A DNA stretch of 64,000 bases, from assembly GCA_963697895.1 (NCBI GenBank), contig OY969100.1, forward strand, positions 1,280,001 to 1,344,000. Direction: 5' to 3'. Positions 1-64,000 of the stretch are shown here, in pieces. A model generated the notes under the pieces. The model was not told where the DNA came from. It saw only the letters and a list, made by a program, of their open reading frames with translations, and ran no database searches. Each line of letters opens with the position of its first letter. The stretch's first letter is position 1. A program made the position numbers and the translations under genes. The stretch is from an uncultured Methanomicrobiales archaeon. Its GTDB lineage: Archaea; Halobacteriota; Methanomicrobia; Methanomicrobiales; Methanospirillaceae.

Positions 1-410
1 AGGTTGCCCGGATGGTCGGCGTCGACAATGTCCTCGAGGGAACGATCAGCAGTTCAGCAGAGAACCTGGTGACGATCGATGCCGGGGGGTATCCGATAGA
101 CGCCCTCTCCTCCTTCGCCGTCGGAACCCGGGTGACCGTGTACATCCGACCCGAAGACATAACACTGTTTCCTGCCGACGGGCAGAAGACCAGCGCGAGG
201 AATGTCTTCGACGGGAAGATAACGAAGGTGTTGCCGCAGGGGCCGATGATGAAGGTGAAAGTGGACTGCGGCCTTCACCTCACCGCAGTCATTACCCGGC
301 GTTCCTATGATGAACTCGGGTTCATGCCGGGTATGCAGATCTCCCTCTCGTTCAAGGCAAGCGCGATCCACCTGACGGAGTCCGTCGACACCGTTGATTC
401 GGTCGCGTAG
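1..410 (+). CDS. C-terminal part (tandem TOBE domains) of a molybdate/tungstate-type ABC transporter ATP-binding subunit; 5' end lies outside the window
   Basis: GVDNVLEG...IRPEDI...TSARNVFDGKI...LTAVITRRSYDELG...FKASAIH is typical of ModC/WtpC TOBE tails. Confidence 0.8.
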   Translation, partial: VARMVGVDNVLEGTISSSAENLVTIDAGGYPIDALSSFAVGTRVTVYIRPEDITLFPADGQKTSARNVFDGKITKVLPQGPMMKVKVDCGLHLTAVITRRSYDELGFMPGMQISLSFKASAIHLTESVDTVDSVA

Positions 411-519
411 CGGGTTGTTTCCGGAAGGGTTTTCTGAATCGTGATCTGTTCACCCCGGTTTCATTCATTAGACTCTCCTTTCTCCACCTTATTATGGGAG
501 AAAACCCCATACTTCTGAA

Positions 520-1308
520 ATGCGATGCACTATACTGGCAAGCGGGAGCAACGGGAACTGCGTCTGTATCGAAGGGGAATCAGGAACCCTCCTGATAGAC
601 GCAGGACTGTCCCGCCGGGAGATCCTCGCCCGTCTTGCCGTTGCCGGGTGCATCCCCGGAGAGGTCCGGGGGATCCTCGTCACCCATGAACACGGGGATC
701 ATATCGCCGGCCTCGATGTGCTCTCCCGGTCCCTGGATGCCCCGGTACATGCCACAGAAGGGACTCTTCACGCGTTTTCAACGAGGAGACGTCCGTCAAA
801 AGCCCCGATCCGGACAGTGAAAACCCGGATCGATGAGGCGTACGGGATCGCTGACTTCACCGTCGAACCGTTCTCCACCTCGCATGATGCGGCAGAGCCC
901 TGCGGCTGGGTCGTCGCCGAACGAGGAATCCGTATCGGCTGCTGCACGGATACGGGCATCCTCACGGATTCGATGGTGGAAAAACTCTCCCGGTGTGACC
1001 TCGTGATCCTCGAGAGCAATCACTGCCCGGATATGCTGAAGAACGGGCCGTACCCGGAGGTGCTGAAACGACGCATCCGGGGGAAGAGGGGGCACCTTTC
1101 CAATGCAGACGCCCGCGACGGTATCCGCACCCTCGGCATGCACGTGCATCATATCGTCCTCGCTCACTTAAGCGAGGTCAATAACACGCCGGAGAAGGCG
1201 ATGCTCTCGGCCCGAGAAGGGGCAGGCCTCTATATCGATGAAACAAGCCTTTCCGTGGCACCCCGGGCGGACGCCACACCGTTTCATCCGGTCTGGATAC
1301 GGCTCTGA
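520..1308 (+). CDS. MBL-fold metallo-hydrolase (YycJ/PhnP-like)
   Basis: LASGSNGN start, THEHGDH metal motif, TSHDA, TDTG, LESNH, GHLSN, LAHLSEVNN. Confidence 0.9.
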   Translation: MRCTILASGSNGNCVCIEGESGTLLIDAGLSRREILARLAVAGCIPGEVRGILVTHEHGDHIAGLDVLSRSLDAPVHATEGTLHAFSTRRRPSKAPIRTVKTRIDEAYGIADFTVEPFSTSHDAAEPCGWVVAERGIRIGCCTDTGILTDSMVEKLSRCDLVILESNHCPDMLKNGPYPEVLKRRIRGKRGHLSNADARDGIRTLGMHVHHIVLAHLSEVNNTPEKAMLSAREGAGLYIDETSLSVAPRADATPFHPVWIRL

Positions 1309-1474
1309 TACCAAGAAAGATATCGATTTTTTCAAGGAAAAGGGGGAATTATTTTTTAGACATCGTTTGATCTCATCCTTCCATAAATCGGTTCTTCCCG
1401 GATACCCACGATTCCGATATTCAATCTGAATATATGTACCGTGCCGTTGGTCTCCCCATGAATCGATCTGCCTG

Positions 1475-1972
1475 TCAGGATCGGTCGGTGGGGCTGAACC
1501 GGTCATCGGATATCACCCGGGCTGCACCGTCCGATCTTTTAGTCATCCATCCGATCTTCTCCTCCGGGAATGAATCGAAATCCGGGATATACGGTTTGAT
1601 ATCGAGAACCGGGGTACCGTCCAGCATATCCACATCCATGACCCGGAGGAGGGAACCCTCTATTCCGGTCAGACGTATAATGGAGATCCCGATGGGATTC
1701 GGGCGGCTGGGTGCCCGGGTGGCGAAGAGTCCGCGGGGTTGGGTATCAAGAAACGGAATCACCCGGAGGGACCATTTACGGGACCGGTGAAAATGGTACA
1801 GCACGATAATACGGGAAAACCCCTCCAGATCGTCGAGCGCAGGAATAAATTGAGGCTCTATCTCTATCTCTCCGGGTATTCCCCGCGCTCCGGTGGGTTG
1901 TATAGGCATTTTCCCACTATCAGTGTAAGGAGTGTGTATAATCCCGATAGGTATGTACTCAATGGGATCCAT
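1475..1972 (-). CDS. tsaA: tRNA m6t6A37 methyltransferase TrmO (TsaA/UPF0066)
   Basis: PIGIIHTP, GLFATRAPSRPNPIG, DMLDGTPVLDIKPY motifs. Confidence 0.9.
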   Translation of the reverse strand: MDPIEYIPIGIIHTPYTDSGKMPIQPTGARGIPGEIEIEPQFIPALDDLEGFSRIIVLYHFHRSRKWSLRVIPFLDTQPRGLFATRAPSRPNPIGISIIRLTGIEGSLLRVMDVDMLDGTPVLDIKPYIPDFDSFPEEKIGWMTKRSDGAARVISDDRFSPTDRS

Positions 1973-2125
1973 GGGGAACGATGGAGCATCGGGGAAAAAA
2001 AACCTATAGGATATGGTCTTACCGCACGACCGCGGTTTTGATTGAAAAAGAGAACCGGGGTGAATGGATCATCGTTGGAAAGGGCCGGGAATAAAACCGG
2101 TTAAAATTTTTGATGTGTTTGAACC

Positions 2126-2377
2126 TTATCTCCGCCCGACCAGATCCTCGTGTTTCTTGATGATCCGGCTTGTCTCCGGGCAGTCGATCAAAACGACGTC
2201 AAAACCCAGGGAATCGTCTCCGTTCTCCTCAAGCCGGAAGACGACATTATTGCACCGGTGGAGGGCGGTGAGCATCCGGTCACGAGGAAACCGGGTCCAT
2301 TTCTGGATCTGAGTAGCGGAGACGCTATCCTGTTTATGAAGCGGGAAATATAACACGATCTTTTCAACATCGTCCAT
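2126..2377 (-). CDS. hypothetical 83-aa protein, possible winged-helix fold
   Basis: ATG preceded by an AT-rich promoter-like stretch; VSATQIQKWTRFPRDRMLTALHR has HTH-like spacing. Confidence 0.5.
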   Translation of the reverse strand: MDDVEKIVLYFPLHKQDSVSATQIQKWTRFPRDRMLTALHRCNNVVFRLEENGDDSLGFDVVLIDCPETSRIIKKHEDLVGRR

Positions 2378-2528
2378 GTGTTATGAACTTTTATTAACCT
2401 GCATATAATCCCACCGGATTGAATTTTGAGGGGAATACCTGTGGAATACCCCAAAAATTGTCATTCCTCCTGTTTTTCCCTCTTACCGGAATCCGGCTCA
2501 TGAGGAGCATACGAGAATCTTCCCCCGA

Positions 2529-2559
2529 CCGGAAGTGGTTATCAGATCAGAACTTCCGG
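2529..2559 (-). terminator. inverted repeat just downstream of kdpD (terminator-like)
   Basis: ccggaagt-N15-acttccgg. Confidence 0.35.
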
Positions 2560-2597
2560 AGGGATACGGACTTCGATGTTGTTGCCGGGCTCCCCGG

Positions 2598-4583
2598 TTA
2601 TCCCCCGGCCTGTTTTGCGACAACATTCGCGTGGTGCACCCGTTCGAGGGCGATAGATGCCTGATTTGCAAATGCAATCAGGATCCTCGACTCCTCCGAG
2701 GTGATGATCCCATTTGGTTCCGTCGGCATCACCCCGAGGATCCCAAGCACCCTCCCGGAACTTTCGAGCGGGATATATCGGAGTCGCGAATCATGCAGGG
2801 TGTCGGTATCGTACCCTGCCATGACTCCGTGGGAATATGACCATGTCGCTACCGCAATCTCCTTCGCATCGAGCCGGAGGTTAGGGCTTACAGAATGTTC
2901 AACCAGGTGGTCGGCCTGATCCGGGAGGAGGAATGTGCTTTCCCACTGGAATATCTCGCGAATATCATTTTTAACTGCCTTGATGATCGCGTCTTCATCC
3001 ACGGCTGCCGCCAGTTCCTGTGATAAGGCAAAGAGCGTCCCTGTCTCCTTTTCACGTATCTCCGCCGCTTCGGCATGTTCGCGGGTCCGGGCGACGAGGA
3101 AACTGATAACGGCACCGACCAGAATCAACCCAAGAATGGAGATGATATACTCGATATCGTTCACCCTGAAGGTAAAATAGGGAGGAATAAAAAAGAAATC
3201 ATAGGCAAGTACCCCGACAACTGCGGTCATGATTGCCGGTCTCAATCCCCAGAAGAATGCCGCAACTACAACGGCGAGCAGGTACAGAATGATCAGGTTG
3301 GCCGGGGAGATGACAGATTTCAAAAACCAGCCGATGAACGTGATCAGGGCGATAAGCGCAAGGCTGTAGAGATAACCCCGCGGAGGTGATGCCGGGAGGA
3401 GCGGTTCCATTTTGCCGGGTTTTTCCGGTGTTTTCTCCGAACTGCTGATCACATATACATCGATGGTGCCGCTGTCATGGATGAGCTGATCGACGACGGA
3501 ACCGAATAAAAATTCCTGCCACCGGGGGCGTAATGTCTTGCCGATGATAATTCTCGTGATATTATGTTTCCGTGCATACTCGATCGCCGTTTGTGCGACA
3601 TTGATCCCGAATATTGTGACCGCTGTCCCGCCCAGTTTCTCCGCCAGCTGGAGCGATCGCCAGACCTGCTCTTTTGCTCCCTTCGCGAGCCGTTGGTGTG
3701 AAGGAGTCTCGACATAGATCGCAGTCCAGTTGGCATTCATCCGATCCGCCTGTCGGCGTGCTGTCCGTACGAGCCGCTCGGAGAGCGGGCTCGGGCTAAC
3801 ACAGACTAGGATACTTTCCCCTGCCGGCCATGGTCCGGGGATTGCACGGGTCTGCATATAGGCCAGCATCTGATCGTCAACGCGTTCTGCGGCACGCCTG
3901 AGGGTGATTTCCCGTAATGCATACAGATTCCCCTCGTTGAAAAACTGCTCAATGGCACGGGCTGCCAGTTCCGGAACATAGATCTTTCCTTCTTTCAGCC
4001 GCTGCAGGAGTTCGGGAGGAGCAAGGTCGACGATCTCGATCTCTGTCGCTTCGTCTATAACCCCGTCAGGAATGGTCTCCCGGACTATCACCCCGGTAAT
4101 TTGCGCGATCACATCATTGAGGCTCTCGAGGTGCTGTACATTCAGGGTACTGTAGATATCAATCCCTGCATCGAGGAGTTCTTCGACGTCCTGATACCGT
4201 TTCAGGTGACGCGATCCCGGAGCATTGGTATGGGCCAGTTCATCAACGAGAACAAGGTCGGGTTGGATGGCGAGGATGGCGTCGAGATCCATCTCCTCCA
4301 GGCTAACCCCTTTGTACTCCATCTTTTTCCGGGGGATGATGGTGAGCCCCTTGAGGAGGACTTCTGTCTCCGGTCTCCCGTGTGTCTCCACGTATCCGAT
4401 CTGGACGTCTATACCCTCTTTTTTCCGCAGGTGTGCCGCCATCAGCATCTCGTAAGTCTTACCGACCCCCGCGACATATCCGAGAAATATCTTTAATTTA
4501 CCCCGGTGCTTCTGACGTTCTTCTCCCGACACCCGTGCAAGGAGAAGATCCGGATCCGGTCTGTTATCAGATTCCAATCCCAC
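2598..4583 (-). CDS. kdpD: KdpD-like sensor (KdpD/Walker-A domain, USP, 4-TM DUF4118, GAF) lacking HisKA/HATPase
   Basis: RPDPDLLL, GKLKIFLGYVAGVGKTY, DELAHTN, KRYQDVEELL; ends at ...ALERVHHANVVAKQAGG* with no H-box; GTG start inferred. Confidence 0.9.
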   Translation of the reverse strand: MGLESDNRPDPDLLLARVSGEERQKHRGKLKIFLGYVAGVGKTYEMLMAAHLRKKEGIDVQIGYVETHGRPETEVLLKGLTIIPRKKMEYKGVSLEEMDLDAILAIQPDLVLVDELAHTNAPGSRHLKRYQDVEELLDAGIDIYSTLNVQHLESLNDVIAQITGVIVRETIPDGVIDEATEIEIVDLAPPELLQRLKEGKIYVPELAARAIEQFFNEGNLYALREITLRRAAERVDDQMLAYMQTRAIPGPWPAGESILVCVSPSPLSERLVRTARRQADRMNANWTAIYVETPSHQRLAKGAKEQVWRSLQLAEKLGGTAVTIFGINVAQTAIEYARKHNITRIIIGKTLRPRWQEFLFGSVVDQLIHDSGTIDVYVISSSEKTPEKPGKMEPLLPASPPRGYLYSLALIALITFIGWFLKSVISPANLIILYLLAVVVAAFFWGLRPAIMTAVVGVLAYDFFFIPPYFTFRVNDIEYIISILGLILVGAVISFLVARTREHAEAAEIREKETGTLFALSQELAAAVDEDAIIKAVKNDIREIFQWESTFLLPDQADHLVEHSVSPNLRLDAKEIAVATWSYSHGVMAGYDTDTLHDSRLRYIPLESSGRVLGILGVMPTEPNGIITSEESRILIAFANQASIALERVHHANVVAKQAGG

Positions 4584-4590
4584 GGTGAGT

Positions 4591-6692
4591 TCACGCCCCC
4601 AGTGCAACGAGGAACATATCAATCAGTTTTATTCCGATGAACGGGACAATGATTCCCCCGATACCATAGATAAGGATATTATTTCTCAGTGCTTCTTCTG
4701 CGGTCATCGGACGATACTTTACCCCATGTAATGCGAGGGGAATTAAAATAACGATGATAAGGGCATTGAAGATCACCGCGGAGAGGATTGCATTTTGAAG
4801 CCCGAGGATATTCAGGGCTGCGAGTGCCGGATACGTGGAGATGAACGCAGCGGGGATGATTGCAAAATACTTCGCAAGATCGTTTGCGATGGAGAATGTG
4901 GTAAGCGAGCCTCTTGTCATGAGGAGCTGCTTTCCGATCTCCACGATCTCGATCAGTTTTGTCGGGTTGCTGTCGAGATCGATCATATTCGCCGCTTCCC
5001 GTGCAGGTTGCGTTCCCGTGTTCATTGCAACCGCGACATCCGCCTGGGCGAGTGCGGGAGCATCGTTGGTACCGTCCCCGGTCATGGCAACCATCCGTCC
5101 ACCTGACTGGTAGTCCCGGATCATCCGCAGTTTGCTCTCCGGAGTGGCCTCAGCGAGAAAATCATCCACCCCTGCCTCGGCGGCGATGGTTGCCGCAGTG
5201 AGCCGGTTGTCCCCGGTGATCATCACGGTCTTGATCCCCATCCTCCGCAACTGGGTGAACCGTTCTTTCATCCCACCCTTTATGACGTCTTTCAGATGGA
5301 CAACCCCAAGAGCCTTCCCATCCTTCGTCACAACTAGCGGAGTCCCGCCCGATCTGGCGATGGCGTCCACCTGCGCATTCAGCTGGGCAGAGACATCTCT
5401 GCCGCTCGCGTTCATCTGCGAAAATACCACATCTGAAGCCCCCTTCCGGATCTGAGTGGCGCCTATGTCCACTCCGCTCATCCGGGTCTGGCTGGAAAAG
5501 GGCATGAACCGCATCTCAGGACTGGATTCTGAAGCTCCCACGGTCCTCCCCCGTAGACCGTACCGCTCCTTGACCAGTACGACAATACTCCGGCCTTCCG
5601 GGGTCTCATCCGCAAGAGAGGCCAGCTGTGACGTTTCTGCAAGTTCATTAATATCTGTCCCGTCGACCGGGATCAATTCTACCGCCTGGCGGTTCCCGAG
5701 CGTGATGGTGCCGGTTTTATCAAGGAGGAGGACATCCACATCTCCCGCTGCCTCGATTGCCCGCCCGGACGTGGTAATGACATTGCGTCTGATAAGCCGG
5801 TCCATTCCTGCGATCCCGATGGCGCTGAGGAGCCCCCCGATGGTCGTCGGGGCAAGGCACACGAGGAGCGCAATGAGCACCGTCACGGTAATCGTCTGTC
5901 CGGCGCCCTCTGCCATCACGCTGTAAGAGGAGAATGCCCAGAGCGTTGCGCAGACCACGATAAAGATCGCGGTGAGCCCGATCAGGAGAATATTGAGCGC
6001 AATTTCGTTGGGGGTTTTCTGTCGCTTTGCTCCTTCGACAAGGGAGATCATGTGGTCGAGGAATCCTTCACCCGGGTTCGCGGTCGTCCTGACGATGAGC
6101 CAGTCTGACAGGATCACCGTCCCCCCCGTTACAGCACTCCGCTCACCGCCCGATTCCCGGATGACCGGGGCACTTTCGCCGGTGATCGCGCTCTCGTTCA
6201 CGGATGCAATCCCTTCCACTACCTCGCCATCGACCGGGATGATATCTCCTGCCTTAACCGTGAATAAATCTGATTTCCGGAGGGTTGAAGAAGGAACCAC
6301 CCGGTATTCGGATGATGTCGGTTCGATGCCCTTCACCAGATTGTAGCCGGGGACGAGCTTTTTGCATCGGTATCCTGTCGCATCTTCCTGAGTGATTCGG
6401 CCTGGGCCTTTCCCCGTCCCTCTGCAAGCGCTTCAGCAAAATTGGCAAAGAGCACAGTGAACCAGAGCCAGATGGAAATTGCGCCGATAAAACCTGCCGG
6501 AGCCTCGCCCTGCCCGAGAAGTGCCTGCAGCCAGAATATCGTAGTGAGTGCCGCTCCGATCTCCACGACGAACATCACCACATTGCGGACCATGTTTCTG
6601 GGGTCCAGTTTCAGGACAGAGTCGAGAATTGCACGTTTGTAGAGGGCGGACTGATGCGTGCCCGGATTTTTCATATCGCTGTGTTCAGACAT
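4591..6692 (-). CDS. kdpB: K+-transporting P-type ATPase subunit B; split into two ORFs by a 1-bp deletion at ~6359-6363 (probable sequencing error)
   Basis: [41 protein letters not shown] all present; adding one A restores [17 protein letters not shown] across the junction. Confidence 0.92.
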
Positions 6693-9114
6693 GGATCATC
6701 CCCCCTCCCGTCCCGATCAGATATTCCACGATGGGACCGAGGGCGAGCGCCGGGATAAAACTAAGGACGCCGATGATCAACACAACGAAGACGAGCCAGA
6801 TGATGAAGAGGGGCCGGTGATCATTGACCGTGCTCTCGCTGACCGGAACGATCTTTTTAAGAGCCATAGATCCGGCAAGGGCAAGGACTATGACTGCGAT
6901 GGCATACCGCCCGATCAGCATCGCGATTGCAGTCGAGATGTTATAAAAGAGGCTGTTTGCCGAGAGCCCCGCAAAAGCGCTGCCATTGTTCTGGGCCGGC
7001 GATGTAAATGCATACAGGACCTCGGAAAACCCGTGTGGTCCGGGATTGAAGATTGCGGCTCTTCCCGGTTCGGTCATAACGGCGATCGCGGTGCCGATGA
7101 GGATAATAAATATCGGTATCAGGATAATGAGTGTGGATAACTTCATCTCATACGGCTCGATCTTCTTCCCGAGATATTCCGGGGTCCGCCCGACCATCAG
7201 ACCGGCAATAAACATTGCGATGATGGCGAATACGATCATCGTGTACAACCCGGAACCGACACCGCCAAAGACAACCTCCCCCATCTGCATCATCAGCAGC
7301 TGGGCGAATCCTCCGAGTGGCATGAAGGAATCATGCATCGAGTTGACTGCACCGCATGATGTTGCGGTGGTCGAGATAGAGAACAAAGCGGATACCGGTA
7401 TGCCAAACCGGACCTCCTTTCCTTCCATGTTGCCACCCGGCTGAAACATGCCGGGGGTCTGATCGATGCCCAGAGGCGGAAATGCCGGGTTGCCACCCAG
7501 TTCGGACCATACGGCGAGTCCGAGGATCGGGATGAATATCACTATCATGGCGATCAGGAGGGCGATCCCTTTTCTCGCCGATCCGACCATCGTTCCGAAC
7601 ATAAAACAGAGACACACCGGGATCAGAAGAAGTGCAAATAACTCGATGAAGTTTGAAAATGGGGTTGGATTTTCGAACGGATGAGCGGAGTTGACGTTGA
7701 AGAATCCGCCGCCGTTCGTACCCAGTACTTTGATCGCAACCTCCGAGGCAGCAGGCCCGAGCGGGATCCGCTGGTCCGTGATGAGCGCTCCGGCGCTGTC
7801 CTTCACCGGATCGAGCAATGGTACCGTAACTGGCCCGCCGAATGTCTGGACGGTCCCCTGGGATACGAGGACCAGAGCGATGATCAGACAGATGGGCAGG
7901 AGAATGAACACACTCCGCACGAGTAGCACCCAGAAATTTCCGATCCGGTCTGTCGATCTCCGGGAGAGCCCGTAAATAAGTGCAACAAGGACTGCCATTC
8001 CGGTCGCTGCAGAGACAAAATTCTGTACCGTGAGGCCGATCATCTGGGTCAGGTAGCTCAGGGTTGTCTCCCCCGCATATGCCTGCCAGTTCGTATTCGT
8101 CGCAAAACTGACAGCCGTGTTGAGGGAGAGATCCCAGGCAACCGGGCCGGTTCCGGTCGGATTGAGCGGGAGGAGGAACTGGATCTCCTGCAAAATAAAA
8201 ACAATGACGATACCGAGGGTATTGAAGAGGAGCATCGCAACTGCAAACGCCTTCCAGTCCATCTCCTGGTCGGACCGTATACCGGATATACGGTAAAACC
8301 ATTCTTCGACCGGTCGGATTACGGGTGTGAGAATCGTCCGGTCCCCGGAATAGACACGTGCCATGAACCTGCCGAGAGGGATGATGGTTAACGCGAGGAT
8401 GAATAAAAACAGGAGAAGCGTGAGCCAGTCCGTAACCTTCATTCCAAAGAACATGGTTTGTTCATTCGCCGTTTGTTCTGCAGCCGTTCCTGCCGGTGGT
8501 GCCGTGATACGATTCGCACTTAGATCATCGAGTGCGAGGTTCAGCATGAGCACATTTACCCTGGATTCGCCAAAAATTCCGAATTGGGGGGGTTGAATAT
8601 GTTGATCGACGAGCCCTCGCAGATCCTGCTCGCTCATGTTTCTCTCCCGCGCAACGCGGGATACCTGGTAATATGCTGCTGCCACACTGATGTCAGGGTC
8701 GAGCCCGCTCGCGGAACTGGTCACCAGATCGACCGGGATCGGCTGTTGATTCGCGGGATCGGCAGCATGGAGCGCCTCGACCCGGGATTCGACCGCATTG
8801 ATGAGCGCCGGATTCGTCGGACCGAGGTTGGACCCGGTAGAAAGACTGGCGTTATCGGGATAGGGGGAGGTTGCGGAGGGCCGTCCCCAGAAATAGCCGG
8901 GCGATTCAAAGGGCTGCCCGATCAGGGCTGAACCGACAACATTCCCCTCGCGTTCGATAAAGTTCCCGTTTGCCTGGACGGGAAAGAGTGCCTGGGCAAT
9001 GCCGGTAACGATCAGCGGATACACCAGGCCCGTGACGATGGTCAATAATAAGAAGACCGTGAACGCAGGTCTGAGCTGCCGCCAGAGCAGCGACGGGATC
9101 GGTTCTATTGCCAT
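6685..9114 (-). CDS. kdpA: KdpC-KdpA fusion protein
   Basis: N-terminal ~200 aa is KdpC ([53 protein letters not shown]); a ~25-aa linker then leads in frame to KdpA ([52 protein letters not shown]). Confidence 0.9.
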
Positions 9115-9349
9115 TGAAAGACCGCCTTCGACGTAACGCATCACGCGCTCCTGACCGCAATTCAGGGGAGAGTGTGTTACTAGCAAGAGCTACTGTCAAA
9201 AGATTATATATTCGTTGGTATACGTCTCCTTCTACCCGAGATAAATGAGTACATTCATTCCGGTATGTGAGCCAAAATATCAATCCCTTGTCCTGATTAA
9301 CCCGCATACGATCAGGCTTATCCGTTCCCCGGTCTACCTTCCTGAAGCC

Positions 9350-10981
9350 ATGAATTTCCTTGAATTTTCCCGGATCTGCCAGCAGCTGGAGGGAATATCA
9401 GGCCGCCTGGAGATGATCGATCTGATCAGCCAGGTCCTGCCCGGGCTTTCCGAGGATGAACTCCCGATATTTGTCCGGTTTGTCATGGGACGTATCTTTC
9501 CTGACTGGAGCCCGCTGAACCTCGGAATCGGCCCGAACCTCCTCTACGAAGGGATTGCCTACGTTGCGGGAAAAAGGAAAGAGGAAGTGGTCACCGCGAT
9601 AAACCGCACAGGCGACGTCGGGGCAGCGGTGGAGGAACTCCTTGGCAGCAAGGAGCAGACATCGTTCTTCTCTGAAGATCTTACCCTAATTGATGTCTAT
9701 CGGGAATTTGAGGCGATCGCAGAGACCGGGGGGAAAAAATCGCAAAGAGAGAAGGTCCTCCTGGTCCGGAAACTCTTCTCGAATGCCGGGCCACTCGAGG
9801 GGAGGTATCTCTCCCGGATAATGATAGGGGATCTCCGGATCGGGGTCGGGGAGGGCAATGTCCGCGATGCGATCGTTAAGGCGTTCGCGGTAGACCCCTC
9901 TCTGGTCCAGCATGCATTCCAGGCTATGAACGACCTCGGTGAAGTCGCCCGGATCGCACGGAAAGGAACTTTTGCCCTCGCGGAGGTGGAGATCCGGCCG
10001 TTCCATCCGGTGAAGATGATGCTTGCCCAGCAGGGAACGATCGAGGGTGCGATCCAGGATAACGGGGAGGTTGCCGCGGAGTTCAAGTACGACGGGAGCC
10101 GGTTCCAGTTCCATCGGGTCGGGGGACGCATAGCACTCTATAGTCGCAAGCTCGAAGATGTCACCCACGCTCTCCCGGATATCATCGAGCAGCTCCTGGC
10201 GGCGACCACGCATGACGTGATCCTGGACGGGGAGGCCCTTGCCACCAAGGACGGTCGTCCGATGCCGTTCCAGCAGGTGCTTCGTCGTTTCCGGCGGAAA
10301 TACGGAGTGGATGAGATGAGAGAAGAGATCCGGCTCGTTCCGCATGTCTTCGATATCCTCTATCTGGACGGTAAAACACTGATCGATATGCCCCTTTCAG
10401 AACGGCGAAAATTCCTCGAGGGAGCGGTATCGGAACATGTGGCACCCCAGACGGTCAGCGCCGACCCTGCAGAGATCGATCGGCTCTACCAGGAGGCGCT
10501 TGATGCCGGTCATGAAGGACTGATGCTGAAGGTACCGTCTTCCCCCTATACTCCCGGGGTCCGGGGAAAGAACTGGATCAAGATAAAACCCGAGGTGGAC
10601 ACCCTCGACCTGGCCGTCATCGGGGCCGACTGGGGGGAGGGAAAAAGGGCACATTATTTTGGTTCGTTCCTCCTCGCATGCCAGGACCGGGGCGAGCTCG
10701 TGCCGCTCTCCAAGGTGGCAACGGGGTTCTCCGACGAGCAACTCGCCGAGATTTATGATCTGCTCAAAGATCATGTGATCGCAGAATCAGGAAAAGAGGT
10801 GAAATTTGAGCCGTTCATGGTCGTTGAAGTCGGGTATTCGGAGCTCCAGAAGAGCCCGAACTACCCTGCCGGGTTTGCCCTCCGGTTTCCCCGCTTCATC
10901 CGGATCCGGGATGATAAGGGGATCGACGAGATCGAGACCCTTGAGAGCATCCAGGAGCGGTACCGGAGGCAGTCCAAATAA
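9350..10981 (+). CDS. lig: ATP-dependent DNA ligase
   Basis: [10 protein letters not shown] (motif I), [35 protein letters not shown]. Confidence 0.96.
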
Positions 10982-11137
10982 CTACTCATATCTCTTCGCC
11001 CGGAGGATGCGATCCGGACCTCCCTGAGATCGTCTTCCCTGATTTCGAGTGAACTGTCCGAAGAGTACTCCATCCCGGCAGGAAACCCATTTTATAGAGA
11101 GAAATCCTTGCAGACACTATTCCTTTCCGGTGCCATT

Positions 11138-12169
11138 CTACTCCCGTGTATCGGTGATGACTCTCACCCTGTCTCCGAGGACGGTGAGCAAATCCTCCAC
11201 GAACTCATCCCATTGTACCGGCCGATCATCTATCCGGTGGGCAATCTCTGCCCCGATGTCGTCATCGCGCTCGTTCAGGACCTGCACGACAACTGACCCT
11301 GGTGCATAGGCCGGCTCCAGGATATGGTCGGCATCGCCGTCAACGATCCCGAAGACCGGGATTCCCCGGTGTGCGGTGATATGTCCGGAGACCGCTGTTG
11401 TATCGTCCCCGACGCTGACAATGCCGCAGACTCCTTCATCCATCCTCAGGTAGAGTTCATGACCACAGTGATCGATCAGGAGAACCCTGCCATTCCGTCT
11501 GATCCGGTCATTGAAGACGGGGGCCCGCATACGGATCATTCCGCTCTTGCACCAGGCACGGGCCAGATCACAGGACCCTGCACGCGACACCTTTTCGAGA
11601 CCGTGGGGTTTTGGGATAAGTCCGTGTACCGGAATCAGTGAACCGTTATGCGAACTCAGGCCGACTTCCGTGCCTGTGGCCCATCCGATCACGAGCCCGT
11701 TCACAAATACGGGTTCACCCGGGAGACACCCCCTTATGATACGTTCCGATGAACAGGACGCCGCGGGTGCCGAAACTGCCTCCATGGGAAAGCCGGTCAG
11801 GTTCGAGAGCTCTTCCGAAAGCGCCGGATCTCCACCGTTCCAGCGGTAGATAATCCGGCTTGCACACTCAACGTGGACAAGGCCCCGGTCCCCGAGCCTT
11901 CCGGCAATGATCCCGCCGAATATCCTGCCAGACTCACCCGTCTTCGCATGGTTTGCGAGGAAGACATTTCCTTCTAGTTCTCGGATCACAATACTGGGAG
12001 GTTTATCACCAAATTCGCAGGGGATCCCTGATTCCTCTGCGGCGGTTTGCGCCATCACCCCGGCAACGACAATCCGCCCGGGGTTGACTTCCGCCTGGAG
12101 GCGGCAGACATCTCCCCGATCAAAGACATCGGGGCCATGAACGACCATGACAGTCCCGGTTTTCATCAA
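11138..12169 (-). CDS. DUF2117 family methanogen protein
   Basis: VVHGPDVFD, AGVMAQTAAEESG, NHAKT, IRGCLPGEPVFVNG, VGDDTT, GIVDGD. Confidence 0.75.
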   Translation of the reverse strand: MMKTGTVMVVHGPDVFDRGDVCRLQAEVNPGRIVVAGVMAQTAAEESGIPCEFGDKPPSIVIRELEGNVFLANHAKTGESGRIFGGIIAGRLGDRGLVHVECASRIIYRWNGGDPALSEELSNLTGFPMEAVSAPAASCSSERIIRGCLPGEPVFVNGLVIGWATGTEVGLSSHNGSLIPVHGLIPKPHGLEKVSRAGSCDLARAWCKSGMIRMRAPVFNDRIRRNGRVLLIDHCGHELYLRMDEGVCGIVSVGDDTTAVSGHITAHRGIPVFGIVDGDADHILEPAYAPGSVVVQVLNERDDDIGAEIAHRIDDRPVQWDEFVEDLLTVLGDRVRVITDTRE

Positions 12170-12277
12170 TCTCCTCCAATCGCAGTTATTCCTCCAGCAT
12201 CGCTCGTACGCCTCTCTTTACTAGTAGAAGTACCTGTGTCCGGGTCCCCACTGTTCTTGCTGAACGGACAGTCCAGG

Positions 12278-13636
12278 TCAGGATCGGTTGTAATCATCAC
12301 TGAAACGGACGATATCGTCTTCCTCCAGGTACTCCCCGATCTGCACTTCGATCACCTCAAGCGGGATCTTCCCTGAATTTCCGAGCCGGTGCTGCATTCC
12401 TGCAGGTACAAAGGTGCTCTCGCCCTGCCGGAGCCGGAGTGCCCGGTCTTCAAGAATTACGTCCGCCGTTCCCGATACCACGATCCAGTGTTCGCTCCGG
12501 TGATGGTGCATCTGGAGGGAGAGCTTTTTACCCGGTTTGACCGTCACCCGCTTGATACGGAAGAAACCCGATCGTTCCAGTTCCGTGTAGGAACCCCAGG
12601 GGCGGTGCACCTGCCGGTGGAAGTCGGCGATCGGATCACCGCTTTCGCGGAACTTCTTCACGAGCTCGTTCACCCGCTCCGCATCCCGCATATCCGCAAT
12701 AAGAAGAGCATCCCCCGTGTCAACGACGACGGTGTCATGAATACCGATGAGGGCGGCCTGTTTCCCCGGAGCACAGACGAAGTTCCCCCGGGAATCAACG
12801 TACTCCGCTTTGCCGACATTCGCTCCCTCCTCACCCGCATGGAAGTCGTACCATGCCCGGAATGTACCGAGATCGGTCCATCGGGCATGGAGCGGCACGA
12901 CCGCAACTCGTGAAGAATATTCGAGGAGACCGTAATCGACGGAGACAGAGGGGAGCGCAGGAAAATCGAGCGTATCATCCGAGCAGAACCTCCGGTATAA
13001 CTCCGGCTGGTACTGTTTGAGCTCAGTGAAGAAGATCCCGGTCGAGAAGAGAAAAATCCCGCTGTTCCAGAGATATCCGGCATCCACATACTTCGCAGCG
13101 GTCTCGCGGTCTGGTTTTTCCCGGAATTCCCTGACCAGAAACCCCGGTAATACGGGCTCACCCGGGGCGATATAGCCGTAACCGGTCTCGGGCGAAACCG
13201 GGGAAACCCCGAACGTGATCAGATACCGGTCAGCGAGCACTGCAGCTTCCTCTATCGTAGGGAGTGCGGATGCATCGAGTTCGTGATCGCTCGGGAAGAT
13301 GGCGATCGTACTTTCGCCAAAGAGTTCCCGGATCTCCCGCATCGCCCAGGTGATCGCAGGGAGGGTATTCCTGCCGACCGGCTCCCGGAGTATCATACGG
13401 TCTTCTATCCGGGTTCCCAGTTCCTCCACCTGGTTTTTCACCAGGTACTGGTGCACCTCGTTGGTCACCACAAGTATGCTGTCGGGAGGAGAGATCCCCA
13501 GCGCACGCCGGTATGTTGCCTGGAAGAGAGATTCCCTGTTGATTTTGAGAAACTGTTTCGGGTAGTGCGTCCGGGAAAGAGGCCAGAGCCGGGTACCGGT
13601 GCCGCCCGCCAGGATGACCGATCGGATTGTTTTCAT
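12278..13636 (-). CDS. manC: mannose-1-phosphate guanylyltransferase / mannose-6-phosphate isomerase
   Basis: ILAGGTGTRLWPLSR, EPVGRNT, PETGYGYI, WNSG, C-terminal cupin RPWG...HHHRSEHW. Confidence 0.95.
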   Translation of the reverse strand: MKTIRSVILAGGTGTRLWPLSRTHYPKQFLKINRESLFQATYRRALGISPPDSILVVTNEVHQYLVKNQVEELGTRIEDRMILREPVGRNTLPAITWAMREIRELFGESTIAIFPSDHELDASALPTIEEAAVLADRYLITFGVSPVSPETGYGYIAPGEPVLPGFLVREFREKPDRETAAKYVDAGYLWNSGIFLFSTGIFFTELKQYQPELYRRFCSDDTLDFPALPSVSVDYGLLEYSSRVAVVPLHARWTDLGTFRAWYDFHAGEEGANVGKAEYVDSRGNFVCAPGKQAALIGIHDTVVVDTGDALLIADMRDAERVNELVKKFRESGDPIADFHRQVHRPWGSYTELERSGFFRIKRVTVKPGKKLSLQMHHHRSEHWIVVSGTADVILEDRALRLRQGESTFVPAGMQHRLGNSGKIPLEVIEVQIGEYLEEDDIVRFSDDYNRS

Positions 13637-13810
13637 TCACGCTCTGTATGCGTTATGGGACCTCGTTCGTCTTATCCATTGCTCTCACAACAAGCGCGAT
13701 AATTACCGGCATAGGATTCGTCACGAATTCCAAACCACTGTACGGAATGTTTTTATTCGTGATCGCTATTTATTGTTGAGCGGGAAGCAAAGGGGAATGG
13801 AGTTCATGCA

Positions 13811-14503
13811 ATGGGTTTGATCAGCGAGGAACCGCGGTACCGGGACAGGATCAGGGTATTTTCAGATCGGTACGAAGCCGGGAAACAGCTTGCCCTCTCG
13901 ATTTCGCGGCTGCAGTTCGCGGATGCGGTTGTCTGGGCGATCCCTGCCGGCGGAGTACCCATCGGGGTCGAACTTGCCCTCAGGCTCCGGGTACCCCTGA
14001 TGCTTGCGGTGGTGAGAAAGGTACAAATCCCCTGGAATACCGAGGCGGGATTCGGAGCGGTGACCTGGGACGAACGGGTCCATCTCAACGACCGTCTCCT
14101 GTCGGGACTCGGGTTATCGCCTGTAGAGATCGAAACCGCGATCGAAAGGGCAAAACGCAGTGTGAAGGAGCGGCTCACCCTTTTCGGAGCGGGTAAGTCG
14201 TTCCCTGATCTTACGGGGAAGTGCGCGATACTCGTAGACGACGGGCTTGCGTCGGGATATACCATGCTTGCTGCTGTGGATGGTGTAAAAGCCCTCTTTC
14301 CAACTGAAGTTATGGTGGCCGTGCCGACCGGATCGGCCGATGCAGTAAAAAGGGTTGCAGAGGTTGCGGATAGGGTAATTTGTCTCAATATCAGGACCAG
14401 TTACCGGTTTGCTGTTGCCGAAGCGTACGAAGAGTGGCATGATCTCTCCGATGCAGAGGTGCTCGTACAGCTTGGTCGTGTCCGGGACGCCGGCCTGTAC
14501 TGA
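13811..14503 (+). CDS. phosphoribosyltransferase family protein
   Basis: FSDRYEAG, AIPAGGVPIG, ILVDDGLASGYTM PRPP-binding motif. Confidence 0.88.
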   Translation: MGLISEEPRYRDRIRVFSDRYEAGKQLALSISRLQFADAVVWAIPAGGVPIGVELALRLRVPLMLAVVRKVQIPWNTEAGFGAVTWDERVHLNDRLLSGLGLSPVEIETAIERAKRSVKERLTLFGAGKSFPDLTGKCAILVDDGLASGYTMLAAVDGVKALFPTEVMVAVPTGSADAVKRVAEVADRVICLNIRTSYRFAVAEAYEEWHDLSDAEVLVQLGRVRDAGLY

Positions 14504-14604
14504 ACCCTGAAGAGAGGGAAGACGGTTTCGCACCAGAACTTCACATATTCTTTCATTGCACTAAAATAACAAGATATTGAGCCCGGTTTATAAGTCTGCA
14601 CATT

Positions 14605-15138
14605 TTATGAAAAAACGTGCTGGATCCTGTCCATGATAGTTGCAGCAGTCGTTGAGCGGTTCCTGAGCGTTACTTCGAACAGAATGACATCCGGGCGTTC
14701 TTTTATGGATTCGATGAATTCATCCCCTTTCCGGGCGATCGTGGCAATGCACACGATTTCAGAATCCAGGATCCAGATGATCTCCTGCCGGAACAGGGCT
14801 GACAGGCACTCCATCTTTCCGATTTCATCGATGATGATGAGCCGGTTTCCCGGATCACGGAGGCGCCGGTTCCCGAAAAAGGCCTCGAAAGCCCCGAGAT
14901 CGACCGCATATTTTCCCACCCGGTACGGGCTCCGCACGGAGATGTGCGAGAGCACCCGTCGTTCCCCATCCAGGCCGACCAGCGCAAAGCCGACCCGCGG
15001 ACCTGTTTCCCGTATCTCCTCGGTGAAAAATCCCACCGGCCGGAGCGACTCCAGCTCGCCGGCGAGGTGACGGATGATCGTCGTTTTGCCGACCCCCGGC
15101 ACTCCGGTAATAAGGATATTCTTCTGCTTTGTCTCCAT
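14605..15138 (-). CDS. NTPase (THEP1/NTPase_1 family)
   Basis: ITGVPGVGKTT, GFFTEEIRE, RVGKYAV, IIIDEIGKME. Confidence 0.9.
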   Translation of the reverse strand: METKQKNILITGVPGVGKTTIIRHLAGELESLRPVGFFTEEIRETGPRVGFALVGLDGERRVLSHISVRSPYRVGKYAVDLGAFEAFFGNRRLRDPGNRLIIIDEIGKMECLSALFRQEIIWILDSEIVCIATIARKGDEFIESIKERPDVILFEVTLRNRSTTAATIMDRIQHVFS

Positions 15139-15167
15139 ATGTGTGCGGTCCTTTCCCGGATCTCAAT

Positions 15168-15599
15168 TCATCTCATCATGATCTGTATTGCGGTAGGATA
15201 CGCTCGCATGATGGCATAGACGATCGGTTTTCCCACCCAGAGTTTCCCCCCTTCCATATTCCGGAGCGGTGAAATCTCCGCGAGCTCCTGGAGGGCGAAG
15301 ACCGCATACTCATCGTTCAGGAAACAACTGTCACTGACCGTCGAATCAAAGAAGAAGAGGATCGGGAGTTTGAGACGGGAGTGCAGTTTTTTTGGGAGCT
15401 CTCTCCCGAGCAACCGGATTATATCCCGGGAAAAACGGTACTCCTTTCCTCCCTTCGTCATCGCATGAGGATCTTCCTCCTCGAGGAGGCGGGCAAGCGT
15501 CTTTCGCTCCGTAACGATCCCGTCATTGATCTTCCCCATCTCGAGCTGCATCCACCTCATGAGAACGGTTTCGTCGCTGATGGAAGGACGGCCGGGCAT
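15168..15599 (-). CDS. DUF61 (UPF0216) family protein
   Basis: RKTLARLLEEEDP...LKLPILF archaeal DUF61 pattern. Confidence 0.75.
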   Translation of the reverse strand: MPGRPSISDETVLMRWMQLEMGKINDGIVTERKTLARLLEEEDPHAMTKGGKEYRFSRDIIRLLGRELPKKLHSRLKLPILFFFDSTVSDSCFLNDEYAVFALQELAEISPLRNMEGGKLWVGKPIVYAIMRAYPTAIQIMMR

Positions 15600-15793
15600 C
15601 TGGATCACCATCACAGAATGGGATCGGTTCCCATAAATCTTTGGCATTCCGGCAAGGATCCACCCGGACGTACAATGATTGTATAACGGTTTATTCTGTT
15701 GTCATAAAGTTTCAGCGTCGTTCTCATTCCCGTTGGATTGACCCGTTGAGTCGTTCCATATCTTGATAATGCCGGAACAACGAGAGAAGAGTA

Positions 15794-17452
15794 ATGATCA
15801 CTGCTCTCTTTGTCGATCCGGATTCCCCGATAGAACAGAGGATTATTCGGAGGGTGGAAGATCAGGGAGACATCGGCGTTGTACCGGTAAACGCAATTAC
15901 CGATGCACGGGAACGTCTGCGCCGGGAAGAATATAGTGTTCTGGTCTGGTTTGGCCGGGCAGGCGACACGCGGGGGATCGAATTCATCAAAGAACTGCAA
16001 TCCATCCCCATCCGGATACCCTCTGTCCTGATCACGGATCGGATGGTTAACGCAATCGCATCCATCGCTTTGAATGCAGGTCTGTCCTGTTATCTCTGGG
16101 ATAGTTCTGCAGAACACTTTCCCGATCTCCTTGCATCAGTCATCAGAAATCAGGTCCTCCAGTGGCAGATCACCGAGAGGCTGCGGAAGGACAATGCCCT
16201 GATGCGGGTACTCCATGATGCATCTCCGCTCGCTACCTGTGTCGTGAAGGATCATCGCATCATATGGATGAACGAACTGATGCCCCGGATACTTGGGTAT
16301 CAGGAATGTGACCTGATCGGGATCGATCCGCTCCGGCTTATCCCCGATGAGGCGGAGCACCGCCGCATAGATGAAGCGTTATATGAGGGGCCAAAGGAAG
16401 GGGAATGGCGATCTGTTGAGTGCCATCTCAAGCGGCAGGATAATTCCCTGTTGCACGTTCATATCCTGGCGAAACTTCTGGATCCCGACGACCCATCCGG
16501 TGGCTTCATGATAATCGGCCAGGATATCACCGCGTTCACCCGGATGAAAGACCTGCTCAGGCAGAGCGAGGTGAGATATCAGCATCTGATGGACAGCGCA
16601 AACAGCATTGTTCTCCGGATTGATACCGGGGGATTCATACGGTTTGTGAACAGGTTCGGCGAGGAGTTCTTCGGGTTTCCCGCAGGCGAACTGATCGGCA
16701 AACACGTCGTCGGGACGATTATTCCCCGGAAATCGCGGAGTGGCCGGGATCTTTCGGCCATGATACGGGATGTGATGAACAACCCTGCAGAATATGAGGT
16801 AAACGTCAATGAAAATATGAAGAGGGACGGGGAACGGGTCTGGATTGCGTGGACAAACAAGGCCATACGGGACGAACAGGGGAAGATCCTGGAGATGCTC
16901 GCCATAGGGACCGATATCACCGACCGGCAACTGGATGTAGCCGATATCCAGATCTCAACCGCCCCGTGGACAAAAAAAGTCATCGCGGATACCGATATCG
17001 ACGAGCCGGTCTTTTCTGCAGTGTATTCTCTGTCTCTCGAGATATCCAAGGAAGGACGGGAAGGAAAACACATCGGGACGACATTTCTTCTCGGGGACGC
17101 GAAGAATGTGCTGGCGAAATCGACCCAGCTGATCCTGAACCCGTTCGAAGGGCACCCGGCCGCATCGAAGATGATAACAAACCCGGAGATCCGGGAAACG
17201 CTGAAGGAATTATCCCCGATAGACGGTGCTTTTGTCATATGCGGGGATGGAGTGGTCGAGGCGGCCGGGAGGTACATCACGATAGATACAAGCAGGGCGA
17301 CCATCCCGCGGGGGCTCGGTACCCGCCATGCATCCGTCGCAGGGATCACGCAGGAAACGAAAGCGATCGGGATCGTTGTTTCTCAGAGCGGTGGCCGGAT
17401 ATCCATTTTCAAGGACGGGCGGATATTCCGGGTGATACGCGTCAACGAATGA
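15794..17452 (+). CDS. pseudo-receiver + PAS + PAS + DisA_N diadenylate cyclase
   Basis: two PAS/PAC units ending in QDIT and TDIT; DacZ-type catalytic domain EGREGKHIGT...SPIDGAF...GLGTRHAS...VSQSGG. Confidence 0.88.
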   Translation: MITALFVDPDSPIEQRIIRRVEDQGDIGVVPVNAITDARERLRREEYSVLVWFGRAGDTRGIEFIKELQSIPIRIPSVLITDRMVNAIASIALNAGLSCYLWDSSAEHFPDLLASVIRNQVLQWQITERLRKDNALMRVLHDASPLATCVVKDHRIIWMNELMPRILGYQECDLIGIDPLRLIPDEAEHRRIDEALYEGPKEGEWRSVECHLKRQDNSLLHVHILAKLLDPDDPSGGFMIIGQDITAFTRMKDLLRQSEVRYQHLMDSANSIVLRIDTGGFIRFVNRFGEEFFGFPAGELIGKHVVGTIIPRKSRSGRDLSAMIRDVMNNPAEYEVNVNENMKRDGERVWIAWTNKAIRDEQGKILEMLAIGTDITDRQLDVADIQISTAPWTKKVIADTDIDEPVFSAVYSLSLEISKEGREGKHIGTTFLLGDAKNVLAKSTQLILNPFEGHPAASKMITNPEIRETLKELSPIDGAFVICGDGVVEAAGRYITIDTSRATIPRGLGTRHASVAGITQETKAIGIVVSQSGGRISIFKDGRIFRVIRVNE

Positions 17453-17558
17453 GTGCTCATAGGGAATCTGCTCTCTGCATCCGGATAACGATTCCCGGAT
17501 TTACGGGCATCGGCAAGATTCCGTGAATTCATTCAATGGGGGAAAAGGTAAAGGAGAT

Positions 17559-18350
17559 TTAAGATTGATCCCGTTTCGAATGGTCCGGGAACGCGATCCC
17601 AGGCCTCAATACAACAAATGAGTCCGGCAGATTTTCCACCATCCGCCTGGCGATCTCAATCGGGATCCCCATTGCCATCGTATCCGGGGGAATGGATCCA
17701 TTCTGCGTCGGATCCTGGGGACCCACGAATGCCGTATTTTTCGGCGCATGTTCCGCCATACCTGCCGGATAAGTGATGTACGTCGCACACGACGGGCCCC
17801 AGGGGACGATGACCGGAGAGAATGGGTCATCCCGATCGAAATGCACGAGGGCCGCGAGGTTCCGGACCTGCTCTGCCGAGCCGAAACAACAGAGGGAACG
17901 TACCCCGGGGTCTTTCTCCGGAACCGCCTCGCAGGCCTGGACGACAAGGTATTTCCCCGGCGGCGTGATCTTTCCGACGGCCTTGAAGCTCTTCTCCACC
18001 ATCTCCGGGCTCGACTTCAGGTGCTCCGCCGCCCCTCCCCGGACATCCTTCTTCCCTGTGGAGACGAAATAATTGATATACCCGGGTTTTTCCATGAACC
18101 CCGTGTGGGAGAGCCCCCCGGGACAACACCCTTCGGATGCGTCTTTTCCGATGTAGATCGCCGGAATATCCCGCCTGATTGCCATCCGGTACAGAGAGAC
18201 GGCAAAACACCGATCCACCTCCGACAACCGGACTGCATCGCCGGGGATGCTATCCGACCCATATACCGCAAGTGGTCGTGCCCTGAACCGGAATGCTTCC
18301 GTGAGCCGCTCACCAATCTTCCGAATCGTTAATTGATCCATTTTTGTCAC
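17559..18350 (-). CDS. DUF169 family protein
   Basis: CPGGLSHTGF, WGPSCATYITYP, GPQDPT patterns. Confidence 0.65.
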   Translation of the reverse strand: MTKMDQLTIRKIGERLTEAFRFRARPLAVYGSDSIPGDAVRLSEVDRCFAVSLYRMAIRRDIPAIYIGKDASEGCCPGGLSHTGFMEKPGYINYFVSTGKKDVRGGAAEHLKSSPEMVEKSFKAVGKITPPGKYLVVQACEAVPEKDPGVRSLCCFGSAEQVRNLAALVHFDRDDPFSPVIVPWGPSCATYITYPAGMAEHAPKNTAFVGPQDPTQNGSIPPDTMAMGIPIEIARRMVENLPDSFVVLRPGIAFPDHSKRDQS

Positions 18351-18626
18351 ACCGGGGATTTGATCCCATCGAAGGGGTTGTCGTATTCTGTTCGCATAAA
18401 GGTACGTATACGAAACAGGTGGTACAGAAAGAAACCCCCGTACATTCGCGACCTTATTTGTGCGAAGAGGGCGCTATGGAAGGGTAATCCGGGTAATCAA
18501 TGTGAATAAAAATGGGGCCAATAACACGATCTAACGAGATCCCCCTTTATACCAGGCATGAAAGGGAGAGAATTTATTTCAAAATGTAATGTTTTTTTCA
18601 ATCCATAAATTACCCCTCTGAAAACA

Positions 18627-19829
18627 TTACCGGATTCTTTCCCCATGCTGGGAGAGATCCAGACCGACATATTCCTCTTCCTCGGTCACCCGCAGACCGA
18701 TGACCTTCCCCATGATAAGTGCAATCAGATAGGTGACCACAAACGCATAGATCATTACAGAGATCGCTCCTATCAGGTTTGCAGTGAACTGGTGTACATT
18801 CCCTTCAAGGAGACCGGAATAGCTGTTCACCGCCGTCGATGCAAATATTCCCGTGGCAATCATCCCCCATAATCCCCCAATACCATGCACTGCCCATGCG
18901 TCAAGGCTCTCATCCATTCCTGCCCGGAGCCTCCAGCTCATTGCGGCATAACACACGCCCCCCGCAACGACTCCTATCACCACGGCACTCAGCGGTGTGA
19001 CATATCCCGCTGCCGGAGTTATTGCGCCGAGACCCGCAATCGCGCCCGTGATCATCCCGAGCGAACTCGGCCTCCCCTTCCACCAGCTGATAACCAACCA
19101 TGCAAGGAGTCCGGCCGCGGCCGAAATGTTGGTGACAACGATCGCGTTCACCGCGAGATCATTGGCCGCCAGGGCGCTCCCGCCGTTGAAACCGAACCAG
19201 CCGAACCAGAGCAGTGCAGCCCCCAGCAGCGTCATCGGGATGTTGTGCGGTTCCATCGAGTACTCCCCGAATCCCGTCCGTTTCCCGATGACCAATGCGA
19301 GTGCCAGTGCCGCAAACCCTGCGTTTATATGAACGACCGCACCGCCGGCAAAATCGATCACCCCGAACTGCTGCGCCCAGCCGCCACCCCATATCCAGTG
19401 GGCCACCGGGTCATACACTATGGTTGTCCAGATCAGACAGAAGATAATGAACGCGCTGAGTTTTATCCGTTCAGCAAAGCCTGAGGAAACAATGGCTACC
19501 GTGACCGCAGCGAAGGTCATCTGGAACAGCATGAAGAGCAGGGGGGGGTACGCACCGGTTCCCGAGCTCATACTTACTCCCATCAGGCCAAGGAAATCAA
19601 GGTTCCCAGTAATAGAGGCGACATCACTCCCGAACGCAATGGTATACCCGAGGAACATCCACTGAATGGTCACCAGTGCAAAGGCAATGAAAGACAAGGT
19701 GACCATTGCGATAAAGTTCTTTTTCCGTACCAGTCCGCCGTAAAAAAATCCGACTCCGGGCGTCATCAGCATGACGAGCGCGGTCGCGGTGATGAGCCAT
19801 CCAATTGCTGCACTGCTTTCTGCAACCAA
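18627..19829 (-). CDS. amtB: ammonium transporter
   Basis: [69 protein letters not shown]; TTG start with GGAGG upstream. Confidence 0.95.
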
Positions 19830-19851
19830 TCAAATCCCCTCCATTATAGAA

Positions 19852-19865
19852 GGAAGTGATCTTCT
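19852..19865 (-). promoter_or_regulatory. candidate NrpR nitrogen operator
   Basis: GGAA-gtgatc-TTCT, one mismatch to GGAA-N6-TTCC, between a TTATAA box (19871-19876) and the amt start. Confidence 0.55.
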
Positions 19866-19898
19866 TTTTCTTATAAGAATAGCGAATTGATCCGGAGG

Positions 19899-20204
19899 TT
19901 ATCGTGGTTCCCGGGAACAATTCAGGAAAAATTCAAAATCCTGTTCTGTGACCGTTATCTCGATAAGACAGGTCCCTCTGCATCTCCGGGTAAATGGAAG
20001 AAGCATCTTCCTTTTCTTCCGCCTGAAGCCCACGAGCATGGGTGATTCCAGCGAAATTAAGGTGTCTCTGAATACCACAGCGTCCGGAGGGATTTCATGA
20101 TATTCCGTGCAGGTTTTTCTTACGTACTCATTTACCCGCTCCGGAGTGACATCCTCCAATACGAATTTTCCCCCGAAGTTGTTGATACACCGGAGAACCA
20201 TCAT
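19899..20204 (-). CDS. DUF1894 family protein
   Basis: RCINNF...FVLEDVT...LLPFTRRCRGTCLIEI resembles the methanogen DUF1894 pattern. Confidence 0.65.
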   Translation of the reverse strand: MMVLRCINNFGGKFVLEDVTPERVNEYVRKTCTEYHEIPPDAVVFRDTLISLESPMLVGFRRKKRKMLLPFTRRCRGTCLIEITVTEQDFEFFLNCSREPR

Positions 20205-20385
20205 CCTTCCCTCTCCCGCGAGGTAAAAATATTTTTCTTCGGTGCTGCCACCGTATACAACCGGGATCGGGAGAGGATTACCGATGAAATCTTCCCTGGA
20301 CAGGGGGTTTCGAACAGTTTCGGATCGAGGCCTTGGGGCGGAAGGGTCCTCGCACCCTAATCAAAAAATGTGACATATCGCGTTT

Positions 20386-21000
20386 TCAGAGTTTCTCTTC
20401 CAGCAGTGCGCGGATAATCCTTAATTCCTCGAGGATTTGCGTGTCCGTTGTTTTACCCGCGATGGGGGTTGGCGTCGAACCGGTCCCGGTCCCGTCACCG
20501 CCTGCGGCACAGCTTCGCACCATGGTGCGGATGAGTTCCCGGAGTTCTTCCGCATGCACAATCCCCTCGATACTGATCTCTGCCTGGGCCTTGCCCGAAT
20601 ACCCTGCGGTCTGGATGGAAAGCGTGGAAATGCTGAGGACCCGCATGACAGGTCCCTGCCTGATGTCAATATTCGTGATCCGGTTATACGGAACGATGCC
20701 CGTTCTCCGGAACAGTACTCCCCGCCGCCACCGCATCTCGTCCCGGTGGAGCTCGTACCACATGCTCTCATAGTAGAGCTTCGTCCAGACGATAAAAAGA
20801 ACGACGCCCGCGGCAATTCCTCCAATAATAGCATAGATGGTTGCAAGGCCGACCGCCGTGAACATGATGACCGGGAGGAATGCGACCACGATGACGAAGA
20901 GTACCAGGAGAAGGAAGTTCGTGATGAACCAGGTAACCAGCGAAGGTGAGGGTTTGAACGGTGCATTCAGGGGAAAATACTCACTGTCCATACTATTCAT
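20386..21000 (-). CDS. membrane protein with bacterial PH domain (bPH_2/YdbS-like)
   Basis: two TM helices, then RRGVLFRRTGIVPYNRITNIDIRQGPVMR...IQTAG. Confidence 0.85.
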   Translation of the reverse strand: MNSMDSEYFPLNAPFKPSPSLVTWFITNFLLLVLFVIVVAFLPVIMFTAVGLATIYAIIGGIAAGVVLFIVWTKLYYESMWYELHRDEMRWRRGVLFRRTGIVPYNRITNIDIRQGPVMRVLSISTLSIQTAGYSGKAQAEISIEGIVHAEELRELIRTMVRSCAAGGDGTGTGSTPTPIAGKTTDTQILEELRIIRALLEEKL

Positions 21001-21190
21001 GGGAAAGTGACCCCGATAAGAGTATCGTGTCGCAGAACTGGATTATAGAAAAGGGAACAGGATACAGACAGAAAATAGTGCAAACATAGGCCCGGAGTTT
21101 ACGAAAACTTTTCATAAAAAGTGCAGTAATTTCTTAGATATACTAAAATCCGGTTTAAAAGGAGATTTCCCTGAATTCAGAGCGTAACAA

Positions 21191-21264
21191 TGGGCTCGAG
21201 GAGATTCGAACTCCTGACCTCCGCCATGTCAAGGCGACGTCATAGCCAGCTAGACCACGAGCCC
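21191..21264 (-). tRNA. tRNA-Val(GAC)
   Basis: GGGCTCG acceptor stem, D-arm GTCTAGCTGGCTATGAC, anticodon stem-loop CGCC-TTGACAT-GGCG, T-loop GTTCGAAT; CCA not encoded. Confidence 0.95.
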
Positions 21265-21798
21265 GCACCAATTGAGCGAGATGCTCTTTAACGTGGGTCG
21301 CCGTACTATTAAATTATTCTCTTTTTGTGTGTTCGAAGCCGGCATAAACCTGATTCCTGGCTTTATTTTCAGGGATCGTGACCAATGCAACGGGATAGAA
21401 CTGTTATCCCGTTGTGCATATCAAATCGAAGAGACGGGGGAAAAACAGGTTGATCCCTGGTCCCGGGGGCGCTTTCAGTGGTATGTTCTCCTCCCGGGAA
21501 GGCAGGGAACAATGTGGAAACATCTTCACCCCCGAGGGCCAGGATATTATCAAGAGTTATTTAGCGAGTATGGCGAGAGCGCAGGGAAAACAACTCGCCG
21601 GTCAACTCCCGGTGCCAATCCCCGGGAACCCCGACGTTATATATGGCAGACACTGAAGCAACCATTCGAATGCTTACCCTGAAGAAACCGATTATGCCCG
21701 TTTTCTCTCTCTTTTCCTTGAATCGACCCTAATCGATTCCATATAATTCCGGCAGGTTCATACCCGGGAGGACCTGATTACTGTATGGAGTAAGACAG

Positions 21799-22122
21799 AT
21801 GGTGGAAGAAAAAAAAGAACAGTTATTCGTCTATGAGCATAATGCCCGCAGATGGGAACTGCTCGTGCGAATCGTGTACTGGATCCTTATCGGCATTGTC
21901 ATAACGGTGTACGGTTTTATCGCATTCATCGTACTCTTCATCCAGTGGTTCGTCATCCTCATTCTCGGCAGGCGGAACGAGGGACTTTCAGATTTCGCGA
22001 AGGGATATCTGGAATACTACGTGCATGTGCTCAGTTACACATATATCATGACCGACAAACGTCCCCATATCCTGCCCGTCCCGGTGAAGATATTCGAAGA
22101 GGATATCCCGAAAAATGAGTGA
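21799..22122 (+). CDS. DUF4389 family membrane protein
   Basis: RWELLVRIVY, IQWFVILILGRR, SYTYIMTDKRP. Confidence 0.8.
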   Translation: MVEEKKEQLFVYEHNARRWELLVRIVYWILIGIVITVYGFIAFIVLFIQWFVILILGRRNEGLSDFAKGYLEYYVHVLSYTYIMTDKRPHILPVPVKIFEEDIPKNE

Positions 22123-22166
22123 TGCGACCCGGAAAGGGTCTCGCAGCATTCTTTTTGTTTCTGTTT

Positions 22167-23769
22167 TCAGATGAATTTGTCCGAGAGCTTGGCGAACTTT
22201 GCAGTGAATATACCGACCTTTGCCCGGATCTCGTCCATGACTTCGGGGGGAACCTCGCTGTCCACGTTCAGCACCATGATCGCTTCCTCCCCGGGATGGA
22301 TCCGGCCGACCTGCATCCCGGCGATATTGATTTTCGCCGCCCCGAGGATCGTCGATGCCCTCCCGATAACCCCGGGTTTGTCGAGGTGCCGGGAGACGAT
22401 GACGTATCCCTCCGGTATCATATCCATGGTATATTTGCCGATTGCGACGATCCTGCTCCTCCCCTTGAAGAAGACGGTGCCGCTCATCATCTCCTCTCCC
22501 TTATCGGTCTTCACCCGGATAGTGATCAGGTTTTTAAACCCGAGGGATTCGGGGGTGATCGTCTCGGAGAAGCTGATTCCGCGCTCACTTGCAATGAACT
22601 CGGCGTTGACGATGTTGACCGGGACCTGGAGGATCGGATCCAGAAGCCCCTTGAGGGTAAGCCGGGTGATGAACCGGGTATTATTGCTTGACTGCGAGAG
22701 CTCCCCGCCATAGATGATCTCGACCTTCTCTAATCTCCCCTCCGCAATCTGGATCAGGAACCGTCCCATTTTCTCAGCGAGAACCGCAAACGGCTCGACG
22801 AAGTCCTGCTGTTCCGGCGGGACAAGCGGGGCGTTCACGACATACTTCGCCGATCCTCCTTCCAGGACCGATATACACTGTTTGGCGATTGATATTGCGA
22901 CATTCTGCTGAGCCTCGACTGGTACTCGCCCCGAGGTGCGGGGTCGCGATCACCTGGTCGAGATCGAGGAGGGGTGAATGGATCGGCGGCTCCTCCTCAA
23001 AGACATCGATGGCGGCCCCGGCCACTTTTCCGGAAACAATCGCGTCATAGAGCGCTTTCTCATCGATGATCCCGCCGCGGGCGCAGTTGATGATACGGAC
23101 GCCGTCCTTCATGGTAGCGATGCTCCGGGCATTGATCACATGACGGGTCTCCTTGATCAGCGGGGTATGGACGGTGATGATATCCGAGACCCGGAAGAGT
23201 TCCTCGAGGGACATCAGGTCCACTCCCATCTGGGTGGCGCGGTCCGTGCTGATGAACGGGTCATAACCGGCGATATGCATTCCCATTACACTCGCCCTTT
23301 TCGCAACTTCCCGGCCGATTCTTCCGAGACCCACGACCCCGAGTGTTTTTTCGTTCAACTCTATCCCCATGAATTTGGATCGCTTCCATTGCTTCTGTTT
23401 CAGCGATGCATCTGCCTGGGGGATGTTCCGGGCAAGGGATAGCATCATCGCCATGGTATGCTCTGTGGCCGCGAGCGTGTTCCCTTCCGGGGCATTGGCA
23501 ACGATGATTCCCCGTCGGGTTGCGGCTTCCATATCGATATTATCCACACCGGCGCCGGCACGGCCGATAAATTTCAGTTTTTTTCCGGCCTCGATCACCC
23601 GTGCGGTCACCTCTGTCCCGCTCCGGACGAGGAGGGCATCATACTCCCCGATGAGGGCGACGATGGCATCCTCCGAAAGATCCGTCTTCACATCGACGTC
23701 ATACTTCTCCCGGAGGATGGCAAGACCTTCTTCCGCCAGCGGGTCGCTGACGAGTATTCTATCGCTCAC
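22167..23769 (-). CDS. serA: D-3-phosphoglycerate dehydrogenase with ACT domain; 1-bp insertion at ~22920 (probable sequencing error)
   Basis: GRAGAGVDNID, GLGRIG, INCARGG; removing one base restores the conserved TPHLGASTVEAQ; C-terminal DKPGVIG...INIAGMQVGR. Confidence 0.93.
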
Positions 23770-23821
23770 AATAAGACCCATACCATATCTGCTCCTCATC
23801 TATTCAATCGTTCTCTGCACG

Positions 23822-23840
23822 GGAGAGGAAATTCCTCTCC
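23822..23840. promoter_or_regulatory. 19-bp palindrome in the serA/ppsA divergent intergenic region
   Basis: ggagaggaa-a-ttcctctcc. Confidence 0.4.
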
Positions 23841-24067
23841 AGAGGAGGATTCGGGGATGTCCCCTTTAGGGTATTTGGAGAACGGCGCATCGACAGAACA
23901 AGCCCCGAAAGAGCTTCCTTTTGTGCCCGGTGATAGAGGCTGGCAGGAGGCAGTGCCGGGGGGGTATCGACCAGATCGGAATTTCGCAGAAATCGCCCGG
24001 CCAATCCTCCGGAGCAGCCGGTAAACAATATTAAAATCACATAAGGTGAGATCATAGTGGTGCGTGC

Positions 24068-26347
24068 ATGAAACAGGTGCCTCATATTTTATGGCTCGAA
24101 GAGATCCGGAAGGAGGATATCGTCGCTGTCGGAGGGAAAGGCGCATCTCTCGGGGAGATGTCTTCGATCGGGCTTCCGGTTCCACGGGCCTTTGTAGTCA
24201 CGAGCCAGGCATTTCGCGAATTTTTGGGGGTAACCGGGATTGAGGATACCCTTTTCAAAGACCTTGAGCGCCTGAATGTCGAAGACAACGAAGCACTGGA
24301 GAAGGCTGCAGATCGTGCCAAAAAAGCGGTCATGAAGGCACAGATGCCCGATGGGATCCGGGAGGATATCCGGGCGGCGTATCACCGGATGAGCGAGAAA
24401 GATCTCATTGTTGCAGTGCGATCGAGCGCGACCGCGGAAGACCTTCCCGATGCCAGTTTTGCGGGACAGCAGGAGACATACCTGAATATACGAGGTGAGA
24501 AGAACCTCCTTACTGCTGTCCAGAAGTGCTGGGCATCGCTCTATGGGGCACGGGCCATCTATTACCGCGCAAAACAGGGGTTCGATGACCGGAGCGTTAA
24601 TATCGCGGTGGTTATCCAGGAACTCGTGAATTCGGAGAAGGCGGGAGTCATGTTCACCTCTCACCCGGTCACCGGGGAGTCCCTGGCGATCATCGAGGGA
24701 TCCTGGGGGCTCGGTGAATCGGTTGTTTCCGGTTCGGTCTCTCCGGACAAATATGTCTTCGACCAGTGTTCCGGAAAGGTGGTTGACCGGTTGATCGGGA
24801 CGAAGCTCATCGAGATCGTCGCTGACGGAGAACATGGAACAAAGACGTTAAATGTACCGGAAGTCCGGCAGAAAGCGACTGTACTCTCCGATGCCGAGGT
24901 GACGCGCCTTGCGATGTACGGGAAGATCGCCGAGGATCATTATGGAACTCCCCAGGATGTGGAGTGGGGCATCGTAGGCGATACGATATACATTCTCCAG
25001 TCCCGGCCTATCACGACGATCAAAAACACGGGCGGAACACCGGCAACAGTCGAGGAAGGCCAGGGTGCCGTTATCCTCCAGGGTCAGGGGGCCTCACCCG
25101 GAATCGCATCCGGCAAGGTCGTGATCGTTGCGGATGCAAAGGATACCGGAAAAGTCCGGGAAGGGGATATTCTCGTGACACGGATGACCAATCCCGATAT
25201 GGTCCCGGCGATGCGGAAGGTAGCGGCGATCGTAACGGACGAGGGTGGTATGACCTGCCATGCCGCCATTGTAAGCAGGGAACTCGGGACACCGGCGGTC
25301 GTGGGAACGAAGCGGGGTACCGTTGTGCTCAAACAGGGTCAGCTGGTCACCGTGGACGGGGAGAGAGGACTTATCTACGAGGGGGCGATTGCAAAACCGG
25401 CATCACAGGCAGCAGCGGCACCAGTTCCCAGCGGGGGGGCACCGATCATCACGGCAACGAGCGTGAAGGTAAATGTGTCTATCCCGGACGCTGCCCAGCG
25501 GGCGGCGGCAACAGGCGCGGACGGGGTTGGACTTCTCCGGATCGAGCATATGATACTTGGTCTCAACAAGACCCCGGGATGGTACATCACGCAGCATAAG
25601 GAGGAAGAGTTCATCCAGGAGCTCTATCGGGGTATCAAAACGGTACTCGACGCCTTTCATGGCAAGCCGGTCTGGGTCCGGACCCTCGATGCCCCGACCG
25701 ATGAATTCAGGAATATGGCGGGAGGCGAGAACGAGCCGATCGAACATAACCCGATGCTCGGGTGGAGGGGGATCCGTCGCGATCTCCAGACCCCGGACCA
25801 GTTCCGGCTCCAGGTGGAAGCATTCCGCCGGCTCTGGGAACAGGGATATGACAACCTCGGGGTGATGTTTCCGATGGTCTCCCACCCGGACGAGTTCATA
25901 CAGGCCTGTGAACAGATGCAGCAATGGGGAGTCGACACCGACCGGGCGACCCTCGGGATCATGATCGAGATTCCGAGCAGCGCCCTCCTGATCCAGGATT
26001 TTATCGAGGCCGGTATTGCGTTTGCATCGTTCGGCACCAATGACCTTATACAGTACACCCTGGCGATCGATCGGAACAACGAGCATCTCGGGGATATGTA
26101 CAAGCCGAAGCACCCGGCGGTGCTCTCCCTGATCGATTTCGCGATAAGGGCGTGCAGGGAGGCAGGTGTTGAATGCTCGATCTGCGGGCAGGCCGGTTCC
26201 GATCCATCCATGGTGGAATGGCTCGTGGAGCATGGGATCACGAGTGTTTCGGCAAATATCGATGCCATATCCAAGATCCGCGAGGCGGTCGCCCGAACCG
26301 AACTGCGGATCATCCTCGATAGTGCGAGAACAAAGAATGCGGGATAA
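24068..26347 (+). CDS. ppsA: phosphoenolpyruvate synthase
   Basis: VGGKGASLGEM, AVRSSATAEDLPDASFAGQQET, GGMTCHAAIVSRE, NPMLGWRG, SFGTNDL, SICGQA. Confidence 0.96.
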   Translation: MKQVPHILWLEEIRKEDIVAVGGKGASLGEMSSIGLPVPRAFVVTSQAFREFLGVTGIEDTLFKDLERLNVEDNEALEKAADRAKKAVMKAQMPDGIREDIRAAYHRMSEKDLIVAVRSSATAEDLPDASFAGQQETYLNIRGEKNLLTAVQKCWASLYGARAIYYRAKQGFDDRSVNIAVVIQELVNSEKAGVMFTSHPVTGESLAIIEGSWGLGESVVSGSVSPDKYVFDQCSGKVVDRLIGTKLIEIVADGEHGTKTLNVPEVRQKATVLSDAEVTRLAMYGKIAEDHYGTPQDVEWGIVGDTIYILQSRPITTIKNTGGTPATVEEGQGAVILQGQGASPGIASGKVVIVADAKDTGKVREGDILVTRMTNPDMVPAMRKVAAIVTDEGGMTCHAAIVSRELGTPAVVGTKRGTVVLKQGQLVTVDGERGLIYEGAIAKPASQAAAAPVPSGGAPIITATSVKVNVSIPDAAQRAAATGADGVGLLRIEHMILGLNKTPGWYITQHKEEEFIQELYRGIKTVLDAFHGKPVWVRTLDAPTDEFRNMAGGENEPIEHNPMLGWRGIRRDLQTPDQFRLQVEAFRRLWEQGYDNLGVMFPMVSHPDEFIQACEQMQQWGVDTDRATLGIMIEIPSSALLIQDFIEAGIAFASFGTNDLIQYTLAIDRNNEHLGDMYKPKHPAVLSLIDFAIRACREAGVECSICGQAGSDPSMVEWLVEHGITSVSANIDAISKIREAVARTELRIILDSARTKNAG

Positions 26348-27437
26348 GGGTTGCCCGGAGGAAGAACTCTTCTCTTACCTCTTATCCCGAAAGAGTGAGG
26401 ACCTGGAATGCACGCATATCCTGTCTTCGATGTGCACGGTACCTCACCCGGTCGCGATCCGGGCTCACCGGATGTTTATAGGGACAAACCTGGGAGACCC
26501 GGGTCTTTTTCCGGGTACTGCGGGACTGGAACAGCGGCTCATTGAAGAGTTCGCTCAGCTCTTCCACCATCAGGGGGCCTGCGGATACGCGACGTCCGGC
26601 GGCACCGAATCGAATATCCAGGCGTTAAGGCTCGCAAAATCGCGGGGCAAAAAGTCCTCCCCGAATGTCGTCCTTCCGGAGTCTGCTCACTTTTCCTTCC
26701 AGAAGGCATGCGATATTCTCTGCCTGGAGATAAGGACCGTACCACTGGACGAGAACTACCGGGTGGATCTCGGGCAGGCTGAGGCGGCTATCGATGAACA
26801 GACCTGCTGCCTGGTAGGCGTCGCGGGGACGACGGAATACGGCATGGTGGATCCGATCCCGGAACTGGCCGATCTCGCGTCCGAGAATGATATCTTTTTC
26901 CATGTCGATGCCGCATTCGGAGGGATGGTCCTCCCCTTCCTCGATCATCAGGTTCCCTTCGATTTTTCCCTTCCGGGGGTCAGCAGCATAGCGGTCGACC
27001 CCCATAAGATGGGCATGGGCACCATCCCGTCCGGCTGCCTTCTGGTGCGTGATCCGGGGATAATATGCGAACTTTCCGTGGATACCCCGTACCTTACGGT
27101 GAAGCGGGAGTTCACCCTCTCCGGGACCCGCCCGGGTGCCCCGGTCGTCGCGGCACTGGCAGTGCTTGAGTTTCTCGGAAGGGAAGGTATGCAGGCCGTG
27201 GTAGAAGGATGCATGAAGAATACCCGGCGGCTGATCACCGGGATGGAGACGTTCGGAATACCCAGGGTTGTTACTCCCGATGTGAACGTGGCGACCTTTT
27301 CCACCGATGCGGAGATTCCTCTGCCATGGCAGGTGTCCCGTACCCGGCGGGGACACCTCCGGATAGTCTGCATGCCCCATGTGCATGCAGGGATCATCGA
27401 GGAGTTTTTACGCGATATTGGTGAAGTATATGCTTGA
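26337..27437 (+). CDS. mfnA: L-tyrosine/L-aspartate decarboxylase (PLP)
   Basis: [44 protein letters not shown]. Confidence 0.92.
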
Positions 27438-27978
27438 AAGACTGATTGAATCGCTGGAGACCTGCCCACTCGTGAAACGGGGGGAATATAACTACTTCAT
27501 ACACCCGATCACCGACGGCGTGCCGATCGTCGAGCCGGCACTCCTTCGCGAGGTCGCTACCGCGATGGTGAAGGCGCTCGACCTAGATACGATCGACAAA
27601 ATCGTCGTCTGCGAGGCGATGGGAATCCATATCGGAACCGTACTCTCCCTGATGACTGATATTCCGCTGAATATTGTGCGGAAACGGGAGTACCGCCTCC
27701 CGGGCGAGATTGTCATCGATCAGGCAACGGGGTATTCGCAGGGGAAGCTGTATGTAAATGGTATCGTAGAGGGCGACCGGGTCGTTATAGTCGATGATGT
27801 GATCAGTACCGGCGGGACCATCCGGGCGCTCCTGCCTGCCCTCGACCGGGCAGGGGCGGAGGTAGTGGACATTTGTTTTGCTATCCAGCGGGGATCCCCG
27901 TCCATCGGCAGGCCCTATAAATCCCTGGTGCGGATCGAGGTCACGGACCGGGTGCAGATCCTTGATCGATACTGCTGA
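27430..27978 (+). CDS. hpt: hypoxanthine/guanine phosphoribosyltransferase (archaeal)
   Basis: [37 protein letters not shown]. Confidence 0.9.
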
Positions 27979-28903
27979 CCTGATCCGGCAGCTCCGCGAA
28001 CGGGGGGCACACCGGGTTGCCCTCCAGCTCCCGGAAGGACTGAAGCGGCAGGCCATCGGAATTTCATCAACACTCCGGGAGGCAGGTTTCTCGGTGATCA
28101 TCGATGGGGATCCCTGCTATGGCGCCTGCGATCTGGCACTGGATGCCCTGGAATATGCAGACATCCTGGTGCACTTCGGTCACACCCCGCTCACCCCGCA
28201 TAAGGGTGTCCTGTATGAACCGTTCACGATGGATTTTGATCCCGCGGTACTGCTGCATGCCATACCTCTCCTTTCCGGAACATGCGTGGGTCTCGTGACG
28301 ACCGCACAGCATGCCCATATGGTTCCCGTTATGCAGCAATTTCTGAAGGAGCAGGGCATCACCTGCACGATCTCCCCTGGGGGAGGAAGGACACCGCTCC
28401 CTGCCCAGATCCTGGGTTGCTCTTATTACGCCGCCAGGGAGACCGGGGCCAGCGAGATACTGTACGTCGGGACCGGCGAATTTCATCCGCTCGGGGTCCA
28501 GCTCGCGACCGGTGCCCGGGTGGTTGCACTCGATCCCTACACCGGCGAGGCACGCGGGATCGACGCGTACCGGCTCCTGCGGCGACGTTTTGCCCTGATC
28601 GAGAAGGCAAAATCGGCTGAATCCTACGGAATTATCGTAAGCCTCAAGTCAGGACAAGGTCGGATGGATTTGGCCGAGCGGCTTGCATCGCTTCATCCAA
28701 AAGCAATCGTAGTAACGATGCGTGAAGTGAACCCGGAGCAGCTCATGAACTTAGGGTTTCCCTGTTATGTTAACACGGCATGCCCCAGGCTTGCTTTTGA
28801 CGATCAGGTCCGGTTTCCTGCCCCGGTTATCACCCCTCAGGAGTTTGAGATCGTCTGCGGGGTCCGGACCTGGGAGCAGTATACCATAGATGAGATGACC
28901 TGA
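27962..28903 (+). CDS. dph2: diphthamide biosynthesis enzyme Dph2
   Basis: [28 protein letters not shown]; TTG start inferred. Confidence 0.92.
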
Positions 28904-28904
28904 A

Positions 28905-29522
28905 ATGAGATTGCGGCAACTGGAGATCCTTCTTGAGGGGCTCGGGAGCTATCGGAATCCCGCACCACATCTGGAACAGTACCAGACCCCGGCCCCCCTT
29001 GCTGCCCGGCTGCTCCACCAGGCAAGTATGGAGGGAGAGATCAATGGCCGTTCCGTCTGCGACCTAGGGTGCGGGACGGGGATCCTTGCGATCGGTGCGG
29101 CAATACTGGGCGGCGATCCGGTATTCGGTATTGACATCGATGAGGAGGCGCTCCGGATCGCCCGCCAAAACGCTGTATCCAGCGGGGTGAATCCTGAATT
29201 CATCCAGGGTGATCTCAGGGACCCTTCCTTCATCGGTCGTATTCCCCGGTGCGACACCGTGGTTATGAACCCGCCGTTCGGTGCGCAGACCGCCCATGCA
29301 GACCGGCCGTTCATCGATGCTGCTCTCGACATCGGCCAGGTATGCTATGGGATATTTAATGCAGGCTCCCGGATCTTCATCGAGGGGTATGTGCAGGGAC
29401 GGGCAACCCTGGAGGAGGTGGTATCTGCCCGCTTCCCGATCAAACGGACATTCTCTTTCCATACCCGCGAGGTCCGGGAGATCGATGTCGAGATCATCAG
29501 GTTCAGACGGCGGGGATTATGA
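28905..29522 (+). CDS. METTL5-family RNA methyltransferase
   Basis: LEQYQTP, DLGCGTG, MNPPFG, FSFH. Confidence 0.9.
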   Translation: MRLRQLEILLEGLGSYRNPAPHLEQYQTPAPLAARLLHQASMEGEINGRSVCDLGCGTGILAIGAAILGGDPVFGIDIDEEALRIARQNAVSSGVNPEFIQGDLRDPSFIGRIPRCDTVVMNPPFGAQTAHADRPFIDAALDIGQVCYGIFNAGSRIFIEGYVQGRATLEEVVSARFPIKRTFSFHTREVREIDVEIIRFRRRGL

Positions 29523-30683
29523 CCGACCGGACGGTCTATACCCTCTCGCTCGCCCATATGGTCACCGACCTGTACCTCCCGGTAATCACCGCAATGCTGC
29601 CGCTCCTCATCCTTACCTACGGGTACAGCTATTTCCTCGCGGGCCTCCTGGTCACCGCATATAACCTCATGTCCTCATTCACGCAGCCGTTCTTTGGCTG
29701 GGCCTCCGACCGGCACGGGGTGCAGATCCCTATATTCATCAGTCTCCTGATTTCAGCGGTCTTTGTTTCGCTGATGGGTTTTATTGGCTCCTATCCCCTG
29801 CTCCTGCTTTGTGCCGCCCTGGCCGCGATAGGACATTCGTCATTTCATCCCGCGGCGCTCTCGATGGTGAGCCGGCTCGCGAGCAATGTCAACCGGGGTA
29901 AGATAACCTCGATCTTCGTTGTCGGGGGAAACCTTGGCTATGCCCTCGGCCCGCTCCTCGCCGGGTTTGCCCTCGCCGCCGCCGGTCTCCCGGGGGTTGC
30001 CCTGCTTGTTATCCCCGCTCTCGTCGTGGCAGTTATCCTGAAATGGGTCATGCCGGCGCTCCGGGCACGATCTCCCCGTGAAGTGCAGAAAACCCCTTCT
30101 GTCTCAGGGTACCTCCGCAAAAAGAGCGTTGATGGTCCTGTTTTCCGCATCGACGGTCCGGGCATGGGCGGCATTTGCGGCGATCGCGTTCCTTCCTCCA
30201 TATCTTATCCAGGAGGGTTATTCGCTCCTCTCTGCAGATCTCCTGGTTTCCGGTATGCTCCTTGCAGGGGTTGCCGGCCAGATCATCGGCGGGATCCTCT
30301 CCGACCGGTACGGGAGAAAGGAGTTCGTGATCGCGGGGCTTCTCCTCTCCATCCCTCCGTTCCTCCTGTTCCTCTTCTCGGGCGGTGTTATCCAGATCGT
30401 CAGCCTCGTCCTTTTCGGGTTCACCCTCTGGTCCAGCTTTGCGATCACGGTGGCGATGTCCCACGAGATCATGCCGGAACAGATCGGGTTTACCTCCGGC
30501 CTCATGATCGGAGTCGCCATCGGAGCCGGGGGGATCGGCGTTGCGATCAGCGGTATTCTTGCAGACGCATTCTCTCTCCGTGCGGCACTCCTCATGCTCC
30601 CGATCCTCATCCTCGCGGCGGCGGTCCTGGTCGGTATAATGCATTATCCCTGGAGGAGCGGGCGGGTCCATGCAGCCGCATGA
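29519..30683 (+). CDS. MFS transporter (Fsr-like); 1-bp insertion near 30107-30112 (probable sequencing error)
   Basis: LAHMVTDLY, QPFFGWASDR, FHP, GGNLGYALGP in the first frame; second half (GGILSDRYGRK) continues in the +1 frame. Confidence 0.85.
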
Positions 30684-30800
30684 GCAATTACGGGGAAATT
30701 GTTGATTAAACCAGGAAATCCGGATAATGTCGATGCCCATTGCCGGGTTGGTCCACGGCCTCTTCGGCTCGTGGGCTAATCTGCCATACCTGGATCCTCC

Positions 30801-31514
30801 TCATTCGTGACCGGCGCTTTGGGCCGGGACAGGGGTCCGTGCCTTTATCCGGTGCCACTGAAGGGCACGGACGATATCCCGGTTCACGAGCCACCACATG
30901 AACGGGGTCAGGACCAGCACAACCACCGCGAAGCCGATGTCGTAATCGAGCAGGAAGTTGAAGAGCCCGTGGAAGAACATCGCGGTAAAGAGGCCGGTGA
31001 GGATAACCCGCCGGCGCTGTGAGGTCGGGAGGAATTTTGCTCTTCCGAGGGCATCTCCCCAAATGATAGAGAAGAGGGCGTGGCCGGGCACCGAGATCAC
31101 CGACCGGAATACGCCGGTGGTGATCGCCCCCGTGATATCTGCCGACGAAAAGACATAGAGGACGTTCTCGAGGGTGGCGAACCCGAGCGCGGCCGCGGCT
31201 GCATACACGATCCCGTCCACCGGCTCATCGAATTCGGGTGAATTGTAGACCGTGTGACGGACGACGGCATATTTGGAATATTCCTCGATGATGGGTGCAA
31301 CGATAACGGCGATGGCAAATGCGGGTACGAAGAGCCCGATCAGTCCTTCGGTGAGGCCGACGGGGATCGTGATGGCGAGTCCGAGGAGATAGACGTAGAC
31401 CACCCAGGAGAGCGGCTCGGGTTTTACCTTATCCCGGTGATAGAAGTACCAGAGCCAGAAGATGCCGGGCGCTATCGCAAGGACGATGAAGGGAGCGACC
31501 GGGAGGGAGGCCAT
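30801..31514 (-). CDS. PrsW-family intramembrane glutamic protease
   Basis: EEYSK, DGIVY, GFATLEN, GHALF, FHGLFN motifs. Confidence 0.88.
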   Translation of the reverse strand: MASLPVAPFIVLAIAPGIFWLWYFYHRDKVKPEPLSWVVYVYLLGLAITIPVGLTEGLIGLFVPAFAIAVIVAPIIEEYSKYAVVRHTVYNSPEFDEPVDGIVYAAAAALGFATLENVLYVFSSADITGAITTGVFRSVISVPGHALFSIIWGDALGRAKFLPTSQRRRVILTGLFTAMFFHGLFNFLLDYDIGFAVVVLVLTPFMWWLVNRDIVRALQWHRIKARTPVPAQSAGHE

Positions 31515-31627
31515 GGTGTGAGTAGAGAGACAATTGATATAATAATCTTTTTATTCTGACTTTCAAAAGAAAAACGAAAATAAACCTGACGATTTCAAAA
31601 CTGCCGCTCCTCGTCCATTCACAATCT

Positions 31628-31642
31628 GAAAAGGTTTATTAA
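31628..31642 (+). promoter_or_regulatory. BRE-TATA promoter of the giant repeat protein gene
   Basis: gaaaaggtttattaa about 75 bp upstream of the ATG. Confidence 0.5.
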
Positions 31643-31716
31643 TTGGTCAGACAAAAGGAGAGTGTTACCATCATTGGACCGTTCATCGGGCAATACCTAA
31701 TGGGGTGAAGGTATCT

Positions 31717-34700
31717 ATGTTGTCAAACCCAGGTAAATTAATAGTGTTAGCTTTGTTGTTGTTATTTGTCACAACCGCATCAGCAGCGACATTCACCTTT
31801 AGCGGGCATGGAGTGAGTGGATCAGGAGCTGTATCAGGAAAGAGCGGAGCGATCAGTCTTGTCGGTGCATTGAACCCAAGCAGCTCCTCATCGAGCACAT
31901 CGAACAGTGATAGTCATGGCGCCAGTGCAGGAGTGAGCGGGTCGGTTAAGAATGCCGACATCGCATTTGCGGCAAGCGGTTCGGTATCATCCGATGGACA
32001 GAAGGCTGCAACATCTGACCTTGTATATCACGGTTCTTTGTCAACCAGTCAGGGAGCGGCATCTGATGCCGGTGAGGCGTCAGCCGTTCAGACACAGAGT
32101 ACGCTGAGTGGTTCGAAAGCTTCAGCCACGAGTGTAGCGACCGATTCGAAAGGGAATACCGCAAAAACCAATGACACGGTCATTTCAGGGGTAATCGGAA
32201 CTACCCAGAGTGCTACGGCAAGTGCCGGAAACACTGCCTCTGCCGGACAAATATCCGTGATCGCGGGTTCATCTGGTACGGCTTCGAGTGAAGCGACCGA
32301 TTCGAAAGGGAATACCGCAAAAACCAATGACACGGTCATTTTAGGAGAGATCGGAACTGCACAGGGGGCCAGTGCAAGTTCCGGTAACACCGTTTCCGCC
32401 GGACAAATTTCAGAGATCGCAGGTGCATTCGGTACGGCTTCGAGTGAAGCGACCGATTTGAACGGAAATACTGCGAATACCAAAGACCTCGTTGTTTTGG
32501 GAGGAATTGGAACCGCACAGGGAGCCACAGCAAGCACCGGTAATACTGCATCCGCCGGACAGATCTCAACAATTGTTGGTGCCTTTGGTGCGGCATCGAG
32601 TGAGGCGTCCGATTCCATCGGGAATACAATAAATACCAGTGACCTCGTCGTTCTGGGAATCATCGGAACTGCACAGGGCGCACATGCGAGTTCCGGTAAC
32701 ACCGTTTCCGCAGAAAAAATCTCCACGATCACGGGTGTATCTGGTTCAACTTCAACTGGAATAACCGATTCCAACGGGAATAATGCAATAGTCGGTGCGA
32801 GTTTCGTGCTAGGTGGCCTCGATATCAAGCAGCAGGCCGATACCAGTGGAGGTGTTTATGCGGTACAGACCGGTTCAATGAGTGCGATTCTTGGAAACAC
32901 CTGGGGTAGTGCTACTTCAACCGGCGCTGAAAATTCATGGACGAACGCAGACATCGTTGTCGGCACCATGGCCTTTGACAACTATGCGAATGCCAATGGC
33001 ATCACCGCGGCAGGCCAGACCCTGAATATTCTTGGACTTGCCGGGAATGCTTCAGCAGGTTCCAACGACCAGAAGGGGAACGTCACCGCGGAGGGATCAG
33101 GGATCATCCTCGGTGCCTTGAATGTGACCCAGCTGGTCAACACCAGTGGAAGTGCACATGCAGTCCAGAGCGGCACCCTGAGTGCAGCTCTGGGGAACAC
33201 CTGGGGCAGTGCAATAACAACCGGTGATGAAAATTCATGGACGAACGCAGACGTCGTTGTCGGCACCATGGCCTTTGACAACTATGCGAATGCCAATGGC
33301 ATCACCGCGGCAGGCCAGACCCTGAATATTCTTGGACTTGCCGGGAATGCTTCAGCAGGTTCCAACGACCAGAAGGGGAACGTCACCGCGGAGGGATCAG
33401 GGATCATCCTTGGAAGCCTGAATGTGACCCAGCTGGTCAACACCAGTGGAAGTGCACATGCAGTCCAGAGCGGCACCCTGAGTGCAGCTCTGGGGAACAC
33501 CTGGGGCAGTGCAATAACAACCGGTGATGAAAATTCATGGACGAACGCAGACGTCGTTGTCGGCACCATGACCTTTGACAACTATGCGAATGCCGATGGC
33601 ATAACTGATGCAGGCCAGACCCTGAATATTCTTGGACTTGCCGGGAATGCTTCAGCAGGTTCCAACGACCAGAAGGGGAACGTCACCGCGGAGGGATCAG
33701 GGATCATCCTTGGAAGCCTGAATGTGACCCAGCTGGTCAACACCAGTGGAAGTGCACATGCAGTCCAGAGCGGCACCCTGAGTGCAGCTCTGGGGAACAC
33801 CTGCGGCAGTGCAATAACAACCGGTGATGAAAATTCATGGACGAACGCAGACGTCGTTGTCGGCACAATGACCTTTGATAACTATGCGAATGCCGAGGGC
33901 ATAACTGATGCAGGCCAGACCCTGAATATTCTTGGACTTGCCGGGAATGCTTCAGCAGGTTCCAACGACCAGAAGGGGAACGTCACCGCGGAGGGATCAG
34001 GGATCATCCTCGGAAGTCTGAATGTGACCCAGCTGGTCAACACCAGTGGAAGTGCACATGCAGTCCAGAGCGGCACCCTGAGTGCAGCTCTGGGGAACAC
34101 CTGCGGCAGTGCAATAACAACCGGTGATGAAAGTTCATGGACGAACGCAGACGTCGTTGTCGGCAACATGACCTTTGACAACTATGCGAATGCCGAGGGC
34201 ATAACTGATGCAGGCCAGACCCTGAATATTCTTGGACTTGCCGGGAATGCTTCAGCAGGTTCCAACGACCAGAAGGGGAACGTCACCGCGGAGGGATCAG
34301 GGATCATCCTCGGAAGCCTGAATGTGACCCAGCTGGTCAACACCAGTGGAAGTGCACATGCAGTCCAGAGCGGCACACTGAGTGCAGCTCTGGGGAACAC
34401 CTGGGGCAATGCCACAACCGGTGAGGAGAACTCATGGACGAATGCGGATGTCGTTATTGGCAACATGACCTTTGACAACTATGCGAATGCCGATGGCATA
34501 ACTGATGCAGGCCAGACCCTGAATATTCTTGGACTTGCCGGGAATGCTTCAGCAGGTTCCAACGACCAGAAGGGGAACGTCACCGCGGAGGGATCAGGGA
34601 TCATCCTCGGAAGTCTGAATGTGACCCAGCTGGTCAACACCAGTGGAAGTGCACATGCAGTCCAGAGCGGCACCCTGAGTGCAGCTCTGGGGAACACCTG

Positions 34701-37122
34701 CGGCAGTGCAATAACAACCGGTGATGAAAGTTCATGGACGAACGCAGACGTCGTTGTCGGCAACATGACCTTTGACAACTATGCGAATGCCGAGGGCATA
34801 ACTGATGCAGGCCAGACCCTGAATATTCTTGGACTTGCCGGGAATGCTTCAGCAGGTTCCAACGACCAGAAGGGGAACGTCACCGCGGAGGGATCAGGGA
34901 TCATCCTCGGAAGCCTGAATGTGACCCAGCTGGTCAACACCAGTGGAAGTGCACATGCAGTCCAGAGCGGCACCCTGAGTGCAGCTCTGGGGAACACCTG
35001 GGGCAATGCCACAACCGGTGAGGAGAACTCATGGACGAATGCGGATGTCATTATTGGCACCATGAACTTTGATAACTACGCGAATGCCGATGGCCACACC
35101 GAAGCAGGCCAGACCCTGAATATTCTTGGACTTGCCGGGAATGCATCCGCCGGTTCGACAGACAGCATAAACACAACGGGGGTGGGTACAGGGTTCTTCA
35201 TCGGCAATCTTGCCATGACCCAGGAGGGCAACACCAGTGCCAGCGCCCATGCGGATCAAAACGGTACACTGTTTGCTGCTCTCGGAAACACATGGGGTGA
35301 GGCAACATCTGGTAACGAACGGTCCTGGACAAATGGAACCGTCCTTATAGGCATAATCACCATGAACGACAACTTCATGACCGCCGATGGCAGCACAAAC
35401 GGAGTCCAGAACCTGAACATCGCCGGACTCAACGGAAGTGCGTCATCTGGCTCCACAGATAGTACAAACAATACCGAAGTAGGAGCGGAGATCGCTGGCG
35501 GAAACCTAACCGCACTTCAGGGAATCGATTGGAGCGGAATAACTTTCACAGATATCCCCGGTCTTATTACCCAAATTGTCAGTAATATTGGCGGCGGCTA
35601 CCTTGAGATGAACCAGCAGGCGGATACCAGCGCCAGTGCTCACGCGAAGCAGAACGGCACGGTTCTGGCCCTTAGCGATGGCGGTACCTGGGGTAATGCA
35701 ACTTCCGGACCTGATGAGCAGTCCTGGACGGCTGCAAATGTAACTACCGGCATCATCGTGCTGAACAGCAATAATGCATCTGCCGGTGCCAGCACCTCTG
35801 CAGACCAGAATGCGTTTGTTATAGGGCTCCAAGGCGACACCTCCGTCGGCTCTGTAGATGGCACGAATAGCGTAGAAGTTGGCGCGAAGTTTGACGGTGG
35901 CGGAAACGCTACGAGCCTTAATCTTGACGGCCTCACTAACCTCATTGAAAATCCCAGCCTGGCAAACCTTACTGCATGGATTGGTGGAATTGGCAATATC
36001 GGGGTCGGTTATCTCAGCATCAGCCAGCAGGCGGATACGATCGCAAGTGCAAATGCGCAGCAGGCAGGCACACCCGGACTGGGAATCCTGCCCAGTGGCG
36101 TCTATGTTGCCAATGCGAACGGAAGCACCTGGGGCAATGCATCCGCCGGTTCAGACCAGTCCTGGACAAATACTACTGTTGCTTCAAACAATCTGCTGGT
36201 ACCGGGCATTGTTACGATATACAGCAACCAAGTGCACGCAGATGATGCCGAGACGAATGCCAGCCAGAATGTCAAAAGTGGGGGTTTGTTGTTGTCACCG
36301 CCAGCGGGAAGTGCATCGGCAGGCTCAACTGATGGTACAAGCACGGTCACGCTTGGAGCGAAGTTTACCAACGGTACTCTTACAATGGACCAGCGAACAA
36401 ATACCGGTTCCAGTGCATATGCGAATCAGAGCGGTTCGGTCACTGCGTATAATGCACCCGGGAGTACCTGGAGCGAGGCAATATCCGGAAATAACCGGTC
36501 GTGGACAACGGCTGATGCGAATTCAACCCTTCTCGGCGGAATTATAACAGTCAACAGCAACCGCGTGTATGCAGGGGATCTCGGAACGAATGCCAGCCAG
36601 AGTATCAATATTGCAGGACCAGTACTCATAGTTACAACCAACGCCGCAAATGGCAGTGCATGGATTGGATCCGAGAATGGCACGAATTATGCCAAGGTTG
36701 GTTCAGGGTTCAACAACGGCCAACTTACCATGAACCAGCAGACGAACACCACCGGCAGCGCTTATGCAAATCAGTCCGGATCAATAAAGTCCTCCGGTAC
36801 GAACCTTGGAGACGCGTGGACTCATACTGAAGCAGGCGATACCAGCGACAGCCGGCTCGTGTATGTGGAAACGAAGGCGAAATCTGGGGTATTCATAGTG
36901 CCACTTGGAGTCACCATTACTACCAACTCCAATGCATATAGCAGCCTTGCCAATACTACGGCTTTTGAATCTAAGCAGCGGACAGGATCCTCGGCATCGA
37001 GCACCACCTACGCCTTTGCTCAAAACATAACTGGACCATTGCCCATTGCCACCAATAACAATGCAAATACCAATGCCCTGGCCTGGGCATCCCTGACAAA
37101 TAAGAAAGTTCAAATTACTTAA
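31717..37122 (+). CDS. ~1800-aa secreted Ala/Gly/Ser/Thr/Asn-rich tandem-repeat surface protein (predicted beta-solenoid), no C-terminal anchor
   Basis: signal peptide MLSNPGKLIVLALLLLFVTTASA; 52-aa and 99-100-aa repeats; many N-x-S/T sequons. Confidence 0.85.
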   Translation: MLSNPGKLIVLALLLLFVTTASAATFTFSGHGVSGSGAVSGKSGAISLVGALNPSSSSSSTSNSDSHGASAGVSGSVKNADIAFAASGSVSSDGQKAATSDLVYHGSLSTSQGAASDAGEASAVQTQSTLSGSKASATSVATDSKGNTAKTNDTVISGVIGTTQSATASAGNTASAGQISVIAGSSGTASSEATDSKGNTAKTNDTVILGEIGTAQGASASSGNTVSAGQISEIAGAFGTASSEATDLNGNTANTKDLVVLGGIGTAQGATASTGNTASAGQISTIVGAFGAASSEASDSIGNTINTSDLVVLGIIGTAQGAHASSGNTVSAEKISTITGVSGSTSTGITDSNGNNAIVGASFVLGGLDIKQQADTSGGVYAVQTGSMSAILGNTWGSATSTGAENSWTNADIVVGTMAFDNYANANGITAAGQTLNILGLAGNASAGSNDQKGNVTAEGSGIILGALNVTQLVNTSGSAHAVQSGTLSAALGNTWGSAITTGDENSWTNADVVVGTMAFDNYANANGITAAGQTLNILGLAGNASAGSNDQKGNVTAEGSGIILGSLNVTQLVNTSGSAHAVQSGTLSAALGNTWGSAITTGDENSWTNADVVVGTMTFDNYANADGITDAGQTLNILGLAGNASAGSNDQKGNVTAEGSGIILGSLNVTQLVNTSGSAHAVQSGTLSAALGNTCGSAITTGDENSWTNADVVVGTMTFDNYANAEGITDAGQTLNILGLAGNASAGSNDQKGNVTAEGSGIILGSLNVTQLVNTSGSAHAVQSGTLSAALGNTCGSAITTGDESSWTNADVVVGNMTFDNYANAEGITDAGQTLNILGLAGNASAGSNDQKGNVTAEGSGIILGSLNVTQLVNTSGSAHAVQSGTLSAALGNTWGNATTGEENSWTNADVVIGNMTFDNYANADGITDAGQTLNILGLAGNASAGSNDQKGNVTAEGSGIILGSLNVTQLVNTSGSAHAVQSGTLSAALGNTCGSAITTGDESSWTNADVVVGNMTFDNYANAEGITDAGQTLNILGLAGNASAGSNDQKGNVTAEGSGIILGSLNVTQLVNTSGSAHAVQSGTLSAALGNTWGNATTGEENSWTNADVIIGTMNFDNYANADGHTEAGQTLNILGLAGNASAGSTDSINTTGVGTGFFIGNLAMTQEGNTSASAHADQNGTLFAALGNTWGEATSGNERSWTNGTVLIGIITMNDNFMTADGSTNGVQNLNIAGLNGSASSGSTDSTNNTEVGAEIAGGNLTALQGIDWSGITFTDIPGLITQIVSNIGGGYLEMNQQADTSASAHAKQNGTVLALSDGGTWGNATSGPDEQSWTAANVTTGIIVLNSNNASAGASTSADQNAFVIGLQGDTSVGSVDGTNSVEVGAKFDGGGNATSLNLDGLTNLIENPSLANLTAWIGGIGNIGVGYLSISQQADTIASANAQQAGTPGLGILPSGVYVANANGSTWGNASAGSDQSWTNTTVASNNLLVPGIVTIYSNQVHADDAETNASQNVKSGGLLLSPPAGSASAGSTDGTSTVTLGAKFTNGTLTMDQRTNTGSSAYANQSGSVTAYNAPGSTWSEAISGNNRSWTTADANSTLLGGIITVNSNRVYAGDLGTNASQSINIAGPVLIVTTNAANGSAWIGSENGTNYAKVGSGFNNGQLTMNQQTNTTGSAYANQSGSIKSSGTNLGDAWTHTEAGDTSDSRLVYVETKAKSGVFIVPLGVTITTNSNAYSSLANTTAFESKQRTGSSASSTTYAFAQNITGPLPIATNNNANTNALAWASLTNKKVQIT
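32110..32800 (+). repeat. degenerate 156-bp (52-codon) coding tandem repeats, about 4-5 units
   Basis: gcgaccgattcgaaagggaataccgcaaaaaccaatgacacggtcatt recurs at a 156-bp period and decays rightwards. Confidence 0.75.
32890..35155 (+). repeat. near-identical 297-300-bp coding tandem repeat, about 7.5 units
   Basis: caggccagaccctgaatattcttggacttgccgggaatgc... recurs at ~33011, 33311, 33611, 33911, 34211, 34508, 34808, 35105. Confidence 0.95.
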
Positions 37123-37569
37123 TACAGAAACGGACGGGAATTGGGCCGTTAACCGCGGTATAATCCCTCCTCCAATTTTTTTTGGTCAAGTTTAGCGTGA
37201 CCAGATTGCAGTAAGGTAATTCCGCTGGTATTCATGTAATCATGAACCGAAGATCTGATAATTCTCCATCGAGTGGTTGTTAATCGTATATGACCCTGAA
37301 CATTACCTCGGTTTTATAGTGATCTCACCTTTTGATAATGTTCGGTTTAATAATCCCCCATCAACGATTGTATCAATGGTGCAATTCCCTCCTTCCATAT
37401 CAGTTTGGGAAAATAATCTGATTGTGCAGTAATCGAATAAGGACAGAGCTCACCACTTTTTATTAATTCACAAATAGGAAATGTAACATTTCAATAAAAG
37501 AGAAAATGGAAGGATATAGTTTGTCCCGGTTATACCAGGTCGATCCCCCCTTCCTTCTTAATTACATTT

Positions 37570-38598
37570 TTACAGTCGTAGCGTTCCTGACTGGTACTGC
37601 ATCGACTTTGCAAATTCACCTATGAACCCGCTCGCGGTCGATGTATCGGAATAGACGAGGTCCCCTGCGACGCCACCCGACTGGTAGATATCGATCGTAC
37701 CGATCTGTTCAGTAAGCGGGATATTCATGAGGAATGTCGTCGATCCCCCTTCCTGGGTATGCACATTCATGGATGCAGTAACCGATCCGACAGCAGGCTG
37801 CTGGTTAACCCCAATCATCCTGATATCGTACCCAAGTGTGACCGGGAAATCAGAAGTTGCTCCTACGTGCCGCTCATTTGCATTGGTGACGTAGGATCCC
37901 TGTTGAATATCCATGGTAGTACCGGCCTGCACAATGTTACAGAATGGTGGGACGAAACTGGGTTCTTCGACCAACTCCGCCGGCGTGTCCCCCTGGGCCG
38001 TTGTCAAGTGGGTTCCTGTGGATGCGGCAGCGAACGGACAGAGCATTGAATCTGCTCCATAATCAATCTGCCCGGCATTGTCGAGGACGATCTTCTCGGT
38101 CGAAGTCATCCGCCCATCGGCTCCACCTTCATATTGGACATTCCGGGTGGTCTGAATATTGTTCTGCCCGACAACCCTATTCGCGGTGTCGACCGTGGAA
38201 GTCTTTCCATAGATCGTGCTGAATCCGTTGTTCTGTTCCGTGCTTTCCGTATGCACGCCAGTTGCCTGTACCTGTCCAGGGGTTGGTTCACCGAGCAGGT
38301 CAAACACTTCCCCGTGGGGAATAAGGAAAAAGCCATCCGCAACGAATCCGGGCCACGGTCCCTCAAGGGGCGGGGTATCCAGTGCACCGACATTCGTGAG
38401 TTTAAATGTCGTCGATTCGTCTTCCTTTAACTGTGAATGGCCGCTTGGATCGTTCGTCACATCGACCGAAACCGTGACCTTGATCCCTTGGGTTTCAAAT
38501 GTTGCTCCCGGGTCTCTATCAGCTGAAGCAATTCCGGCTATATATGTAAATAATACCACGCTTGTAATGAGAATCAATAACATATTCCGTTTCTTCAT
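37570..38598 (-). CDS. secreted protein resembling the Methanospirillum sheath protein (MspA/SH) family, paralog 1
   Basis: signal peptide; ATFETQGI; GQVQ; DTANRVVGQNNI; MLCPFA...PPFCNIVQAG; HTQE; C-terminal YSDTSTASG...MQYQSG. Family match is from memory, not a search. Confidence 0.6.
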   Translation of the reverse strand: MKKRNMLLILITSVVLFTYIAGIASADRDPGATFETQGIKVTVSVDVTNDPSGHSQLKEDESTTFKLTNVGALDTPPLEGPWPGFVADGFFLIPHGEVFDLLGEPTPGQVQATGVHTESTEQNNGFSTIYGKTSTVDTANRVVGQNNIQTTRNVQYEGGADGRMTSTEKIVLDNAGQIDYGADSMLCPFAAASTGTHLTTAQGDTPAELVEEPSFVPPFCNIVQAGTTMDIQQGSYVTNANERHVGATSDFPVTLGYDIRMIGVNQQPAVGSVTASMNVHTQEGGSTTFLMNIPLTEQIGTIDIYQSGGVAGDLVYSDTSTASGFIGEFAKSMQYQSGTLRL

Positions 38599-38747
38599 CA
38601 CATCCCTCCGAATCGTTGAAACACCCTTCAACATGATGAAATTCGTGATAATGCTTTATATATATTACTCTTTGAAAAGGACGACCCAGGGAAGTTATTA
38701 ATGCGTAAACCGATGAAATAACGGATAATATTCGTTCTTTTTTCTCA

Positions 38748-39809
38748 TCATATCCACCGCTTCCTGTGGAAATAGGTGAGCATGATGACAACAACCCCGA
38801 TCATTACCCCCCAGACGACGTAATACCCGTACTGCCACTGGATCTCAGGCATGTTGCGGAAATTCATGCCGTAAAGGCCGACGATGAAGGTGAGCGGGAT
38901 GAAGATCGTCGCGATGAGCGTGAGCACCTTCATGATCTCGTTCATCTTGTAGCTCAGGCCCGACAGGTAAATATCGATCATCCCCGAAACCATGTCCCGG
39001 AACGTCTCAAGGGTGTCGATCACCTGGATCGTATGGTCATATACATCCCGGAGATAGATGGTGGTCGATTCCTTGATAAGAGAGGATTCGGATCGCTCCA
39101 GGCCCATGATCACCTCCCGGAGCGGCCATACCGATTTCCTGAGGTATATCATATCTTTTTTCAGTCGGTCGATCTTGACGAGGGATTCCCGTGACGGAGT
39201 CGAGACCAGCTCTTCCTCGAGCCCCTCCACCTGGGACTCGAGATGCTCCATCACGACAAAGTAGTTGTCCACGATATCGTCTATCAGGGCATACGCGAGA
39301 TAGTCCGGTCCGAACTTCCGGATGCGCCCTTCCTTACGGATTCGCTCCCGCACCGGGTCGAAGACATCCCCCACATCTTCCTGGAAGGAGAGGAGGTAAT
39401 TCGGCCCGATGATGATGCTCACGTGCTCTATCTTTACCGAGGTGTTCCGGTCCGGCCACTGGAGCATCTTCAGGTTCAGGTAGATGTACCCTTCGAGGTC
39501 TTCCATCTTCGGCCGCTGATCGGTGTTGAGGATCCCTTCGAGTATAAGCGGATGGATATTGTAGCATTTGCCGAGCTCCTCGATGACCGCCGTGTTCGTC
39601 AGGCCGTCGACGTTGATCCAGGTCACCGTTTCAGTGTCGCGGAACGGGTAACATTCCTCTATTTTTGCGACCTGTTTTTCCTGGTAATGCGTCGGGTCGT
39701 AGTCTATGACCGTGATACGCACAGGGCCGTCCTTCAACTCGCCGTTCACCGTAAGAGTGCCGGGCGGCTGTCCTGCCTTTTTTGCGAGGTGATGACGGCG
39801 GCGGGGCAT
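38748..39809 (-). CDS. corA: magnesium/cobalt transporter CorA
   Basis: KAGQPPGTL, WINVDG, IHPLILE, QRPK, NEIMKVLT, YGMNF, MPE. Confidence 0.95.
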   Translation of the reverse strand: MPRRRHHLAKKAGQPPGTLTVNGELKDGPVRITVIDYDPTHYQEKQVAKIEECYPFRDTETVTWINVDGLTNTAVIEELGKCYNIHPLILEGILNTDQRPKMEDLEGYIYLNLKMLQWPDRNTSVKIEHVSIIIGPNYLLSFQEDVGDVFDPVRERIRKEGRIRKFGPDYLAYALIDDIVDNYFVVMEHLESQVEGLEEELVSTPSRESLVKIDRLKKDMIYLRKSVWPLREVIMGLERSESSLIKESTTIYLRDVYDHTIQVIDTLETFRDMVSGMIDIYLSGLSYKMNEIMKVLTLIATIFIPLTFIVGLYGMNFRNMPEIQWQYGYYVVWGVMIGVVVIMLTYFHRKRWI

Positions 39810-40011
39810 AATTCCTCAATTCACTGAATACAGGTAGAACCGTGCGGTGGATAAGGATTTGGGAGATGAGACTTCATTCTGCAGGTCACCCATCAGCAGA
39901 GGCGATCAAAGGATCGTCCCGGGCGTAAGTGCATCATAATAGGGAATCGAGGTACGAACAACAGAGAACCTTTACCGGAAACCTGCATATATATGAGAAA
40001 GGTTTGCTGAT

Positions 40012-40836
40012 ATGAGCCCCCGGAACCCTCATAGTCGGGAATACGTGCACGGTCATTCGGCACGGGAATCCGAGCGCCTGGGAGATCAGGCGAGCACCCT
40101 CGAATCACTGCTCCATGACGGAACGAGGTATCCGCCAGGGTGCATGGTGCTCGAGGCAGCCTGCGGTGTCGGGGCCCAGACCGTTATTCTTGCAACAAAC
40201 AACCCGGAGACAGCGTTCACCTCTATCGACATCTCGGCGTCCTCACTCGAACAGGCGAAAGAACGCCTATCACGGGAAGGATGCATGAATGTCCGGTTCG
40301 AACAGGCGGATATCTACCGTCTACCGTTCCCGGGGAAGACCTTTGACCATGTCTTTGTATGTTTTTTACTCGAGCATCTGCCTGATCCCGTTCTCGCACT
40401 GGACCTCCTGAAAGAAGTGCTTAAACCCGGCGGTTCCATCACGGTCATAGAAGGGGACCACGGGTCTGCATTTTTTCACCCGGATAGCGTGGATGCCCGG
40501 CGGACAATCCAGAGCCTCATCGATATCCAGAAGCAGATGCAGGGGAATGCGCTGATAGGAAGACAACTATATCCCCTGCTGAAGGATGCGGGGTTCGTTG
40601 ATATCCGGGTCTCCCCGCGGACGGCCTATGTCGATGACCGGAGTACTCCGGAGCAGCGTGAAGGATTTAAGAAGACATTTATCCGGATGGTTGAGGGAGT
40701 GCGGGACCAGGTGATAAGGGCAGGCCTGATGGATGAAAAAACCTGGCGAAAGGGGATCCGGGACCTGTACCGGACGGCGGAACCCGGAGGTACGTTCTGC
40801 TACACGTTCTTCAAGGGAACGGCGATAAGAAGTTAA
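40012..40836 (+). CDS. class I SAM-dependent methyltransferase
   Basis: VLEAACGVGAQT, FDHVFVCFLLEH, LKPGG, FCYTFFKG. Confidence 0.9.
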   Translation: MSPRNPHSREYVHGHSARESERLGDQASTLESLLHDGTRYPPGCMVLEAACGVGAQTVILATNNPETAFTSIDISASSLEQAKERLSREGCMNVRFEQADIYRLPFPGKTFDHVFVCFLLEHLPDPVLALDLLKEVLKPGGSITVIEGDHGSAFFHPDSVDARRTIQSLIDIQKQMQGNALIGRQLYPLLKDAGFVDIRVSPRTAYVDDRSTPEQREGFKKTFIRMVEGVRDQVIRAGLMDEKTWRKGIRDLYRTAEPGGTFCYTFFKGTAIRS

Positions 40837-41070
40837 TAATTTGTATCTACCTTGAGGGGTCGGATGTTCCGAGTGGTGAAAATACAGAGATCCAAAAGTT
40901 CTACAGAGAAACATGAGATAAAAGAGGGATTTGTTATTTAATGTTTATTCAGTTACGATCCGGATTTATTCCCCCTATTTATTCATCGGTTCGATGAATC
41001 TGCATCCCCGTGATAAATATGGGGATCTGCGTACATGAGTTATCTTTGAGGTTCAGGTTAAAAGCCTTTG

Positions 41071-41084
41071 AAAAAGTTTATACC
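41071..41084 (+). promoter_or_regulatory. BRE-TATA promoter, implying a ~200-nt structured 5' leader
   Basis: gaaaaagtttatac; leader stems follow immediately downstream. Confidence 0.5.
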
Positions 41085-41308
41085 TCAATGCGTGGATTGA
41101 ACCCATAGTTGATCCGTCGTTCCAATGCAGTGATTTCAGAAATGGATGGGTCCAGTCATTTCTCCTTACAGGAATGACCAGGATAACATTCTGTGGATCA
41201 ACTACTGTGCGTGAAAATGTACGCCCTGACCCGATGAACATGATCTGATAATGGATGAAGATCGGGAGTGAGCAAACATTCCCGGGCACAATCCGAGGTA
41301 ACAAAAAC

Positions 41309-44300
41309 ATGAAATCAAGAACACACCTGATGATGGGTATCCTTGTGATCCTGGTCATCGCGTTACTGGCCGGTGCCGTAACCGCGGTGGTCATCGAAGG
41401 AGATGCCCAGGTGGACTATTCCAACCAGCATAGTACCACCCAGCACTCGGCTACGGTCGAGAAGAATGTGAATGTAAAGCTGCAGAACAAAGCATCCGTC
41501 AAAGACGCAACGAACGGCGGAACAGACACCGCCACCAGCGGCGACGGGAAGATCACGGTCAACCTCAACTCAAACATCAAGGCGAGCGGCAAGACGACAG
41601 GGACCGGCACCGCGATCCTGAACGGCAGCGTCAAAGCCGAGGGGTCCGATGACGACTCCGGCAATGCCGTGATCAACTCGTCCATCACGAGCAGCGTGAC
41701 CCTCGACTCCGGTAACAAAGGAACGGCCGAGGGCGAGGTCTGCTCGTCCGGGACCGCATCCGCCACGTATAACGGGACCGAGATGCAGACGAATGTCTCC
41801 GGATCTTCCAAGGCAAGTGGTAAAGTGCAGAGTGCCTCCGTCAGCATACTCAATGCGACGGGAGGGATCACTTCCCAGGCATCCAATCTGCTGGATTATG
41901 ACCCCACGGTGAATGCCCTGATCTATGCCGACGTATACGGCGAGAACCAGGCCTCCGGCGGGGCCTGGGCCTCAGGGAACGCCTCCGCCAGTGCCGACAC
42001 GGGCAACCTGACCGCGTACGTAACGGGTACCACGAAGGCGGACGGCTCCGGAAAAGGCTCGGGCGGGTTTACCTCCAATGCGGCGATCGCATCCGAAGCA
42101 GTAGATCCGGCTGTTGCAATTCACGTAGCGAGCCAGATCTCGTCCAACAGTTCGGTATGGAGCGGAACCGGTAAGTATACCGCTACTGCCTCTTCATCCG
42201 CGTCCACACCGGTCGGGAAAGAGAACACAGCCTACTATGGACAGCCACCGTCTGAGACGCACGAATTCTACGTGAACACCACGGGAACGGCCAGCAGCAC
42301 CGCAGCCATCTGCGACAGCAAGGGTGAAGCCGGCAGCGAATCCCAGATCCTTGCATTTACTGACGTTCCCATGGCGATTTGCCAACTAGGGTTCGGACCC
42401 GAGTTCGCGTACGTGAACTTCACCTTCAGTCCCGAATATGCCGATGGGAGCGTCCTCCAGAGCGACGCCTGGGCAACCGGGTACGACAAGAATGCGAAGG
42501 TATCGGCGGCCGCTTCGACCAAGGGAGCCGCAAACGCGGTGCTCGATATCAACATAACTGAAGGCCCGTTGGAATTTATCACTTCTTCCGCCACCAATGC
42601 CATGGGGAACACCTCAGCGAAGGTCGACGTCAAGGGCTGTGGCGATGCGTACGCAGACTCCCAGATTGCCTCATTAGACCTGATCGGCGCTAATGAAGGT
42701 ACCTTCAGCCTTGACGTTATCAGCCCCATTGAAGACTCAGTCACTCTCCCACAGGTGCCGGATACGCAGAACCTGCCAAGTACTCCGATCACCGGAGATC
42801 TCAATTCACTCAATCCGGGTGTCATCCTGCAGCAGCCGAGCCCGCAACTCGAGTTCGATCTCCCTAATATCGATGTACTCGAGATCAGCATCATCTCCCA
42901 GTCGGTCTATGCCTCCGGCAGCGACAGTGGTAAAAAGACCGCCAACGCCTGCGCAGATGGCGTAACCGCGGCCGATGGGCAGCATACGACGACTTACATT
43001 ACCGGACCTGTGATTATCACTCAGGGAGCCACCGGGAGCAGTAATGCATCCGGCAGAGTCGAGGGCGGGGCGGTGGCCGGGACAAAGTCCGACCATGACC
43101 CGGCATCCGCATCGGTAATCCTCGGGGTCTCCGCACAGGGGATCGACGGGAACCAGGGGCTTGACGCGACCCTGATCGCGAGCACATCCGGGGCCGCATC
43201 CGGTAGCACCTGGGGCACGGCAACCGGGAATGCGAACGCAGCAGGAGGATTTGTTCCTAACGCAGCGCCATCGAGCTCTTCCGGCACGGTGAGCACGTCT
43301 GCCAATGCAAATGGCGGACTGGGGCTCTCTGCAGCGGCAATCGGTTCAGCTGATTTTGCATCTGACGAAGGAAACGGGGGCGACCTCGTGGATGTCGCCC
43401 TGATCGGGACCGGAGGATTCGCCGCCGGCACCGCAGGGGCGCACGCGTTCGCAGACGGCCAGACCGAAGCGAACGGGTCCATCAACCATACGGTCTTAAT
43501 TGGCGATCCTACTTATCTAACCCTGCTGAATGTCACTTCGGCTGCCTTTGCCGATGGCACGGCATGCTCCGATGTCAGCACCAAGAACGGCGTCGCTCTT
43601 GCGGCCGATGTCCTCCTATCCGGTGAAAATTCCGGTGGCGGTGGATTCGACTCCTCCGGTGGCGGTGGCGGCACCGCAGGGAGCATGGTCGGCCAGGTCG
43701 TATTCGCCCAGCAGTTCGGCAAATCCGGTTCTGCAAAAGCGGATACCAGGGCCGACGGCGAGGCTGGTACCAGCAGCACCTTCTATGTAGATCTTGGTCC
43801 GGGCGAGAACGGTCCGATGTACATATCCGGATCCGGTACAACCGATGCCTCCGGAACGGCGAGCGGAAGCGCGAACGCCGGCTGTGGAGACCCGCTCTCT
43901 GCATCGTCGATCGTCGCCTTCACCGAATTCGGTGGCGGGGGTGCCGGAGTAGACAGCTCATTCGTTGGAGGCGGTGAGACCTACGACGCTGCGCTCATCA
44001 GCAGCCTTTCCGCATCGTGGGGCAAGTCGGCCGATACCTGGGGAGCTGCTGACGGCACTGCCCTTGCAGACTCATCCCTTGTCGTGAACACCACACCAGA
44101 GGATGAAAGCCTCTTTATCTGGAACTCCACGAGCAGCGCAGATGCCAAGGTCAAGACCACGGCCAGCACCAAGAGCCCAGAGAGTTTCGCCCTCGGGGTT
44201 GCAGCCCAGGGTGCGTCCAGCGAAGTAGAGGCCTCCATTCTGAACGAGGGAGGCACTGTCGAAGAGCATGCCATCACCCTCGACGGAGCGCTGTCACTGG

Positions 44301-45886
44301 CGGCAGGCGACGGTAAGGCTACGGCCGACGTCAACAAGGAAGAGAAGACGTATAAGAAAGGAAAAACACTCGTGGTCGAGTGTGTTCCCATCGTTAACCG
44401 GGAGGCAACGGCGCTCTCCCAGTTCACCGCGGATACAACCGATGACGGAATACCCGACGTGAACGTCACATCCACTTCGTTCTCGGGATCCAGTGCCAGC
44501 TCCGCGGCCGAAGCCGCGAAGGGCGGGTTTGGCTTTGCACTCGCGGGTGAAGCCTCAGGGTCGTTCACCGACCTCGATGCAAGCGGCGAGGTACCGATCG
44601 CTGACCAGGACGTCTTCTCCGTGATCGCGGATGTCGTCGCAGCGGACCCGGATAACCCCAAGGAAACCGCCAAGGCTTCCGGGTCAGCAACCGGGGAGAC
44701 CAATGCGTTCAGCTTCGCAGCGGTACCGAACTGGAACGGAACGCAGTCCAGCGCTGCGAATGGCAGTGTTTCGGGATCGGCCGAGGCCGGCGATACCTGC
44801 AAAGACCCGATCTCCGCATCGCTGATCCTCTCCTTCGGGGAGAACAATGCGTATCCCGACCCCGCGAATGCCGCTGTCCCGGTCATGGACAGCCGGGACT
44901 CGACACTGATCGCCACCCTGTCGGCGACTGGCGGGGACAATGGGAAGACCGGCGGAACGGCTAAGGGATCTGCCGTCGCAACAGGATCCCAGGTGACGGC
45001 TCCGTACGACGGATACAGCCCGATCGTTGCCCCGAGTGCAAACGCATCGAGCAAGGCGGATGTGACCAGCTACGCCTCGGCCGTCAAGGGAGAGGCGCTC
45101 GGTGTCTCCGGCGTCGGATCCACGAGCGATGCGCATGTCGACATCAACCTCGAGACCGTCACCGACGAAAACCTCCTCTTCAGCTACGCCGCCGGGGAAG
45201 GGTACGGCAAGAAGTCGAAGGTGGATGCCTGTGCCAGTTACGATGCCGTCGGCACCGCAACGGCTGACAGCAACATACTCGATATCGATCCGGTCGTCCC
45301 CAAGGTGGTCTCCAACGCGAGCGCTGCCGGCAAGGGGGTCAGCACCGTTCAGGTCAGCGACGGGAACGAAGCGGAAGCGCTCACCTTCGGATGGGTACAG
45401 CAGAACGCCTCGATCAACTACTCGATCGCATTTGACAACAACGATCCCGCGAATGCCTCACACGCCGACGCCCTCGCACTCTTCGGTGCAGAGGTGAACG
45501 CGACCAACGATGCGAAGGGGACCTTTGCGAATGCGGACATGACGAAGGTGAACCTCTCCGCCGCGGCACGGGCCGGGCCGTACAACAACATCGTCAACAT
45601 CCCGGAAGACAATGCCACGGTGAGTGTCGCCAACGGTCACACCTGGGCGTTCCTGGACCCGGACGGCGGAATATCCCACAACGGGTTCCTCGACATCGAC
45701 ACCCTGGCGACGTACACCGAGACGAGCAACGGAAACACGACCAACGGGAAGTTCATCACCGCCGACCTGATCTCCGACCCGAATTACGGGTATACCCATG
45801 GAGGTTCCTGGGCCGACAGCGACAACCCGTCACCGGTCCCGTTCCCGCCCCGCGACTACATCCTGCCTATGCTCCCGCCCATCTAG
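41309..45886 (+). CDS. ~1525-aa secreted acidic Ala/Ser/Gly/Thr-rich protein with degenerate internal repeats
   Basis: signal peptide MKSRTHLMMGILVILVIALLAGAVTA; recurring DP[ALI]SAS[SVL]I and D[AS][TA]LI[AS][ST] motifs; Pro-rich C-terminus; GAGGT RBS. Confidence 0.8.
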   Translation: MKSRTHLMMGILVILVIALLAGAVTAVVIEGDAQVDYSNQHSTTQHSATVEKNVNVKLQNKASVKDATNGGTDTATSGDGKITVNLNSNIKASGKTTGTGTAILNGSVKAEGSDDDSGNAVINSSITSSVTLDSGNKGTAEGEVCSSGTASATYNGTEMQTNVSGSSKASGKVQSASVSILNATGGITSQASNLLDYDPTVNALIYADVYGENQASGGAWASGNASASADTGNLTAYVTGTTKADGSGKGSGGFTSNAAIASEAVDPAVAIHVASQISSNSSVWSGTGKYTATASSSASTPVGKENTAYYGQPPSETHEFYVNTTGTASSTAAICDSKGEAGSESQILAFTDVPMAICQLGFGPEFAYVNFTFSPEYADGSVLQSDAWATGYDKNAKVSAAASTKGAANAVLDINITEGPLEFITSSATNAMGNTSAKVDVKGCGDAYADSQIASLDLIGANEGTFSLDVISPIEDSVTLPQVPDTQNLPSTPITGDLNSLNPGVILQQPSPQLEFDLPNIDVLEISIISQSVYASGSDSGKKTANACADGVTAADGQHTTTYITGPVIITQGATGSSNASGRVEGGAVAGTKSDHDPASASVILGVSAQGIDGNQGLDATLIASTSGAASGSTWGTATGNANAAGGFVPNAAPSSSSGTVSTSANANGGLGLSAAAIGSADFASDEGNGGDLVDVALIGTGGFAAGTAGAHAFADGQTEANGSINHTVLIGDPTYLTLLNVTSAAFADGTACSDVSTKNGVALAADVLLSGENSGGGGFDSSGGGGGTAGSMVGQVVFAQQFGKSGSAKADTRADGEAGTSSTFYVDLGPGENGPMYISGSGTTDASGTASGSANAGCGDPLSASSIVAFTEFGGGGAGVDSSFVGGGETYDAALISSLSASWGKSADTWGAADGTALADSSLVVNTTPEDESLFIWNSTSSADAKVKTTASTKSPESFALGVAAQGASSEVEASILNEGGTVEEHAITLDGALSLAAGDGKATADVNKEEKTYKKGKTLVVECVPIVNREATALSQFTADTTDDGIPDVNVTSTSFSGSSASSAAEAAKGGFGFALAGEASGSFTDLDASGEVPIADQDVFSVIADVVAADPDNPKETAKASGSATGETNAFSFAAVPNWNGTQSSAANGSVSGSAEAGDTCKDPISASLILSFGENNAYPDPANAAVPVMDSRDSTLIATLSATGGDNGKTGGTAKGSAVATGSQVTAPYDGYSPIVAPSANASSKADVTSYASAVKGEALGVSGVGSTSDAHVDINLETVTDENLLFSYAAGEGYGKKSKVDACASYDAVGTATADSNILDIDPVVPKVVSNASAAGKGVSTVQVSDGNEAEALTFGWVQQNASINYSIAFDNNDPANASHADALALFGAEVNATNDAKGTFANADMTKVNLSAAARAGPYNNIVNIPEDNATVSVANGHTWAFLDPDGGISHNGFLDIDTLATYTETSNGNTTNGKFITADLISDPNYGYTHGGSWADSDNPSPVPFPPRDYILPMLPPI

Positions 45887-45897
45887 GCGGTGAACCA

Positions 45898-45938
45898 CGG
45901 AAAGGGGTAACTCTTTCCGGTATCTTCTTTTTTCTCCT
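45898..45938 (+). terminator. hairpin plus oligo-T after the large secreted protein gene
   Basis: cggaaagggg-taa-ctctttccg followed by ttctttttttctcc. Confidence 0.5.
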
Positions 45939-46624
45939 AATCTCCCATCCCACTTCGAGCAAGAATTCCTGCAGCTGATCCGATACACAACACATCGTAC
46001 CTGGTGAGTGGCAAGAACCTGCATTCAATGCCGGATTCCTGGAGATCGTCTCTCCCCTTCTACGCGGTCAGAACCCGAAATAAACAATCATTTTAATCAG
46101 GCTTCCTACGGATTCGGAACATCAGTTCATATGAGTATTCATCGGGACAAATGGCGGTCGAAAAAACGCCGATTCAGGAATCAACCTCTTTTTTTCACCA
46201 ACATTTTCATTGTCTCTCCAGCTAAGCAAATGAACAACACCGGCGGAAATTACGTGACACGAGGGCACATTTTCCGATAAAAATTACGAGCTTGAACCAT
46301 ACTCTAGGACATACCCCATAACTATTGCCGTTCTAACATTATTCAGAAGACAGGCGGATATCGCCACTCGCAAAGTTCAATCCCATCGAGATATTCGCTT
46401 GAGGCGATCGGTTCCTCGTTAAACACAGGCGATCGCCAGGTTTCAATCCCGGTCCTTATCGGATAGGCGGTAAAATGCGAGCTGGATAATATTTTTTCGG
46501 AAGACCTTCACGATCATCCGCGAATCCCGGGAACGGACCGATACGATAACCCGGAACTAAGAGCGATTAATAAATTTACGGGTGATATCCTCTCGGATCA
46601 CCCGTCCTGATTTCCCGAATGTGT

Positions 46625-47092
46625 TCAGTATGCTGATGTCTTTGATGGGATCGGGAAGCTCCTGTACTGGAGTACTATCTTTCCGGATCCATCATACATT
46701 GACAGGGTGGTTCCATCGGAACTGATCGCCCATGACTTTGCCATCGGGAGATCCGCAAGGTATGCTGACTCCTGGTCCATCAGCCCCGCCGGTTCCGCAC
46801 AGAACATTAGCGTGGATGTTGGCGTCGAGATCGTGATCGCGTTTCCATTCACTGACCAGGTGGCTGCATACTGGTTGCAACCGGCGCTGCCGGAGAGCTG
46901 CCCGTTGGTCCCGAACGTTGCGGTGACATTCGTCCCGCTGATGACAGGTGAATATACCCCGGTTGAATTTACGTAATACGCGAGATTCCATGACGAACCG
47001 AGAAGCTGCGGTGTGGTCGTATAGGTCGTGCATCCGGCAACCAGAACGGCTGCCAGACAAATGCCTGCTATAATCGGAAGTACGAGTCTCAT
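46625..47092 (-). CDS. META-domain (HslJ-like) lipoprotein
   Basis: lipobox VAGC; LLGSSWNL, GSAGCNQY, STLMFC, MDQESAYL. Confidence 0.88.
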   Translation of the reverse strand: MRLVLPIIAGICLAAVLVAGCTTYTTTPQLLGSSWNLAYYVNSTGVYSPVISGTNVTATFGTNGQLSGSAGCNQYAATWSVNGNAITISTPTSTLMFCAEPAGLMDQESAYLADLPMAKSWAISSDGTTLSMYDGSGKIVLQYRSFPIPSKTSAY

Positions 47093-47229
47093 AGGTATCG
47101 TTCAACGGATGGATTTTAGGGTATATAATACTTCCCGAAAAGACCCGGTCATCGGATAAGAGAATGCCCGAAAACCCGATACTGTCCGACAACAGACTCT
47201 TAACGGTCCTGGACAACAGTACAACATTC

Positions 47230-47880
47230 ATGAAAATAATCCGGCTCGCCGCCATCGCAGTCCTCATCGTAACATTCATCATTACCCTCCTTTCGTATCC
47301 CGTTCTACCCGATCCTATTGTGGTCCACTGGAATGCCGCCGGTGAGGCGGACGGGTATATGTCGAAACTCTTTGGGCTGTTCCTGACCCCGCTGATCATG
47401 CTCGGGCTCGCCGCCCTGTTCGCAGTTCTCCCGCGGATCGACCCCCTCAAGAAGAATTATGCACAATTCCGGAACTATTACGATGGATTGATCCTTGCAA
47501 TCCTCCTGTTTATGGGGATCATCCAGTTCCAGCTGATCCTCTGGAACCTGGGGGTACAGATAAGCCCCAACCTCACGTTTCCCATAATCTTCGGTATTCT
47601 GTCTATTTATATCGGATTCGTCCTCGACCACGCGGAACAGAACTGGTTCGTGGGAATCCGGACGCCCTGGACGCTCTCCAGTGAAACGGTATGGAAGAAG
47701 ACCCATGCAATGGGGGGAAAATTATTCAAAATAGCCGGTGTCATCTGTTTTATCGGGGTATTGTTCCCCGATTATGCATTCTGGTTTATTCTGATCCCCA
47801 TTATCGCGGTGGCCCTGTATACCGTCGTGTTTTCGTACTGGGAATACCAAAAAGAAATCCGGGAACGGGTGCCTGCATAA
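47230..47880 (+). CDS. SdpI family protein (DUF1648 + SdpI)
   Basis: LPDPIVVHWNAAGEADGY, PRIDP, NWFVGIRTPWTLSSETVWKKTH. Confidence 0.9.
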   Translation: MKIIRLAAIAVLIVTFIITLLSYPVLPDPIVVHWNAAGEADGYMSKLFGLFLTPLIMLGLAALFAVLPRIDPLKKNYAQFRNYYDGLILAILLFMGIIQFQLILWNLGVQISPNLTFPIIFGILSIYIGFVLDHAEQNWFVGIRTPWTLSSETVWKKTHAMGGKLFKIAGVICFIGVLFPDYAFWFILIPIIAVALYTVVFSYWEYQKEIRERVPA

Positions 47881-47903
47881 CCGTTCCCGGACGGGGTTCG
47901 GTA

Positions 47904-48257
47904 TCATGCCATACTCACGCCCGGGGTTCCCGAAATTACATCATAAGTTATTCCCAGTGCGAGAGTAGTCGCGACAAATCCGAGCATCACCCCGGCGAGA
48001 ACGAGAGTCAGCCCCTTCCTACCCTTTTTCGCACCTTTGATGTAAATTTCATAGGTCAGGTACAGGGCCACGAAGAAGATGGCAAAACTTATTATTGAAA
48101 TAACAATCTGCAGGTCGGCCGAAACCATGGCCTCAATCTCTGGCCGTGCGGTATCCCAGGCGAGAGCAATGAGATTGCCCAGACCCGGAAGGCCCAGCCT
48201 GAGCGTGACGCCCGATATGATTGCGGAGATGAACAGTCTGCGATCTCTTCTTCTCAT
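47904..48257 (-). CDS. hypothetical membrane protein
   Basis: three hydrophobic segments; fills the intergenic gap. Confidence 0.6.
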   Translation of the reverse strand: MRRRDRRLFISAIISGVTLRLGLPGLGNLIALAWDTARPEIEAMVSADLQIVISIISFAIFFVALYLTYEIYIKGAKKGRKGLTLVLAGVMLGFVATTLALGITYDVISGTPGVSMA

Positions 48258-48505
48258 ACAGTGGTGACTATCCAGTATCTGTTCCGTAGAACGATTAACC
48301 TCTCCCCGTCGTGAATTTTGGGCTGAAGGGTCATTTTAAGGCAGATCTCCGGGATAAGTTCCATTTGTCTGAAAAATTATTCCCCTCCCTCGGACCTGCA
48401 GACAAAGAGATGACTTTTAAGTCCGGATATCCGAAGATATCAAGGAATAGGGATGAACCGGAGGGGTTTTGTCGATGATCGAAATCTATTTCATGAGCCT
48501 AGCAT

Positions 48506-48892
48506 ATGTCACCATCTATGTCGAACATAGCGTATTTCGAAGTGCCCGTGGATGACCTGAAGCGGGCGAGAAAATTCTATTCCGATCTCCTCGGGTGGGA
48601 GTTTATGCCGACCGATGTTCCGGATATTCCCATGGAGTATTGGAATATCACGACAGGAGCGGCCAAGGAGGGAACCCTGAACATGGGAGGGATGTACCAG
48701 CGGCAGGGCCCGATGGGAGGCATCCTCACGTATGTAAAAGTCGATAAGATCGACAAGACCCTCGCACGGGTGGAGAAGCTCGGGGGAAAAGTCATAAACC
48801 CAAAGATGACGATAAAAACGGTCGGGAGTATGGCGACAATCCTCGATAGCGAAGGAAATGTGATCGCACTCTGGGAACAGGAAAAAAAATAG
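48506..48892 (+). CDS. VOC/glyoxalase family protein
   Basis: IAYFEVPVDDLKRARKFYSDLLGWEF, LGGK, DSEGNVIALW. Confidence 0.9.
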   Translation: MSPSMSNIAYFEVPVDDLKRARKFYSDLLGWEFMPTDVPDIPMEYWNITTGAAKEGTLNMGGMYQRQGPMGGILTYVKVDKIDKTLARVEKLGGKVINPKMTIKTVGSMATILDSEGNVIALWEQEKK

Positions 48893-49045
48893 ATCGTTTT
48901 GGACCCGGATATCGCGGAGTCTGATTCCGTTCAGGTACCTATCCTGTACTTACCGGTCCAGTCATTCGACCCCATAATCAATAACTCCCGGTGAGAATTA
49001 TCCATCCAGAACAAATGCACTATGTCGGTTTGTGACAGGTGTTTC

Positions 49046-49837
49046 ATGAAAATTCTCGTTATCATGGGAAGTCCCCGGAAAGGCAATACCTACCGGGCGG
49101 CCGGCCGTATCGAAGCCGCGATGCATACGTTCGGCGAGGTCCGGTTCGAGTATCTGATGCTCCGGGAGGCGAATCTCGGGTCATGCACCGGATGTTTCGT
49201 CTGTTTTGAGAAAGGAGAAGAGCTTTGCCCGATAAAGGATAAGGCCCGGGAGATCGAGCAGATGATGCATGACGCCGACGGGGTCGTATTTGCCAGTCCT
49301 GTCTACGGGATGAATGTCTCCGGACTGATGAAAACGTTCATCGACCGGTTCTCCTACATCTTTCACCGGCCCCGGTTCTTCGATAAAAAGGCGCTGCTCC
49401 TTACAACGACCGGCGCTCTCGGCCAGAAAGATGTCCTGAAATATCTTCACCTGGTTGCCCGGGTATGGGGATTCGAGGTAGTGGATCAGGTGGGACTCGT
49501 GACTCCCCGGGAAGAAAACCCCGAACACCGCAGAAAAGAATACGATACGCAGATTACTGCAGCTGCACGGAAATTTTACGACTCCATTTCGAGCGGGAAC
49601 CGTTCATCCCCCGGACTCATGGATCTCATCATTTTTAATGCACAGCGGGTCTCCTTCAACGAACTGAGGGAAGAGGCCCCGGTTGATTACGAATACTGGA
49701 AAAACAAGGGGTGGCTCGGGAAGGGAAGAAAATATTACGTGGACGTTCCGGTAAACCCGGTCTACCACCTGATCGGGAGGATCGCCGGGTGGTTCGTTCT
49801 CCGCCAGGTGCGAAGAGACCGGCTGGAGCGGTGGTGA
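49046..49837 (+). CDS. flavodoxin-like NAD(P)H-dependent FMN reductase / iron-sulfur flavoprotein
   Basis: GSPRKGNT, CTGCFVC...C, ADGVVFASPVY, MKTFIDR. Confidence 0.88.
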   Translation: MKILVIMGSPRKGNTYRAAGRIEAAMHTFGEVRFEYLMLREANLGSCTGCFVCFEKGEELCPIKDKAREIEQMMHDADGVVFASPVYGMNVSGLMKTFIDRFSYIFHRPRFFDKKALLLTTTGALGQKDVLKYLHLVARVWGFEVVDQVGLVTPREENPEHRRKEYDTQITAAARKFYDSISSGNRSSPGLMDLIIFNAQRVSFNELREEAPVDYEYWKNKGWLGKGRKYYVDVPVNPVYHLIGRIAGWFVLRQVRRDRLERW

Positions 49838-50121
49838 GGTGGAGATACACCGGGAGAATCGGGATATTCCATTGTGGAGACGATAAGGTGGATCTTAAAG
49901 GGTGGAGTAAATCAGACCTCCCGGTAGGGAATGCCTGAGATATCGGTGTAACGTGCTCGTTTAAATTCTTTCAGGTCGAAATGGACCCTGAATGATTCAA
50001 TCGGTTATCCAGCGGGTTCACTGCTTGTGCCGGGGGCATTGCACCAATATTAGTATCCACTCCCACACCGTTAGGCAGGGATTCGAATCCGCACGGATCG
50101 ATATCCCGGGAGGTAAATGCG

Positions 50122-50286
50122 ATGAATTTCAACTATGGAAGAGAGATCACGGTTGCAATGGCTCACCGCACCAGGGAAGTACTTCTTGCCCGAAGGGCAC
50201 TCTGTGCTGCCGCGGGGATCCATACGACCACGGTAGTCATGCTCCTCGCATGCCTCGCTATTCCCATTCACGCGGTTCTTGCATAA
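50122..50286 (+). CDS. possible 54-aa small protein with a hydrophobic C-terminus
   Basis: GGAGGT Shine-Dalgarno at 50109-50114, ATG at 50122; below the ORF-track cutoff. Confidence 0.3.
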   Translation: MNFNYGREITVAMAHRTREVLLARRALCAAAGIHTTTVVMLLACLAIPIHAVLA

Positions 50287-50523
50287 CCGGTGAATACGCA
50301 CGCACCATACGAGATCTACGAATGATCCTGCCGAACCCCGAACCGTAAAATGCGCGAAAGATCCGGCAGGAACCAAAATATCCTTTATTGCGATCACGGC
50401 CGAAGATCCGGCTGCATCTCCGGTGAATTGTGCATATATTTTCATGCGCTTCTGACCTATTGGTCTGGGCATGTTCCCAGCGAATCCTTTTTCCGTTCCC
50501 CGGTGTGATAATCCAGACTGACC

Positions 50524-51400
50524 ATGAGTACCCTTCTCGACCAGGTGGCCCTGGGGGCGATCATCGATATCCTCTGGATTATCATCCTCGTCCTTGTCAT
50601 CTTCTTCATATTCATTATCCCGATGATGCAGCGGCGGACGATCAATTCTGCCCGGAGGCGACTTCTTTTCGGTCTCGGGCAGAAACGGAAGTCCCAGGTG
50701 ATAACCCTCATTCACCGGCAGGAGACCGTAAGCCTGCTCGGGATTCCGATCGTCCATTATATCGATATCGATGACAGCGAGGAAGTGCTCCGTGCGATCC
50801 GGAGCACGCCCCCGGACGTTCCAATCGACCTGATCCTCCATACACCGGGAGGGCTCGCCCTCAGCTGCGACCCAGATCGCACTCGCCCTGCGGGCACATC
50901 CCGGGCAAAAGACGGTGATCATCCCCCACTATGCGATGAGCGGCGGGACTATGATAGCGCTCGCGGCAGACCGGATCATCATGGACCCGCATGCCGCACT
51001 GGGTCCGGTCGACCCGCAGTTGCTGGACCAGACCGGGATTTATCCTGCAGTCTCCCTCCTTAATGTCCTGGAAAAGAAGCATATCAACCGGATCGATGAC
51101 CGGACGGTGATGCTCGCGGATGAAGCAAAGAAGGCGATAGACCAGACGGACTCCCTCATCAGGAAGCTTCTCGCCGATCGGTACTCGCCGGAGCAGATCG
51201 ATCGGGTGTCAATTGAGCTCGCTTCCGGGAAGTACCCCCACGACCACCCGCTCATGGCAGAAGATGTGGTAGAGCTCCTCGGAGATTCGGTATCGACCAC
51301 CGTGCCGGGAGAGGTCTACGACCTGATGAAACTCTACCGGATGGAGGTCGCCCGAAGAAGGCCTGGCGTGGAATATGTCCCTGTAGCACCAAAGAGATGA
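50524..51400 (+). CDS. ClpP-class serine protease (SDH_sah family); 1-bp insertion at ~50862 (probable sequencing error)
   Basis: LIHRQE, IDIDDSE, LHTPGG; removing one base gives GGLALAATQIA; PHYAMSGGTMIALAAD, LGPVDPQ, HDHP. Confidence 0.88.
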
Positions 51401-51579
51401 GGATAGAGCCAGGTTAAATCTCCGCAGGGATACCTGTCCGGGTACTAACCCTCCTGTCTTATTTCCTTTTTTTTTACGGGTTAGTCCCCCGGCAGCATGA
51501 AACATATCCCTATTTCGGACAGGTCTATACTGAACGCCCTGAGAAATGTTTATCCATATCAAGGCTGAATCGTGCATCC

Positions 51580-52371
51580 ATGAACCGGTGGATCCTGGTC
51601 CTCCTCATTGCAGTACTCATCCCGGGAATAGGGCAGAGTGTACCTGCAGACAGCTCGATGATCGCCGCGATCGGGAACCTCGTGCCGTTGCGAGGTACAG
51701 CACCCGGGGCCGAGTCGGTCTACCTCTTCCTCACGGGACCGAACCTTCCGTCTAATGGGGTGCGCCTGGAGGATGTTTCATCCCCGGTCATCTCCGGTGA
51801 TCCCGGCACGTTTACCCGGGCCTCGGTTTCCCAGGATCGGTGGGAATATAACTGGTATACGAATGCAGGGGGAAGGCTTGATGCCGGGACCTATACCGTC
51901 TATGTGGTCACTACCCCGGTTGGGCGTGAAGACCTGGATGGAGCGGTTTATTCGACGATCTCGGTGACCCTGACCACCCCGGTACTGATCGTTCCGCCGA
52001 CGGGGTCCCTCATAATAAGGTCCATCCCTTCCGGAGCGGAGGTGCGGGTCGACGGCGTTCTGCAGGAGACCACGCCGGTTGTATTGACCGGGGTTCCGGA
52101 AGGGGTCCACCAGGTCGAGGTTCAGCTACCCGGCTATGCCCCCGTCTTCCGCACGATAACGGTTACCGCAGGGGAGGCTGCTGAGGTGGATGCGGCACTC
52201 GCCCCGGTAACCAGTCCGCAAACCACCGTCCTCACGACTTCCGTCACATCACCTCCCGGGACTTCCGTCCCGACACCATCACCCACCACAGCCGGATGGC
52301 CCGTCGTGATCGCCCCGCTCTGTCTCGCCGCTGCCGCCATGTGGTTTCATCACCGCCGGAGTTCTCTCTGA
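51580..52371 (+). CDS. secreted PEGA-domain protein with a Thr/Pro linker and C-terminal membrane anchor
   Basis: signal peptide; VYLFLTGPNLPSNGV; GSLIIRSIPSGAEVRVDG (PEGA); hydrophobic tail plus basic residues. Confidence 0.8.
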   Translation: MNRWILVLLIAVLIPGIGQSVPADSSMIAAIGNLVPLRGTAPGAESVYLFLTGPNLPSNGVRLEDVSSPVISGDPGTFTRASVSQDRWEYNWYTNAGGRLDAGTYTVYVVTTPVGREDLDGAVYSTISVTLTTPVLIVPPTGSLIIRSIPSGAEVRVDGVLQETTPVVLTGVPEGVHQVEVQLPGYAPVFRTITVTAGEAAEVDAALAPVTSPQTTVLTTSVTSPPGTSVPTPSPTTAGWPVVIAPLCLAAAAMWFHHRRSSL

Positions 52372-52620
52372 ATAAAAGAGGAACATCCACATCGAATTGA
52401 CAGGTTCTGCAATACGGGCTTCCTCTGATCTCGTGGGGATCATTCCTGCACCGTATGCACCCATAGGGATCTTCCAGTACAGTGTTCTCTAAAATGCAGC
52501 GATCTCATGGTCAGAGACGTGGTTCTCCCGCGAAGGTCACGTATCTTTTTATAGGGGTGTGCAGAAGTAATGCCCAAACCCCTGACATTCTGGAAAAATG
52601 TGAGGGAAAGGTGAACGATA

Positions 52621-52863
52621 ATGGTGGAATCGATGAAAGCTGACAGGAAACTTGATTCCAGGGGCCATTCCTGCCCCGGGCCCGTCTTCATGGTATCGGA
52701 TGAGATGGAAAAACTGACTCCGGGAATGATCCTTGAGGTATTTGCAGACGATCCCGCTGCCGAGGAGGACATTTCCCGCTGGACAAAACGGACAGGGAAT
52801 GATCTTTTAAAGGTTGAAAAATCGGGAGACATGATTACATTTTATATCAAAAAGGTGAAATGA
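52621..52863 (+). CDS. TusA-family sulfur carrier
   Basis: LDSRGHSCPGP, DDPAAEEDISRW. Confidence 0.88.
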   Translation: MVESMKADRKLDSRGHSCPGPVFMVSDEMEKLTPGMILEVFADDPAAEEDISRWTKRTGNDLLKVEKSGDMITFYIKKVK

Positions 52864-52872
52864 GGGAATTCC

Positions 52873-53232
52873 ATGACAAAGATACTGTATGTGCAGACAA
52901 GCGGTACCGATACCCCTGAAAGAACCTATGCCCCGTTCATCCTTTCGAGTACTGCCCGGGCAATGGGTATTGAAGCATCGATCTTCTTCATGATCAAAGG
53001 AATTATCAATATGAAGAAGGGAGAAGCGGAGAAGATCAGGATTGGCCAGTTCCCCAGCCTGAAAGAGGCGCGGGATAAGGCACTGTCGGGCGGCGTGAAG
53101 TGCTACGTCTGCGAACAGAGCACGCAACTCCTCGGTCTTGCTAAAACAGAGTTCATTCCGGAGTCGATCATCGCCGGAGCGGCGACGCTGAATGACCTCG
53201 CACTGGAGGCAGATACGGTACTGACCTTTTGA
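52873..53232 (+). CDS. DsrE-family protein
   Basis: PERTYAPF, IFFMIKG, YVCEQS, AGAATL. Confidence 0.82.
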   Translation: MTKILYVQTSGTDTPERTYAPFILSSTARAMGIEASIFFMIKGIINMKKGEAEKIRIGQFPSLKEARDKALSGGVKCYVCEQSTQLLGLAKTEFIPESIIAGAATLNDLALEADTVLTF

Positions 53233-53406
53233 TTGGCATTCATCCCGACGAAGAAACAAAGCGGTAGATCCGCATGCTTAAAAACCGCTCCCTGAACGGA
53301 TGCAGCTGAATCCGGGAGGTAGCCGATAATCCCCTGGGTGAAGGAGGAACCGGGTGAAAAATACCTTTTAATAAGGAGCCCTCCAACTCCTATTATAGGT
53401 GGTACA

Positions 53407-53715
53407 ATGGGGGGGTGGCATCCCGATCCATTATTCGTGGAATTCATTCGGGAATATTGTGATTTTGTTCCCGGTGCCTGCGTCAGTAAAATCTGGTTAT
53501 GGAACCGGTATGTTAACTTTGCGATCGGCAAATCCGGGAAAAAGATGACATTTTATGACGAGAAGGGATTCGACGAGTTGATGAAGGAGATGGGAGTGGC
53601 AAGTGAGGCGAACGAATATCTCGGGATCCGGATCAGAAAGAAGGAAAAAGAGTTGATGATCGCTTCTCCGGGGAACGACAGCCGGTGGGCAGAGGGTAAA
53701 CCGGCTTCCCTGTGA
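53407..53715 (+). CDS. hypothetical protein
   Basis: AGGTGG RBS before MGGWHPDPLFVEF; coding-like composition. Confidence 0.5.
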   Translation: MGGWHPDPLFVEFIREYCDFVPGACVSKIWLWNRYVNFAIGKSGKKMTFYDEKGFDELMKEMGVASEANEYLGIRIRKKEKELMIASPGNDSRWAEGKPASL

Positions 53716-53733
53716 AGTTCATCTCCCAAAAAT

Positions 53734-54186
53734 TCAGGACTGCTCAAGAGCGGTATTACCTTCAATGAACCGGGAATGGTAGGTCATGGCATCGATCCGC
53801 CAGTTCCCGCTTTCCTTCACCAGATGAAACTCGTAACTTCCCACGAACGTCCGGGTGTTCCTGTTCGTCCGGTTCGGGAGGTAATGGATTGCGATCCCGT
53901 AGCAGAATACGATGGCTTCATTTCCGGTGAAGTGCACGAGAAAATTACCGATCTGGTGATGGACAGACTGCAGTGCTTTCAACCCCTCCCGCCATCCCGC
54001 CACGATATGGTCGGGTGTCGTAACCCCGGGCCGTTCTCCCCCCAGAGAGGACATATCGAAGAAGACTTCGCCGGCAAAGCATGAATGGACGGCAGCCCAG
54101 TCCCGTTTGTCGGTCTCGACGAAGAGCGTCGTCACCGCCTCGATCACCCGATCCCGTTCCGTCATCAGCACCGGAGGATCTGTCAT
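53734..54186 (-). CDS. SnoaL-like / NTF2 family protein
   Basis: DKRDW, HHQIGN, GSYEFHLVK...WRI. Confidence 0.85.
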   Translation of the reverse strand: MTDPPVLMTERDRVIEAVTTLFVETDKRDWAAVHSCFAGEVFFDMSSLGGERPGVTTPDHIVAGWREGLKALQSVHHQIGNFLVHFTGNEAIVFCYGIAIHYLPNRTNRNTRTFVGSYEFHLVKESGNWRIDAMTYHSRFIEGNTALEQS

Positions 54187-54643
54187 ATCTTCCTCATTGG
54201 TTCACCGTTACGTTTCCCGAGAAAATAAAAATTCTGAAATCAATTAAATCCCATTTTTTTCAGAATCAACGCGCGAAAGTTCATTCCAATAAGGAATGTC
54301 GACTCTTGCGGGCGAATACAAACCGTGAATTCCCGGGAGAATACAAATTCCGGAATCGATTAACTTTTTTTTTTAAAATTTTACGGCAATATTTTCAAGA
54401 ACTGAATATGAGACGATTGCGGACGAACAGAAACATGAGTTCCCGCGCGAGGATGCCGGTCTGCTTCATCCGGAGATTGGAAATCTGCCGGGTGAGGGTA
54501 TCATCGGAATTCCTTGAAAAATTTGTATATTGTTCATGAAGATTTACTCGATGAACATGGACAGGATTATGAACGGATACGGCAACAGGATATTTAGGAA
54601 CCGGGATCTTCACCGGGTATAATGCGGGATTGAGGAGTACCTC

Positions 54644-55048
54644 ATGAAAAGGACGAGTTTTTATGCACTCATTGCGGGAATCGTTGCAGTAGAAGCCTTG
54701 GTGTTCTGGTGGGCGCTCGAGATCGAGGATCCGCTGCCCTCGATCATTGCCGTCCTTCTGGGACTTGCCTTGGTCTATATCGGGCGAATGTACGTCGAAG
54801 AAGTGATCGAGGACGAACGAACCCAGAAGATCGAAGAGAAAACTGCATTCCGGACCCTCCAGATCACCTGGATCGCGCTCTTCGTCTTCGGGCTCTGGAT
54901 GATCATCAACTCCACCAGTGATGAGTTACAGCCTCTCCTGCGCCTGATAATCAGGCGAAACGGATTCGAGCTGATCGGCATTGTCGCCGGCATGATTATT
55001 GTCTACGTCCTTTTGCTCTTTTACTACGGGAAAAAATACGGGGAATGA
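54644..55048 (+). CDS. DUF2178 family membrane protein (module 1)
   Basis: 4 TM helices, [14 protein letters not shown] motif, directly upstream of an XRE gene. Confidence 0.8.
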   Translation: MKRTSFYALIAGIVAVEALVFWWALEIEDPLPSIIAVLLGLALVYIGRMYVEEVIEDERTQKIEEKTAFRTLQITWIALFVFGLWMIINSTSDELQPLLRLIIRRNGFELIGIVAGMIIVYVLLLFYYGKKYGE

Positions 55049-55051
55049 CCG

Positions 55052-55264
55052 ATGAAGAACCGCATCAAAGTGTACCGGGCGATGCATGACCTGACCCAGG
55101 AGGCGCTCGCCCGCGACCTCGGGGTGACCCGCCAGACGATCCTCGCCATAGAAAAGGGAAAATACGACCCTTCGCTCGTCCTCGCATACCGGATCGCGAA
55201 GTATTTCGGCGTCGGGATCGAGGATGTCTTCGACCTGAGTTCACTGGATGCGATATCCGAATAG
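55052..55264 (+). CDS. XRE/HTH_3 transcriptional regulator (module 1)
   Basis: [42 protein letters not shown]. Confidence 0.93.
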
Positions 55265-55521
55265 GATCCAACAATTATCCTTAATGAGAGCTTTTCCCGA
55301 GCCGGGATCGCCAACCCCCTCCTCAATACGGGCAATACTTTACAATCCCCCAACGAACCCCGCTCCCCCAAGGAGAAGGATGAACCGACTGATGACACAT
55401 GCCGGTGATGGATTACCGGAAAATAAACCGGGGATAAGACCACCATTTCAGCATAGATCATTGATCCGGTAAGATCAATGCATGTAAAGGATGGTTAAAA
55501 AATAGGAAAGGATATAATATA

Positions 55522-55543
55522 AAATGTAAAATAGACTATACAA
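55522..55543 (+). promoter_or_regulatory. candidate XRE operator in the promoter of sheath paralog 2
   Basis: aaaTGTA-aaatagacta-TACAa directly downstream of the TATA box gaaaggatataata. Confidence 0.55.
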
Positions 55544-55629
55544 GGTGTTCGAAGAAAACAACGAACACCGATATCTCTGTAAAAACGATTCGACGCTGAA
55601 AAGTATCAGCGTCAATTCGGGTGAAAGAA

Positions 55630-56485
55630 ATGAAAACAGGTTACATATGCGCAGCTCTTCTGTGTGTGGCGCTCTTTGTGGGAGCGGCCATGGCTGCAGA
55701 TCCGCCAACCGCAACCTTTGAAACCCAGGGCATCAAGACAACAGATTCCATATCTGTGCTGCAGGGTTCAGTATCGACTTCCAAGTCGATGGTTATGACC
55801 GTTGCCAATAACGATAATGGCATCAATGCACCGCCACTCGAGAACAGTGAAACCGGCGCCGGAGAACGCCAGGCAACAAACGTCTATACCGAGGCAACTG
55901 ACGCCAAGAACGGTGGGAACATCGAGTATTCCTCAACGGTATCTGCCGACACAGGCAACAAGGTTCTCGGAACCTATAACACCCAGGCACACCGCTCGAT
56001 CCAGTACCGAGTCCGACCCGAGCAAGGATGGCCGTATGACCTCTACCGAACAGATCGTCATGGATGTTGCAGGGGCAACCGGGAACTCCGGAAGTGTATA
56101 CCTCTGTCCGTTTGCAGAAGGCAAGTCCAATAACACACCGGCATTCTGCAACATCGTCCAGATGGGCAGCAGCCTCGATGCGACCTACGCAAATGTCGTC
56201 ACCGATGCGGCGAAGAGAGATATCCAGGCAACTGCCGACTTCCCGTTAGAGGCATCGTACTCCATCGCGGCGAAGGGCGTGCTGGTCGACACTGCAGACG
56301 GGCTAGTTTCACAGCCATACACCGGCTCGGTCAACGCATATATGAACGTCCACACGCAGGAAGCTCGCGGCAACAATGACGTGCCAGAGGCCGACTTTGT
56401 CTACAAGGAGTCAACATCGGCAAGCGGATACGTGAACAACTTTGCGAAGAGCATGTACTACCAGGACGGTGCGCTCCGAGTCTGA
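55630..56485 (+). CDS. secreted sheath-protein-like (MspA/SH-like) paralog 2; 1-bp insertion at ~56008 (probable sequencing error)
   Basis: signal peptide, ATFETQGI, DTGNKV, DGRMTSTE, LCPFA...PAFCNIVQMG, MNVHTQE, FAKSMYYQDG; colinear with 37570-38598. Confidence 0.65.
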
Positions 56486-56843
56486 AGAGATACCGGAACT
56501 TGAATTGGTGAAGTAGTCTTCCGAGGAAAAATTACTCATCGGAAGATTATTCTCCTACATTTTATCCCCCTTCTCATTAAAAAGCATCCGAATCTCACCA
56601 AAATCGCGACCTGATATATCTATTCCTTTGACCGAATCGCGGGAAAGGAGCGATGAGATTTCCGTGAGATTGTTCCTTGTTCCCCGGACGTATTTTCGCG
56701 GATTCATAAAAGAATGGTTATCCCAACCTCACGAACCCATGCATCCAATATTTTGCAATAGTCCTGATCTTATCCCGCTCCTCGAGCATGGCTCAACAAC
56801 AATAGATCGGAACGCGGATCGGGCACGTTAATGTTTAATAACC

Positions 56844-56865
56844 AAATGTATTACAAAATATACAA
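56844..56865 (+). promoter_or_regulatory. candidate XRE operator of DUF2178-HTH module 2
   Basis: aaaTGTA-ttacaaaata-TACAa downstream of tgtttaataa. Confidence 0.55.
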
Positions 56866-56875
56866 TGAGGAAGCG

Positions 56876-57325
56876 ATGAAACTTAATACCTTTTATCTCC
56901 TTGCCGGGCTCGTGGGACTCGTCCTCGTCGGAATATTCTGGGTTGCCGTCGACCTCCGGGATCCCTTCTTGATCAGTCTGGCATTCATTGCAGGTATCGT
57001 CCTCCTGTACCTGGCGAGATCCCGGGTAACCGACCGGAGGGAAGATGAAAGAACGACCCTGATTGCCCAGAAAGCAGCATTGCACACGTTGGAGGTGTTC
57101 TGGGTCATCTTCTTTGCAATCAGCCTGGGGGACGCGGTTATCGGACTCGGTGCACCCGGGTTTCCTCCCCCGGCTCCGCCTCCGGGAGGGGGCTTGATTC
57201 ATCTCGGACGTCTCGGCGTCATCCAGATGGCACTTCTCTGCCTTATGATATTCCTGTATGTCGGATTCAAGGTGTACCATGCCCGGCGGCTTGGAGAGTG
57301 GGACACCGATGAAGAACAGGATTAA
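56876..57325 (+). CDS. DUF2178 family membrane protein (module 2)
   Basis: [14 protein letters not shown] motif, 4 TM helices, overlaps the XRE start. Confidence 0.8.
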
Positions 57326-57521
57326 AGTTTTCCGGGCGATGCACGACCTGACCCAGGAGGCGCTCGCCCGCGACCTCGGGGTGACCCGCCAGACGATCCT
57401 CGCCATCGAGAAGGGAAAATATGATCCCTCGCTCGTCCTCGCATACCGGATCGCGAAACATTTCGGTGTCGGGATCGGTGACATCTTCGTCCTCGATTCC
57501 ATCGATGAAGGGCAGGAATAA
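57309..57521 (+). CDS. XRE/HTH_3 regulator (module 2), near-identical to 55052-55264
   Basis: [42 protein letters not shown]. Confidence 0.93.
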
Positions 57522-57605
57522 TAACCATCCCCGTTTCATTTCGTTCTGTTTGTGGATTATGACGAATTTCGGGTAATATACCTCCGGATTACCCCAAAAT
57601 GAAGA

Positions 57606-57824
57606 TCAGGATGAATTCAGATCATCCCTCTCATCGCTGAAGGAGAATACTTCGTCTACCTTCGCATGAAGCACGCGTGCGATGGCGAAGGCGAGGCGAA
57701 GGGACGGATTATACTTCCCCCCTTCCAGGAAAACAATCGTCTCCCTCCTGACCCCTACTTTCTTCGCCAGTTCTTCCTGTGTCATACCGTATCTCGCCCG
57801 AAGTTCTTTCATCCGGGTTTTCAT
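57606..57824 (-). CDS. XRE/HTH_3 regulator (module 3, divergent)
   Basis: [42 protein letters not shown]. Confidence 0.92.
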
Positions 57825-58210
57825 CACACATCTCCCCTTGATTCGAAATACATGCGGGCGATCACCTCCAGAAAGACCATGAAGAAGAACAACAGCGCGA
57901 GGATTTCAGTCGGGTTCTGTGTCAGTATATCGAACTGATAGCCTAATACCAGAAACGCGATAGCGATCCACGTCGCAGTCCAGGACACCGCCATGGAAGC
58001 ACGCTCTATCTTTTGCGTCCGTTCGTCAGAAGCTTCTTCCCGCCATGCCCGTACGGCAAGCGCTGCCGTGGCTGCAACGATCGCAAATGCCGTTGCGATG
58101 AGAAGGGTCCGCGTGAATTCCGTTGCTGCAGGAGCGATCTTATCGAGATATACCCCGAACACGAGCAAAATGGCTGCGATGAGGAGCAAGAGGATCGGTT
58201 TTCGTCGCAT
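57824..58210 (-). CDS. DUF2178-like membrane protein (module 3)
   Basis: [12 protein letters not shown] motif, 4 TM helices, overlapping stop/start with the HTH gene. Confidence 0.72.
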
Positions 58211-58557
58211 AAATCTCACCAATTGATATATATTTCAAACAATATGATAGAAATAAATCACCATCATATATAATAATTTCCGGATAAGATCCATTCAGAA
58301 AACGACCTGATTCATCTCCCACCAAGTATAAAGCCCAGATTCTTAGATTAAGGAGTAATGTTGGATTTTCCGACCGGATAACCGAATGCATGTCCCGATT
58401 CAATTCCGTTCGATCCCGATCGTCTCGAGTTACCGACACGAAGATTTGACCTGTTCTTTCATTGCGGGGCTCCTGTCCGGGATGATGGTAATACCGCAGT
58501 GAACAGGCCCGGCCGGTGCGATCAATTATCACGGAATACTCTGCACCTGTTATCGGA

Positions 58558-59994
58558 ATGTTCGAGACGAATAAACAGGGGATGATACTGGCAATAGCGA
58601 CAGTAGCATCGTTTTTTGTCCCTTACCTCACGTCTTCGATAACCGTTGCCCTCCCGGCGATCGGAAGCGAGTTCTCTCTCGATGCGGTCTCCCTCGGCTG
58701 GGTGGTATCCAGCTACATCCTTTCCACCGCGATCTGCATCGTTCCGTTCGGCCGAATCGCCGATATTTATGGGAGAAAACGTCTGTTCATCACGGGTGTT
58801 GCTGTCATGACCGGCGCATCGCTTCTCGCGACCTTTGCATGGTCCGCCCCATCGCTTATCGGGTTCCGGATCCTCCAGGGTGCAGGCGGTGCGCTCATTT
58901 TTACAACCTCCGTTGCGATCATCACCGCGGTATACCCGCCTGAACGACGCGGCTGGGCACTGGGTATCACCCTGGCTTCCGTATATGCAGGCCTCTCCCT
59001 CGGCCCCTTTATCGGAGGGGTTTTGACGGAGCATATCGGATGGCGGAGCATATTCTTCCTCGTTGTCCCGCTTGGAATTTTAGTGCTCTGGCTCTCCTCG
59101 AGGAATGTGCACGACGAATGGATCGAAGCCCCGGGAGCCCCGTTCGATTATACCGGATCCATTCTGTATGCCACCTCCCTCTTTGGGGTGATGTACGGGC
59201 TGACCGTCGTTCCCGCCTCCGAGGCGGTTGTCTGGATCGCATTCGGGGGAGCGACGCTCGCAGGATTCCTCTGGTGGGAGACCCGGTCCCGGAGTCCCGT
59301 CCTGGACATTCGTGTCTTCCGGAAGAATATTGTCTTTACATTCTCGAACCTGGCTGCTCTGATAAACTATGCAGCGACATATGCGGTTGCCTTCCTTCTC
59401 TCCCTGTATCTTCAGTATACGAAAGGGTTGAGCCCGGAGACCGCGGGGTTGATCCTGGTTGCACAGCCGGCAGTACAGACGATCTTCTCACCATCAGCCG
59501 GGCGCCTCTCAGATCGGATAGAGCCGAGAGTGGTCGCAAGTATCGGGATGATGATCACTGCCGTCGGACTTCTCCTCCTTGCCCTTCTTATGACAGAAAC
59601 CCCGCTCTGGTCCATTGTGGCAGTTCTGCTCATGCTCGGGCTCGGGTACGCCTTGTTCTCCTCCCCGAACACGAATGCGATCATGTCCTCGGTCGAGCCG
59701 CGATACTATGGAATTGCCTCCAGTATGGTCGCGACGATGCGGGCGATCGGACAACTGACCAGCATGGCCATCGTGATGATGATCTTCTCCCTGGTGATAG
59801 GGAAGGTACAGGTGACCCCCGAGGTCTATCCGCTCTTCCTCACCAGCACCCGGCTTGCCTTTTTGATCCTGGGAATATTATGCGTTATCGGCGTGTTCGC
59901 AAGTATTGCACGGGGGAGGATACGGGAATCAAACCCTCCCCGGGAAGGAAGGATACCTGAACAGGAGAAAACCGGCCATCAGGATAGTAATTAA
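58558..59994 (+). CDS. MFS drug:H+ antiporter (DHA2/14-TM)
   Basis: SSITVALPAI, FGRIADIYGRK, RILQGAG, ERRGWALG, GWRSIF, FSSPNTNAIM. Confidence 0.92.
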   Translation: MFETNKQGMILAIATVASFFVPYLTSSITVALPAIGSEFSLDAVSLGWVVSSYILSTAICIVPFGRIADIYGRKRLFITGVAVMTGASLLATFAWSAPSLIGFRILQGAGGALIFTTSVAIITAVYPPERRGWALGITLASVYAGLSLGPFIGGVLTEHIGWRSIFFLVVPLGILVLWLSSRNVHDEWIEAPGAPFDYTGSILYATSLFGVMYGLTVVPASEAVVWIAFGGATLAGFLWWETRSRSPVLDIRVFRKNIVFTFSNLAALINYAATYAVAFLLSLYLQYTKGLSPETAGLILVAQPAVQTIFSPSAGRLSDRIEPRVVASIGMMITAVGLLLLALLMTETPLWSIVAVLLMLGLGYALFSSPNTNAIMSSVEPRYYGIASSMVATMRAIGQLTSMAIVMMIFSLVIGKVQVTPEVYPLFLTSTRLAFLILGILCVIGVFASIARGRIRESNPPREGRIPEQEKTGHQDSN

Positions 59995-60253
59995 AATACC
60001 CCCGATTTGGATACCATCAGATATCGATTCCATTCCAGGTAGCTACCAGATAATCGACAGGAAGAAGACCCCGGTCATCGGGAAAGGGTTGAAATACCCT
60101 GAGTTGGATACCAGCGGATAGAGATTTCATCCCAGTTAGCTATCAGAGAATCGACAGGAAGAAGACCCCGGTCATCGGGAAAGGGTTGAAATACCCTGAG
60201 GTTGGATATCCATCAGATCTCGTTTCCATTCCGGATAACTATCAGGATAATCG
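59961..60253 (+). repeat. three tandem ~97-bp units upstream of the usp gene
   Basis: acaggaagaagaccccggtcatcgggaaagggttgaaataccctgag is identical at 60057 and 60154, with a degenerate copy at 59961. Confidence 0.85.
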
Positions 60254-60269
60254 AGAGTGAAGGGTGAGC

Positions 60270-60701
60270 ATGACGCTGTTTGAGAAAATTCTCATCGCGA
60301 CAGACGGATCGGAAAAAAATAAAAATGCGGTAGATGAGGCGATAAAGATCGGACGTGCCTGCGGATCGACCCTCTATGCCGTGTACGTAATCGATACCAG
60401 CATCTACGAAGCAGATCCCGCAGACGCATCGTTCGAAAAGGTCTACCAGCAGCTCGGGAAAGAGGGTGAGGAGGCGGTTCGCCGGGTACGGGATCTGGCA
60501 CCTGATCTTGCGGTGGAGACCTTCGTGATCGGGGGGAGACCGGCAAGAGAGATCACCCGGTTTGCCTCGGAGAACAAGATCGATCTCCTGATTGTCGGTA
60601 CCCAGGGCAGAAGTGGCATCGAACGCCTCTTCCTGGGCAGCGTCGCCGATAAGGTCATTCGTACGGCAGGCTGCCCGGTGCTGGTGATCCGAAGTAAATA
60701 A
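60270..60701 (+). CDS. universal stress protein
   Basis: KILIATDGS, IDLLIVGTQGRSGIERLFLGSVADKVIR...PVLV. Confidence 0.93.
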   Translation: MTLFEKILIATDGSEKNKNAVDEAIKIGRACGSTLYAVYVIDTSIYEADPADASFEKVYQQLGKEGEEAVRRVRDLAPDLAVETFVIGGRPAREITRFASENKIDLLIVGTQGRSGIERLFLGSVADKVIRTAGCPVLVIRSK

Positions 60702-60821
60702 GGAATGTCCGGATAATGGCACTCCTCCCGGAAGGATCAATAAGGAATTTCCGGATAATGGACTCTCACCGGAAGGATCAATAGAAATGTCCGGATAATG
60801 GCACCCCACCGGAAGGATCAA
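60697..60821 (+). repeat. three tandem ~40-42-bp units immediately after the usp stop codon
   Basis: aata(a)g(g)aatNtccggataatgg..c..ccggaaggatc x3, each with a tccgg/ccgga stem. Confidence 0.85.
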
Positions 60822-60945
60822 CTAATTCTTTTCAGATTCTCCGGAGTGTGCCCAATTTTTAATTTTTCATCTTACTGATCTGAACATTCTGACCGATCTT
60901 CTACCGGCATTGATATATATCAAAAGAGAGGGAAAGGAAGATATC

Positions 60946-61230
60946 ATGGCGTATATGCTTGGACGGATCAAAGTGCGGGATTATGCATTCTGGAGGACGA
61001 TCTATGACGGATATGAGGGGTATCGAAAGGCATCGGGTTCCATGGGGGCGAGGATATTCCGGAATGCGGACAATCCCCATGAGATAGTCGTCCTCTTCGA
61101 ATGGGCTGACCTGGACGTGGCTCGGAAATTTGCAAAATCCGATGAATTAAAACGGACGATGCAGAAATCCGGGGTTGTTGACAAACCTGATTTCTATTTC
61201 CTGGAAGAGGCAGAGGCCAGCCCTTCCTGA
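60946..61230 (+). CDS. small conserved protein (ABM/cyclase-like dimeric alpha-beta barrel)
   Basis: KVRDYAFW...G..GARIFRNADNPHEIVVLFEW...ELKRTMQKSGV..KP. Confidence 0.7.
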   Translation: MAYMLGRIKVRDYAFWRTIYDGYEGYRKASGSMGARIFRNADNPHEIVVLFEWADLDVARKFAKSDELKRTMQKSGVVDKPDFYFLEEAEASPS

Positions 61231-61340
61231 TTTTACCCCCGATTACCAATTCAAATACCCAGGAGGATTGACCTCCTTTATCCACATCCCGGTCAGTATC
61301 GATTGGCGATAATGAACAAACTAAGGAAAGAAAAAGAAGA

Positions 61341-61757
61341 TTATTTAAAGACCGAAAAATCGTTCTTGACCGCGATGGCATCCACGATCGGCTTCATCGT
61401 CGCTTCCGATATGCCAAATTTCTCCATGTACTGCTGGAGGATCTTCTGCTCATTCCCGGCAAGGATCCCGTCGGCCATCGCCAGGTCGAGCAGTATCGCC
61501 ATGGTAGTGAATCGCTGCTTCTCATCGAGGGCATTCGCCACCAGGGTCATGACTTCGGGAAGGGACATGCCCTGGACTGCCTTCACCACTGTTTGTACAA
61601 TATTCCGGTCTCCCCGGACGATCTTCTGGAGGTCAAAGATCTCCTGTTCATCAAGAACCCCGTCTGCCGCGATGACCGTGATGGCCGATGCAACGAGTGC
61701 CTGTTTCGGGGTCAGCTGGGTCGGTTTGCTTCCGGTTAATTTATCAAAGATTCCCAT
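61341..61757 (-). CDS. TerB-family protein
   Basis: VIAADGVLDEQE and LAMADGILAGNE duplicated motif. Confidence 0.85.
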   Translation of the reverse strand: MGIFDKLTGSKPTQLTPKQALVASAITVIAADGVLDEQEIFDLQKIVRGDRNIVQTVVKAVQGMSLPEVMTLVANALDEKQRFTTMAILLDLAMADGILAGNEQKILQQYMEKFGISEATMKPIVDAIAVKNDFSVFK

Positions 61758-62333
61758 TTCTTTCACCTGTTTTTCCCAATAGGTAAAACTTCATGGGGGT
61801 TTATTCTTTTGGTTAGGTTGAGCAATGCAAAACAGGGGAAGATTTATCTTTTTTACCCGTTAGGAGAGGTGTATACTGCAGATAATCTCCGGGGGTGAAA
61901 AGGAACGACGGGATCATCGTCGTCTTTGAGGATGCCAATATCCTGAAGTCAACCTTCGTTGGGTATTCCGAACTAATCGACATGAAGATCAATGCGCTGG
62001 ACCTCATCGAGCATCCGCTTCTATACCAAATCGATCCCGAAAAGAACATGATCGCGATGAAATGCGGCATGAACAGCGAATTGCCGTTGCGATATTCCGA
62101 AAGGTCCGTTCTAAGGGTCAGGATATCGGTTTGTTCATTTTCCATCCTTTCTGCGTAAGTAAGGGTTCAATCCACAACGGATACGATGAAGAGGGTGTCG
62201 GATACAACACTTGATTTATCCCTTTCCTTCCATAACAGAGAAGCTCCGGACCGTCTTCTTTAGGATACCTTTTTCTTGCCGGAGCGTGTTCTACCCCCCG
62301 TGGTTATTTGATGAAAGGGGATAGGTGAACAGC

Positions 62334-64000
62334 ATGATCAAGGCATTGTCCATCGAGCAGTACCGCAACACGTATAGACCGGGAGATATGGAGTGCCCCA
62401 CCACCGAGTCAATGAAGCCGACTGATGAGATTATCGGTCAGGATCGGGCGCAGAGAGCGCTTCATTTCGGCCTTGAGATCCAGGAGAAGGGGTTCAACCT
62501 CTATGTTGCAGGGAGCCCGGGTACGGGTCGGAAGACAGCGGTCAGGCGGTTCCTCGATGAACTCGCGATGACTCGTCCGAAGGCGGATGACTGGATCTAC
62601 GTGAACAATTTTGCGAATGCATATGAACCTAATGCGATCCGGCTTCCGCCGGGGAAGGGGATCGAGTTCAAGAAGGATATGGGTTCGTTTGTTGAGGAGG
62701 CACGGAGAGCACTCCCCAAGGCCTTCGAGAGCGAGGATTACGCGACAAAGCGAAAGGAGTCCCTCGGGGCGCTCGACAAGGAGCGGGAGCAGATCATCGC
62801 ACAGGTCAATGAAAAGGCCGGGAAACAGGGGTTTGTCATCCAGATGGGACCCACCGGACTGATGATCATCCCGGTCGTCGACGGTAAACCGCTTTCCGCG
62901 GAGGATTTCGCGGCACTCCCGGAGAGTACCCAGGAGCAGATACGGGGGAAAAGGGAAGTCCTCGATGCGGATCTCCGGAACGGTTTCCGCCAGTTACGGG
63001 ACCTGGATACCACGGGAGCAGAGGCGGTCACCCGTCTCAACAGTGAGATCGCACTCTACGCGATCGGTCACCTGGTCGAAGGCCTCCTGGAAAAGTACGG
63101 CAGTATTCCGGAGATCAAGGACTATATCGATACCGTTCAGAAGGATATCCTGGAAAATCTTGATACATTCCTTGGTGTTGCCCAGCAACAGCCAGAGCAG
63201 CAGCTCCCTCCCCAGTTCCAGCAGTGGCTTACGAAGGATCTTGCGTTCCGGAAGTACGAGGTCAATGTGGTGGTGGACCATTCCGGCGATACCGGAGCCC
63301 CGGTGGTATTCGAGGATATCCCGAGCTACCAGAACCTGCTTGGAAAAGTAGAGAAGGAGGTCCAGTTCGGTATCGTCACCACGGACTTCACCATGATCCG
63401 AACCGGCTCGGTTCACAAGGCGAACGGCGGATATCTCGTAATGCCGGTCCTCGATCTCTTCCGGTACCCGTTTGCCTGGGACGGGCTCAAGACGGCACTC
63501 AAGACGGAGCGGGCTGCAATCGAAGAGCCGGGCGAGCGGGCCGGGTTCATCACGGCAAGGGGGCTTAAACCGGAACCAATTCCCCTCAGCGTCAAGGTGA
63601 TCCTGATCGGTACGCCGGAGATCAACCAGATCCTGCACCAGGGCGATCCCGATTATCCCGAACTCTTCAAAGTGCGTGCCGATTTCGATACCAGCATGGA
63701 CCGGAACGATGAGAACGCAAAGAAATACGGTGCGTATATCTGCACGCTCTGCAAGCGGTTCCAACTCAGGCACCTGGACAGTTCCGCTGTGGCAAAGGTC
63801 ATCGAGTACGGTTCCCGTCTCGCGGATGACCAGAAGAAACTCTCCACGAGGTTCTCAGCCGTGGCGGACCTGATCCGCGAGGCGAATTTCTATGCGGCGC
63901 AGGATAACGCGAAGATCACGACCGCGAAGCATATCGAGAAGGCGATTGAAGAGAAGATCTACCGCTCCAACCTGATCCAGGAGAAGATCCAGGAGTTCAT
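62334..64000 (+). CDS. Lon-like protease of the AAA_32/LonC type; truncated by the window end
   Basis: open frame from ATG 62334 to the window edge: IIGQDRAQRALHFGL, GFNLYVAGSPGTGRKT, DWIYVNNF, GSVHKANGGYL, PEPIPLSVKVILIG, FKVRADFD. Confidence 0.88.
   Translation, partial: MIKALSIEQYRNTYRPGDMECPTTESMKPTDEIIGQDRAQRALHFGLEIQEKGFNLYVAGSPGTGRKTAVRRFLDELAMTRPKADDWIYVNNFANAYEPNAIRLPPGKGIEFKKDMGSFVEEARRALPKAFESEDYATKRKESLGALDKEREQIIAQVNEKAGKQGFVIQMGPTGLMIIPVVDGKPLSAEDFAALPESTQEQIRGKREVLDADLRNGFRQLRDLDTTGAEAVTRLNSEIALYAIGHLVEGLLEKYGSIPEIKDYIDTVQKDILENLDTFLGVAQQQPEQQLPPQFQQWLTKDLAFRKYEVNVVVDHSGDTGAPVVFEDIPSYQNLLGKVEKEVQFGIVTTDFTMIRTGSVHKANGGYLVMPVLDLFRYPFAWDGLKTALKTERAAIEEPGERAGFITARGLKPEPIPLSVKVILIGTPEINQILHQGDPDYPELFKVRADFDTSMDRNDENAKKYGAYICTLCKRFQLRHLDSSAVAKVIEYGSRLADDQKKLSTRFSAVADLIREANFYAAQDNAKITTAKHIEKAIEEKIYRSNLIQEKIQEF

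What the first reader, a model, noticed from the sequence alone, without database searches (positions are those of the whole stretch)
2598..17452. Candidate archaeal c-di-AMP to serine-kinase to Kdp pump circuit (kinase-less KdpD plus a nearby sensory diadenylate cyclase)
Seen: the kdp operon ends in a KdpD that stops right after GAF. I found no H-box downstream and there is no kdpE in the window. It retains the Walker-A KdpD domain (GYVAGVGKT) and a USP domain reading SPS-x20-WTAIY. KdpB keeps its TGES serine (6172-6183). About 6.7 kb from the operon start is a pseudoREC-PAS-PAS-DisA_N cyclase. Established (recalled from the literature, not re-checked): the S. aureus KdpD USP domain binds c-di-AMP through SxS-x20-FTAxY, and the E. 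coli KdpD N-terminal domain is an atypical Ser kinase that inhibits KdpB by phosphorylating the TGES serine. Inference: Kdp here may be controlled purely post-translationally, with PAS-sensed signals setting c-di-AMP that tunes KdpD Ser-kinase activity on KdpB. I know of no description of such a circuit in methanogens. The physical linkage is loose because lig, manC and other genes intervene.
Basis: partly seen in the sequence, partly recalled or inferred. Interest (0 to 1): 0.82.

Follow-up and report, generated by a model that had tools for sequence, protein, structure and literature searches.

The report
Kinase-less KdpD potassium-pump locus in methanogen
This methanogen's potassium-pump operon ends in a KdpD sensor that has lost its histidine-kinase half but keeps its serine-kinase half, a class already catalogued in related methanogens, and the nearby c-di-AMP synthase gene looks like a chance neighbour.

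Summary
The kdp cluster (2598-9186, minus strand) ends in a 674-aa KdpD with KdpD_N, Usp, DUF4118 and GAF domains and no DHp/CA. No KdpE-type regulator or separate KdpD kinase half was found in the 2.09-Mb genome. A REC-like/PAS/PAS/DAC gene lies 6.6 kb away.

Three points change the reading:
- **Already published.** Silberberg 2024 (PMC11018627) shows c-di-AMP stimulating a short KdpD serine kinase that phosphorylates KdpB. Its supplementary table lists Methanoregula and Methanosphaerula KdpDs as "Truncated DHpCA domain, His kinase no, no KdpE", each with a cyclase accession.
- **No conserved link to the cyclase.** A DAC domain is found in 60 of 61 related genomes and KdpD in 19 of 61. No DAC shares a contig with kdpD in any of 18 relatives. 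The USP "SxS" occurs in 2 of 19 KdpDs, and the Asn249 equivalent is never Asn.
- **kdpB is frameshifted here.** The shift is in an A5 run that is A6 in 4 of 4 metagenome contigs, and kdpB is in one frame in 18 of 18 relatives. It may be an assembly error.

Best reading: a serine-kinase-only KdpD, probably gated by its TM/GAF domains. A side observation is a conserved KdpC-KdpA fusion.

The parts
2598..4622 (-). kdpD, histidine-kinase-less (674 aa from TTG; ends about 10 residues after the GAF domain)
   Evidence: Pfam KdpD, Usp, DUF4118 and GAF_3 only. The alignment with E. coli KdpD stops near E. coli residue 650; H673 and the DHp/CA domains are absent.
3879..4508 (-). KdpD N-terminal domain (residues 39-248), the putative atypical Ser kinase: Walker A G48-x5-GKT56, Walker B D127/E128, R208
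   Evidence: E 4.4e-96; 2r8r, E 8.7e-82; E. coli G30, G36, K37, T38, D109, E110, R190 conserved in 19 of 19; W39 is Tyr.
3471..3815 (-). Usp domain (residues 270-384) with C274-V-S276-P-S278, S281 at the Asn249 position, and W299-T-A-I-Y303
   Evidence: (7ji4, E 8.8e-11). It is 85% identical to the orthologue in L055, as conserved as the kinase domain.
3060..3374 (-). DUF4118 four-helix membrane domain (residues 417-521)
   Evidence: E 5.6e-29; 2ksf.
2640..2984 (-). GAF domain (residues 547-661), last domain of the protein
   Evidence: GAF_3, E 7e-9; 4qpr, the E. coli KdpD GAF structure.
4591..6336 (-). kdpB, C-terminal 581-aa piece (A-domain TGES, DKTGT, rest of the P-type ATPase)
   Evidence: 68% identity to E. 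coli KdpB residues 121-680.
6333..6692 (-). kdpB, N-terminal 119-aa piece, in another frame
   Evidence: 49% identity to E. coli KdpB residues 10-107.
6359..6363 (-). A5 homopolymer where the kdpB frame breaks (one base short)
   Evidence: reading both frames; contigs of 4 of 4 metagenome runs carry one more T behind 6358; the N and C parts are in one frame in 18 of 18 relatives.
6172..6183 (-). TGES codons of KdpB (E. coli E161/S162 equivalent)
6685..9114 (-). kdpC-kdpA fusion gene (809 aa from ATG 9114; the ORF is open from TTG 9186): KdpC, then a linker of about 25 hydrophilic residues, then KdpA
   Evidence: KdpC 6.7e-75, KdpA 1.5e-235 in one ORF.. (single HSP in 9 relatives). (the best 120 hits all carry PF02669 and PF03814 and most are about 800 aa long).
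15794..17452 (+). REC-like/PAS/PAS/DAC diadenylate cyclase (552 aa). One of three DAC genes in the genome, and probably not specific to kdp.
   Evidence: PAS x2; DAC 3.5e-20. (Response_reg 20.4 bits, below the cut-off). (CdaA structures; DGA present, RHR reads RHA)..

Best explanation
The locus is a Kdp potassium-pump operon of the kind found in Methanoregulaceae-like methanogens: kdpC-A fusion, kdpB, kdpD. Its KdpD has lost the histidine-kinase (DHp/CA) module and has no KdpE partner. It most likely works only as the atypical serine kinase described for E. coli KdpD. The N-terminal Walker A/B domain would phosphorylate the Ser of TGES in the KdpB A domain and shut the pump off when K+ is sufficient. 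Because the membrane (DUF4118) and GAF domains are retained, the signal is most likely K+ itself, sensed as in full-length KdpD. The strongly conserved USP domain may add a second, unidentified nucleotide or protein input. The REC-like/PAS/PAS/DAC gene 6.6 kb away is the widespread cyclase type of this family. It lies near kdp in this genome by chance. In this assembly kdpB carries a one-base deletion in an A-run, which is either an assembly error or a very recent inactivation. Shown here: domain content, residue conservation, genome-wide absence of KdpE and of a kinase half, distribution and synteny. Inferred: kinase activity, the K+ input, pump shut-off.
For: Architecture. The truncation lies at the GAF/DHp boundary in 19 of 19 KdpDs of the order, including the window. 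Catalytic residues mapped on E. coli are conserved in 19 of 19. KdpB is 68% identical to E. coli KdpB with TGES and DKTGT intact. No Trans_reg_C domain in the genome. There is no E. coli KdpE-like hit and no second TM/GAF/DHpCA protein. The only other DUF4118-like hit is a membrane protein followed by a repeat region that by eye looks HEAT-like, with no histidine-kinase motifs seen. None of the 10 HATPase_c genes lies in the window. Published biochemistry (PMC11018627; passages and section 8 read): the E. coli KdpD N-terminal domain alone phosphorylates KdpB S162; K+ stimulates the serine kinase of full-length KdpD in SMALPs; the class 'truncated DHpCA' is reported for Archaea. The supplementary table lists Methanoregula boonei, Methanoregula sp. 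and Methanosphaerula palustris in that class, without KdpE. Against a dedicated cyclase: DAC in 60 of 61 genomes versus KdpD in 19 of 61, and 0 of 18 relatives with a DAC on the kdpD contig. In the five single-contig or two-contig genomes the nearest DAC is more than 400 kb away. Full-length cyclase homologues occur in 10 kdpD-bearing and 9 kdpD-lacking relatives, and this is the only DAC match in 8 relatives.
Against: No member of the truncated, TM/GAF-bearing class has been tested biochemically; the paper tested E. coli full-length KdpD and the D. geothermalis KdpD/Usp form. K+ sensing by these TM/GAF domains is assumed from E. coli, to which they are only 38% and 29% identical. The USP domain is as conserved among close orthologues as the kinase domain (85% versus 86%; TM 57%, GAF 56%). 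That argues for a real USP input that this explanation leaves unnamed, and c-di-AMP is a candidate. kdpB is frameshifted in this assembly, so in this strain the system may be dead. W39 of E. coli is Tyr here.
Confidence: 0.6

Rival explanations
1. One reading: c-di-AMP, made by the neighbouring PAS-sensing cyclase (or any of the three DACs), binds the KdpD USP domain and tunes the serine kinase that inhibits KdpB.
For: The mechanism exists in bacteria: c-di-AMP stimulates phosphorylation of KdpB by D. geothermalis KdpD (PMC11018627). The window's USP matches 4 of the 5 positions of the S. aureus consensus: C274, S276, S278 and Y303. The USP domain is under strong constraint (85% identity to L055). 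All these methanogens make a DAC. The motif is not needed for a response: D. geothermalis KdpD lacks it, by eye, from the supplementary table.
Against: The Asn249 equivalent, reported as essential for c-di-AMP binding (PMC8214093), is Ser here and Ser or Ala in 19 of 19. The first Ser of SxS is Gly in 10 of 10 close orthologues, and SxS occurs in only 2 of 19, so it is not a conserved feature of the family. W-x-A-x-Y is shared with E. coli KdpD, and Dutta 2021 note that E. coli does not use c-di-AMP signalling. The paper assigns c-di-AMP control to forms that lack TM/GAF, and this one has them. There is no conserved linkage or co-distribution with any DAC. No c-di-AMP riboswitch or other Rfam match in 1-20000.
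Confidence: 0.2
2. The kdp system is inactive in this strain: kdpB is a real pseudogene (one-base deletion), and the regulator has nothing to regulate.
For: The frameshift lies in the A5 run at 6359-6363. The same site is A6 in contigs of 4 of 4 metagenome runs that are 96-97% identical. kdpB is in one frame in 18 of 18 relatives.
Against: Apart from this base, KdpB is 68% identical to E. coli KdpB with all motifs intact, so any inactivation is very recent. The assembly shows other broken genes: an SDH-type protease is split near 50860 at a short C run, and a REC-PAS / PAS-DAC paralogue is split. Completeness is 93.85%, against 97-99% for the other single-contig or two-contig relatives. This pattern is what uncorrected indel errors would give. 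No run holding this genome's own reads was found: the best holder shares 0.44 of the words.
Confidence: 0.3
3. The kinase-less KdpD still controls transcription, by passing its signal to an unrelated archaeal regulator or to one of the genome's other histidine kinases.
For: 10 HATPase_c genes exist elsewhere in the genome. From memory, not checked here: kdp is transcriptionally K+-regulated in Halobacterium salinarum without KdpDE.
Against: No partner is encoded in or next to the operon in the window. No OmpR-type output domain is found in the genome. Nothing in the KdpD sequence after the GAF domain could transmit a phosphoryl group.
Confidence: 0.08

Closest known systems
KdpD class 'Truncated DHpCA domain' of Silberberg et al. 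2024 (Nat Commun 15:3223, PMC11018627), listed there for Methanoregula boonei, Methanoregula sp. and Methanosphaerula palustris
   Same: Same domain order (KdpD_N, Usp, TM, GAF, then the end). Walker A/B present, no histidine kinase, no KdpE, and a diadenylate cyclase elsewhere in the genome.
   Different: Nothing essential. The window's protein is a further member, 60-73% identical to the relatives that share its kdpC-A fusion operon. It has SxS in the USP loop, which only one of the 18 relatives shares. No member of the class has been assayed.
E. coli KdpD (tandem serine/histidine kinase) with KdpFABC
   Same: The N-terminal domain is 59% identical with all mapped catalytic residues. KdpB is 68% identical with E161/S162. 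TM and GAF domains are present.
   Different: No DHp/CA, no H673, no KdpE. W39 is Tyr. KdpC is fused to KdpA and precedes it. No kdpF was seen (not searched systematically).
Deinococcus geothermalis short KdpD (KdpD_N + Usp), whose serine kinase is activated by c-di-AMP
   Same: Kinase-less, serine-kinase-only logic, in a DAC-bearing organism.
   Different: The D. geothermalis protein has no TM/GAF domains, so c-di-AMP is its only known input. The window's protein keeps TM/GAF.
S. aureus KdpD USP domain bound to c-di-AMP (PDB 7JI4; Dutta 2021, PMC8214093)
   Same: Same fold family (E 8.8e-11), aligned without gaps over 113 residues. 4 of the 5 consensus positions match.
   Different: Asn249 is Ser. 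Identity is about 29%, counted by eye on the alignment. The beta4-alpha4 stretch reads G-x12-G-S, which keeps part of the ATP-type USP glycine motif that the S. aureus domain lacks (read against the passages).
Diadenylate cyclases with sensory N-termini (CdaA, DisA, DacZ/CdaZ and others)
   Same: DAC domain with DGA.
   Different: The N-terminus is a degenerate receiver plus two PAS domains. The RHR motif reads RH-A/S/N-S, as in all 13 DAC sequences of this order that I looked at. The census of DAC architectures by Galperin 2023 was not held, so I cannot say whether this architecture is named there.

Membership tests
KdpD atypical serine kinase (N-terminal KdpD domain) | PF02702 KdpD domain | tested here: met
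   E 4.4e-96, full profile 1-210; 2r8r, E 8.7e-82.
KdpD atypical serine kinase (N-terminal KdpD domain) | Walker A G-x5-GKT (E. coli G30...G36 K37 T38) | tested here: met
   G48-YVAGV-G54 K55 T56, conserved in 19 of 19.
KdpD atypical serine kinase (N-terminal KdpD domain) | Walker B D109/E110 | tested here: met
   D127/E128, conserved in 19 of 19.
KdpD atypical serine kinase (N-terminal KdpD domain) | Adenine pair W39/R190 | tested here: inconclusive
   R208 is conserved in 19 of 19. W39 is Tyr in 19 of 19; it is aromatic, but its effect is unknown.
KdpD atypical serine kinase (N-terminal KdpD domain) | Substrate site E161-S162 (TGES) in KdpB | tested here: met
   However, kdpB is frameshifted upstream of this site in the assembly.
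KdpD atypical serine kinase (N-terminal KdpD domain) | Phosphorylates KdpB Ser | not testable with these tools
   Needs an in vitro kinase assay.
'Truncated DHpCA' KdpD class (Silberberg 2024) | TM and GAF kept, DHp/CA and the H-box absent | tested here: met
'Truncated DHpCA' KdpD class (Silberberg 2024) | No KdpE and no separate histidine-kinase chain in the genome | tested here: met
   Genome completeness is 93.85%, so absence is not absolute.
c-di-AMP-binding KdpD-USP (S. aureus type) | A/G/C at position 242, S244, S246 | tested here: met
   C274, S276, S278. S276 is Gly in 10 of 10 close orthologues.
c-di-AMP-binding KdpD-USP (S. aureus type) | Asn249 (contact with the outer phosphate; N249A loses c-di-AMP binding) | tested here: not met
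   Ser281 here; Ser or Ala in 19 of 19.
c-di-AMP-binding KdpD-USP (S. aureus type) | Tyr271 or Phe | tested here: met
   Y303. It is also present in E. coli KdpD, so it does not discriminate.
c-di-AMP-binding KdpD-USP (S. aureus type) | Binds c-di-AMP | not testable with these tools
   Needs DRaCALA, ITC or MST.
KdpFABC P-type ATPase complex | KdpA, KdpB and KdpC present and intact | tested here: inconclusive
   all three families are found. KdpC and KdpA are fused. kdpB has a one-base frameshift. kdpF was not found by eye in the 5' region and was not searched further.
Diadenylate cyclase (DAC, PF02457) | DAC domain with DGA and RHR motifs | tested here: inconclusive
   E 3.5e-20. DGA aligned to CdaA; RHR reads RHA. 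RH-x-S is the norm in 13 of 13 lineage DACs, including genomes where it is the only DAC.

The most novel reading that the evidence does not exclude
In Methanoregulaceae-type methanogens the kinase-less KdpD integrates two inputs. K+ is sensed through its TM/GAF domains. An adenine nucleotide, possibly c-di-AMP made by the family's principal REC-like/PAS/PAS cyclase, is sensed through a USP domain that is as conserved as the kinase domain but does not carry the S. aureus binding motif. This would be the first archaeal c-di-AMP to Ser-kinase to P-type-ATPase pathway. It would also be a new c-di-AMP binding mode in USP domains, acting on a pump whose KdpC and KdpA subunits are covalently fused.
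Probability: 0.2. Interest if true: 0.6.

Novelty: new member of a known kind. Interest (0 to 1): 0.28.

Why it matters
As filed, the finding adds little. The kinase-less archaeal KdpD, its lack of KdpE, its co-occurrence with a diadenylate cyclase and the c-di-AMP to serine kinase to KdpB mechanism are all in a 2024 paper and its supplementary table. What remains open and testable is which signal drives the serine kinase in the truncated class that keeps TM/GAF. No member has been assayed, and the USP domain is under strikingly strong constraint here. Two by-products may be of use. One is a naturally fused KdpC-KdpA subunit, conserved in hundreds of metagenomic proteins and annotated only as KdpA, which I did not find described in two literature searches. 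The other is the REC-like/PAS/PAS/DAC enzyme, which looks like the main c-di-AMP synthase of this methanogen family.

Tried and rejected
1. Complex prediction of the KdpB A-domain piece (alignment A2) with the KdpD N-terminal domain (alignment A1): no verdict (score 0.01, mark 0.32). It says nothing either way.

2. Sequencing runs: no RNA holder is listed, and no run holds more than 0.44 of the sampled words. The frameshift could only be compared with contigs from related populations.

3. Rfam over 1-20000 at E<=1: no match, so no ydaO-type c-di-AMP riboswitch or other known RNA at the kdp leader.

4. A look for a split KdpD histidine-kinase half. The only other DUF4118-like hit (C1:1759513) is a membrane protein followed by a repeat region that by eye looks HEAT-like; it was not scanned against Pfam, and I saw no histidine-kinase motifs.

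5. Conservation of the cyclase's neighbours: none of DUF61, NTPase or DUF169 is found within 1.5 kb of the cyclase homologue in the 10 full-length homologue loci (L060, L062-L070). The partial locus L061 was also searched and had none. There is therefore no conserved cyclase neighbourhood to interpret.

6. Programmed frameshifting at the kdpB A-run was considered and rejected. Relatives have one more A and a single frame, and A5 is short for slippage.

7. Using USP sequence similarity to choose between c-di-AMP binding and non-binding types. Identity is 35% to E. coli, and about 29% to both S. aureus and D. geothermalis by eye. This does not discriminate.

8. Galperin 2023 (PMC10127676) on DAC architectures is not held. 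Two literature searches for a KdpC-KdpA fusion returned no title on it; only the listings were seen.

9. Earlier scan notes: none on this genome.

Full report
**What is in the sequence.**

On the minus strand, ORFs run from 9186 down to 2598. Pfam gives the following.
- One 833-aa ORF (6685..9186) has a KdpC domain at residues 39-220 (E 6.7e-75) followed by a KdpA domain at 259-823 (E 1.5e-235).
- Two ORFs, 6333..6692 (119 aa) and 4591..6336 (581 aa; E1-E2_ATPase and Hydrolase), are together KdpB.
- A 674-aa ORF (2598..4622) has KdpD (39-248, E 4.4e-96), Usp (270-384), DUF4118 (417-521) and GAF_3 (547-661), and no HisKA or HATPase_c.

GYVAGVGKT is at residues 48-56. The two USP serines are S276 and S278, followed by 20 residues and then WTAIY at 299-303. 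TGES is at 6183..6172.

After six unrelated genes on both strands comes a 552-aa ORF at 15794..17452 (+). The intervening genes are DNA ligase, DUF2117, ManC, a phosphoribosyltransferase, an NTPase and DUF61. The 552-aa ORF has two PAS domains and a DAC domain (E 3.5e-20). Its N-terminus is a weak receiver match (20.4 bits, cut-off 30.2). By eye, the phospho-acceptor Asp position is not Asp.

*kdpB is broken.* Reading both frames, the N-terminal piece runs into a stop shortly after an A5 run at 6359-6363, and the rest of KdpB continues one frame over. One more A would give a continuous protein. The two pieces align to E. coli KdpB residues 10-107 (49% identity) and 121-680 (68% identity), with TGES and DKTGT intact.

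In 18 of 18 relatives that carry kdp, the two parts lie in one frame. I laid contigs from four metagenome runs of four studies on the site. They are 96-97% identical to the window, so they come from related populations and not from this genome. All four carry one extra T behind 6358.

The assembly has other broken genes.
- An SDH-type protease is split near 50860 at a short C run.
- A paralogue of the cyclase is split into REC-PAS and PAS-DAC ORFs.
- Completeness is 93.85% for a single 2.09-Mb contig, whereas the other single-contig or two-contig relatives score 97-99%.

I judge an assembly indel somewhat more likely than a real pseudogene. I could not settle this, because no run holding this genome's own reads was found.

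*kdpC and kdpA are one gene.* The likely start is ATG 9114, which gives 809 aa. The KdpC part is joined to KdpA by a linker of about 25 hydrophilic, Ala/Thr/Pro-rich residues with no extra hydrophobic helix.

**Is KdpD really kinase-less, and alone?**

Aligned with E. coli KdpD (fetched as L058), the protein ends at about E. coli residue 650, just after the GAF domain. H673 and the DHp/CA module have no counterpart.

In the whole genome I found:
- one KdpD domain;
- no OmpR-type Trans_reg_C domain;
- no tblastn hit to E. coli KdpE at E<=1e-3, and no second protein matching the TM/GAF part of KdpD.

The only other weak DUF4118 hit is a membrane protein followed by a repeat region that by eye looks HEAT-like, with no histidine-kinase motifs. 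None of the ten HATPase_c genes lies in the window. The caveat is that completeness is 93.85%.

**Is the serine-kinase site intact?**

I mapped the residues that Silberberg et al. showed to be needed for KdpB S162 phosphorylation (PMC11018627; passages read) onto the alignment. G30, G36, K37, T38, D109, E110 and R190 are conserved in the window and in all 18 relatives. W39 is Tyr in all 19. The N-terminal domain is 59% identical to that of E. coli. The inference that this KdpD can act as the atypical serine kinase is reasonable. It remains an inference.

**The lineage.**

I searched 61 genomes of the same order, counting the window's own. KdpD is present above the cut-off in 19. I fetched the 18 relatives' loci and found two operon types.
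- **Fusion type:** kdpC-A fusion, kdpB, kdpD, as in the window. Ten relatives have it, with KdpD 60-73% identical to the window's. The fusion is visible as one HSP in 9 of them and is cut by a contig end in the tenth.
- **Canonical type:** kdpA, kdpB, kdpC, kdpD. Eight relatives have it, with KdpD about 40% identical.

In all 18, KdpD ends within about 35 residues after the GAF domain. The kinase-less form is therefore the rule in this order and not a peculiarity of this genome. Sources that name the closest fusion proteins call them Methanoregulaceae or Methanoregula.

**Is the cyclase linked to kdp?**

No.
- A DAC domain is found in 60 of 61 genomes; the one without is 89% complete in 510 contigs. 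KdpD is found in only 19, so there is no co-distribution to speak of.
- In none of the 18 kdpD-bearing relatives is a DAC on the same contig as kdpD. In the five single-contig or two-contig genomes (G003, G004, G012, G014, G020) the nearest DAC is more than 400 kb away. By my reckoning from the contig lengths, about 10 of the 18 have enough flanking contig to be informative.
- Full-length homologues of the window's cyclase (38-42% identical over residues 1-548) occur in 19 relatives, 10 with kdpD and 9 without.
- In 8 relatives this is the only DAC match, so this architecture looks like the family's principal c-di-AMP synthase.
- The window's own genome has three DAC genes: this one, a split paralogue, and a signal-peptide/PKD-repeat/TM/DAC protein.
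- The cyclase's immediate neighbours are not conserved in the 10 full-length homologue loci checked.

The cyclase itself looks functional. DGA is present, and the RHR motif reads RH-x-S in all 13 DAC sequences of the lineage that I examined.

**Does the USP domain look like a c-di-AMP receptor?**

The evidence does not discriminate and leans against.
Phe267, Thr268 and Ala269 are not at the interface. N249 is reported as essential for binding c-di-AMP, and ATP-type USPs carry Ala, Ser or Thr there.
- On the alignment to the S. aureus structure 7JI4, the window has C, S, S, Ser and Y. That is four of five, with the specificity-determining Asn replaced by the ATP-type Ser.
- Across the order, the Asn position is Ser or Ala in 19 of 19. 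The first Ser is Gly in 10 of 10 close orthologues. SxS occurs in only 2 of 19. The match is thus peculiar to this genome and is not a conserved feature.
- The W-x-A-x-Y half is also present in E. coli KdpD. Dutta et al. note that E. coli does not use c-di-AMP signalling.
- On the other side, the D. geothermalis KdpD that responds to c-di-AMP lacks the whole motif by eye, and the S. elongatus protein has only the first Ser. Both sequences were read in the supplementary table. The motif therefore cannot exclude binding either.
- The USP domain is strikingly conserved among close orthologues: 85% identity to L055, against 86% for the kinase domain, 57% for TM and 56% for GAF. That argues it does something important.

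I put c-di-AMP input at about 0.2.

**What is already known.**

Silberberg et al. 2024 report four things relevant here.
- The KdpD N-terminal domain is an atypical serine kinase for KdpB S162.
- A short KdpD without kinase domains is stimulated by c-di-AMP, and most species with the short form have a diadenylate cyclase.
- K+ stimulates the serine kinase of full-length E. coli KdpD in a lipid environment.

Their supplementary table (file 4) lists Methanoregula boonei, a Methanoregula sp. and Methanosphaerula palustris. Each is recorded as "Truncated DHpCA domain, Walker AB yes, His kinase no", with no KdpE and with a diadenylate cyclase accession. What is not in print, as far as I saw, is any assay of the truncated class.

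**Most likely mechanism.**

This is a Kdp pump whose only dedicated regulator is a serine-kinase-only KdpD. When K+ is sufficient, the retained TM/GAF sensor would activate the N-terminal kinase. The kinase would then phosphorylate the TGES Ser of KdpB and stop the pump. The USP domain probably provides a second input of unknown identity.

Transcription may be constitutive or under an unknown archaeal regulator. The 5' region shows a TATA-like box, by eye, and no known RNA element.

The cyclase is a chance neighbour. My confidence in this reading is 0.6. The steps from kinase activity onward are inferred from the E. coli work.

**Side observation.**

The KdpC-KdpA fusion is conserved. A search with the first 300 residues found 579 proteins at E<=0.001. 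The best 120 all carry both Pfam domains, most are about 800 aa long (a few are shorter), and where named they are called only "KdpA".

From memory, not checked here: KdpC's soluble domain and KdpA's N-terminus both face outward in E. coli KdpFABC. A short hydrophilic linker would therefore be topologically consistent.

Two literature searches (listings only) showed no paper on such a fusion.

**Verdict.**

Noticed in passing
window 6685-9114 (-): KdpC is fused in frame to the N-terminus of KdpA (809 aa) through a hydrophilic linker of about 25 residues. The fusion is seen in 9 relatives. All of the best 120 of 579 database hits carry both domains, and where named they are annotated only as 'KdpA'. 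Two literature searches found no description of it.
   Followed up: partly
window 6359-6363 (-): A one-base deletion in an A-run splits kdpB. Related metagenome contigs (4 of 4 runs) and 18 of 18 relatives have the intact frame.
   Followed up: yes
window 50512-51400 (+), break near 50860: An SDH-type (ClpP-like) serine protease gene is split into two frames at a short C run. This is a second frameshifted gene in the window and suggests indel errors in the assembly, or gene decay.
   Followed up: partly
L001 216-1899 (G000:C1:248351-250034): A paralogue of the cyclase is split into a REC-PAS ORF and a PAS-DAC ORF (56% identical to the window's over residues 262-548). The break is not at a homopolymer. 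A similar two-ORF arrangement appears in relative G047, so it may be natural.
   Followed up: partly
L003 1480-3273 (G000:C1:980298-982091, -): The third DAC of the genome: signal peptide, three PKD repeats, one membrane helix, then a cytoplasmic DAC domain (597 aa). This is a cyclase with an extracellular sensor.
   Followed up: no
window 31705-37122 (+) and 41255-45886 (+): Two very long ORFs (1805 and 1543 aa) with no Pfam match at E<=1e-5.
   Followed up: no
L047 10557-11000; L049 2-352: In two relatives with the canonical kdpABCD operon, a DUF169 homologue (G020) or a TrmO homologue (G003) lies directly downstream of kdpD. In the window TrmO (1475..1972) is also downstream of kdpD, and DUF169 sits next to the cyclase. 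This is weak residual synteny of unknown meaning.
   Followed up: no
window 3471-3815 (-): The KdpD USP domain is as conserved among close orthologues as the kinase domain (85% vs 86%), while TM and GAF are 56-57%. Its beta4-alpha4 stretch reads G-x12-G-S, which is partly like the ATP-type USP glycine motif.
   Followed up: partly
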